Part shown: positions 1 through 24,000 of the stretch, one piece after another
Position numbering within the stretch: the stretch's first letter is position 1
Layout of the letters: the number at the start of each line of letters is the position of its first letter
Source: Clostridia bacterium
GTDB lineage: Bacteria > Bacillota > Clostridia > UMGS1810
NCBI GenBank assembly: GCA_045546535.1
Contig: JAZQDA010000173.1
Coordinates: 20,116 to 44,115, forward strand
Direction: 5' to 3'
Length of the DNA stretch: 24,000 nt
Position numbers and translations under genes: made by a program
Notes under the pieces: model-generated
What the model was told of the DNA's origin: nothing
Seen by the model: the letters and a program-made list of their open reading frames with translations, nothing else
Databases searched by the model: none

Positions 1-1425
1 TTTGATGGGTATTTGTACTATGGTGGCAGAATGGTGCTCGACGGCGAGGTTAAGTTCATTGAAAAGCAATGTCCCACGGGCTTCGGGAAATCGCTGTCGG
101 ATGCCTTTATGCAATCGTGGATTTTCGGCATCGACATTGACAATGACATCTTGAAGGTATGCGGAAATGATAAGTTCACGGACGATTGCTTCCAAAATGT
201 CACAAAACTTATGACATCACCTGCTTTCGCCAAAGTTTTTCCTTATTACGCGCAATTTAAGTGCGACACAACGCTTATGTTCCAATTTCACTCGCGAAAA
301 GACCTCAAATTTGCGATTATGTGCAGTAAAAAGTCCACGAATTTCCGAATTGTCACAAAATTGAGTGATGTGAACGGCGTTCGCGCCAAGTATCTGTTCC
401 TTGACGATATTACGCAGAGAAAAGATATGTCAAATATCAATCAGCACCAAAAGGACATTCATTCCTTTACGCACGAATGGTTTGAGAGAAACTATAACCG
501 AAATTTCTTTTATATTATCGCAAGCGGCACAACCTACTCGCAGTTTGACTTGCTTTCACACTTACGGCGTGTTATGGGCGGCGAGAGCGCAGTAAAATCT
601 GCAATCAATAAATACACACTTGTCGGAAAGTCCAATTATATCGTTCCAAACGGCGTTTCAGTGTTCGTTTCCGTTCCTCTTTTGGACTATGAAACGGACG
701 AAAGCACCTACCCGAAGAAAATCTCCACCGAGAGCGCACGGAAAAAGCGCGAAGAAAACCCAACCGAGTTTTGGGCTATGGATATGCAAAAACCTCTACC
801 TCCCGATAGTTCTCCGTTCTATTTCACGAAGTTGCGCCAATACACGACTCTGCCAAAAATTGGTGAAGCAGGGCGACTTGAAACTTGCGTGGCGGCACTT
901 GATACAAAGCGCAGGGGCAAGGACTTTCTCTCTATGCCGATTTTCTTTGAAGCGGACGACCCCGAAAACGCAAATCAAACTGTTTTCTATTTGAAAGATT
1001 GGCTTTATGACGATAGACCGATGAAAGAGTGCTTGCCGTTGATTGTTTCCAAAATCATTCAGCACAAAATCACGCGACTTTATGTGGAGCGCAACACCGA
1101 GGAATGTATTGAAACGCTTATCCAAGACAAACTGCGCGGCCAAGGGTACACCTCTTGTGTGATTGAGGAAGTATATTCCACCGAGCCGAAAGACCGTCGA
1201 ATTATGAGTGCCGAGGGCGACATCAAGGCGCGAATGGTGTTCCCTCAATACGGAATGTACTCGCAGAGTAACGATATTGGCAAAGCTCTTATGAATTTTT
1301 ATGGCTATACCTACACGGGAACTGTGGCGCACGATGACGCGCCCGATAGTCTTGCGCTCTTTGCCAAGCGATTTGTGATGAACGCAACGCGCAGATACGG
1401 CAAAGTCACCACTTTTAGGCGATAA
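1..1425 (+). CDS. terL: Terminase large subunit, 5-prime partial (frame open to window edge)
   Basis: Frame 1 is open from nt 1. Walker A-like CPTGFGKS lies near the N-terminus, Walker B-like LFLDDI follows, and the C-terminal nuclease-type motif is HDDAPDSL. It sits immediately upstream of the portal module. Confidence 0.85.
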   Translation, partial: FDGYLYYGGRMVLDGEVKFIEKQCPTGFGKSLSDAFMQSWIFGIDIDNDILKVCGNDKFTDDCFQNVTKLMTSPAFAKVFPYYAQFKCDTTLMFQFHSRKDLKFAIMCSKKSTNFRIVTKLSDVNGVRAKYLFLDDITQRKDMSNINQHQKDIHSFTHEWFERNYNRNFFYIIASGTTYSQFDLLSHLRRVMGGESAVKSAINKYTLVGKSNYIVPNGVSVFVSVPLLDYETDESTYPKKISTESARKKREENPTEFWAMDMQKPLPPDSSPFYFTKLRQYTTLPKIGEAGRLETCVAALDTKRRGKDFLSMPIFFEADDPENANQTVFYLKDWLYDDRPMKECLPLIVSKIIQHKITRLYVERNTEECIETLIQDKLRGQGYTSCVIEEVYSTEPKDRRIMSAEGDIKARMVFPQYGMYSQSNDIGKALMNFYGYTYTGTVAHDDAPDSLALFAKRFVMNATRRYGKVTTFRR

Positions 1426-1448
1426 TTGTAAACTTTCTGTGAACAAAC

Positions 1449-1477
1449 TTGACAAAAGCGCGTTATCGTGATAGGAT
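1449..1477 (+). promoter_or_regulatory. SigmaA/sigma70-type promoter candidate (TTGACA-17-TAGGAT with TG extension)
   Basis: TTGACA at 1449-1454, a 17-nt spacer, TG at 1469-1470 and TAGGAT at 1472-1477. It lies in the terL-portal gap, 33 nt upstream of the ATG at 1510. Confidence 0.5.
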
Positions 1478-1509
1478 TTAAGACGAATAATTGAAGTCGG
1501 AGAACTGAA

Positions 1510-1713
1510 ATGCAAAAAATCATTGATTGTCCGCTTTGTAACGGTGGAAAATTGAATATTGATATTGCAAACGGGTATCGCATAATCACGGACGGACGAC
1601 CGAGCAAGTTGCCGTTGAAGAAGCGTTGCAAGTTTTGCAACCGAAATGTGAAATACACAGTTGTTCGTGACGAAGATTACGAAGCAACACTTGCTTGGGT
1701 GCAAGAGAAATAA
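1510..1713 (+). CDS. Small zinc-ribbon protein (67 aa), function unknown
   Basis: ATG is preceded by GGAG (1499-1502). Two CxxC pairs are present (CPLC near the N-terminus, CKFC about 33 aa later). It has its own promoter-like and terminator-like flanks. Confidence 0.7.
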   Translation: MQKIIDCPLCNGGKLNIDIANGYRIITDGRPSKLPLKKRCKFCNRNVKYTVVRDEDYEATLAWVQEK

Positions 1714-1746
1714 TAAATCGCAGTTCGGAGAACATTAAGCGAATAG

Positions 1747-1788
1747 GTGCGTAGTGCCTTTTAGGGGTACTATGCACTTTTTGATTTT
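1747..1788 (+). terminator. Rho-independent terminator-like hairpin just upstream of the portal SD
   Basis: A 12-bp stem pairs 1747-1758 (gtgcgtagtgcc) with 1766-1777 (ggtactatgcac), including two G-U pairs. The loop is 7 nt and is followed by TTTTTGATTTT. Confidence 0.65.
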
Positions 1789-1800
1789 GGGGGAGGTCTA

Positions 1801-3264
1801 ATGAGAAAAGGTATTCCACAAATTAAAATCCCGATTAGACCGAGCGAGTTGTCTATCGAGAGGGTTGAGCAATATCTTGATGTTGTTTTTCGGGAGTTTG
1901 AGAAGAACGCCATTGCAATTAGGAAAGACTACGATATGTATTGCCTCGACCACGCCATTTTGGGAAAGGTAAGAGCGCATAACGATACCGAGATTAACAA
2001 CATCGTTCTAATCCCCGACCTTAAAGCAAAAGTCGATTGGAAAACGGGCTATGTGTTCGGAAACCCCATAAAGTACGCGCAGAACAAGACGAGCGAAACG
2101 GACGATATAAACTACCTTAACAAGTATGTGCGTTCCGCCTGCCAAAGGGCAGTTGATAAAGAGGTCGGCACTTGGGCGTATGCCACTGGCGTTGGATATT
2201 ATTTCATCGAGCCGAGAAGTGACGATTTCAACATAGAGGTTGATGCCCCATATGTGCTTTACGCGGTTGATGCCGATACTTGCACAAAGGTTTATTCTTC
2301 CTTTATCGGCAACCAAGCACTTTTCGACTTTATATTCACCACATACGAAGAAGTAAAGACGGACGGAACAAAGGAAACCGTAAAGGTAATTGACATTTAC
2401 CTTAAAGGCGCACTTTACAGTTACGAATGGCGCATTGGCTATCCCGATTGGAAACGAGTAAGAGAAGAAGCGCGAGGCGTAAACAAACCGTTACCACTTG
2501 TCGAAAAACGCTTCAACCCAGATGGCATTGGCATTGTCGCTATGGGCGAGAGTATGCAATACGCCATAGACCACCTTGTAAGTAATGGTCTTGACAATAT
2601 CGAGGATATTGTAAATCAAATCATTGTCTATAAGAACTGCAACCTCGGCGATAACGAGGAAGAACAAACGGATAGCCACAGAAGCGGAATGAGAAATGGT
2701 TGCCTTGTTTTGAACTCGGCAAGCAAGGAGTTCCCTGCCGATGTTGACACGCTGAAAACCGAGTTGAGTTTGAAGGAAGTCCGAGAGTTGTACTCCATTA
2801 TCAACGAGAAGTTCCACTCCGCGCTCGGTATTCCTATGGCAATGAGTTCCACCAATAGCGGTGGCACTACCAAGAGTGGTAGCGAGGTCGCAAACGGCTA
2901 TGATAACGCCTATAACCGCGCCCTTGACGATATTAACACATTTATCAAGGCAGACACCGAGTTGCTCAAAAAGATTATGTGGATTTGTCAAAACACGCCC
3001 GATAACAAGATTGATAACTTGTCACCGAGCGATATTGAGATTAAGTATTCTCTTAACCTCACGGATAATATCTTGACAAAGACACAAGCCTATGTAAACT
3101 TGGTGCAGTCGGGCGTACCGCCCACAATCGCACTTCGACTTTGCAAGTTGTCGAATGACCCCGAAGCAGAGGGCAAGTTGATTGACGATTACATTGCGGA
3201 GCGAGACGCAAAAGCCGCCGAAATGAAAGCGGCGCAACAACCCAATAATAACTCGCAAGAGTGA
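1801..3264 (+). CDS. Portal protein
   Basis: 487 aa, in the position directly after terminase, with a strong SD (GGGGGAGG). Size and acidic C-terminal tail are typical of SPP1 gp6-like portals. Confidence 0.85.
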   Translation: MRKGIPQIKIPIRPSELSIERVEQYLDVVFREFEKNAIAIRKDYDMYCLDHAILGKVRAHNDTEINNIVLIPDLKAKVDWKTGYVFGNPIKYAQNKTSETDDINYLNKYVRSACQRAVDKEVGTWAYATGVGYYFIEPRSDDFNIEVDAPYVLYAVDADTCTKVYSSFIGNQALFDFIFTTYEEVKTDGTKETVKVIDIYLKGALYSYEWRIGYPDWKRVREEARGVNKPLPLVEKRFNPDGIGIVAMGESMQYAIDHLVSNGLDNIEDIVNQIIVYKNCNLGDNEEEQTDSHRSGMRNGCLVLNSASKEFPADVDTLKTELSLKEVRELYSIINEKFHSALGIPMAMSSTNSGGTTKSGSEVANGYDNAYNRALDDINTFIKADTELLKKIMWICQNTPDNKIDNLSPSDIEIKYSLNLTDNILTKTQAYVNLVQSGVPPTIALRLCKLSNDPEAEGKLIDDYIAERDAKAAEMKAAQQPNNNSQE

Positions 3265-3363
3265 TTATAGCAGAGAGAACTGCGTATAAAACACAGAAGA
3301 CGGAGATGTCTATAAGCGCACATTTTCCCCATAGGGGCGCAGAGAAGCGTAATCGCAGGAGAA

Positions 3364-3900
3364 TTGAATATGGCAGAAGAAACCAAGAACACTACCACGG
3401 AAACCACCGACACCACGGACTACAAGGCAGAGTTTGAGCGTTTGCAAGCGGAACACGCGAAGATGAAGTCGAGTTTCGACAAGGCATCGAGCGAGGTTGC
3501 CGATTATAAGCGCAAAGAGCGAGAGAGAATGTCCGAGGATGAGAAGAAAGCCGCCGCCGATGCCGAGCGCGAAGCCCACTATAAGGACTTGGAGCGCAGA
3601 ATTGCATTGAGCGACTATTCCGCAGAACTTGACGACATCGTTGATGCAAAGGTCAAGACGGAAGTTGTGGAACTTTTCGCAGACGGAAAAATTGTGGAAG
3701 CGTTGAAAAAGTTTAAGGAGTTTCGCGCAAAAGACCGCTCGGAGATGGAGAAGCGAATTAAGGCAGACCTTATGAAGCAAAACCCTCAACCCACGGCGCA
3801 GGGCGGAACTACTGCCAAAACCAAAGCAGACATTATGGCTATCGTAGATGCCGAGGAAAGGCAGAAAGCGATTGCCGAAAACATCCACCTTTTCATCTAA
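3364..3900 (+). CDS. Capsid scaffolding protein
   Basis: 178 aa, highly charged (E/K/R/A-rich) and coiled-coil-like. It lies between the portal and the major capsid gene. Confidence 0.7.
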   Translation: MNMAEETKNTTTETTDTTDYKAEFERLQAEHAKMKSSFDKASSEVADYKRKERERMSEDEKKAAADAEREAHYKDLERRIALSDYSAELDDIVDAKVKTEVVELFADGKIVEALKKFKEFRAKDRSEMEKRIKADLMKQNPQPTAQGGTTAKTKADIMAIVDAEERQKAIAENIHLFI

Positions 3901-3926
3901 AATAATTTTTTAAGGAGATTGTTAAA

Positions 3927-4808
3927 ATGGCAGTTACCACTAACACTACCACCACCGCGCAGATTACCATTAACCCTAAGGAGATTGATTTTGTATCTCG
4001 CTTTGAGCAGACTTGGCAAGCCCTTCGCGAGATTATGAGCATTGCTCGTCCCGTCCGCAAGCAACTCGGCACGAAGCTCGTTGCAAGCAAGGCAGAGGTT
4101 GTTCTGCAAGACGGCGCAGTTGCAGAGGGTGATGAGGTTCCTCTGTCCCAAGCAACTGTAACCCCCGTGATTTACGAGGACATCGCTCTTGAAAAGTTCC
4201 GCAAGCGCGTGACCGCAGAGGCAGTTGCAAAGTTCGGCGCAGAGGTCGCCGTTCAAAAGACCGATGATGCGTTCCTCAACGAGTTGACCGCAACCGTTAT
4301 GGATAGATTTTATGATTTCGCACAGACGGGCACTCTTACGGGCACTTATGACACCTTCCAAATGGCAGTTTCTATGGCTGTTACGATGGTTAAGGACAAG
4401 TTCAAGAAGTTGCACCTCAACTACTCCAACATTGTTGTGTTCGCAAACACCCTTGATGTTGGTCGCTACCTCGGCGCGGCAGAGATTTCTATGCAGACCC
4501 GTAACGGCATCGAGTATTTCAAGGACTTCCTCGGCGCAAGCACCGTGATTGTTTCCTCCGAAATTCCCGAAGGTACGGTTATCGCAATCCCTGCTGATAA
4601 CATTGTTCTGTATTACATCGACCCCTCCGATGGCGGTTTCACTTCCCTTGGTCTCAACTACACCGTGGGCAACGGCGCAACCAACCTTATCGGCGTTCAC
4701 AAGGAAGGTGTGTATGGTCGCGTTTCGGGCGACACCCACGCAGTTATGGGTATGAAACTCTTTGCCGAGTACATTGACGGCATTGCCAAGGTAACTTTCG
4801 GCGCATAA
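3927..4808 (+). CDS. Major capsid protein (HK97-fold type expected)
   Basis: 293 aa with SD AAGGAGA and strongly biased codon usage. The antisense frame is stop-free, as often seen in highly expressed genes. It follows the scaffold gene. Confidence 0.8.
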   Translation: MAVTTNTTTTAQITINPKEIDFVSRFEQTWQALREIMSIARPVRKQLGTKLVASKAEVVLQDGAVAEGDEVPLSQATVTPVIYEDIALEKFRKRVTAEAVAKFGAEVAVQKTDDAFLNELTATVMDRFYDFAQTGTLTGTYDTFQMAVSMAVTMVKDKFKKLHLNYSNIVVFANTLDVGRYLGAAEISMQTRNGIEYFKDFLGASTVIVSSEIPEGTVIAIPADNIVLYYIDPSDGGFTSLGLNYTVGNGATNLIGVHKEGVYGRVSGDTHAVMGMKLFAEYIDGIAKVTFGA

Positions 4809-4831
4809 TAAAAAACTAACGGAGGGTCACG

Positions 4832-5149
4832 ATGGACTTTATTGCAACTGTGAAAAGCAAATACGGGCTGACATTGGAAGATGCAACTGCCATTGTCAAT
4901 CGCGCAAAGATGTTTTACTACGGGTTGAAATATCCTTGTGACCCTCTTGCCGATGAAAAGACAAGACCGATTGAGGGGTTTTTCGCCCAACAATGGATTT
5001 TGTCGGCGTGTGACGAATTGGTCGAGCGACTTGGCTTCAATTCCGCGATTGGCTACCGAGAGAACGGCGTGAATTGGTCTTTTGACGGAGCGCAGTTGAG
5101 TGAGCGACTTGTATCGCTTATCAAGCCCGTGGTCGGGGTGGTGCGATGA
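4832..5149 (+). CDS. Head-tail connector/adaptor protein (gp6/gp15-like position)
   Basis: 105 aa and first gene after the capsid gene. Its stop overlaps the next start (ATGA). The call is positional. Confidence 0.5.
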   Translation: MDFIATVKSKYGLTLEDATAIVNRAKMFYYGLKYPCDPLADEKTRPIEGFFAQQWILSACDELVERLGFNSAIGYRENGVNWSFDGAQLSERLVSLIKPVVGVVR

Positions 5150-5529
5150 AACTCGGCGGTGTTATTTGGCACTCCTCGCGCATAAACGAGGAAAATGCCG
5201 AGGTTGCCGAGTTCGCCAATCCCCAAGCAATCCGCACTCGCGCCAACTACTTTTCCGTGATGCCCGCGACCTCGCGTGGCTTTTTGGAAGTAATGCAGTA
5301 CGGCGAGGACTTGGATAGCACTTGGACGGCTATTGCGAATGACCGCGTTTTCCACGGCAAGGTCAAAGAGGGCGACTTGTTTTGGCTTGACGGCGAAAGA
5401 CCGCCCGAAGAAATCACCGAGGACTACGGATATGCCGAGAGCGCAACGGCGGTTGTCAAGAGCGTTGCCTATGTCAACCACACAATTTCCGTCACCCTTA
5501 CTCGCAACAAAGAGCAAGTGAAACGATGA
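5146..5529 (+). CDS. Head closure / head-tail joining protein (positional call)
   Basis: 127 aa, translationally coupled on both sides (ATGA overlaps). Second neck gene. Confidence 0.45.
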   Translation: MKLGGVIWHSSRINEENAEVAEFANPQAIRTRANYFSVMPATSRGFLEVMQYGEDLDSTWTAIANDRVFHGKVKEGDLFWLDGERPPEEITEDYGYAESATAVVKSVAYVNHTISVTLTRNKEQVKR

Positions 5530-6158
5530 AGATTGAAGTTGGGCTGAACAAGCAATCAATCAAGAACGCCATAAAGCAACTGAACGCCATAAAGAAAACT
5601 GTTCCCACGATGCAACAAGAGTTTTTGATGGAAGTCGCCCATTGGCTAACCGAGAGGGCAAATGACTATATCACCAACTCGGACTTGGGAAGTCTTGTGA
5701 AAGACCAAATTCGGGGCAGTTGGAGTTATGAGCCAACCGCAAACGGGGTTAAAATTGTGAACAATGCTCAAAAGCAAGTCACGAATTTCGGAACAGTTCC
5801 GTTGGCGGTTTTGGTTGAGTTTGGTGTTGGCGTTGTCGGTCAATCGCAAGCGCACCCCAACGCAACCGCAGAGGGTTATGAGTACAATGTCGATAGCGGT
5901 CATAAATCCGCAGACGGCTCTTGGCAATTTTGGCTCAATAGTGACGAGCGAGATTTGCCGATGAACGCATTTACAGACTTTGGAACTTATGACGACCACC
6001 GAAAAGGTGGCAAGCGAATGGTTGTGACAACCCGTGGCGCAAAGGGCGTTTGGTACGCCTATAACGCCATTGTCGATGCTCAAATGGAACTTGCGAAAGC
6101 CAACGGCGGTAAAATTGGCGAATTGTGGGAGAAAGTCAAAAAGAGGTATATTAAGTAA
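5526..6158 (+). CDS. Neck / tail-completion protein (HK97 gp10-like position)
   Basis: 210 aa and third neck gene, coupled to its neighbours. The N-terminal helix MKIEVGLNKQSIKNAIKQL resembles gp10-family starts as I remember them. Confidence 0.45.
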   Translation: MKIEVGLNKQSIKNAIKQLNAIKKTVPTMQQEFLMEVAHWLTERANDYITNSDLGSLVKDQIRGSWSYEPTANGVKIVNNAQKQVTNFGTVPLAVLVEFGVGVVGQSQAHPNATAEGYEYNVDSGHKSADGSWQFWLNSDERDLPMNAFTDFGTYDDHRKGGKRMVVTTRGAKGVWYAYNAIVDAQMELAKANGGKIGELWEKVKKRYIK

Positions 6159-6565
6159 TGGATATTCTAACTTATGAATTTCTAAAAGAGGGAATGATAA
6201 AGTATAACGAAGATAATGGGAAACCCTATGGGAACGCCATTGTAGGTTATGCTCCCAAAACCCCTACTTATCCTCTAACTGTTTTTGACGAAATCCGCAA
6301 CACCGCAAACTCCGCTTACAACACTTGCTTTGATCGAGTGTCAAGTATTGGATTTTCCGTCCGCATAAGCGCAAAAACAAAAGGCAAAATCGACAAGCAA
6401 ACAATCGCAAGGGAAATCGCGCAATTCATTGACCGATACCTAACCGCGTTCAACCTAACGCGAATTTCATATAACGCAAATCCGAGTGTCAACGATGATA
6501 GCATATACGAAATCATTATGACTTATTCGGGCAATTTACACGAAAACCGAAGAAAATTTATTTAA
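6158..6565 (+). CDS. Tail terminator / tail-tube joining protein (positional call)
   Basis: 135 aa, with a TAATG overlap with the previous gene. It lies directly upstream of the major tail gene. Confidence 0.4.
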   Translation: MDILTYEFLKEGMIKYNEDNGKPYGNAIVGYAPKTPTYPLTVFDEIRNTANSAYNTCFDRVSSIGFSVRISAKTKGKIDKQTIAREIAQFIDRYLTAFNLTRISYNANPSVNDDSIYEIIMTYSGNLHENRRKFI

Positions 6566-6575
6566 GGAGATTGAT

Positions 6576-7322
6576 ATGGAAAAGGACGCACTTTTTCAAT
6601 ATAACGAAAGCCAAGCGCAAGTAGGTTATAAGTCTGCCGTGCTTTACAAGAAGCAGGGCGAGAACAAGTACCGTTTCCTTTGCGCCAGCGAAACTGTGCC
6701 TTTCCCTTACGGCACAAAAGATACCTATGAGTACGACCTTTTGAACTCTGGAAGTAAGGGTCAAGTAGAGGGCAAAAACGCAGTCGAACAGAAAGAGGTT
6801 GAACTTCTCTACACCCCTAACAACGCTTACCTCTTTGAAACTCTCAAAGGTCAAGTTCTTGATTTTATGTCGCTTACGCCCGACAAGGTTGGCTACAAGT
6901 ATCACGGCAAGATTTCTTTCCGTCCTAACGATGCTTCTGCCGACATTCACCGTGGCACTTACACGATTACGCCTATGGGCGCAAGTGAAGTTCCCTTGTT
7001 TATGGCAAGAGAGGAGTGCTACACCCCCTTGTTCTTTGCCGATGTAATTCCCTATGAGATTTCTATTGCAGACCTCGGTGAAGCAACCGATGTAAAGCTA
7101 AACCTCGGTATTGTTGGCAACCCCACGGGCGTTACCTATGAGTATGACACCTTCTCTGCGACCACCAACAAACCTACGGGCACAAAGACCGAAATGACCG
7201 TAACCAACGGCATCGGCTCTATCCCAAAGACCAAAGGGCTTTACATTATCTACGCCGAGCCGAGTTCGGCTATGGCTATCACACATTCGGGTTGCTTTAC
7301 CCTTGTGTATGTAATAGACTAA
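6576..7322 (+). CDS. Major tail (tube) protein, probably with a C-terminal Ig-like decoration domain
   Basis: 248 aa with SD AAGGAGA. It sits immediately before the chaperone pair and tape measure. No sheath-sized gene is nearby. Confidence 0.65.
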   Translation: MEKDALFQYNESQAQVGYKSAVLYKKQGENKYRFLCASETVPFPYGTKDTYEYDLLNSGSKGQVEGKNAVEQKEVELLYTPNNAYLFETLKGQVLDFMSLTPDKVGYKYHGKISFRPNDASADIHRGTYTITPMGASEVPLFMAREECYTPLFFADVIPYEISIADLGEATDVKLNLGIVGNPTGVTYEYDTFSATTNKPTGTKTEMTVTNGIGSIPKTKGLYIIYAEPSSAMAITHSGCFTLVYVID

Positions 7323-7359
7323 ATTTAACTTCATAAAATACCCGTAGAGGAGAATAATT

Positions 7360-7956
7360 ATGAGCAAACTTACACCTTATTTTGAACTGAACGGAACTCG
7401 CTATGAGTTTAGAAGAACTCGTTGGCTGATTGCCGAGTATGAGAAACTTGGCAGAGAAATGGCTTTGTCGCCCGAAGATAAAGCCGATGCTATGAAAGCA
7501 AACAACCTTATGGCAGATGCGAAGCGTTTTGCCGAGAAGGAAAGCGAAATGTGGGAAAGACTTTGCGAAAATCCCACGCCCGAAAACCGCGCCACTTATT
7601 CTATGTTCAAGGAAATGAGTGACGAGGCGATTGCAAAGTACAATGACTTTATCGCCAAGAACGATACTGTGAACACTTCCTTTAAGCGCAGTATTGACAT
7701 TCTTGAAAAAATCGCAATCAAGGCACTTGCCGAGCAGTATTTCGGTATGAACGAAGCACTTGCAAAGCAGACTTGGGAAATGTTTGTTGACACAATAGAC
7801 GACCATAATAAAGTAGGAGAATGGCTTATCGCGTTTGGTGATTGTCTGTTTGTTGACGATGATAACGAGGAAGATACGGGTTTTTTAGCACAGAAGCGGA
7901 AGATGGACGAGGAACGAGCGAACAACAGAAAGTCCGCGCTCCGCAGAAAGAGATAA
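7360..7956 (+). CDS. Tail assembly chaperone (gpG-like, zero-frame product)
   Basis: 198 aa and acidic, located between the major tail and tape measure genes. It contains the slippery heptamer near its 3-prime end. Confidence 0.7.
   Translation: MSKLTPYFELNGTRYEFRRTRWLIAEYEKLGREMALSPEDKADAMKANNLMADAKRFAEKESEMWERLCENPTPENRATYSMFKEMSDEAIAKYNDFIAKNDTVNTSFKRSIDILEKIAIKALAEQYFGMNEALAKQTWEMFVDTIDDHNKVGEWLIAFGDCLFVDDDNEEDTGFLAQKRKMDEERANNRKSALRRKR
7878..7884 (+). promoter_or_regulatory. -1 programmed ribosomal frameshift slippery heptamer G_GGT_TTT
   Basis: In the zero frame of the 7360 ORF the codons read acg GGT TTT, giving the X_XXY_YYZ pattern GGGTTTT. The -1 frame is open from 7866 through 8306. 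Confidence 0.6.
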
Positions 7957-8306
7957 AAGACTATTACCAATATATTTATGACGAGGTTTTGCCTTCTGCC
8001 TTTCAATACGGACAACCGCTTGACGAATTTTGGCACGGAGATATGCGTTGCCTTGAAGCACGAAGAAAAGCATATATAAGAGATGTATGTTTTAGAGCGT
8101 GGAAACAAGCCGACTATGACCGAATTGCTATGGAGATAGGCGCAAAGAACGCTATGGCGACCAAAAAGAGTGAGCGTATTGATAGGTGGATTGAGCTCAC
8201 CGACCCTATAGAAAAGATTGAAAAGGCAAACGCAAAACCGAATGATTTGAGTGTGGAACAACATAACCAAAATATGTGGTTTTTGCACGATGTTTTGAAG
8301 AAATAA
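7884..8306 (+). CDS. gpT-like extension, expressed as a G-T fusion through the -1 frameshift
   Basis: The -1 frame is continuous from 7866. The table start at 7989 is only a TTG, with GAGG 3 nt away (too close for an SD), and there is no ATG. The gene pair lies upstream of the tape measure gene. Confidence 0.6.
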   Translation, partial: FSTEAEDGRGTSEQQKVRAPQKEIKDYYQYIYDEVLPSAFQYGQPLDEFWHGDMRCLEARRKAYIRDVCFRAWKQADYDRIAMEIGAKNAMATKKSERIDRWIELTDPIEKIEKANAKPNDLSVEQHNQNMWFLHDVLKK

Positions 8307-8322
8307 TAGAGAGGCGTTCATA

Positions 8323-10287
8323 ATGGCAGATTATAAAGCAGGCAATTTGAATTTAACCATTCAAACAATATCGAATGATACTATCAAGTCGCTTGATGCC
8401 GTTATTGAACGCCTTTCTTTAATTGATAAGGGTTTGGGTGGAATTAAGGGTAGTTCTTATATCCGAAAATCCGCTAAAACCCCTAAATCCAACGGAGGTG
8501 CATTTGGATTTGCCAAACTTGGCGTAAACCTTTATATGATGCGCCGTATGGGTCGCTTTATGGCTAACTTGGTGCAAGCAGGGTCGGACTACAACGAAAC
8601 CCTTAACTTGTGGCAAGTCGCTATGAGAATCAACCTTGATGTTGCCTACCAATTCGTGAACAAGATGCAAAAGGCGTATGGTATCAGCACGAAAACGCTG
8701 ATGAACGCCCAAGCGATTTTCAAGAATATGGTTGGAAACTTGGGTAATGTTTCCGATGCAACGGCGTATGCACTTTCCGAGGCATTAGTCCAAATGTCCG
8801 TGGACTTTTCTTCGCTTTACAATGTTAAACTGAACGAAGCGTTTAACAAAATGCAAGCAATGCTTGCCCGTCAGGTTCGCCCGATACGCAGCGTGAGCGG
8901 TTATGACATCACCGAAAACACGATTTATGAGTTGTACCAAGCACTCGGCGGCACAAAGACTATGCGCCAACTGAACAACACCGAAAAACAACTTTTGTCT
9001 ATTTATGCGGTGTTCAAGCAAATGGGCGCAAGTGGTGCGTTGGGCGATATGAGCAAAACGCTCAACCAATTCGCAAACCAAAGCCGTATGATGACCGAGT
9101 ATTGGGCTGAACTCAAAACTTGGTCGGGCTTGTTGCTCAAAGACTTGATAGACCAAAGCGGTGCGCTTATTTATATTAACGCTCTGCTTATCACGACTAC
9201 CGAGATTGTAAAGGCAATCGCAAAGGCAAGAGGAGTCGGTGACGAGAACTACCTCACGGGCTTGTTTGAAACTACCGAAGCCACGAATGATGCCGTTGAC
9301 GAGTTGCAGGGCAAACTCCTTGACTTTGACAAGTTCCGTTCCCTTGAAGGTGCAACTGCTTCTCCCCTCGCCATTGACGAAAAACTCTTGCAAGCGATTT
9401 CGGGCTATTCAAGCAATATAGACCAAGCGGAGAACGAAGCGCAGAAACTTGCGGAAACTTGGCTAACCAATCTTGGATATGTTTATGACGCAGAAAGTGG
9501 CACTTGGAAATTAGGGGAAAATATAAGCGAAATACTAAAACTTGTAATAGAAATTGGTAAATTCTTATCACCAATTTTTGATACAGTATGGGAAATAGTT
9601 GGTTTAGTTTTACCTTTAATAACTCATATTATTGAAAAATTAAACCCCATAATGCTTCCAATATCTAAAATATTAAAGAATGTTTTTGCAATAGTAGAAG
9701 CAATAGTAAGGTTTTTAACTCCTATACTTGATGCCGTCATAGATTTGTTAATGATTTTAACTCCTATTTTGGAAGTGGCAAATGGAATTGTTTGGTTGGT
9801 ATCTGTTGTTTTAATAGGTGCGATAGAAACAATAAATTGGCTTTTAGTTCCTGTCCTCGCAACTTTTGAAGCAATTTCAAAAGTTGTACAAACAATAGCG
9901 GAATTAGTAAGAGCGTTGTTCCAATGGGATTGGGGTTCTCTTGGGAAAAATCTTTCTAATATTTGGGGTAATTGGCGAACAAGCGACTTTGCAAGCACAA
10001 AATACGAAATGCCAAGTTTTGCGGTTGGCGCAAGCGACATTGATAGCGGCACAGTATTCCGCGCAGGAGAGTTCGAAAAGACCGAGGCGGTTTACACGGG
10101 TATCAACGGAAAGACGAATGTTGCGAATGTGCGCCAAATGGAGCAAGCGTTCTACAATGCGCTTTCTCGCCACTCGCGCGAGGGCAACGGCACGATTGTG
10201 GTGCAGACATACCTTGACGGCGAAAAGGTCTATGAGAATACCACCGCAAAGGCGAAGTCGCGCGGTAATGTTTGGGCGAAAGTGTGA
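8323..10287 (+). CDS. Tail tape measure protein
   Basis: 654 aa and helical. The central hydrophobic region has repeated LSPIFDTV / LTPILDAV / LTPILEVA motifs. It follows the G/GT pair. Confidence 0.85.
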   Translation: MADYKAGNLNLTIQTISNDTIKSLDAVIERLSLIDKGLGGIKGSSYIRKSAKTPKSNGGAFGFAKLGVNLYMMRRMGRFMANLVQAGSDYNETLNLWQVAMRINLDVAYQFVNKMQKAYGISTKTLMNAQAIFKNMVGNLGNVSDATAYALSEALVQMSVDFSSLYNVKLNEAFNKMQAMLARQVRPIRSVSGYDITENTIYELYQALGGTKTMRQLNNTEKQLLSIYAVFKQMGASGALGDMSKTLNQFANQSRMMTEYWAELKTWSGLLLKDLIDQSGALIYINALLITTTEIVKAIAKARGVGDENYLTGLFETTEATNDAVDELQGKLLDFDKFRSLEGATASPLAIDEKLLQAISGYSSNIDQAENEAQKLAETWLTNLGYVYDAESGTWKLGENISEILKLVIEIGKFLSPIFDTVWEIVGLVLPLITHIIEKLNPIMLPISKILKNVFAIVEAIVRFLTPILDAVIDLLMILTPILEVANGIVWLVSVVLIGAIETINWLLVPVLATFEAISKVVQTIAELVRALFQWDWGSLGKNLSNIWGNWRTSDFASTKYEMPSFAVGASDIDSGTVFRAGEFEKTEAVYTGINGKTNVANVRQMEQAFYNALSRHSREGNGTIVVQTYLDGEKVYENTTAKAKSRGNVWAKV

Positions 10288-10295
10288 GGTAAATA

Positions 10296-11660
10296 ATGGC
10301 AACAGTAAACTCATACAAAGATAAATACATCGGAGTTGACCGACCTTCCGTATATGACATTTTGCAGAAGGTCGGCACTACGGAATACCGAGAGGGTGCG
10401 ATTAAGGAATACAAAGCCGTTGATATTGCAGAGGTAAAGATTGACGGCAATCGTTTCCGCAACTATGGCGTGTATAGTTTCATTTTGGAAAAGACCTTTG
10501 TGAAGCAACCCAAAAGAAGCGCAGATGGTAGTCTTGGAAACCTTAACGCCTACGCGACTTTCCTCACTCCGCACTTGATTATGGACTTTTCGGTGATGTC
10601 TATTGACGACTACCGCAAAATTATGCTTTTGCACTACGGCGCAAATGAGTTCACGGTTGAGTGCTATGACCCGATTTACAACCGCAAAATCAAAGTCAAA
10701 ATGTACTTTGCCACCGAGGAAATGGCGAAGCTATACACCATCGCCCAAAACCGCCTTTTGCCCGACGGGCAATGGGAAGAATGGGTTGACCTTGTTGGCG
10801 TGACCGAGTACAAGGTTGAACTTATCGGCACGAACAACGACCTTGACCTTGTAAGTGTGCGATATGTATATTCTGCAAATGATGAAAATGGAAATCCGAT
10901 ATTTAACGCCCCCAACGGCTCTCCTATGCCCGACCAATACGAAGAAGATATTTACTTAGGCGAGGAAATTGTTGTTGGTTCTAATTCGACTTTCCAAAAT
11001 ACTCCCCCAAATGCCGCTTATCAATTCTCCCATTGGACTATGCTTTCGCAGAACGAAAACGGAGAATATGAAGAACTGGGCAAAAGAACAAATGGTCTTG
11101 TAATAACTATAAATGCGCCAACAATTTTCCGCGCAGAATGGGAGCCAACAGGGACTCACAATCTTTCGTTCAACTATGGGATTTCCGATGTTGACTATAC
11201 TGTGGATAGCGCAACGGGCATAAGGACGGACATCCTAAGCAGGGAAGTTCAAGAAGGTCAAAGTATTGGCATTTTGCCGAAATTGACCGCAGAGCCGTTT
11301 GTAACAGGCGCAGATAATAAAAAATACTACCCTTACACAAATGGCGGTTGGTACAAGCACCCTGTTAAACAAGCGGATATGCAAGTTTTCAGCAACGAGT
11401 TGTATTGGATGGATAGAGATACCATTATCTACGCGCTTTACGACAAGAAACCATTTTCGGTGACTTATGTGACAGACGCGCCGAACACCGATATCCCAAC
11501 TCAAACTCTTTATTACGGCGACCAAGTTTATCTTCCTACGCTTGCGCGTGACGGATATAGTTTTCAAGGTTGGTACATTGATGAAGATAAGAAAACGGCG
11601 TTTAGCGGAAATATGCCCCCCTATTCCATTACTCTTTACGCAAGGTGGGTTAAGTCGTGA
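10296..11660 (+). CDS. Distal tail protein (Dit)-position protein with three C-terminal Listeria-Bacteroides (Flg_new-type) repeats
   Basis: First gene after the tape measure. The C-terminal repeats end in the signatures YQFSHW...IFRAEW, GGWY...IIYALY and GYSFQGWY...ITLYARW. Confidence 0.6.
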   Translation: MATVNSYKDKYIGVDRPSVYDILQKVGTTEYREGAIKEYKAVDIAEVKIDGNRFRNYGVYSFILEKTFVKQPKRSADGSLGNLNAYATFLTPHLIMDFSVMSIDDYRKIMLLHYGANEFTVECYDPIYNRKIKVKMYFATEEMAKLYTIAQNRLLPDGQWEEWVDLVGVTEYKVELIGTNNDLDLVSVRYVYSANDENGNPIFNAPNGSPMPDQYEEDIYLGEEIVVGSNSTFQNTPPNAAYQFSHWTMLSQNENGEYEELGKRTNGLVITINAPTIFRAEWEPTGTHNLSFNYGISDVDYTVDSATGIRTDILSREVQEGQSIGILPKLTAEPFVTGADNKKYYPYTNGGWYKHPVKQADMQVFSNELYWMDRDTIIYALYDKKPFSVTYVTDAPNTDIPTQTLYYGDQVYLPTLARDGYSFQGWYIDEDKKTAFSGNMPPYSITLYARWVKS

Positions 11661-12346
11661 TTGAATTAAATGCTGAAATTCAAATCAAGAAAGAAAACAA
11701 ATACCCGTTTCGCATTGGGTTTAGCAAACTTGGAGAAGATTTATTCGGAAAAGATATTGATAGAACGGAAAAAATCAATAAAAGAAATATACTTTCTTTG
11801 GATAGCGAAATTAGGGATAGAGCAGAAAAAAACAAGCCAAATTTTGGTTTGATTTCAAGTGGTGGTGCTTTATCTTTCAAGGACAACAATAAGGTTTTCT
11901 TGAAATATGCAAACACAAAACTTTTAGACGGAAACGAAAAGGTGTTGGTGTTTTTGGAAAACAAACTCGCAAAAAACAGAGAAAAAGTTGGCGAATATTA
12001 CACCCAAAATTGGAAATATGACAACAATAATGGAGTCGTTTCCGTTTCTCTAATAGATGGTCTTGAAGATATGCAAAATAAAAATATTGGAGATATAAGT
12101 TTGCTGAACGAGCAAGAAGAAAAAACTCTTTACGATTTTTATTTGATGGTCAAGGCAAGTTTGGAAGAAAATGGATATAAATTGAAAGAAATCAGCGAAA
12201 ATCTCACCGAGTTTATGAAAAATGTTTCCGTTAAATATCCTTATTTTTCAAGAAATTCCGCTTGGAATTATTTGCTTAAAATATCTACCGCTTGTATGGC
12301 TAATTCCTATAAAGGTAAAGATGGTTTGATTTATACTATGGAGTAA
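11657..12346 (+). CDS. Hypothetical tail-tip/baseplate protein (Tal position, part 1), AT-rich
   Basis: 229 aa, with a GTGA overlap with the Dit-like gene. G+C drops abruptly. The call is positional only. Confidence 0.5.
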   Translation: MIELNAEIQIKKENKYPFRIGFSKLGEDLFGKDIDRTEKINKRNILSLDSEIRDRAEKNKPNFGLISSGGALSFKDNNKVFLKYANTKLLDGNEKVLVFLENKLAKNREKVGEYYTQNWKYDNNNGVVSVSLIDGLEDMQNKNIGDISLLNEQEEKTLYDFYLMVKASLEENGYKLKEISENLTEFMKNVSVKYPYFSRNSAWNYLLKISTACMANSYKGKDGLIYTME

Positions 12347-12350
12347 TATT

Positions 12351-13790
12351 ATGCCTATTATAATTAAAAGCAAAAATATTTTTTCTGTTGAAAATGAAAA
12401 GTTTACTAATGCAGTAAAAGATGCGCGGATAGAAGAAACAGCTTTTTCAACAAATCAAGCCCAACAAATTTTTAGCATAAACTTGGAATACAAAAGAACA
12501 GAAACGGGGTTAAGCGAATTTGGCAAATCCGAGGGGTATCAAAACATCTCTTTCTTTCAAGGGGACGGAGATTATAACCGATATGTTCAATTCAGTTTTG
12601 AAACAGAACTTAACGAAAAAATTTTCTTGTTAAGAAACGCCAAAGTAAAATTGTCTTTGACTGGAGAGGAATACAACCCAAACAACATAGACGATGATGA
12701 AAATGGCTCTGTTGACGATAATGAATATAACGACCAATATTCTTTTACAAATTCATACGATAGCCAAATTGGAAGCAATATATTTTTTTCTATTATCAAA
12801 AAAGAAGAAGATTTTAAGCCAATCGGGATTTATGCAACAGTAGGAATATATAGGTTATCAAGGAATAAAGCGAAAATCTTTGTTGTTTTGCCATATTACT
12901 ATGATAATTCATATTCGTATCTTACAAGGACATATAAGAGAGCCGAAATATACTTGTGCGCTGATGAACAGATTACTAATTCTGTTGGGGAAGATGGAAG
13001 TTTTCTTCAAATAAGTAACAACGAAATTATAAATGAAACAACAATCGTTTCGGAAACAACAAAAACGCCGAGCGAAACTCCAAGTTGGTTTTTGAAAATA
13101 AGACAATCTTCCGATTTTTATGGAAGTGGAAGTTATTACTACTTTGTTAATGATAAAGAAGAAAGTTCGTCTTTTATATCATCAAGTATTGGCACAAATG
13201 ATGTTAGATTTAGCATCTACAATTTTTATTCAAACACCAATCTTTCTTTCAGCGAAGAAACAATTTCAAAATTGAAAAATTGCAAGATAGAGTGCAACGG
13301 ATTTTTAATTTCTGCAAGCGTTTCCGAAACAACTCAAAATATGGGGGACGGAAACAAAATAACTGTAAATGTTCCAGACGAGGAATGGGAAAAAACTGGA
13401 AAAACTCTTTCGGAGTTTAGAGGAGCAGAAAAAACTTTTTATTTTGATTATTTTGTTGGAGGAGAAGAAACTACAACAACGGAAAAAATATCCGAATTTA
13501 TAAGAAGAAAAGTTGTTGGGGAGTGGCAAAGAGGAAAAGAAAGTTCCAAAATGCTTTGCTCAATTTCAGATTACTATAATGAAAATGGTGAAAAAATCAT
13601 TGATATAAAAAGCGAGAAGATGTCTTTTAATATCGGCGAAAATGTAATTCCTATGGTTTTTGGAGAAAACAGAATTGACCGCCCTATGTCAAAAAACGCA
13701 GACGGAAGCGCAAAGGTTTTCCGCGTTTGTGGTATAAAGTTCATTTATGACGGCGCGGTTTGGCAAGAATTAACTTTACAAGAGGTTTGA
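12351..13790 (+). CDS. Hypothetical tail-tip/baseplate protein (Tal position, part 2), AT-rich
   Basis: 479 aa, rich in N/S/E/K/Y. Sampled 60-nt lines have about 20-30 percent G+C. The call is positional only. Confidence 0.5.
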   Translation: MPIIIKSKNIFSVENEKFTNAVKDARIEETAFSTNQAQQIFSINLEYKRTETGLSEFGKSEGYQNISFFQGDGDYNRYVQFSFETELNEKIFLLRNAKVKLSLTGEEYNPNNIDDDENGSVDDNEYNDQYSFTNSYDSQIGSNIFFSIIKKEEDFKPIGIYATVGIYRLSRNKAKIFVVLPYYYDNSYSYLTRTYKRAEIYLCADEQITNSVGEDGSFLQISNNEIINETTIVSETTKTPSETPSWFLKIRQSSDFYGSGSYYYFVNDKEESSSFISSSIGTNDVRFSIYNFYSNTNLSFSEETISKLKNCKIECNGFLISASVSETTQNMGDGNKITVNVPDEEWEKTGKTLSEFRGAEKTFYFDYFVGGEETTTTEKISEFIRRKVVGEWQRGKESSKMLCSISDYYNENGEKIIDIKSEKMSFNIGENVIPMVFGENRIDRPMSKNADGSAKVFRVCGIKFIYDGAVWQELTLQEV

Positions 13791-13791
13791 A

Positions 13792-14355
13792 ATGGCTAAT
13801 TTTGAATTAAAACCAATTTCATTTGATAATATCAACAAAGGTGTTAGATACGAGAACGGGGATATTGTTGAAGCGGAAACGATAAACGCCCCCATTGAAG
13901 CCAGTGCATACGCGCAAGAGTTGGCGCGGCAGGCGTTGGAAGTTGCACAAAGCGGAGAAAGCGGTCAAGTTACCCTTGCGGCTTACCCAATCGGCGCGGT
14001 TTATATTTCCTCTGACATTATTAGCCCTGCCGAACTTTTTGGTGGAGATTGGATTGAAATCCACGATACTTTTTTGGTTGCAAACGGTGATAATTTTATT
14101 GCTGGCGATAATGGTGGAGCACTTTCTCACTATCACGACAAAGGAACTTTGCAAACCGAACTTGCAATTATAAGCGGTAAAATTAGATTAAATACCGTTG
14201 GAAAGTCTTGGGAAAGTTCTTGGTCGCACACGGCATCAACTGGCGTAAGTGAAACATTAACAAATGCCGAAACTGTAAAAATGAGTGGTGTAACAGCCGA
14301 GGCAGAGCATTTGCCACCTTGGAAAGCCTTTTATATGTGGGAAAGAGTGGGTTAA
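13792..14355 (+). CDS. Tail fibre / baseplate protein with phage tail-collar-like domain
   Basis: AYPIGAVYISS...PAELFGGDWIEI...FLVA, then GGALSHYH, and the end motif HLPPWKAFYMWERV. These match the remembered collar-domain fibre pattern. Confidence 0.6.
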   Translation: MANFELKPISFDNINKGVRYENGDIVEAETINAPIEASAYAQELARQALEVAQSGESGQVTLAAYPIGAVYISSDIISPAELFGGDWIEIHDTFLVANGDNFIAGDNGGALSHYHDKGTLQTELAIISGKIRLNTVGKSWESSWSHTASTGVSETLTNAETVKMSGVTAEAEHLPPWKAFYMWERVG

Positions 14356-14358
14356 TTT

Positions 14359-14799
14359 ATGAGAGTTTTTGATGAAAACAAAATTCAAGAATTGTTTTAC
14401 TATGACCTTGAAAAAGGATATTTGTGCGAGGAAAAACTTTTTGTAAAACATCACGAAGCCAAACAAGGCGTTGATGCGATTTGGCACTACGAAACGCAGA
14501 AAGAATACCCCAATGGCGGAAGATTGGTAAAAAAAGTAATTGATGTTCCTGCAATTCCATACGAGCCGAGTTGGGACGAGTATGAGGACATTATGGTTTA
14601 TGTTCCATACAATGCCGAGGAGTTGAAAGAACGCAGAATTTCACAAATTAAAAATCGCCTTTCCCAGTTGAGCGAGGATTTTATTCAATCTTTTGCAGGT
14701 GCGGTAATTTCCGATATTGATGTTCGCAAGGCAGAGTTCGCAAAACTCCATAACGAATTGAGAACGCTTTTGGGTAAAGAACAACGAACTTACTATTGA
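14359..14799 (+). CDS. Hypothetical protein (possible fibre assembly/accessory)
   Basis: 146 aa, tightly packed after the fibre gene, with a coiled C-terminal half. No motif recognised. Confidence 0.55.
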   Translation: MRVFDENKIQELFYYDLEKGYLCEEKLFVKHHEAKQGVDAIWHYETQKEYPNGGRLVKKVIDVPAIPYEPSWDEYEDIMVYVPYNAEELKERRISQIKNRLSQLSEDFIQSFAGAVISDIDVRKAEFAKLHNELRTLLGKEQRTYY

Positions 14800-14815
14800 T
14801 AAATAGGAGATAAAA

Positions 14816-15127
14816 ATGTCAAATGTAATTCAGCAGGGCGCAACACCGACACATAAATTTCATACTCCTTATCCAAAGGATTTTGTGGAAAGTGCAATCA
14901 TCACCTATGAGCAAAACGACAAGATTGTTTTGGAGAAAACAGGCGATGAATTGATTGTTGAGGATAATTCAATTTCTGCGGAACTCACGCAAGAGGAAAC
15001 TCTTTCTTTTGACGATGATTGCGATGTAAAAATCCAGTTAAAAGTGAAATCCCAAAACGGCAGTGTTATTCCCTCAAAAATCATTTATGCCACCGTGGAC
15101 GAAGTTCTTAACAAAGAGGTAATGTGA
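14816..15127 (+). CDS. Hypothetical small beta-rich protein in fibre cluster
   Basis: 103 aa with SD AGGAGA. Its stop overlaps the next start (TGATG). Confidence 0.55.
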   Translation: MSNVIQQGATPTHKFHTPYPKDFVESAIITYEQNDKIVLEKTGDELIVEDNSISAELTQEETLSFDDDCDVKIQLKVKSQNGSVIPSKIIYATVDEVLNKEVM

Positions 15128-15927
15128 TGGCACAATTTGTGGCGGTGTTTGAGCCTATAAACAACACCTTTGAAACCGAGTTTGAGGGCTTCACGCCCGT
15201 TTCGGAAGGCGGCTACGATAAAGGATATGCCAATGGATTTTCCGAGGGCGAGAAAGAAGGGTTTGACAAGGGAAAATCCGAGGGTTTAGAGCAGGGCAAA
15301 AAATTAGAATATGATGTTTTTTGGGATAACGCGCAAAATTATGGAAATAGAGAAAGCCATTCTTATGCTTTCGCTGGCGCAGGGTGGAATGACAATAACT
15401 TTAAGCCAAAATACAATATGCGTGTAACAAATGCTCAATATATGTTCCGTTATACCGCGATTGAGCATTTGGCAGAAATCCTTGCAAGTCAAAAAGTTAT
15501 CATTGATTTTTCTGCGATAACCAACACGGACAGAATGTTTGCGGACGGTGCGCTCGTTCACATTGGCGAGTGTGATTTCACAAACACAAAAAATGTTGCC
15601 AGTACATTTGCAAACGCAAGGTCTTTACAAACTATTGATAAAATAATCGTGAACGAAAGCAATGTTTTTGACACTACTTTTACAAACTGTGCCGCTTTAG
15701 ATAAGGTTGCATTTGATGGTGTTATTGGCAAATCAATAAATTTTCAATGGTCGCCGTTGTCAAAGAAAAGTTTTGAAAATATTATTCCACATTTGTCCGA
15801 AAATGTCACGGGGCAAACCGCTACTTTCAAAAAATCTGCTGTTATAGCGGCATTTGGAAGCACAACATCTGCGGAATGGTTGGCATTGGTTGGTAGCAAA
15901 TCAAACTGGACTATATCGCTTGTATAA
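15127..15927 (+). CDS. Receptor-binding protein candidate with degenerate BspA-type leucine-rich-repeat-like units
   Basis: The N-terminus has the repeat GYDKGYANGFSEGEKEGFDKGKSEGLEQG, common in fibre shafts. Units then recur: MFRYTAIEHL, MFADGALVHI, TFANARSLQTI, TFTNCAALDKV. The start could be GTG at 15124 or ATG at 15127. Confidence 0.5.
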   Translation: MAQFVAVFEPINNTFETEFEGFTPVSEGGYDKGYANGFSEGEKEGFDKGKSEGLEQGKKLEYDVFWDNAQNYGNRESHSYAFAGAGWNDNNFKPKYNMRVTNAQYMFRYTAIEHLAEILASQKVIIDFSAITNTDRMFADGALVHIGECDFTNTKNVASTFANARSLQTIDKIIVNESNVFDTTFTNCAALDKVAFDGVIGKSINFQWSPLSKKSFENIIPHLSENVTGQTATFKKSAVIAAFGSTTSAEWLALVGSKSNWTISLV

Positions 15928-15937
15928 GGAGGAAAAA

Positions 15938-16111
15938 ATGAAATCAAGAACAGTAATATATGCTGACGAGGGAAAAGTCCTCACAAACGGCGAAATTTAC
16001 GGCAAGGAGATATTTCTTGCAGACGGAATGAGCGAATACCAATTCCACGAAATAACAGACAAGGAGTATGAAGAAATCCTTGCGGCGCAGAGCGCAGAAA
16101 GTGAATCATAA
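15938..16111 (+). CDS. Small hypothetical protein (57 aa)
   Basis: ATG at 15938 is preceded by AAGGAGG. The longer table ORF from 15854 overlaps the previous gene and has no SD. Confidence 0.55.
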   Translation: MKSRTVIYADEGKVLTNGEIYGKEIFLADGMSEYQFHEITDKEYEEILAAQSAESES

Positions 16112-16731
16112 TGCCTACTACGGAAGAAATCATTAACGAAAAAGCGAAAAAAATCGTTGAGGGCGAAATTGAGCCGATTGAAGGCGAAGTTTCAAAAAAG
16201 GAAACGCAATCGCAAGTACCAACGCTCCAAATCAATGGGGAAAAAACTCTTGAAGAACAGGCAAAGGATTTAGTTGGAGTTAAGGCAACAGAAAGAGCAA
16301 TCAATGACGAAATCTTAACGGACGGAGTTACCAACCGAAAGAAAGCCGAACTTTTGAGCCACGCCGAGGCTCACTTGAAAAAAGAACAAGCGGAAAACAA
16401 GAAAGCTGACATTCTTTTACAAGAAGCCAATCACGGCGTTTACGATGGAGTTGCCACATACGCAGGCATAAAAAAGGCTTTGCCGCAGAAAATGCAGAGC
16501 GTTCTTTTCCCAATTTTATCCGCAGTGCAAATCATTGTTCTTATTTTAATCGGCGTTCCGATAAGCATTGTGAACATTGTTTTGGATAGCGTTGACAGCG
16601 TTGTGCAAAAAATGCAGAATGTTACTCGGTCTGCTCGGTGGATTGTGCTTGGATTGATTATTTTTGGGATTTTTTGGGTCGCATTTTTGATTATAAAACA
16701 AATTCTATTACAACGAGGTATTTTTTTGTAA
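16111..16731 (+). CDS. Membrane protein, charged N-terminal half plus 2-3 C-terminal TM helices
   Basis: 206 aa. Hydrophobic stretches are VLFPILSAVQIIVLILIGVPISIVNIVL and WIVLGLIIFGIFWVAFLII. TAATG coupling to the previous gene. Confidence 0.6.
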   Translation: MPTTEEIINEKAKKIVEGEIEPIEGEVSKKETQSQVPTLQINGEKTLEEQAKDLVGVKATERAINDEILTDGVTNRKKAELLSHAEAHLKKEQAENKKADILLQEANHGVYDGVATYAGIKKALPQKMQSVLFPILSAVQIIVLILIGVPISIVNIVLDSVDSVVQKMQNVTRSARWIVLGLIIFGIFWVAFLIIKQILLQRGIFL

Positions 16732-16737
16732 AACTCA

Positions 16738-16766
16738 TTGACAAAGCCAAAATTCGGTGCTATAAT
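16738..16766 (+). promoter_or_regulatory. Perfect consensus sigmaA/sigma70 promoter with extended -10
   Basis: TTGACA at 16738-16743, an exact 17-nt spacer, TG at 16758-16759 and TATAAT at 16761-16766. It is intergenic, 29 nt upstream of the ATG at 16795. Confidence 0.7.
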
Positions 16767-16794
16767 TAAAATAAGAAAATATAAGGAGAGAAAA

Positions 16795-16980
16795 ATGCTT
16801 AAAGAGTTGTACGAATACAGAAAGGTTTTTGAAGCAGAACTTGTTAAGGCGCAAGCCCAAGTCGCGGTTGTCGATTTTATGATTGAAGCCGAGGAAAAGA
16901 AACTCGCGCAGAAAGCCGACACGGAGATTGTCGAGATTGAAAATGAGGTAGCGGAGCAACCCACGGACGAAAGTTATTAA
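16795..16980 (+). CDS. Small acidic coiled-coil protein (61 aa)
   Basis: ATG with SD AAGGAGAG. The table start at 16738 is the TTG of the -35 box and was rejected. Confidence 0.6.
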   Translation: MLKELYEYRKVFEAELVKAQAQVAVVDFMIEAEEKKLAQKADTEIVEIENEVAEQPTDESY

Positions 16981-16990
16981 GGGGGGATAA

Positions 16991-17341
16991 ATGATGTATA
17001 ATCACATCGTTGAAAACGCAATCGCGCAGATTGAAGCAACTCGCAATAGAGAAATTGAAGCGGCTCGTCAAAAGGCAACGCAAGAGGAAATCGTACCTTT
17101 TAATAGGGACATTGATGAGCATTTGAGAAATGCGATTGCAGAACTTCAAAAGCAACACAACGAAAAAATTGCAAATCTCCAAAAGGTTTTTGAGGCAGAA
17201 AAGGCATCTCTTGCCGAAGCCGCCGCGAAGAAGAAGGAGCAGTTTGCAGAAACCGCGCTTGCAACCGCCGTTTCCGTAATCAACGCAAAGGCAAACGAGA
17301 AGATTGCATATTTCAAGAAAGCCATTGACGAGGGGGCTTGA
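16991..17341 (+). CDS. Coiled-coil protein (116 aa), unknown function
   Basis: SD is GGGGGG. The sequence is an A/E/K-rich heptad-like helix throughout. Confidence 0.6.
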   Translation: MMYNHIVENAIAQIEATRNREIEAARQKATQEEIVPFNRDIDEHLRNAIAELQKQHNEKIANLQKVFEAEKASLAEAAAKKKEQFAETALATAVSVINAKANEKIAYFKKAIDEGA

Positions 17342-17343
17342 AA

Positions 17344-17796
17344 ATGAACGCGATTTTTGAAAATCAAGTTTCAGTTTATTGCATTATGGCAGTTTTGATT
17401 TTCGCACTTACGCAAGGTCTTAAATGGGCTTTTGTAAAGCCTTTCACGAACAAAATCAAGAACAAAAAGGTGAGAAAAGCGGTCAACACGACCATTTATT
17501 TCATTCCCTACGCCCTCGGCATTGGTTTTGAGTTTGTTTATTCCGTGATGATTATGCACGGCGAGTTCAACGCGGTTATGGGTATTATCCACGGCACTTC
17601 TGGCATTGCTTGCTACGGTGTGTTTGAGCGTTTTTACTCATTTATCACTGGCAAAAGTTCTAACATTGAAAACCCCTACGAAACAACCGAAACTGGTCGC
17701 GCTGTTCAAGAGCTTATGAAAAGCGTTTCCGAGGACGGCAAGTTTGACGAAAAAGACCACCCTGCGGTCACGGCGTTTCTTCAAAAAGTTAAGTAA
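17344..17796 (+). CDS. Holin candidate (three TM helices plus charged C-terminal tail)
   Basis: The ATG follows GAGGGGG. TM helices are VSVYCIMAVLIFALTQGLKWAF, IYFIPYALGIGFEFVYSVMIM and AVMGIIHGTSGIACYGVF, followed by a hydrophilic tail rich in E/D/K. Confidence 0.55.
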   Translation: MNAIFENQVSVYCIMAVLIFALTQGLKWAFVKPFTNKIKNKKVRKAVNTTIYFIPYALGIGFEFVYSVMIMHGEFNAVMGIIHGTSGIACYGVFERFYSFITGKSSNIENPYETTETGRAVQELMKSVSEDGKFDEKDHPAVTAFLQKVK

Positions 17797-18386
17797 TGAA
17801 GCCGATTAAAAAAGCAATAATTATATGTTGGGTTATGCTCGTTGCGTGTTTCGCTATCAAACTTTTCGGTGGAAACTAGTTTGATGCCGTTTGCACCAAC
17901 GAGCATTTTGTAAATATATGCAGAATAGTTGATAATAATTGGTTTTTATATTATCCCATCGGACTATCTTTATATGTTTTGTCTACTATTTTCGTAGTTT
18001 TATCAGTATCAAACTACAAAAGATTTAGTAAAAAAGGGTTTTTGACACTTATTTGTGTTTTAATTTTATTGTGGTCAACACAATTTATTTCATCTACAAC
18101 AAAATTTTTCGCAGACACTTTGTTTTTGATTTTTTCTCCGTTGGTAATACATTTAATACAAGAGAAAAATATTAAAAGTGTTATAAAAAGAAACTGGTAT
18201 AAAGGAATATTTTGTTTTTTAATAACATTTATATTCCAATTTATATCATTAGTAACAAAAAATGTTGGCATAAAAATAACAGACGATAGCACACTTGTAA
18301 CTGCAATATTGCTAATTGATTATTATATTATGATAATTCTATACTATCTGTATATGAAAAAATCAAAGGAGGGGAAAAATGGGTAA
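17796..18386 (+). pseudogene. Polytopic membrane protein ORF interrupted by one in-frame TAG (17877-17879); pseudogene or amber read-through gene
   Basis: The ATG at 17796 overlaps the holin stop (TAATG). The same frame stays open to 18386 apart from the TAG. The 135-aa table ORF has only a TTG start without an SD, and no ATG until near its end. Confidence 0.5.
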
Positions 18387-18528
18387 CTTTGGATTGCTTT
18401 TCTTTAGCGAGAGAATCGCACAACTCAAAGCGTTCCGCGCCACCCTTACCGACCCTGCACAGATTGCAGATGTTGATAGGGAAATCGCGGCTCTCGAAGC
18501 CAAGCAAGCAGAAAAGCAGGGCGAGTAA
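18379..18528 (+). CDS. Small peptide gene (49 aa), hydrophobic N-terminus and charged C-terminus
   Basis: Strong SD AAAGGAGGGG at 18366-18375 with ATG at 18379. The stop overlaps the next ATG (TAATG). Sequence: MGNFGLLFFSERIAQLKAFRATLTDPAQIADVDREIAALEAKQAEKQGE. Confidence 0.55.
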   Translation: MGNFGLLFFSERIAQLKAFRATLTDPAQIADVDREIAALEAKQAEKQGE

Positions 18529-19067
18529 TGAGTTGGCGAGTTAAGTTTCGGCTCTTTCAAGTGGCGACTTACGGGATAGTGTTTGCGACTATTGCGCTGA
18601 TGGCGGTTGTCACGGGAAAATACATTGAAACAATCGGTTTGTTTGTCAGTTTTGTTTCTTTGCGATACGCGTTTGAAAAGACTTGGCACTCAAAGTCGTT
18701 TTGGCGGTGCATTTTCATAAGTTGCGTTGTGTTTGTGGTGGCGATAGCATTTGTGCCGAATAAGGGCGTGAGCCTTTTGTCTTGCGTTGCTTTCGGCTTG
18801 TGCATTGACTATGTTGCTTACAAATACAAGGACTACGAAGATATACGCCTTGAATTATACAAGCCGTTCAATGTTGACACTTGCACAAGAGCCGAACTCT
18901 TAACTCGTTGCAGACAAGTCGGTTTATCCGAGGAAAACACGGAACTCGCGGTTGAGTTCTTTATTAAGAAAACCAAACAAAGCGAAATCGCAGACTGCCT
19001 TTGCATTAACGAGAAATCTGTGCAAATCCGAAAGAAGCGATTGCGACAAAAACTTAATAAAAATTGA
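18528..19067 (+). CDS. Membrane-anchored HTH protein: N-terminal 4-TM domain with AgrB-like H-x2-S-x3-C-x3-S motif fused to a sigma-70 region-4/LuxR-type HTH
   Basis: There are four hydrophobic helices in residues 1-100, including LRYAFEKTWHSKSFWRCIFIS. The C-terminus LSEENTELAVEFFIKKTKQSEIADCLCINEKSVQIRKKRLRQKL fits the region 4.2 HTH pattern. Confidence 0.65.
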   Translation: MSWRVKFRLFQVATYGIVFATIALMAVVTGKYIETIGLFVSFVSLRYAFEKTWHSKSFWRCIFISCVVFVVAIAFVPNKGVSLLSCVAFGLCIDYVAYKYKDYEDIRLELYKPFNVDTCTRAELLTRCRQVGLSEENTELAVEFFIKKTKQSEIADCLCINEKSVQIRKKRLRQKLNKN

Positions 19068-19105
19068 GATTGTATCCCTTTTGTGGGTGTGCAATCTCTT
19101 TTTTT
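19066..19105 (+). terminator. Rho-independent terminator
   Basis: A 9-bp stem pairs gagattgta (19066-19074) with tgcaatctc (19090-19098). Inner ccc/ggg pairing is also possible. A T7 run follows at 19099-19105. Confidence 0.7.
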
Positions 19106-19155
19106 ATTGCTAAAATGAGGGCAGAAAACAAAATAAATAACAAAGGAGAAACGCT

Positions 19156-19704
19156 ATGAACTACTATCCGTATTCTTCGCCGTATGGAGCGCAAAACAGA
19201 GCGCAGTATGGCGTTCCGTCCTATGGGGGCTATAACTACACTCCCCAACCCCAACAAATGCCCGTACAGCCCCAAAATCAGCCCCAAGCGCAACCTCAAT
19301 ACGAAATGCCAATACAATATGTAGGAAACGGAACACTAAAAGAAGCAGAAGCATATATATTGTTCCCAAGCCAAAAAGCATTTTTCATAGACAAATCAAA
19401 CGGAATGGTTTATGAGAAAGTTTGCGGTCAAGACGGGCAATCGTTTATTTCTCGCTTTAAGAGAATTGACGACACCGACGAAAACAAACCCGCAGAAAAA
19501 GAAAATCCCTCGCAACCCGATTTCAAGGATTTCGTTAAGTTGCAGGATATAAACAAGTTTGGATTTGCCACGATGGACGATATTAAAAATCTTGGATTTG
19601 CAACAATGGAGCAAGTCAAGGAACTTTCGCAGAAAATTGATACTCTACAAAATCAAAGAACGGGGGTAAAACAGAATGTCGGAACAAGCAAACCACAAGT
19701 GTGA
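19156..19704 (+). CDS. Q/P/Y-rich low-complexity N-terminus protein with small globular core and duplicated C-terminal motif
   Basis: SD is AAAGGAGA. Residues 1-55 are YPYSSPYGAQ...PQPQQMPVQPQNQPQAQPQYE. The motif GFATM(D/E)xxK occurs twice. Confidence 0.7.
   Translation: MNYYPYSSPYGAQNRAQYGVPSYGGYNYTPQPQQMPVQPQNQPQAQPQYEMPIQYVGNGTLKEAEAYILFPSQKAFFIDKSNGMVYEKVCGQDGQSFISRFKRIDDTDENKPAEKENPSQPDFKDFVKLQDINKFGFATMDDIKNLGFATMEQVKELSQKIDTLQNQRTGVKQNVGTSKPQV
19558..19623 (+). repeat. Tandem 33-nt (11-codon) duplication inside the 19156 gene
   Basis: tttggatttgccacgatgga at 19558-19577 versus cttggatttgcaacaatgga at 19591-19610. These encode FGFATMDDIKN and LGFATMEQVKE. Confidence 0.6.
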
Positions 19705-19819
19705 TTGCGGTAGCGCAAAAAAGATAAAATCTCTTGAAGCCCAAGTGTCAATTTTGAAAACTATGGTTGACGGGCTTTGCAAAGAACTCTCCACTTTGAG
19801 AAGGGCGGTAAGAAAATGA
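19676..19819 (+). CDS. Small coiled-coil protein (47 aa) with CxC motif
   Basis: The ATG follows GGGGG and overlaps the end of the previous gene. Its stop overlaps the next ATG (ATGA). It is below the ORF-table size cutoff. Confidence 0.45.
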   Translation: MSEQANHKCDCGSAKKIKSLEAQVSILKTMVDGLCKELSTLRRAVRK

Positions 19820-20058
19820 ATTGCGGTTACGATGTAAATCAAGCGTTGCAAAACCTTTTCGCTATGAAAAACGCAGGGCGCAACCCCCAACAAATTATGC
19901 AACTGCTCATTCAGCAAAATCCTCAAATCAAAAACACGCTCGGTACTCTGCAAAATATGGCGCAGGGCAAGTCGCCAAAGGAGTTTTTCTCCCAACTCGC
20001 TCGGCAAAACGGCGTGAACGAACAGAATATGGCTCAACTTATGGCTATGTTCCAATAA
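19816..20058 (+). CDS. Q/N/M-rich helical protein (80 aa)
   Basis: ATG at 19816 is coupled to the upstream small ORF. The table start at 19777 is a non-ATG codon without an SD. Confidence 0.6.
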   Translation: MNCGYDVNQALQNLFAMKNAGRNPQQIMQLLIQQNPQIKNTLGTLQNMAQGKSPKEFFSQLARQNGVNEQNMAQLMAMFQ

Positions 20059-20103
20059 TGGTATCGGCAACGGACTTTCAAGCGCGCAGAAAGAATGTTG
20101 TTT

Positions 20104-20112
20104 TGATATAAT
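20104..20112 (+). promoter_or_regulatory. Extended -10 promoter candidate (TGaTATAAT)
   Basis: TG at 20104-20105 and TATAAT at 20107-20112, in the intergenic gap 25 nt upstream of the ATG at 20137. No good -35 box was found. Confidence 0.4.
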
Positions 20113-20136
20113 TTATTTTTAAGGAGAATAACTAAT

Positions 20137-20880
20137 ATGTCTGGTTATTACGAAGGCGATTTGTGCCTTTCTAATGGAAACTCCAACAACGGTTGGAATG
20201 ATTGGTCTTGGATTATCGGACTTGCGCTTGTAGGCGGTTTGTTCGGTGGTTGGGGCAACGGCTTTGGCGGTGGCTTCGGCGGCGGTCGTGGTGGCTTCGG
20301 CTATCCTTGCTTTGATGCTCCTGCCACCCAAGCAGACCTCGCGGCTGGCTTCAACAACTCTGCCGTTCTGTCCTCGCTGAACGACATCAAACTCGGTCAG
20401 GCGCAGGCAATCAACTACAACAACCAAGGTTTCAGCGGTCTTAACGCAACCATCAACGCAGGTTTCAGCGGCGTTGACAACGCAATCTGCACCCTTGGCT
20501 ATCAGCAAGCACAACTTGTGAACGGTCTTTCCCGTGAACTCGCTGATTGTTGCTGTGCCACACAGCGTGCCATTGACAGTGTTAAATTTGAGAACTGCCA
20601 AAACACTGCGGCTATCGTAAACGCAAGCAACGCCAACACCCGTGCAATCCTTGATTTCCTCACGGGCGAGAAGATTGCGGCTCTGCAAGCCGAGAACAGC
20701 GGTTTGAAGGCGCAGATTTCCAATGACCGCCAATCGGCGTATATCATTGATGCACTCGCTCCGAAGTGCCCTCAGCCCGCTTTCGTCGTTCAGCCGCCTC
20801 AGCAAGTGACTTTCCCCACTAACTGTTGCGGCAATGTGGCATACGCTGGCTACGGCGCGTGCGGCGCAAGCGTTCAGTAA
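20137..20880 (+). CDS. Glycine-rich, cysteine-rich membrane/secreted protein (247 aa)
   Basis: SD is AAGGAGA. A TM-like segment is followed by a Gly run: WIIGLALVGGLFGGWGNGFGGGFGGGRGGFG. Cys clusters are CCC, NCCG and ACG. Codon usage is strongly biased and the gene is flanked by its own promoter and terminator. Confidence 0.75.
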   Translation: MSGYYEGDLCLSNGNSNNGWNDWSWIIGLALVGGLFGGWGNGFGGGFGGGRGGFGYPCFDAPATQADLAAGFNNSAVLSSLNDIKLGQAQAINYNNQGFSGLNATINAGFSGVDNAICTLGYQQAQLVNGLSRELADCCCATQRAIDSVKFENCQNTAAIVNASNANTRAILDFLTGEKIAALQAENSGLKAQISNDRQSAYIIDALAPKCPQPAFVVQPPQQVTFPTNCCGNVAYAGYGACGASVQ

Positions 20881-20929
20881 TCAAAACTGAATAATCGAAA
20901 CGAGGACTAATTATCCTACCAAATTCCAA

Positions 20930-20962
20930 GGGGCAGGGGCAACAGTCCTTGCCCCCACTTTT
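20930..20962 (+). terminator. Rho-independent terminator
   Basis: A 9-bp GC-rich stem pairs ggggcaggg (20930-20938) with ccttgcccc (20947-20955), with one G-U pair. The loop is 8 nt and TTTTT follows at 20958-20962. Confidence 0.7.
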
Positions 20963-20979
20963 TATAAGGAGAAAACGAA

Positions 20980-21429
20980 ATGTTACTGATTGGCACTAAA
21001 AATATTGGCACGCAGACCGTACTTGCGGACGGCGTTGTCAACATCGGCACTACCTACCGCAAGTTCTGCAAAAGAAATCGTTGCGGCGTTCCCACTTTTG
21101 GCGTGACCGCCAACGGCGTAACCCTCAACACCGAGGGCATTTACCACATCACCGCGGTTTTTGTTGGTAGCGGCTCTGCGGCAGGCGACCTTACTATTGC
21201 GCTTGCGCTCAATGGCGTTCTTGTGGACGGCGCGGTTTCCACCCAGACCATCACCACGGCTGACACCGAAATCCGCACTTGGGTTATCGACTACTACGCC
21301 AAGGTTGACACCGATTGCGTTCTCGGCGTGACAAGCACCGATGCGCAGACTGTTTCCTTTGTGAATACGAGCGAAGCCATTGATGCAACTTTCACGAGCG
21401 TGGTTGTAAACATCGACAAGGTGGTATAA
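20980..21429 (+). CDS. Stand-alone BclA C-terminal-like (C1q/TNF-like jelly-roll) domain protein
   Basis: GIYHITAVFVGSGSAAGDLTIALALNGVLVDG ... SVVVNIDKV resembles the remembered B. anthracis BclA C-terminal domain pattern GFYKITVIAN...LTIQVNGVPVPG ... SIIIEKV. Confidence 0.55.
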   Translation: MLLIGTKNIGTQTVLADGVVNIGTTYRKFCKRNRCGVPTFGVTANGVTLNTEGIYHITAVFVGSGSAAGDLTIALALNGVLVDGAVSTQTITTADTEIRTWVIDYYAKVDTDCVLGVTSTDAQTVSFVNTSEAIDATFTSVVVNIDKVV

Positions 21430-21433
21430 GGCT

Positions 21434-22243
21434 ATGGACGAGAGAATGATGTATGACGGGCGCAGACTTCCCCCTCGCAACTCTCGCGGTGAGTTTATGA
21501 GCCGTGGGCGTGGCAGAGGTCGGCGCGGCGACAGAGGTATGGACTACGGAGATATGCGCGGCGATATGCGTATGCGCGATGGTCGCGTTATCCGCAGTTA
21601 TCCCACTATGCACCCCCAAGGCGACTACGGCGATATGAACTACGATATGGAGCGTGGTGGCAGAGGTCGCGGAGGTAGAAGCCGTGGCGATTATGGCGAC
21701 TATCGTGGCGATATGCGCGGTGGCGACTACGCTATGGACGGTCATTATCCGCAGGGTCAAGGCGCAACCTACTATCCCATTCAAGCAATGGGAACTTTTG
21801 AGGGTTATTATGGTATGCCTGAACAAGATTACGCGCGTGGGCGCGATTACGGCTACGATATGCGTGGCGGCTATGGTCGCCGCGACTACGGCGATTACGG
21901 CTATGACGATTACGGCGATTTCGGCGAAACGCTTTCCACCGAGGAGCTTAAAAGGTGGGAACACAAACTTATGGAGCAACTTGACGAGCGCGAGAAGCAG
22001 ATGTTCCACAAGGACACCATTATGCAGAAAATCAAGCAAATGGGAAAGCCGATGGAAGGTTTCGGGGAAAAGGAACTTTACACGGCAACCCTCATGGTCT
22101 ACACCGACTATAAGCAAAGTATCGGCGCAAATCCCGACCTAGCCGTGAAACTCGCCTATGATTGGCTTTCCGACAAGGATGTTGCCGTCAAGGGCGCGGA
22201 AAAACTCGCCGTTTACTACGATTGCATCGTTGAGGGCGAATAA
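21434..22243 (+). CDS. RG/DY-rich intrinsically disordered N-terminal region (about 160 aa) fused to a helical C-terminal domain
   Basis: Recurring units are RGRGRGRRGDRG, GDYGDYRGDMRGGDY and RRDYGDYGYDDYGDFG. An ordinary helical sequence follows from ETLSTEELKRWEHKL onward. Confidence 0.75.
   Translation: MDERMMYDGRRLPPRNSRGEFMSRGRGRGRRGDRGMDYGDMRGDMRMRDGRVIRSYPTMHPQGDYGDMNYDMERGGRGRGGRSRGDYGDYRGDMRGGDYAMDGHYPQGQGATYYPIQAMGTFEGYYGMPEQDYARGRDYGYDMRGGYGRRDYGDYGYDDYGDFGETLSTEELKRWEHKLMEQLDEREKQMFHKDTIMQKIKQMGKPMEGFGEKELYTATLMVYTDYKQSIGANPDLAVKLAYDWLSDKDVAVKGAEKLAVYYDCIVEGE
21491..21930 (+). repeat. Low-complexity coding repeats (GGCGA(C/T)TACGG / CGCGG(C/T)GATATGCG variants)
   Basis: Imperfect short direct repeats are visible at the DNA level. 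They generate long spurious ORFs in other frames and on the minus strand. Confidence 0.6.
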
Positions 22244-22617
22244 TGGCGGCTTTCCGTTATTACAATCGTAACGATGACCCAACAATTCACCGAAACGATT
22301 GTGTAACAAGGGCAATTTCCCTTGCAAGTGGCTTGCCGTATTCAGAGATAAGGCGAAAACTCCGTAATACGGCAAGTTTACTTGATTGCGAGAGTTCATT
22401 GTGCCCTACTTGCTATTCCTTCCTCATTCAAGAAGTGTTGGGCGGTGTTCCGAAAGATTGTTACGGAATGACAGTTGGAGAATTTGCCGACAAACATTCA
22501 AATGGGACTTACCTTATAAGAATATCGGGACACCTAACTTGCCTCATAGACGGAATTTTATATGACTTGTGGAATTGTCTTGATAAGCCGTGTTCGCTTG
22601 CTTGGGAAATTCGCTAA
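22243..22617 (+). CDS. Small putative cysteine peptidase-fold protein (Cys20 / His97 / Asp103 or Asp108 candidates)
   Basis: NDCVTRAISLASGLPYSEI near the N-terminus and ISGHLTCLIDGILYDLW near the C-terminus fit the papain/C39/CHAP-like Cys...His...Asp order. TAATG coupling to the upstream gene. Confidence 0.4.
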   Translation: MAAFRYYNRNDDPTIHRNDCVTRAISLASGLPYSEIRRKLRNTASLLDCESSLCPTCYSFLIQEVLGGVPKDCYGMTVGEFADKHSNGTYLIRISGHLTCLIDGILYDLWNCLDKPCSLAWEIR

Positions 22618-22630
22618 AATTGAATAAAAG

Positions 22631-22661
22631 GCAAGGTTGACAAAAACGACCTTGCTTTTTT
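22631..22661 (+). terminator. Rho-independent terminator closing the late/cargo transcription unit
   Basis: The stem pairs gcaaggttg (22631-22639) with cgaccttgc (22647-22655), one of the nine pairs being G-U. The loop is 7 nt, a T6 run follows at 22656-22661, and an A-tract lies upstream. Confidence 0.75.
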
Positions 22662-22697
22662 GTTATATATGCACTAATAATTTTTATTGAAAAACTA

Positions 22698-22726
22698 TTG
22701 ACAAATTCCATAAGTTGTGGTAGAAT
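22698..22726 (+). promoter_or_regulatory. Near-consensus sigmaA/sigma70 promoter with extended -10 (early promoter candidate)
   Basis: TTGACA at 22698-22703, a 17-nt spacer, TG at 22718-22719 and TAGAAT at 22721-22726. SD AAGGAGG and the ATG at 22751 follow. Confidence 0.7.
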
Positions 22727-22750
22727 AGTGGCAAGAAAGGAGGTAGCCCG

Positions 22751-22882
22751 ATGAAAAAAGTTGTTAGCGTTTGCTTGTCAAACGAAGTCCACGAAAAGGC
22801 GAAGAAAGAAGCGGTGAGTATGGGAATGAATGTGAGCGCGTTTATTTCAATGCTAATCGCAAATTACAAAAGAAAGGGTTAA
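22751..22882 (+). CDS. Ribbon-helix-helix (CopG/Arc-like) small DNA-binding protein, 43 aa
   Basis: MKKVVSVCLSNEVHEKAKKEAVSMGMNVSAFISMLIANYKRKG fits a beta strand (VSVCL), helix, G-x-S/N turn, helix layout. Strong SD. First gene after the promoter. Confidence 0.6.
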   Translation: MKKVVSVCLSNEVHEKAKKEAVSMGMNVSAFISMLIANYKRKG

Positions 22883-22886
22883 GACA

Positions 22887-23003
22887 ATGCTGAAATTTTA
22901 CGGAAAACCGCACGAACTGCGAGAATATCTTAAAAGCCTTGCGGAGAAGTACGGAAAAAACGAAACAATGTTTTCGGTGTATAACAAAATGAAACAGGAG
23001 TGA
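22887..23003 (+). CDS. Small hypothetical protein (38 aa)
   Basis: ATG at 22887 fills the gap between the RHH gene and the 23008 ORF. It is charged and helical. Support is weak: a short ORF with a weak SD. Confidence 0.35.
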   Translation: MLKFYGKPHELREYLKSLAEKYGKNETMFSVYNKMKQE

Positions 23004-23007
23004 AAAA

Positions 23008-23223
23008 ATGAAAAGAATTGAAAACCATTGCATAGGTTGCGCTGACGACACCGCGTACCGTTGTATGGGAAACCGTTGCCCCAAAAGAAATGTTGCGGTT
23101 TATTATTGTGACGAGTGCGACCCAAACCTAAATTGTCCGTTGGACGAGGTTTTTTCTGTGGACGGAAAAGAAATTTGCGAGGATTGTTTGAAGGAAAAAT
23201 TTAGAAAGAGGGTGTTTGAATGA
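23008..23223 (+). CDS. Cysteine-rich zinc-binding small protein (71 aa)
   Basis: Cys pairs are CIGC, C..C (CMGNRC), CDEC and CEDC, suggesting two zinc-ribbon knuckle pairs. Confidence 0.6.
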   Translation: MKRIENHCIGCADDTAYRCMGNRCPKRNVAVYYCDECDPNLNCPLDEVFSVDGKEICEDCLKEKFRKRVFE

Positions 23224-23465
23224 CGGCAGACGAATTTTTGGTATCGCGCTTTCTTGAAATGGAACGGCAAAACGCCGCGCTGAAAGAGGAACTAAACCGA
23301 GTTCGCGGTCATTATGAGAACTGCGAAAACGCGCTGAACATAATGTACAAGCATATGGAGTTTGGCGCAGAGGGAGTTCATTTCTTTATCCCCAATTTCG
23401 GTCAGTGTATTGTCGATGCAAAGAAAATTGCCGATTATTTTGGCAAAAAGTTGGAGAGGGAATAA
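23220..23465 (+). CDS. Hypothetical protein (81 aa)
   Basis: ATGA overlap with the upstream gene. The N-terminal half is helical. No motif recognised. Confidence 0.55.
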   Translation: MTADEFLVSRFLEMERQNAALKEELNRVRGHYENCENALNIMYKHMEFGAEGVHFFIPNFGQCIVDAKKIADYFGKKLERE

Positions 23466-23469
23466 CGCC

Positions 23470-24000
23470 GTGTCTAATTATTATGACGAGGAATCCCACA
23501 AGTATTATGTTGACGGAGTAGAAAAGCCAAGCGTAACAGAAATTGCAAATCCCATTTCGTTTGAACGGTTGGATGCTTTGCAAAAGCACATTGTTGAAAA
23601 AGCAAAAGAGCGCGGAAAGCGTTGCCACGAATTGTTTGAGCAGTATTTGCTTTTGGGCGAACTTGACCCCGAAGAAATTGAAACGGAGTATTTTCTGTAT
23701 GTTCAACAATTTGTTCTTTGGGCGAAAACCTACCGTCCAAAAGTTCTTTTCACCGAGAAAAAACTGTATGGAGAGGCATTTTGCGGAACGGCTGACCTCA
23801 TCTGCGTGATTGACGGAAAGTTGATTATCGTGGACTACAAGGTGACAAGCGCAATCGACAAGAAAAGTCTTTCCGTTCAGTTAGAGGGATACTACCGACT
23901 TTGCAAGAAAATCGGTCTTGAAATTGAGGATTGCTATTTCTTGCACATAAAAAAGGACAGTTATGTGTTCAAGCCCATTAAGCGAGATGCCGAGTGGTTT
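23470..24000 (+). CDS. PD-(D/E)XK (RecB/Cas4-like) nuclease, 3-prime partial
   Basis: GTG start follows GGAGAGGG. The frame stays open to the window end, so it is absent from the ORF table. Motifs are KPSVTEI, GTADLI, VDYK (D-x-K) and QLEGY (QxxxY). Confidence 0.7.
   Translation, partial: MSNYYDEESHKYYVDGVEKPSVTEIANPISFERLDALQKHIVEKAKERGKRCHELFEQYLLLGELDPEEIETEYFLYVQQFVLWAKTYRPKVLFTEKKLYGEAFCGTADLICVIDGKLIIVDYKVTSAIDKKSLSVQLEGYYRLCKKIGLEIEDCYFLHIKKDSYVFKPIKRDAEWF

Follow-up and report, generated by a model that had tools for sequence, protein, structure and literature searches.

A lone in-frame amber codon in a phage membrane-protein gene is probably a recent nonsense mutation read under the standard bacterial code

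A gene of a tailed phage carries a single in-frame TAG codon close to its 5' end, followed by a long and apparently healthy reading frame. The question raised by this locus is whether the amber codon is still decoded in some way or simply ends translation. The gene lies in a stretch of 24,000 nucleotides of contig JAZQDA010000173.1 (assembly GCA_045546535.1, Clostridia bacterium), hereafter called the window. A preliminary description of the window, made from its letters, had reported one frame with one TAG and an ATG overlapping the stop codon of the upstream gene (TAATG). Both statements are correct: the overlap is present in the sequence and the translation of the frame reads GGN*FDAV around the amber codon, at the coordinates given in Table 1. 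The same description had offered several explanations, namely a recent TGG-to-TAG nonsense mutation, programmed or suppressor-dependent readthrough, and a host or phage that avoids or reassigns TAG. Our analysis indicates that a phage membrane-protein gene, read with the standard bacterial code and intact in every relative, has probably undergone an ordinary, recent nonsense mutation through a single TGG-to-TAG change.

The window was placed using protein matches to PHROG families. Large terminase, portal, major head protein, tape measure and tail protein follow one another in this order on the plus strand, which identifies the window as the late operon of a tailed phage. The window has no close cultured relative: it gave no DNA match, and the identity of its portal protein to any of 50,697 phage records does not exceed 27%; the interrupted gene itself has neither a DNA nor a protein match among these records. 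Gut and rumen metagenomes are the source of the related contigs, three of which belong to genome bins assigned to Clostridia, Acutalibacteraceae and Gastranaerophilales.

Table 1. Features of the window around the interrupted gene (positions are those of the window)
Feature	Position	Strand	Basis or remark
Upstream membrane-protein gene, 150 aa, putative holin	17344..17796	+	Orthologues in L002, L016, L017, L018
Interrupted membrane-protein gene	17796..18386	+	ATG 17796 to TAA 18384-18386, 196 codons, lone internal stop
27 codons still translatable (MKPIKKAIIICWVMLVACFAIKLFGGN), most of first membrane helix	17796..17876	+	
Clade-conserved hairpin, 27 predicted pairs, codons 13-38, contains the amber codon	17834..17907	+	
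Amber codon at codon 28, replaces a nearly invariant Trp (TGG)	17877..17879	+	DNA alignment
168 codons past the TAG, open, with a purifying-selection signature and without a start of their own	17880..18383	+	
AT-rich, fast-diverging gene body (approximate limits)	17915..18365	+	GC, GC3, identity
Downstream 49-aa gene, module member two (AAGGAGGGGAAAAATG)	18379..18528	+	Own GGAGG Shine-Dalgarno
179-aa AgrB-like membrane domain with C-terminal helix-turn-helix, module member three	18528..19067	+	Pfam AgrB

Once a residue is put in place of the stop, the 196-residue translation aligns collinearly and over its full length with 65 proteins of about 196 aa. The best homologue is 88% identical across 100% of the query, and all 65 align through the position of the stop gap-free. 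These full-length matches indicate that the interrupted frame is one gene and not two. A wider search with a profile, run against 1.84 billion representatives, extended the family to 464 representative clusters (E ≤ 0.001), mostly of 180-260 aa. The most conserved parts of the family are its first 40 residues (CWxMLVACFAIKLFGGNWFExVCTNEHF) and a C-terminal segment (LIDYYIMIxLYYLY), and amino-acid identity is 14-55% in the middle of the protein against 65-89% at the ends. The AlphaFold2 model of the homologue that is 88% identical (P0001) is all-helical (pLDDT of 81), with a first helix spanning residues 3-34, and the family protein probably possesses six membrane helices. No Pfam or PHROG family was found for the interrupted gene, and none of 33 family members gave a Pfam hit at E < 0.1. 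Searches of the PDB likewise returned no sequence match for the gene and no fold match (E > 3).

The residue replaced by the stop is nearly invariant: 90% or more of the aligned members have W at position 28. We examined codon 28 by tblastn over 35 related loci. This codon is TGG in 8/8 close syntenic relatives, the position is occupied by W, F, Y, V, I or L in more distant members, and no stop was found there in any of the 35 loci. In the DNA alignment, the window reads AAC TAG TTT, its nearest relative (L001) reads AAT TGG TTT and another relative (L002) reads AAC TGG TTT. The amber codon thus differs from TGG by one G-to-A transition, at position 17878. The preliminary description had proposed to look for intact homologues with a sense codon at this site. 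Such homologues, with TGG, were found in all eight close relatives, in line with the first of its explanations. The TAG allele, searched as a degenerate DNA pattern, had no match in IMG/VR viral contigs or in JGI metagenome contigs. We also looked for a recurrent stop at the same site in other members and found none; one locus (L020) carries an in-frame TGA, but it is unrelated and much further along the gene.

Under the nonsense reading, a G-to-A transition would have converted the conserved Trp-28 codon of the membrane-protein gene to TAG. Translation from the ATG would then end after 27 residues under the standard bacterial code, which is the code of this phage group, and the remaining 168 codons, with the most conserved motif, would stay unmade, save for the trace readthrough common to any stop. 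The outcome would be a young loss-of-function allele within an otherwise intact phage late region. We infer that the truncated product is non-functional, since conservation within the family is highest over the first 40 residues, and that the loss of the gene is tolerated.

The age of the lesion can be gauged from the codons that follow it. Relative to the nearest relative, the 168 codons past the stop present a dS of 0.72 and a dN of 0.08 (dN/dS of 0.11), and the values are similar in the 27 codons that precede the stop. No second stop or frameshift was found past the TAG, though about 6% of the possible substitutions would create a stop. The low dN/dS and the lack of a second lesion suggest that the mutation arose late compared with the divergence from the nearest relative. 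Because nearly all of the divergence accumulated under selection, the lesion is either very recent, or an error, or tolerated. The undamaged downstream frame is as compatible with continued decoding of the codon as with a very young lesion.

This pattern also bears on the possibility that the TAG stems from a wrong base call or a misassembly, or from a minority allele caught in the consensus, the real phage having TGG and an intact gene. A lone substitution at an otherwise perfectly conserved codon is what such an error would look like, as are the intact selection signature in the rest of the gene and the intactness of all other genes. The site is further located inside a strong inverted repeat, a context in which short-read platforms tend to make sequence-specific errors. 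However, consensus substitution errors are rare at normal assembly depth. In addition, the nearby derived GAG-to-GAT change is conservative and is seen in other members, which argues that the local sequence is not generally unreliable. We consider an error unlikely, and the less likely explanation when compared with a genuine nonsense allele.

For the other stop codons of the window, the preliminary description had counted 25 TAA, 14 TGA and no TAG. Our tally agrees with this count (23 TAA, 14 TGA and 0 TAG). It comprises 37 plus-strand ORFs of 45 aa or more, picked greedily so as not to overlap, which cover 93% of the window. In the close syntenic relatives, TAG ends 7 of 163 genes (4.3%): 3/22 in L017, 2/34 in L018, 2/28 in L014 and 0/79 in L002, L016, L013 and L019 combined. 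At this base rate, the probability of observing 0 TAG stops among 37 is about 0.2. Since TAG is rare in the close relatives, the lack of TAG stops in the window is unremarkable. The TAG stops of the relatives are true ends of genes: past each of them the frame stays open for no more than 41 codons, and in several cases the next gene's start overlaps the TAG. In L014, TAG terminates the orthologue of the interrupted gene, within a sequence (ATGGGTAG) that also holds the start of the next gene. Finally, TAG is the rarest of the 64 trinucleotides of the window when all frames are considered (120 occurrences), with a count of 0.27 of the expectation from base composition and 0.50 of the first-order Markov expectation. 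Its rarity in all frames indicates that the scarcity of TAG is compositional and represents a general depletion, not an avoidance specific to terminators. The apparent significance of combining no TAG stops with one in-frame TAG vanishes once the use of TAG in the relatives is measured.

We then considered whether TAG could have been reassigned. When TAG was reread as a sense codon, no other real gene of the window gained an in-frame TAG. A second candidate, at position 15845, was rejected because its frame overlaps the 3' end of the gene at 15124-15927. Except for the interrupted gene, the window genes with an orthologue in L002, L016, L017 or L018 are single, stop-free frames. With just one in-frame TAG across a 24-kb late operon, reassignment of the codon is unsupported. 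A lineage-wide reassignment was rejected on another ground: the syntenic relatives end seven genes in TAG, including the orthologue of the interrupted gene. The proposal that the host or the phage avoids or reassigns TAG is not supported by these comparisons, as the window holds a single in-frame TAG and its relatives terminate with this codon. Decoding of UAG as pyrrolysine was rejected as well, given that the homologues carry TGG and that there is no tRNA in the window. The same holds for translational bypassing of the T4 gene 60 type, which needs a non-coding gap between matched take-off and landing codons, because the alignment with the homologues runs ungapped through the stop.

A more restricted form of decoding would involve a suppressor tRNA with a CUA anticodon, supplied by the phage genome outside the window or by the host. 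Synthesis of the full 196-aa protein would then depend on the presence of the suppressor, and the locus would represent an incipient recoding. The path to recoding has been described as the disuse of a stop codon, followed by the gain of a suppressor tRNA and then by the appearance of in-frame stops, which arise first in structural and lysis genes (bioRxiv 10.1101/2021.08.26.457843). Several features of the window would suit an early step of this path: it has no TAG terminators, TAG use is only 4% in the close relatives, the gene belongs to the region where recoded stops first appear (bioRxiv 10.1101/2021.08.26.457843) and the 168 downstream codons are undamaged. Against this, about 7,400 late-gene codons contain a single in-frame TAG, and recoded phages contain many. 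No tRNA was detected in the window (ARAGORN; Rfam at gathering thresholds), and no CUA-anticodon tRNA was detected in the 35 related loci, whose tRNAs are limited to those for Asn, Ser and Gln, all with normal anticodons. The relatives terminate genes with TAG, the orthologue of the interrupted gene among them, and the depletion of TAG in all frames points to composition and not to a stop-specific avoidance. The ancestral residue is moreover a Trp, whereas the TAG recoding validated in gut phages by metaproteomics yields Gln (PMC9523058). Together, we regard suppression as very unlikely. If it were true, the locus would offer a rare snapshot of the first, one-codon step of a change of code in a phage, in which the first gene of a membrane regulatory module located by putative lysis genes would be expressed with the suppressor only. 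The preliminary description had reasoned that intact TGG homologues, genes ending normally in TAG and the lack of a suppressor tRNA would together indicate a simple pseudogene. The TGG homologues were found, TAG stops were found in the relatives, and the lack of a suppressor tRNA extends over the window and the 35 related loci.

The amber codon is also embedded in a predicted RNA hairpin. The segment from 17780 to 17930 folds with a minimum free energy of -40.4 kcal/mol (z = -3.1), and none of 200 shuffled sequences was as stable (0/200). The fold contains two perfect inverted repeats (17835-17844 with 17897-17906, and 17856-17863 with 17878-17885). Across nine close relatives, 95% of the cells of the alignment are paired, compared to 31-44% when the partners are slid by one to three columns. 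Compensatory changes are observed at three of the pairs; in L017 and L014, for instance, A-U replaces G-C in the outer stem. The identity at synonymous sites reaches 0.68-0.79 in codons 11-40 and is about 0.4-0.55 elsewhere. The hairpin is kept in L003 (22/27 pairs) and is weaker in the distant members, where it is mostly at the level of the controls (16-19/27 pairs), which indicates that it is specific to the clade. A search of Rfam returned no known RNA family for it.

A structure of this kind raises the possibility of programmed or leaky readthrough, in which the 27-aa peptide would be the main product and a few ribosomes would go on to make the 196-aa protein. The location of the stop within a conserved hairpin would be compatible with such a mechanism, and so would the open and conserved frame that follows. 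But the TAG is found in no relative, and its allele is absent from two large sequence collections. Judging from the coordinates, the 5' arms of the hairpin would be behind or inside the ribosome when the TAG is reached, so that the hairpin would not act as a downstream stimulator, and no separate structure is predicted just 3' of the TAG. The base that follows the TAG is a T, and a T following a stop codon constitutes a strong termination context in E. coli. Because the amber stop is unique to the window sequence, readthrough is unsupported, and we find it highly improbable. The earlier proposal of a programmed or suppressor-dependent readthrough runs against the same observation, since the stop is not conserved in any relative.

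The downstream part of the gene could alternatively be made on its own, the gene being split and not dead. The first canonical in-frame start past the TAG is the TTG at 17979, which opens an ORF of 135 aa, and translation could begin there or by reinitiation. This TTG is preceded by no GGAGG-like Shine-Dalgarno sequence that we could find. The preliminary description had referred to a downstream part of 135 aa without such a sequence: this is accurate for the ORF that begins at the TTG, but the stretch that follows the TAG measures 168 codons. The product would be short of one and a half helices at its N-terminus (all of the first and half of the second), and of the family's best-conserved motif (KLFGGNWFxxxCxNEHF). 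Short members of the family could have provided a precedent. Of the two that we examined, one (P0209) is an artefact of start calling, its upstream frame being open, and was rejected as a truncated product, and the other (P0183) sits at the end of a contig of 674 bp. We give a split gene hardly any credence.

The inverted repeat might instead be informative about the origin of the mutation. The amber A17878 pairs with U17863, where the relatives present a G.U pair. The two arms of the window, ATCAAACT and AGTTTGAT, are perfectly complementary, whereas those of the relatives contain a G.U pair and a mismatch. The TAG change and the neighboring GAG-to-GAT change (17878 and 17885) make AGTTTGAT the exact reverse complement of ATCAAACT. 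It is possible, on the slender basis of these two positions, that the amber mutation arose by a quasipalindrome template switch. The perfected repeat is suggestive of how the stop arose, and it gives no evidence that the stop has a function.

The preliminary description had also drawn attention to an AT-rich island whose edge falls near the TAG. The low GC-content is real: it is 24-29% over approximately 17850-18450, against 43% for the entire window. From codon 41 to the end, the gene of the window presents a GC-content of 0.24 and a GC3 of 0.22, and the GC3 of the same codons ranges from 0.22 to 0.45 in the close relatives; the neighboring genes have GC3 values of 0.49-0.59. The link with the TAG is coincidental, since the relatives with TGG share the AT-rich body. 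The TAG is located inside the conserved 5' segment, about 40 nt before the variable AT-rich body. A recent insertion of the island that would have created the stop was rejected on these same two grounds. Members of the family were also found in phages of 27-30% GC. These observations fit a cassette-like gene body, lying between the conserved 5' segment and the conserved 3' end and exchanged by recombination.

The interrupted gene is the first member of a conserved group of three genes. The upstream 150-aa gene, a putative holin, has no Pfam or PHROG match. Downstream, the 49-aa gene has a GGAGG seven bases ahead of its ATG and, with this signal of its own, should still be translated despite the amber codon. 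The 179-aa protein encoded by the third gene matches Pfam AgrB (PF04647) with 32.4 bits (cut-off of 23), over approximately positions 24-111 of the 185 of the profile. AgrB is also above the cut-off in the 4/4 distant orthologues tested (L003, L008, L029 and L015; 26.5-45.7 bits). The protein contains the motif WHSKSFWRC, in which we take the spacing of His and Cys to resemble the catalytic pair of AgrB. Its C-terminal helix-turn-helix resembles region 4 of sigma-70, based on a weak hit in a fused homologue (P0211). The order of the module is a six-helix gene, then a gene of 45-53 aa, then a gene of about 180-200 aa, and it recurs in the close relatives as well as in the majority of the distant loci examined (L003, L005, L008, L009, L012 and L015 carry the module; L029 is listed with the larger gene only). 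In most of these distant loci, the ORF of 45-53 aa begins with MG, or with MG shortly past the called start.

Natural fusions connect the first and third members of this module. P0211 (404 aa) joins the six-helix family to the AgrB-like/helix-turn-helix protein (hhalign probability of 88%, E = 3e-6, residues 243-402), and P0202 (413 aa) looks, from its sequence, like a second such fusion, though it has no Pfam hit. The lone meaningful fold match of the P0001 model (Foldseek against BFVD; E = 3.9e-4, TM-score of 0.65) is a viral protein of 429 aa named AgrB, which is probably also a six-helix/AgrB-like fusion. The six-helix family itself shows no detectable similarity to AgrB: hhalign against the AgrB-like neighbor gave a probability of 1.3%. 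The fusions suggest that the six-helix protein acts together with the AgrB-like/helix-turn-helix protein.

For annotation purposes, these results make a routine point: the gene should be marked as nonsense-disrupted, and the standard bacterial code is the one to use for translating the window. The amber codon may matter less than two side findings: a widespread, unannotated membrane module of three genes and the hairpin in the first of them.

Several known systems can be compared to this locus. A superficial resemblance is to the recoded gut phages (code 15, TAG read as Gln; crAss-like phages, Lak phages and the named clades of bioRxiv 10.1101/2021.08.26.457843), a recoding that has metaproteomic validation (PMC9523058). 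As in those phages, the locus derives from a gut or rumen phage and presents an in-frame TAG in the late region, in a window without TAG terminators and in a lineage that is low in TAG use. In contrast, recoded phages have many in-frame TAGs and the window has one; they possess a suppressor tRNA, whereas none was seen in the window and the relatives keep TAG as a stop; and their TAG stands for Gln, whereas the residue replaced here is Trp, the homologues having Trp or other hydrophobic or aromatic residues.

The module recalls the agr-type genes of phages such as the C. difficile phage phiCDHM1 (PMC3901668). It includes an AgrB domain two genes downstream of the interrupted gene, preceded by a small peptide gene that is about the size of AgrD. 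Relative to that system (PMC3901668), the AgrB-like domain of the window makes up the N-terminal half only, with a helix-turn-helix fused to it, the 49-aa peptide lacks cysteine and does not match AgrD, neither AgrC nor AgrA is present, and the six-helix protein has no detectable homology to AgrB or AgrC.

Quasipalindromes are known mutational hotspots through template switching (PMC7202029). The likeness to this process is that two nearby substitutions perfect an inverted repeat of 8 bp. The signature consists here of two positions; once these sites have changed, chance would produce it with a probability of between about 1 in 6 and 1 in 9, and as a counterpoint the Asp at residue 30 is also present in other family members.

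Finally, the locus shares with nonsense pseudogenes a one-base change from a conserved sense codon, orthologues that are intact elsewhere, a stop that is not conserved and a window in which nothing was found to decode TAG. Such pseudogenes usually display relaxed selection or further lesions. The gene of the window displays neither, and it would fit this class only as the bearer of a very recent lesion.

The amber codon of the six-helix membrane-protein gene lies within a hairpin of 27 pairs inside the coding sequence (see the table). Across nine close relatives, 95% of hairpin cells are paired, three compensatory pairs are observed and synonymous-site identity is raised over the region. The hairpin is retained in the related locus L003, is gone from most distant family members and matches no Rfam family. 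The G-to-A transition that created the amber codon replaced a G.U pair with A-U, which improves the hairpin, and in the window the inner arms form a perfect palindrome. Together, the perfect palindrome and the new A-U pair suggest a template switch as a possible origin of the amber mutation.

Features of the interrupted gene and its surroundings (window coordinates)
Feature	Position	Strand	Remark
Upstream gene	17344-17796	+	Called a holin in the preliminary description
Conserved three-gene module	17796-19067	+	
Hairpin, 27 pairs	17834-17907	+	Within codons 13-38 of the interrupted gene
Hairpin outer arms	17835-17844/17897-17906	+	
Hairpin inner arms	17856-17863/17878-17885	+	
Gene body, low GC3, fast-diverging	~17915-18365		Corresponding gene segment in L001, L002, L013, L014 and L016-L019 (close relatives)

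Of the 64 trinucleotides, TAG is the least frequent when all frames of the whole window are counted (120 occurrences, half the Markov-1 expectation). Only 7 of the 200 genes of the close phage clade, window included, end in TAG; in distant low-GC relatives, this codon terminates ~20-30% of genes. The observation of TAG rarity covers the whole window together with L002, L013, L016 and L019. In another family member, L020, the reading frame is interrupted by a TGA (2901-2903; SIV*FVLNF) located in the gene's second half. This locus comes from a 4-kb metagenome contig, and its TGA could reflect either a nonsense lesion of independent origin or a context in which TGA is decoded.

The gene body presents a GC3 of 0.22-0.45, relative to ~0.5 in neighboring genes of the same phages, and diverges at a much higher rate than the genes on either side: between the window and L016, identity is 55% over the gene body and 94% over the 179-aa neighbor. 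The gene body looks like a cassette swapped between conserved ends. Upstream, the gene described as a holin has no match in Pfam or PHROG, and no endolysin was recognized among the genes scanned; the lysis role of this neighborhood is putative.

The three-gene module was also found in L003, L005, L008, L009, L012, L015 and L029, around 9970-11290. It consists of the six-helix membrane protein, a ~48-aa peptide that usually starts with MG, and a ~180-aa protein with an N-terminal AgrB-like membrane domain (motif WHSKSFWRC) and a C-terminal helix-turn-helix. In L007, an IMG/VR contig, the gene for this last protein (10610-11148) is broken into a pair of overlapping ORFs, at 10610-10849 and 10840-11148, which points to a frameshift or a misassembly. 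A natural fusion of the six-helix and AgrB-like/helix-turn-helix proteins is confirmed for P0211 (404 aa); P0202 (413 aa) appears to be a second one. The ~180-aa protein exceeded the Pfam AgrB cut-off in all five cases tested, and the module may constitute a phage regulatory system of an unusual kind, agr-like or tethered to the membrane.

Follow-up and report, generated by a model that had tools for sequence, protein, structure and literature searches.

The AgrB protein of the staphylococcal and clostridial agr quorum-sensing system (Pfam PF04647) is known as a dedicated maker of thiolactone autoinducers, which are read by a separate two-component system. Its catalytic His/Cys dyad, the thioester intermediate, the recognition of the charged C-terminal tail of the AgrD propeptide and a contact between R70 and E34 have been reviewed (PMC10482373). 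In phages, agr genes are known from the Clostridioides difficile phage phiCDHM1, which carries host-derived AgrB, AgrD and an AgrC kinase as separate homologues of the bacterial genes (PMC3901668). Other phages communicate by arbitrium (AimP/AimR) and related RRNPP systems, where a small peptide gene lies next to an HTH regulator at the boundary between gene blocks. Finally, membrane-bound one-component regulators of the ToxR, CadC and BcrR types hold an HTH at the membrane by transmembrane helices, while GerE is a small single-domain LuxR-type regulator. Here, we describe a conserved cassette in which a peptide gene is coupled to a predicted AgrB-like membrane protein fused to an HTH domain. 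Our literature searches found only phiCDHM1-type agr genes in phages and no AgrB-HTH fusion.

The cassette is located in a stretch of 24,000 nucleotides (the window) from a Clostridia bacterium assembly (GCA_045546535.1, contig JAZQDA010000173.1, positions 20,116 to 44,115 of the forward strand). All features lie on the plus strand and are numbered from the first letter of the window. A Shine-Dalgarno sequence, AAGGAGGGG, at 18366-18374 is found 6 nt before the ATG at 18379, and relatives have AAAGGAG at the same distance. It precedes a 49-aa ORF at 18379-18528 (MGNFGLLFFSERIAQLKAFRATLTDPAQIADVDREIAALEAKQAEKQGE), the TAA of which overlaps by one base the ATG (18528) of a 179-aa ORF at 18528-19067. 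A strong hairpin terminator follows. The ORFs and signals are where the original prediction had placed them, and its observation is confirmed.

To evaluate the relationship with AgrB, we searched the 179-aa protein against family profiles. Residues 7-91 match the Pfam AgrB profile with an E-value of 7.5e-8 and 32.4 bits against a curated cut-off of 23, and most homologues carry a precomputed PF04647 assignment. However, the match covers only positions 24-111 of 185, i.e. the N-terminal half of the profile, and the NCBIfam equivalog NF002210 scores only 15 bits against a cut-off of 282. In a profile alignment R46, H54 and C61 are placed on AgrB R70, H77 and C84, although the S. aureus AgrB sequence used here was an approximate one, which hit Staphylococcus records at 60% identity. 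The motif LRYAFEKTWHSKSFWRCIFIS corresponds to residues 45-65. The original prediction had noted that an SFW triplet is shared with AgrB, but with His and Cys in register the triplets of the two proteins are offset by one residue, and across the family only His and Cys, not SFW, are conserved.

The AlphaFold2 model (pLDDT 88.7) has four long helices at 3-29, 32-48, 58-75 and 82-110, followed by a four-helix HTH domain at 121-177; the six-helix architecture of the full-length, ~190-aa AgrB is not present. The AgrB-like core (residues 1-110) is encoded at 18528-18857, with the putative catalytic His54 at 18687-18689 and Cys61 at 18708-18710. The distribution of positive charges (N-terminus MSWRVKFR, loop FEKTWHSKS, linker YKYK) places His/Cys and the HTH in the cytoplasm. 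Neither a sequence profile search of the PDB copy used nor Foldseek found an AgrB structure, and only the HTH part matched, so that a minimal AgrB of about 110 residues would be useful for structural and mechanistic work.

His54 and Cys61 are invariant in our alignment of the family (A1), and both are kept in 244 of 246 members drawn from the best 120 and best 150 hits of two family searches, down to below 40% identity, along with R46/K and E34. The family is sizeable, as an exhaustive search counted 611 proteins at E <= 0.001, including HTH-only and other partial matches. It could be argued that the helices are only a membrane anchor or sensor without catalysis and that the small ORF is an unrelated small phage protein, given that half of the AgrB profile is missing and that the peptides match no AgrD model. 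We find this very unlikely due to the retention of His54 and Cys61, and because the peptide gene co-occurs with the AgrB-HTH gene, is fused in frame in some genomes and in 13 variants has an AgrD-type Cys core.

The peptide gene is present upstream of the AgrB-HTH gene in 36 of 37 related loci, as 29 distinct sequences, and is under purifying selection with dN/dS of 0.07-0.49. Sixteen variants, including the one in the window, start with MG plus a hydrophobic run followed by [S/G]-[E/D] and lack Cys. Thirteen variants from distant relatives carry an invariant Cys in a C-x-x-W-[FI]-[FL]-G-[ND]-E core followed by an acidic tail, which is the AgrD layout. Neither peptide type matches the Pfam or NCBIfam AgrD models, and the peptide of the window has no Cys or Ser-lactone candidate in the expected place, five residues before the cleavage site. 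The original prediction listed as caveats that the peptide has no Cys and lies upstream of the AgrB-like gene. Both are softened, as the 13 distant relatives have the Cys and the upstream position is the rule in this family. A lack of AgrB similarity, of conserved His/Cys or of the small ORF in relatives had been named beforehand as grounds for rejecting the idea, and none of the three was observed.

The C-terminal domain (residues 114-179, 18867-19067) resembles a sigma-70-region-4/LuxR-type HTH by predicted fold and by weak sequence matches. TIGR02937 (sigma70-ECF) gives an E-value of 7.8e-5 (22.4 bits against a cut-off of 42.9) and GerE 0.031 (14.3 bits against 23.5), both below their curated thresholds, and EvgA in the PDB is found with an E-value of 0.04. 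Local Foldseek hits go to KorA (probability 1.0, rmsd 2.1 A over 60 residues), SigR region 4 and small phage "ECF sigma factor" proteins of 70-82 aa. The domain has a conserved motif, DTCTxxELxxRC (Cys119, Cys128), and a basic recognition helix, EKSVQIRKKRLRQKL. K169, R171 and K175 are invariant in the 28-sequence alignment, and K169 and R171 are the commonest residue in 202 and 196 of 268 sequences in a wider set, where K175 was not tabulated.

Sigma region 4 folds bind helical partners, and ECF-sigma/anti-sigma complexes are among the weak fold hits. The C-terminal domain might therefore be a docking module for the amphipathic tail of the peptide, replacing the missing C-terminal half of AgrB in substrate recognition, in which case the module would only make a peptide. 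One 122-aa protein that joins the peptide directly to the HTH agrees with this, but it comes from a single 1.1-kb contig. We consider this reading unlikely, given the near-invariant basic residues of the recognition helix. Further, stand-alone HTH homologues of 68-91 aa exist without any AgrB or peptide, at the same genomic position and with the same downstream hairpin, which points to an ancestral regulator, and the AgrB core is also fused to several other, unrelated HTH types, suggesting that the architecture is selected.

The original prediction missed a third conserved partner. Upstream of the peptide gene lies a gene for a ~200-aa polytopic membrane protein (family A2) at 17796-18386, the first gene of the three-gene cassette. 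A tblastn search with the homologues from two related loci (L001 and L004) covers 17796-18383. In the window the gene is interrupted by an in-frame TAG at 17877-17879, and the longest clean ORF is 17979-18386 (135 aa). Relatives have TGG (Trp) at this position; stop-codon recoding was rejected, as this is a single TGG-to-TAG change and no tRNA gene was found in the window. The A2 family is always adjacent to the peptide gene and has no Pfam or PDB match, neither by sequence nor by fold. The idea that it represents the missing half of AgrB was rejected, as hhalign of A2 against A1 and against AgrB gave a probability below 1%.

The physical association of the three parts is supported by gene fusions. 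About 20 of the best 150 representatives (335-433 aa) are single polypeptides of membrane domain, peptide-like linker (LVVF-SESE, SLVY-SESIE) and AgrB-HTH. In addition, one protein (P0205) fuses the membrane protein and the peptide in frame, and another (P0306) the peptide and AgrB. The fused forms show that the peptide segment can be an internal linker, which fits a cis-processing role as well as signal production. In such a model, the AgrB core would cut the junction between the membrane partner and the tail, in cis in the ~400-aa fused forms and in trans on the 49-aa peptide here, to assemble or re-model a membrane complex at the end of the late operon, for example for lysis timing or superinfection exclusion. 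The freed helical tail, or its degradation, would gate the HTH inside the same cell, without an extracellular signal. The cassette follows coiled-coil and small membrane proteins at the end of the structural block, no receptor genes are present, and the tight translational coupling suggests near-stoichiometric partners. However, the invariant Cys of the 13 variants is located five residues before the G-[ND]-E motif, as in thiolactone-forming AgrD, and would not be needed in a mere cleavage site. The N-terminal hydrophobic residues vary between close relatives while the pattern is kept, as in signal-specificity groups, and no endolysin or recognised holin family was found next to the cassette. 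We therefore regard this alternative as possible but doubtful.

All contexts are siphovirus-like gut contigs, and the family is confined to phage-like contigs from gut Clostridia. A tblastn search of the GenBank phages with the 179-aa protein found no match, and PADLOC models of defence systems gave no hit for the cassette or its neighbours. Neither an AgrC histidine kinase nor an AgrA LytTR regulator was found among the window ORFs scanned or in the precomputed Pfam lists of the ~12-kb and ~20-kb loci of relatives, so any sensing route is hypothetical. A lysis-lysogeny role is not supported, as no integrase or repressor appears in the Pfam lists of the ~20-kb loci and all genes lie on one strand.

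A sequence-conserved hairpin, also missed by the original prediction as a conserved element, follows the HTH gene at 19066-19105. The hairpin (GAGATTGTA..TTTTGT..TGCAATCTC) spans 19066-19098 and is followed by a T-run at 19099-19105, with a folding energy of -24.7 kcal/mol (z = -8.8). It is found once per locus, directly after the HTH gene, also in an HTH-only locus (L035). In the alignment of the element (A3) 96% of cells are paired, 7 of 13 pairs show compensatory changes and the TTTTGT loop is invariant. It is an intrinsic terminator of the cassette and a candidate cis-element for the HTH, but G-U pairs are tolerated, which fits an RNA terminator at least as well as a DNA operator, and no second copy of the motif is present in the window or in any fetched locus. 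A promoter-like element at 19088-19116, likewise missed by the original prediction, overlaps the 3' arm of the hairpin and consists of TGTGCA (TGTACA in most relatives), 17 nt and the extended -10 TGCTAAAAT, upstream of the next operon, which starts at 19156. This is the only such arrangement in the window, and a -10-like TAnAAT is kept at a fixed distance in the A3 alignment, but its function is inferred. Sigma-70 promoter-like sites are not above chance in 16800-20200, a search for operator repeats in the window gave nothing convincing, and Rfam gave nothing significant in 16500-20500.

The explanation we favour, although it is about as likely as not, is a phage-borne, minimal Agr-type peptide-processing module wired directly to transcription. 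In this model, the 179-aa protein would insert in the host membrane with both ends in the cytoplasm, and its four-helix core would be the catalytic half of an AgrB cysteine endopeptidase, with His54/Cys61 near the cytoplasmic face. Its substrate would be the translationally coupled peptide, cleaved after the N-terminal hydrophobic stretch (MGNFGLLFF | SERI...) through a Cys61 thioester, with the charged helical tail acting as the recognition element as the AgrD tail does for AgrB. The upstream membrane protein would be a physical partner, which may export or hold the hydrophobic product. The HTH would stay tethered at the membrane and regulate phage transcription, most plausibly at the promoter-like site overlapping the hairpin, and the state of the peptide reaction (substrate or tail bound, acyl-enzyme, or product) would set its activity. 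Against this model count the absence of the C-terminal half of the AgrB profile, the lack of a match of either peptide type to AgrD models, the absence of a receptor kinase or AgrA, and the nonsense codon in the partner membrane gene of the window. The analysis itself establishes the homology, the conserved catalytic residues, the conserved and selected peptide gene, the gene fusions, the predicted fold and the phage context, while cleavage, export or sensing of the peptide, and DNA binding, are inferred in the absence of any biochemical evidence. Among these inferences, catalysis on this peptide and DNA binding by the HTH are both probable, the cleavage site as placed has an even chance, and the hairpin/promoter as target and an extracellular signal as product are both less likely than not. 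The interpretation in the original prediction, a peptide maturation or sensing switch, is thus partly supported. Its alternative of a membrane-sequestered regulator released by proteolysis has no support, and no peptide-like cleavage motif is seen in the TM4-HTH linker.

A bolder but unlikely possibility is a self-contained communication device in which one polypeptide is both synthase and receptor. After Met removal, the invariant N-terminal Gly amine of the leaderless peptide would resolve the Cys61 thioester to give a head-to-tail cyclic hydrophobic octapeptide, cyclo-GNFGLLFF, which would be new chemistry for the AgrB family. The membrane-permeant product would accumulate among infected cells and, because AgrB catalysis is reversible, could re-acylate or occupy the same core in other cells, switching the tethered HTH and thereby the promoter after the hairpin. 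The Cys-less MG peptides in any case raise the question of what the enzyme does when no thiol is available, hydrolysis or N-terminal cyclisation. If the enzyme acts on the peptide, this is a new and very compact way to couple peptide processing to transcription in a virus, and possibly a second type of phage peptide communication after arbitrium.

Compared with arbitrium and other RRNPP systems, the cassette shares a small phage peptide gene next to an HTH regulator at the boundary between gene blocks. However, no TPR domain is found in the protein or its neighbours, the peptide has no signal-peptide-like leader, there is no Opp-dependent import logic, the regulator is predicted to be membrane-embedded with a peptidase core, and these phages show no integrase in the parts examined. 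As in the ToxR, CadC and BcrR types, an HTH would be held at the membrane by transmembrane helices, but here it is C-terminal to a peptidase-type membrane core rather than attached to a sensor domain, while the stand-alone homologues resemble GerE-like single-domain regulators. As in phiCDHM1, a phage carries agrB- and agrD-like genes, but here the AgrB is a truncated core fused to a putative DNA-binding domain and there is no kinase. From the bacterial agr system the locus differs in that an HTH replaces the C-terminal half of AgrB, the peptide gene lies upstream rather than downstream, AgrC and AgrA are absent and a third, unrelated membrane protein belongs to the cassette. What it has in common with agr is a polytopic membrane protein with a His-x6-Cys pair and a preceding Arg in register with AgrB, and an adjacent, co-transcribed peptide of ~45-55 aa with a hydrophobic core followed by a charged tail, which in 13 relatives has an invariant Cys just before the hydrophobic core, as in AgrD.

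The region reads as the original prediction described it. A Shine-Dalgarno sequence (AAGGAGGGG, 18366-18374) precedes a 49-aa ORF (18379-18528, MGNFGLLFFSERIAQLKAFRATLTDPAQIADVDREIAALEAKQAEKQGE), and the TAA of that ORF overlaps by one base the ATG of a 179-aa ORF (18528-19067). A hairpin plus T-run follows at 19066-19105, and folds at -24.7 kcal/mol, z = -8.8 against shuffles.

To identify the 179-aa protein, we compared it with Pfam. Residues 7-91 match AgrB (PF04647) with an E-value of 7.5e-8 and 32.4 bits, above the curated cut-off of 23, although only profile positions 24-111 of 185 are covered. A profile alignment to S. aureus AgrB puts R46, H54 and C61 on R70, H77 and C84; the AgrB sequence used was approximate, and found Staphylococcus records at 60% identity. 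With His and Cys in register, the 'SFW' triplets of the two proteins are offset by one residue, i.e. the shared triplet in the originally proposed motif is not meaningful. The C-terminal 65 residues match sigma70-ECF (TIGR02937, E 7.8e-5) and GerE (E 0.031), both below their thresholds, and they also align with the EvgA HTH. An AlphaFold2 model built on 28 homologues (pLDDT 88.7) has helices at 3-29, 32-48, 58-75 and 82-110, followed by a four-helix domain at 121-177. Foldseek matches the C-terminal domain locally to KorA, SigR region 4 and small phage 'ECF sigma' proteins. Basic residues are located at the N-terminus, in the 49-57 loop and after helix 4. From the sequence we therefore predict an N-in/C-in topology, with His54/Cys61 and the HTH in the cytoplasm.

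A word-indexed search found 174 homologues of 178-200 aa with the same architecture, and an exhaustive HMMER search of 1.84 billion cluster representatives found 611 proteins at E <= 0.001 and 324 at E <= 1e-10. In an alignment down to 40% identity, H54 and C61 are invariant. Among 246 retrieved members that cover the N-domain, 244 keep both residues, position 46 is R in 226 and K in 9, and E34 is kept in 223. Such conservation argues for retained catalysis rather than a mere anchor. The same four-helix core also occurs fused to other, unrelated HTH domains (family representatives P0347, P0364, P0378 and others).

The HTH domain also occurs alone, as proteins of 68-91 aa that keep the DxCTxxELxxRC motif (loci L035-L037, 4962-5201, and representatives P0355, P0336 and P0299). 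In L035 the gene follows a 328-aa membrane protein and sits at the same position relative to the syntenic downstream genes and the same hairpin as in the other loci. Two Cys residues (C119 and C128, within residues 114-128 of the 179-aa protein, 18867-18911) flank the first helix of the HTH domain. They are invariant in the 28-sequence alignment, are the commonest residue in the wider family set (196 and 240 of 268 sequences), and are also kept in these HTH-only homologues; a metal, redox or acyl relay role can only be suggested.

In 36 of 37 fetched loci that carry an AgrB-HTH gene with upstream sequence, a 44-66-aa ORF ends within a few bases of, or overlaps, the start of that gene. The exception, locus L006, keeps only a tail remnant. 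There are 29 distinct peptide sequences, of two types. Type B (16 sequences, including the one in the window) always starts with MG, followed by six or seven aromatic or hydrophobic residues, then mostly [S/G]-[E/D], and then a long charged helix, and has no Cys. Among close relatives the pattern is G-x-[FW]-G-x-x-[FL]-F | S-[ED], with the x positions variable. Pairwise dN/dS of the type B ORF is 0.07-0.49; it is therefore a coding gene under purifying selection.

Type A (13 sequences; loci L005, L013, L016-L019, L021, L022, L025-L030 and L033) is found next to AgrB-HTH proteins about 33-43% identical to that of the window. These peptides read ME.AKKID.S.RP...GG..C-x-x-W-[FI]-[FL]-G-[ND]-E...D[LM]K.KF..VDDEKKD, i.e. 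an invariant Cys, a short hydrophobic core and an acidic tail, which is the AgrD layout. However, neither type matches Pfam or NCBIfam AgrD models, so the resemblance is one of layout and not demonstrated homology.

Directly upstream of the peptide gene lies a ~200-aa polytopic membrane protein, characterised by the conserved motifs AIxxCWxxLxxCFxIKLFGGNWFE...NEHF and FQxISLITRNIGIK...IDYYIMxxLYYLY. Searches gave no Pfam family and no PDB fold match for it, and profile comparison shows that it is not related to AgrB. In the window this gene (17796-18386), which is especially AT-rich, carries an in-frame TAG at 17877-17879 where close relatives have TGG, the Trp of the GGNWFE motif. This is a nonsense mutation or a sequencing error in this genome. 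It is not recoding, as no tRNA gene was found in the window and no other gene shows it.

About 20 of the best 150 family representatives are proteins of 335-433 aa in which the membrane domain, a 40-50-aa linker and the AgrB-HTH form one polypeptide (among them P0288, P0289, P0295, P0296, P0300, P0311, P0333 and P0340; also locus L042, 827-2041). Several linkers contain a peptide-like 'hydrophobic run + S-E' motif, such as LVVF-SESE and SLVY-SESIE. The best viral structure match is such a fused protein, automatically named 'Accessory gene regulator B' in UniProt/BFVD (A0A8S5R960, 429 aa, E 1.6e-9). Other fusions exist: P0205 joins the membrane protein to a type B peptide, P0306 joins a peptide to the AgrB core, and P0287 joins a peptide to the HTH, although P0287 is a single 1.1-kb contig and weak evidence. 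These fusions argue that the three products act together on the cytoplasmic face of the membrane.

The window is a siphovirus-like phage, with a large terminase (13-1425), portal (1801-3264), major head protein (3927-4808), tape measure protein (8323-10287) and tail proteins. The cassette closes the structural block, after a coiled-coil protein and a 152-aa membrane protein. No endolysin or recognised holin family was found among the scanned ORFs of the structural and late block (13-17800), although small membrane proteins (16111-16731, 17338-17796) precede the cassette. The next block includes DUF7841 and, in relatives, Sipho_Gp157, PD-(D/E)XK nuclease and a G39P-type loader. Two unusual low-complexity proteins are encoded downstream: one of 269 aa (21434-22243) with an R/G/D/Y/M-rich repetitive N-terminal half and a weak DUF7841 match at the C-terminus, and a 247-aa Gly-rich protein (20137-20880, phrog_16490) that is syntenic in relatives. 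A 124-aa ORF at 22243-22617 has the motifs NDCVTRAIS and GHLTCLIDG, reminiscent of a papain-like Cys/His peptidase, but no Pfam or PADLOC hit. The composition is markedly heterogeneous: GC is 0.32-0.41 across the tail and cassette region (12000-19000), against 0.50-0.56 in the head genes (4000-6000) and in 20000-22000.

All genes lie on one strand, and no AgrC, AgrA, integrase or repressor appears in the Pfam lists of the ~20-kb loci. The relatives come from gut metagenomes and from contigs binned with Clostridia, Christensenellaceae and Eubacteriales, plus one Gastranaerophilales bin. All of these contigs are short, phage-sized or smaller (3-58 kb). No GenBank phage record and no PADLOC model matches.

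Immediately after the stop codon, nearly all loci carry one copy of GAGATTGTAyryyTTTTGTrggTGTACAATCTC followed by a T-run. Besides the window (19066-19116 with the promoter-like site that follows the T-run), it is present at the same position in L001, L004-L011, L014-L016, L020-L022, L024, L025, L028-L030, L035 and L039. This includes type A loci and the HTH-only locus L035, i.e. the element follows the HTH gene even where the AgrB part is absent. In a 22-sequence alignment 96% of cells pair and 7 of 13 pairs show compensatory changes (0 of 500 shuffles reach this), while the loop TTTTGT and the TGTA/TACA core are invariant or nearly so. The 3' arm supplies a -35-like TGTACA (TGTGCA in the window, 19088-19093), and 17 bases downstream sits a conserved extended -10-like TGnTAwAAT (TGCTAAAAT in the window, 19108-19116), ahead of the next operon at 19156. 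Downstream of this promoter-like site, the type A loci carry a second conserved stem, GTGAGGGC...CCCTCAC, in the presumed 5' leader of the next operon. The element is certainly a terminator-type hairpin. A role as the operator of the HTH is inference, and the tolerance of G-U pairs favours an RNA role.

In AgrB, His77/Cys84 cleave off the AgrD C-terminal tail through a thioester, the tail and an R70-E34 contact contribute to substrate recognition, the reaction is reversible, and the released tail is degraded (PMC10482373). By analogy, we propose that the phage protein cleaves the adjacent peptide after its hydrophobic stretch, and that the reaction state would then control the tethered HTH, which would regulate phage transcription. 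The similarity to AgrB, the conservation of the His/Cys pair, the selected peptide gene, the gene fusions and the phage context rest on the analysis itself, whereas cleavage, the topology, control of the HTH and its DNA target are inferred. Type A peptides could form thiolactones. Type B peptides cannot, so their product would be either linear or closed through the N-terminal Gly amine, the latter being speculative. The fused forms and the lack of any receptor keep a purely intracellular, cis-processing role as a serious rival. The original proposal of a compact phage-encoded peptide maturation/sensing and transcription switch is partly supported.

Full-text searches found no description of an AgrB-HTH fusion or of this cassette. 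Phage agr genes are known from phiCDHM1 (PMC3901668) and are summarised in a 2025 review (PMC11945551); those are separate homologues of AgrB, AgrD and AgrC, with no response regulator (AgrA). The protein described here agrees with AgrB in sequence and in its catalytic residues, but lacks the full AgrB architecture, an AgrD-family partner and AgrC/AgrA. It is therefore an AgrB-derived core in a new architecture, not a canonical agr locus.

Follow-up and report, generated by a model that had tools for sequence, protein, structure and literature searches.

What a compact group of genes for low-complexity and cysteine-rich proteins does in a phage genome is the question raised by seven open reading frames, A to G, in a 24,000-nucleotide stretch of a Clostridia bacterium contig (the window). 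The original prediction described them as phage-carried cargo, perhaps modifying the spore or cell surface of the host. We found that the genes are neither unrelated nor loose: together they make up a late cassette, conserved and self-contained, in the genome of an uncultured gut siphophage, and their order is fixed across phage contigs. The features of the locus are as follows.

18528..19067, +, AgrB-like/HTH gene, conserved partner upstream of the cassette
19066..19106, +, upstream terminator (hairpin 19066-19098, then a U-run), which closes the preceding tail and membrane-protein operon
19108..19116, +, predicted extended -10 promoter for genes A to D, TGcTAAAAT
19156..19704, +, gene A, 182 aa
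19676..19819, +, gene B, 47-aa coiled-coil peptide with a CxC motif
19777/19816-20058, +, gene C, Q/N/M-rich helical protein, 80 aa counted from the ATG
20137..20880, +, gene D, 247 aa, signature protein of the cassette
20903..20965, +, conserved leader of E, directly 5' of its Shine-Dalgarno site
20980..21429, +, gene E, 149 aa, predicted stand-alone TNF/C1q-like jelly roll (BclA-CTD/ExsFA-like fold)
21434..22243, +, gene F, 269 aa, disordered R/G/D/Y/M-rich region of ~165 aa, then a C-terminal helical DUF7841
22243..22617, +, gene G, 124 aa, putative papain-like Cys-His-Asp enzyme with a Cys-rich insert
22626..22668, +, terminator at the downstream end of the cassette, 14-pair stem and T-run
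22698..22726, +, strong sigma-70-type promoter, TTGACA-17-TAGAAT with TG, 11/12 matches

Boundaries and conservation of the cassette

All seven reading frames lie where they had been placed, flanked by two strong terminators. The upstream hairpin and U-run fold with -18.1 kcal/mol (z -6.9 vs shuffles), and relatives have a hairpin and T-run at the equivalent position with differing stem sequences; the downstream hairpin (22626-22660) gave a z of -4.7 vs shuffles. Immediately 3' of the upstream T-run, a TGnTAAAAT-like element is found in eight of the nine loci with this junction. It was missing from the sigma-70 scan list because there is no -35 at this site. With its terminators and predicted conserved extended -10, the cluster behaves as a transcription unit of its own, and good Shine-Dalgarno sites precede A and E. 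The promoter proposed downstream was confirmed; it drives the next, early-type gene block and is a boundary marker outside the cassette. Two points of the original prediction had to be corrected, since a third, internal terminator-like hairpin (20930-20955) lies between D and E, and the conserved block reaches upstream past the first terminator to the AgrB-like/HTH gene. Residue counts for A, C, D, F and G agreed with the unusual compositions described. The raised G+C content was seen over positions 20000-22000 (0.50-0.57, compared to 0.30-0.35 in the AT-rich islands of the window), but not for genes A to C (0.41-0.42).

The cassette runs AgrB-like/HTH, terminator, A, (B), C, D, hairpin leader, E, F, G, terminator, and 27 related phage-size contigs share the order (AgrB-like/HTH)-A-C-D-E-F-G. 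The block is kept in 14 IMG/VR loci, in L003 and in 12 of 13 MAG-binned loci; L026 has E and F only. Tail genes upstream of the block are mostly without recognizable conservation in the same loci. More distant versions that retain A, C and D are found in C. perfringens phage CPD1 and in gut phages of lemurs and rodents (Dulem viruses 33, 35 and 36, bajarodcaudo virus 5). The genomic position of the cassette is not fixed: it is located between portal and capsid genes in Dulem virus 35, and among non-structural genes ~4 kb past the lysis genes in CPD1. When compared to relatives in L018 and L019, the cassette genes showed purifying selection, with dN/dS values of 0.4 for A, 0.2-0.3 for C, 0.26-0.28 for D, 0.10-0.13 for F, 0.08-0.16 for G and 0.05 for E, the most constrained. 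The reading frames are therefore real genes.

Beside the cassette, an AgrB-type peptidase is fused to an HTH. The N-terminal half of this protein is an AgrB-type membrane peptidase domain with 3-4 TM segments (Pfam AgrB, residues 7-91, 32.4 bits, above the cut-off of 23; E 7.5e-8), and the C-terminus is a sigma-70 region-4/LuxR-type HTH (NCBIfam sigma70-ECF region 4 at residues 132-178). H54 and C61 are the sole invariant residues among 13 homologues, and their H-x6-C spacing is that of the AgrB catalytic pair. In 15 loci, this gene keeps its synteny with the cassette.

Genes A to D

Protein A begins with a disordered stretch of ~50 aa (residues 1-52: Q 21%, P 19%, Y 17%), continues into a small conserved domain and has a duplicated helical motif at its C-terminus. 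It matches phrog_21718 (E 2.7e-6), and its family HMM matched CPD1, Dulem viruses 33, 35 and 36 and bajarodcaudo virus 5 (E 2e-18 to 7e-9). By tblastn, B was found only in L018 (49% identity), and a 58-aa gene is called at its position in L038; on this sequence comparison B appears confined to close relatives and is probably not a core component. C (Q 19%, N 14%, M 9%) was seen in 23 loci, always immediately 5' of D, and its family HMM matched CPD1 (4e-10) and bajarodcaudo virus 5 (3e-6).

D carries, from its N-terminal side, a conserved MxYxEGDxP motif, a hydrophobic Gly-zipper segment (G 39% over residues 20-60), an N/Q-rich repeat region, an invariant CCC, a coiled coil and a proline-rich tail with a Cys at its end. 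The hydrophobic segment is borderline as a transmembrane helix (Kyte-Doolittle 1.28). There are 11 Cys, including the CCC at 138-140, and G42, C138-140, S195 and Q199 are invariant in alignment A4. D matches phrog_16490 (8.7e-29) and phrog_9288 (1.7e-8) and has more than 7,169 relatives, with homologues in C. perfringens, Klebsiella and crAss-like phages as well as 178 enterobacterial phage records. In all four enterobacterial phages examined, D follows a gene in tail-fibre or receptor-binding position or is fused behind a tail-fibre chaperone domain. Klebsiella phage RCIP0096 (phrog_16490/9288) and Drexlerviridae PaulSarasin encode it after their lateral tail fibre. In a T5-like phage its predecessor is a large gene without annotation that occupies the position of the receptor-binding protein, and in Seuratvirus KurtStettler it is fused behind sequence of a tail fibre and an S74-type chaperone. 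In Dulem virus 36, D likewise follows a receptor-binding protein gene, and in crAss-like cr109_1 its homologue gp64 comes after a tail protein and a holin.

Gene E and its RNA leader

Three elements make up the leader of E: an invariant AGGA-N5-10-TATCCT (20903-20917), a hairpin (20930-20955) that is GC-rich and covaries, and a U-run. The AGGA-N5-10-TATCCT motif occurs once in the window and, across loci, in the D-E interval only. Pairing in the hairpin reaches 99.5% of cells, with compensatory changes at seven of nine pairs and a covariation score of 0.44, compared to 0.15 or less in slid controls. UCCU pairs with the Shine-Dalgarno site of E in the minimum-energy fold and with the upstream AGGA in the centroid. 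The leader had no Rfam match.

An AlphaFold2 model of E (pLDDT 86, pTM 0.81) indicates a TNF/C1q-like jelly roll. Foldseek against the PDB placed BclA-CTD at the top (3twi, 1wck, 2r6q; E 4e-8; TM 0.66-0.74), then F-BclA 9h38, ExsFA 7r1m and BxpB 8d02, and then EDA, 4-1BBL and C1q. E had been described as a BclA C-terminal-like jelly roll; the model bears out the fold with confidence, but no sequence, collagen-stalk or leader-peptide tie to BclA, a spore-surface protein of anthrax, or to F-BclA and ExsFA/BxpB was found. The 464 close relatives are nearly all of 147-149 aa, and the family consists of stand-alone proteins of 130-150 aa that carry no collagen stalk or exosporium leader.

Genes F and G

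Residues 1-165 of F contain G 22%, R 17%, D 14%, Y 13% and M 10%, with a near-neutral net charge of the repeat. The C-terminal match to Pfam DUF7841 (E 2.9e-4) falls just short of the cut-off; the orthologue in L003 has a precomputed, unmarked DUF7841 match. The family HMM of F matched cr109_1 gp65 (2e-19), which adjoins the D homologue gp64.

The start of G overlaps the stop of F by one base. G (8 Cys, 3 His) matches phrog_3754 (5.6e-19), and C20, H97 and D108 are invariant. In the model (pLDDT 92.5), C20 lies at a helix start, H97 at a strand start and D108 at the end of the next strand. This arrangement, as in papain-like enzymes, supports the proposed Cys-His peptidase-like character at the level of a model. 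The model had no significant PDB match; it weakly resembles Tae4 amidase, and its fold is common to 22 uncharacterised phage proteins and widespread in phages with non-sporulating hosts. Tsamsa-like Bacillus phages and Geobacillus phage GBK2 encode homologues of G amid early genes, distinct from the endolysin. No hydrophobic signal peptide was found in A, C, E, F or G.

Less likely roles: spore surface, membrane or condensate

The cassette is unlikely to serve the spore surface. It was proposed to remodel the coat, exosporium or cell surface of a spore-forming host through BclA/ExsF-like and Cys-/Tyr-rich coat-like proteins, which we now consider highly improbable, even though exosporium proteins are the top structural matches of E and the absent signal peptides are compatible with assembly in the mother-cell cytoplasm. 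No cassette protein belongs to a spore family by sequence (no BclA_C, exosporium leader, CotY/ExsY/CdeC-type or other coat model matched), the family of E lacks the stalk and leader, and the TNF/C1q fold is also common in viral fibre knobs. Homologous clusters do occur in other phages, including C. perfringens CPD1, but all genomic matches were phage-size contigs and none was a sporulation locus. Nor are the families restricted to spore formers, since D, F and G occur in phages of Bacteroidales (crAss-like, with D and F together), Klebsiella, E. coli, Salmonella, Pseudomonas and Prevotella. Some cassette variants encode a beta-rich protein of ~125-139 aa whose N-terminus carries a Cys cluster; we take this protein to resemble endospore-appendage subunits. 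Only phages of Firmicutes (including the spore former C. perfringens) or of unknown hosts yielded the full A-C-D-E/E'-F set, a result that leaves some room for a spore-related role. With every gene on one strand and no lysogeny genes visible in the window, a conversion role expressed from a prophage is without support.

A late function directed at the membrane is unlikely, but less so. The glycine zipper of D would sit in the cytoplasmic membrane and act with neighbouring holin-like proteins and the AgrB-like peptidase in lysis timing, breach of outer layers or a block of superinfection, with E, F and G as accessories. The cassette follows membrane-protein or holin genes in the window, a holin and C39-like peptidase in bajarodcaudo virus 5, a PGRP amidase in Dulem virus 33, and a holin and LysB-like gene in cr109_1. 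No recognizable endolysin was found in the window or within 10 kb on either side of D in L038, and G, as a Cys-His-Asp enzyme with a weak likeness to Tae4 amidase, could be the missing wall hydrolase; its early-gene homologues in Bacillus and Geobacillus phages speak against this. The build of D (hydrophobic N-terminus, coiled coil, Cys, Pro-rich tail) is reminiscent of spanins, but D is also conserved in C. perfringens, where fusing an inner with an outer membrane as spanins do would be meaningless, and the Gly-rich segment of enterobacterial D is not very hydrophobic. The exclusion lipoproteins Cor and Llp reportedly lie among the genes after receptor-binding genes in T1-/T5-type phages (PMC5238451), but T1-type phages already have holin, endolysin and spanin elsewhere (PMC5238451). 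We regard as very unlikely that A (Q/P/Y), C (Q/M) and F (RG/DY) phase-separate into a condensate or viral factory that concentrates assembly or replication components, with D as membrane tether. The disorder is extreme and conserved in composition: the A family retains Q/P/Y-rich N-termini, F-position proteins of Dulem viruses 33 and 35 and cr109_1 retain R/G/D/Y-rich stretches despite differing sequences, and A, C and F are under purifying selection. However, this argument is one of composition; the TNF-like trimer, the CCC coiled coil and the link to tail-fibre genes stay unexplained, and the near-neutral F repeat argues against simple nucleic-acid coacervation.

A possible stalk-plus-knob assembly

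Our best guess, which we hold tentatively, is a late, cytoplasmic stalk-plus-knob assembly linked to the adsorption apparatus or cell envelope and not to spores; it is close to the fallback of the original prediction, a self-assembling structure made in infection. Several observations count against it. No annotation places a cassette protein in a virion or complex, and all four PHROG families matched by A, D and G are listed as 'unknown function'. In KurtStettler, D lies past the predicted self-cleavage site of the chaperone and would not stay on the mature fibre. The tail-fibre-like genes of the window lie ~5 kb away from D, and membrane-protein genes and a terminator intervene. E is conserved far beyond usual receptor-binding knobs, the segment of D is only borderline transmembrane, and the cassette changes position in Dulem virus 35 and CPD1. 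In its favour are the synteny of the block beside mostly unconserved tail genes, the remote versions of A, C and D, the fold and very low dN/dS of E, D behind or fused to genes in tail-fibre or receptor-binding position, and F adjoining D in cr109_1. The absent signal peptides, the cassette's own terminators and predicted -10, and the covarying leader hairpin also fit, as does the docking of a proline-rich leader into clefts of the ExsF trimer (PMC12357932).

In such an assembly, the proteins would be made late in infection, in the cytoplasm. D would be a trimeric coiled-coil stalk with its CCC triplets on the axis and its Gly-zipper end buried in the membrane or a partner; judging from its composition, the small Q/M-rich C may be a holdase that keeps this end soluble until assembly. 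We infer that a trimer of E would dock onto the proline-rich tail of D, in the way that ExsF receives a proline-rich leader from BclA or F-Anchor. The resulting unit would be like BclA or a viral fibre, yet built from separate chains. Disordered A and F may act as scaffolds or glue, G may trim or cross-link one component, and the hairpin leader may determine how much of E, F and G is made relative to A-D. Late in the cycle, as infection ends, the product would most likely serve the adsorption apparatus or cell envelope; it could be an accessory fibre, a fibre-assembly aid or a receptor mask on debris.

A conserved gene cassette in the late region of a siphovirus-type phage

The window covers late genes of a siphovirus-type phage. 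Behind its head, tail and holin-like genes lie an AgrB-like/HTH gene and seven further genes, A to G, arranged as follows (percentages are residue contents):

13-1425, large terminase, then portal, scaffold and major capsid protein
8323-10287, tape measure, then tail proteins
16111-18386, three holin-like membrane-protein genes, after the tail genes
18528-19067, + strand, AgrB-like/HTH gene
19066-19106, left terminator
19156-19704, + strand, A, Q/P/Y-rich (residues 1-52: Q 21%, P 19%, Y 17%)
19676-19819, + strand, B, present only in close relatives
19816-20058, + strand, C, Q-rich and helical (Q 19%, N 14%, M 9%)
20137-20880, + strand, D, Gly run (residues 20-60: 39% Gly) and 11 Cys, including CCC at 138-140
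20903-20965, + strand, leader of E
20980-21429, + strand, E, putative jelly-roll protein
21434-22243, + strand, F, RG/DY repeats (residues 1-165: G 22%, R 17%, D 14%, Y 13%, M 10%)
22243-22617, + strand, G, small Cys-His peptidase-like protein with 8 Cys
22626-22668, right terminator
22698-22726, near-consensus promoter that opens the next block

We observed that ORF calls, all on the + strand, agree with the seven ORFs of the original prediction, and that the compositions it had described for A, C, D and F are borne out. Its two strong flanking terminators fold with z scores of -6.9 and -4.7 versus shuffled controls, and the early promoter it had placed beyond the cluster is there. The raised G+C that it had attributed to the cluster holds over D to F only (0.50-0.57). 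Compared with relatives whose synonymous sites are saturated or nearly so, dN/dS ranges from 0.05 (E) to 0.4 (A); A to G, the low-complexity ones included, are therefore real genes. Three - strand ORFs overlap D, E and F (20119-20805, 228 aa; 20983-21480, 165 aa; 21392-22117, 241 aa). Because homology and dN/dS back the + strand genes, we dismissed these as by-products of G+C-rich, low-complexity + strand coding.

The portal protein is at most 25% identical to any GenBank-phage protein and its matches are all gut-virome contigs; judged by sequence, the phage has no close cultured relative. Three or four holin-like membrane-protein genes are found in the window (16111-18386) and in a 51-kb relative (L038, 6000-8700), and between the tail and replication genes neither of the two has a recognisable endolysin domain. 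Islands of 0.30-0.35 G+C at 9500-10000, 11500-13500 and 18000-18500, against a window average of ~0.44, lie within the tape-measure and tail genes and over the gene for a 4-TM protein. The tail protein at 10296-11660 ends in a Listeria-Bacteroides repeat (Flg_new) domain (E 1.4e-9), a domain typical of surface adhesins. Contigs carrying the cassette were binned as Clostridia, Christensenellaceae, Oscillospiraceae and even Anaeroplasmataceae, although binning of phage contigs is unreliable.

The cassette is kept in order and moves between genomic positions

Loci for the comparison of gene order were retrieved via E. The order (AgrB-like/HTH)-A-C-D-E-F-G was found in 14 IMG/VR loci, one ENA contig and 12 of 13 MAG-binned contigs (tblastn), and the upstream tail genes are mostly not recognisably conserved in these E-retrieved loci. 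The shared order starts at the AgrB-like/HTH gene and the conserved block therefore crosses the left-hand terminator, which the original prediction had taken as the boundary of the cluster. A reading as mixed cargo does not hold either, given an order kept across phage contigs. Family HMMs built from the loci place A, C and D together in Clostridium perfringens phage CPD1 and four gut phages (Dulem viruses 33, 35 and 36 and bajarodcaudo virus 5), so that homologous clusters do occur in other phages, as had been proposed for checking. E is present in Dulem 33 and 35. The other three carry at its place a Cys-rich, beta-rich protein of 125-139 aa (E'), and different disordered proteins at the place of F. 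In two of these five remote-cassette phages a small sigma-region-4-like HTH gene lies directly upstream of A.

The cassette ends the late operon, after lysis or tail genes, in the window, bajarodcaudo 5, Dulem 33, Dulem 36 and the crAss-like phage cr109_1. In Dulem 35 it lies between the portal and capsid genes, and in CPD1 among non-structural genes ~4 kb past the lysis genes. It behaves as a mobile unit. Endonuclease-type genes occupy the same C-D junction in two unrelated phages, CPD1 (L001 5107-5730) and Dulem virus 33 (L037 5073-5624); the latter is annotated 'endonuclease', the former 'hypothetical protein' and HNH-like by sequence reading. In a 64-kb relative (L003), a Ro60/TROVE plus vWA gene (11579-13021, - strand) directly adjoins the cassette.

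All components are uncharacterised, belonging to PHROGs of 'unknown function' and one DUF. Against GenBank phages, neither whole-cluster DNA similarity nor tblastn of A, E and F returned a match. A Pfam scan of position-equivalent proteins in other phages gave none, the PADLOC anti-phage defence models matched no family among the ten proteins scanned, no source names any cluster member of the cassette families, and a literature search on the components found nothing. We rated the cassette as resembling two known designs, a fibre-with-knob appendage and a moron-like accessory unit. Like phage morons, it has its own predicted promoter, flanking terminators and locally different G+C, and its position varies (after lysis genes, after tail-fibre genes, inside the head module); unlike them, it is a co-evolving set of six to seven genes rather than a single gene, and it occurs in apparently virulent genomes. 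A bacteriocin/RiPP cluster was considered and rejected: crAss-like and enteric phages also have D and F, and neither a transporter nor a modification enzyme could be recognised in the scanned window proteins.

Protein E is predicted to share the BclA fold but not the BclA family

The AlphaFold2 model of E (pLDDT 86, 40 homologues) is all-beta, and its top Foldseek matches in the PDB are BclA C-terminal domains (3twi, 1wck, 2r6q, 2z5w; E 4e-8 to 4e-7, TM 0.66-0.74), followed by F-BclA, ExsFA/BxpB (7r1m, 8d02, 9h3d), EDA, 4-1BBL and C1q. By this ranking the original call of a BclA C-terminal-like jelly roll was correct, and we assign the modelled fold to the TNF/C1q-like jelly rolls. Viral fibre knobs usually have the TNF/C1q fold as well, and the phi812 central-spike knob appears among the structural matches at rank 50.

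Membership of the BclA family, in contrast to the fold, was not borne out. A Pfam scan of E at E<=1 returned no family and no BclA_C (PF18573), the NCBIfam exosporium leader (TIGR03720) is in no cassette protein, and a PDB profile search with the 40 homologues gave no match at E<=10. E is a 149-aa protein without a stalk; nearly all family representatives stand alone at 130-150 aa, and collagen repeats are lacking in the few that are longer. E shares with the C-terminal domain of BclA/F-BclA and with ExsFA/BxpB of the Bacillus exosporium the same jelly roll (TM 0.63-0.74), and with ExsFA/BxpB a stand-alone length of ~150 aa. It differs from both in lacking sequence similarity (Pfam, NCBIfam and PDB profile search all negative), from BclA in lacking a collagen-like stalk and exosporium leader, and from ExsFA/BxpB in its context, which is not sporulation or exosporium but phage-size contigs only.

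An exhaustive HMMER search of 1.8 billion representatives yielded only 191 clusters for the family. The 464 close relatives of E are almost all 147-149 aa and lie on phage-size contigs; the nearest genome is contig JAZOBE010000029.1, whose E is 95% identical. All 13 genome-collection matches were likewise phage-size MAG contigs, 12 of them with the same cassette order, so the proposed search for homologues in sporulation loci turned up phage contigs instead. A reading of E as a satellite capsid protein was discarded (no basic arm, no replication gene present). ExsF trimers dock proline-rich leaders (PMC12357932), and by analogy a trimer of E could dock a proline-rich peptide of a partner.

Viral fibres with knobs (adenovirus fibre, reovirus sigma1, PRD1 P5, phage tail-needle and central-spike knobs) likewise combine a trimeric coiled-coil or fibrous shaft with a jelly-roll knob. 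Here, in contrast, the candidate shaft, D, is encoded apart from the candidate knob, E, with a terminator-like hairpin between the two genes, and E is highly conserved rather than variable.

Protein D provides a tail-fibre lead

D matches phrog_16490 (8.7e-29) and phrog_9288 (1.7e-8), both 'unknown function' in PHROG, and has >7,169 relatives. An alignment of 23 diverse members shows a conserved N-terminal MxYxEGDxP followed by a hydrophobic Gly-zipper segment, N/Q-rich repeats that vary in number, an invariant CCC, a coiled coil, and a Pro-rich PxPAYVVPNP tail with a Cys at the end. Homologues occur in C. perfringens phages, two crAss-like phages and Klebsiella phages; the family HMM detects a protein of Klebsiella phage RCIP0096 (1.4e-11) and one of cr109_1 (3.5e-26) with the CCC aligned. 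Used as a query, the Klebsiella protein matched 178 GenBank phages, members of the Drexlerviridae, the Queuovirinae and the T5-like phages among them; their hosts are E. coli, Salmonella, Yersinia, Shigella and other Gram-negative bacteria. A reading of gene order in the T1-like phage SH6 indicates that the D cassette is absent from the T1 group.

In all four enterobacterial phages examined, the D-type gene lies beside genes for tail fibres or in receptor-binding position. It directly follows the lateral tail-fibre gene in RCIP0096 and PaulSarasin, and in Drexlerviridae and RCIP0096 it is a separate gene. In the T5-like Salmonella phage polluks (L046 4761-5351) it is split into two ORFs of 123 and 67 aa, apparently decaying, behind a large unannotated gene in receptor-binding-protein position. 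In the Escherichia phage KurtStettler, a Seuratvirus (L044 3975-5507), D forms the C-terminal 218 residues of a 510-aa protein. The N-terminal ~295 residues of this fusion match tail-fibre families at their C-terminal ends and carry an S74-type self-cleaving chaperone motif. In crAss-like phages D is annotated 'outer capsid protein/viral fiber'.

This tail-fibre neighbourhood is all that hints at a function for any member of the cassette. KurtStettler itself weakens the hint, because the D part of the fusion comes after the predicted chaperone cleavage site. In the window, D is neither directly after nor fused to a tail-fibre gene: it lies ~5 kb beyond the last tail-like genes, separated from them by three membrane-protein genes, the AgrB-like gene and a terminator. 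The names 'putative lateral tail fiber chaperone' and 'putative sugar-binding protein' used by BASEL are positional guesses that the BASEL paper does not justify. The phrog_9288 cassettes of Drexlerviridae and Queuovirinae share with ours a D with Gly-rich N-terminus, CCC, coiled coil and Pro-rich tail and, in RCIP0096, the one enterobacterial phage examined for it, a terminator-like hairpin after the gene. Small uncharacterised genes come next in the enterobacterial cassettes. Their partner genes are others (phrog_9157, 8329 and 7239), and homologues of A, C, E, F and G are lacking.

Protein G is a putative papain-like enzyme that travels with the cassette

The C-terminal domain of F is DUF7841. 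The F family HMM detects gp65 of cr109_1 (2e-19), which also has an R/G/D/Y-rich stretch and adjoins gp64, the D homologue. A ferritin-like reading of the F-position proteins of CPD1 and Dulem virus 36 was set aside (metal ligands not conserved). In the metagenome protein P0375 (240 aa), an F-type R/D/Y region plus DUF7841 is fused behind the N-terminal ~98 residues of E; it links genes E and F, and is probably a deletion or assembly artefact.

G is translationally coupled to F and belongs to phrog_3754, with ~3,525 relatives. Residues C20, H97 and D108 do not vary, whether 19 or 47 sequences are compared, and the model (pLDDT 92.5) places C20 at the start of helix 20-29, H97 at the start of strand 97-102 and D108 at the end of strand 105-108. 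This is the Cys/His/Asp order and placement of papain-like (clan CA-type) cysteine peptidases, consistent with the Cys-His peptidase-like character originally described, and G is a putative enzyme on the strength of the model. Among solved structures the model has no significant match, with Tae4 and Josephin found weakly. Its fold recurs in 22 uncharacterised proteins of a viral structure library, from phages of Pseudomonas, Sphingomonas, Cellulophaga, Enterococcus and other hosts, and in Bacillus and Geobacillus phages the gene is among the early genes. This wide spread and these early-gene contexts thus indicate a general phage accessory enzyme riding with the cassette. Searches of the PDB with the D, E, F and G sequences and the E, G and E' profiles gave nothing meaningful; matches to Tako8 and eL40 were low-complexity or Cys-spacing artefacts.

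An RNA leader and an AgrB-like/HTH gene may regulate the cassette

An extended -10 element, TGnTAAAAT, stands right after the T-run of the upstream terminator in eight of nine loci (window 19108-19116, predicted). Between D and E, an AGGA-N5-10-TATCCT motif (window 20903-20917) is invariant in every E-containing locus and absent elsewhere in the window and the loci. All aligned sequences but one also have a GC-rich hairpin with a U-run (window 20930-20955), in which seven of nine pairs show compensatory changes, 99.5% of alignment cells pair, and the covariation score is 0.44, versus <=0.15 with the partners slid. In the window RNA, UCCU can pair alternatively with the upstream AGGA or with the Shine-Dalgarno (SD) site of E. 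We infer that this suggests an anti-anti-SD/anti-SD/SD switch, or an attenuator setting the dose of E, F and G. A terminator-like hairpin after D is also found in CPD1, Dulem 33, 35 and 36, bajarodcaudo 5 and RCIP0096. Reading the AGGA motif as a sigma-H promoter fails on its spacing and on a GAAT that is not conserved. Rfam returned only a chance-level miRNA match over 17500-24000 (E 0.47); the leader fits no known RNA family, and is a candidate new cis-regulatory RNA.

The AgrB-like/HTH gene is syntenic with the cassette. Its membrane half passes the Pfam AgrB cut-off (32.4 bits vs 23) and its C-terminus is a sigma-70 region-4/LuxR-type HTH. In 13 homologues that are 20-44% identical, H54 and C61 are the only invariant residues. 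Their H-x6-C spacing is like that of the AgrB catalytic pair in staphylococcal work. The product resembles AgrB of staphylococcal and clostridial agr systems in its above-cut-off match and its invariant, equally spaced His/Cys pair. It differs in that its match leaves about half of the profile uncovered (matched: positions 24-111 of 185) and in its fusion to a sigma region-4-type HTH. The AgrD-like propeptide, AgrC and AgrA of agr systems are not seen in the window, with no agrD-, agrC- or agrA-like gene among the window ORFs or in the family scans. An attractive reading of the sequence is a membrane-tethered phage regulator that would be released or controlled by its own putative peptidase domain, possibly by self-processing. 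Such an AgrB-type peptidase-HTH fusion would add a new type of regulator, tethered to the membrane, to those found in phages.

Possible functions of the cassette

No cassette product has a signal peptide, and the proteins are therefore made, and presumably assembled, in the cytoplasm. Our best sketch, which we hold tentatively, is a split stalk-plus-knob assembly that, late in infection, would act on the adsorption apparatus or on the cell envelope. D would form a trimeric coiled coil with a Gly-zipper end, which C would hold soluble, and an E trimer would dock the Pro-rich tail of D, by analogy with ExsF and proline-rich leaders (PMC12357932). A and F, both disordered, may provide scaffolds, and G may be an enzyme that processes components. 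A membrane-directed function in lysis or exclusion, to which the holin neighbourhood and the missing endolysin would point, seems to us rather unlikely.

The spore-surface module of the original prediction we consider improbable: it draws on fold resemblance and composition only, the cassette proteins match no spore-coat or exosporium family in Pfam and NCBIfam (CotY/ExsY, CdeC), the context is purely phage, and D, F and G are also found in phages of non-sporulating hosts. A condensate appears equally doubtful, and what probability these four readings leave belongs to something else. More speculatively, and with low probability, the cassette may encode an unrecognised phage supramolecular structure: a CCC-motif coiled-coil stalk bearing a TNF/C1q-like trimer with disordered Tyr/Arg/Gln-rich glue proteins. 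Infected gut bacteria would assemble it in their cytoplasm as a coat resembling an exosporium or a fibre. A membrane-tethered AgrB-type peptidase/HTH protein and a new translational RNA leader would control it, and some of its parts (D and F) would be common to phages that infect Gram-positive and Gram-negative bacteria.

The results show that a phage protein with a BclA-like fold cannot be taken as evidence of spore biology. Should D and E form a split fibre and knob, or an assembly directed at the envelope, phages would have a new means of building or regulating their adsorption apparatus. The D, G and E families are without function or name and occur in human and animal gut phages, including crAss-like phages and common coliphage families. 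In conclusion, the function of the cassette, once known, would annotate a large slice of gut-virome dark matter.
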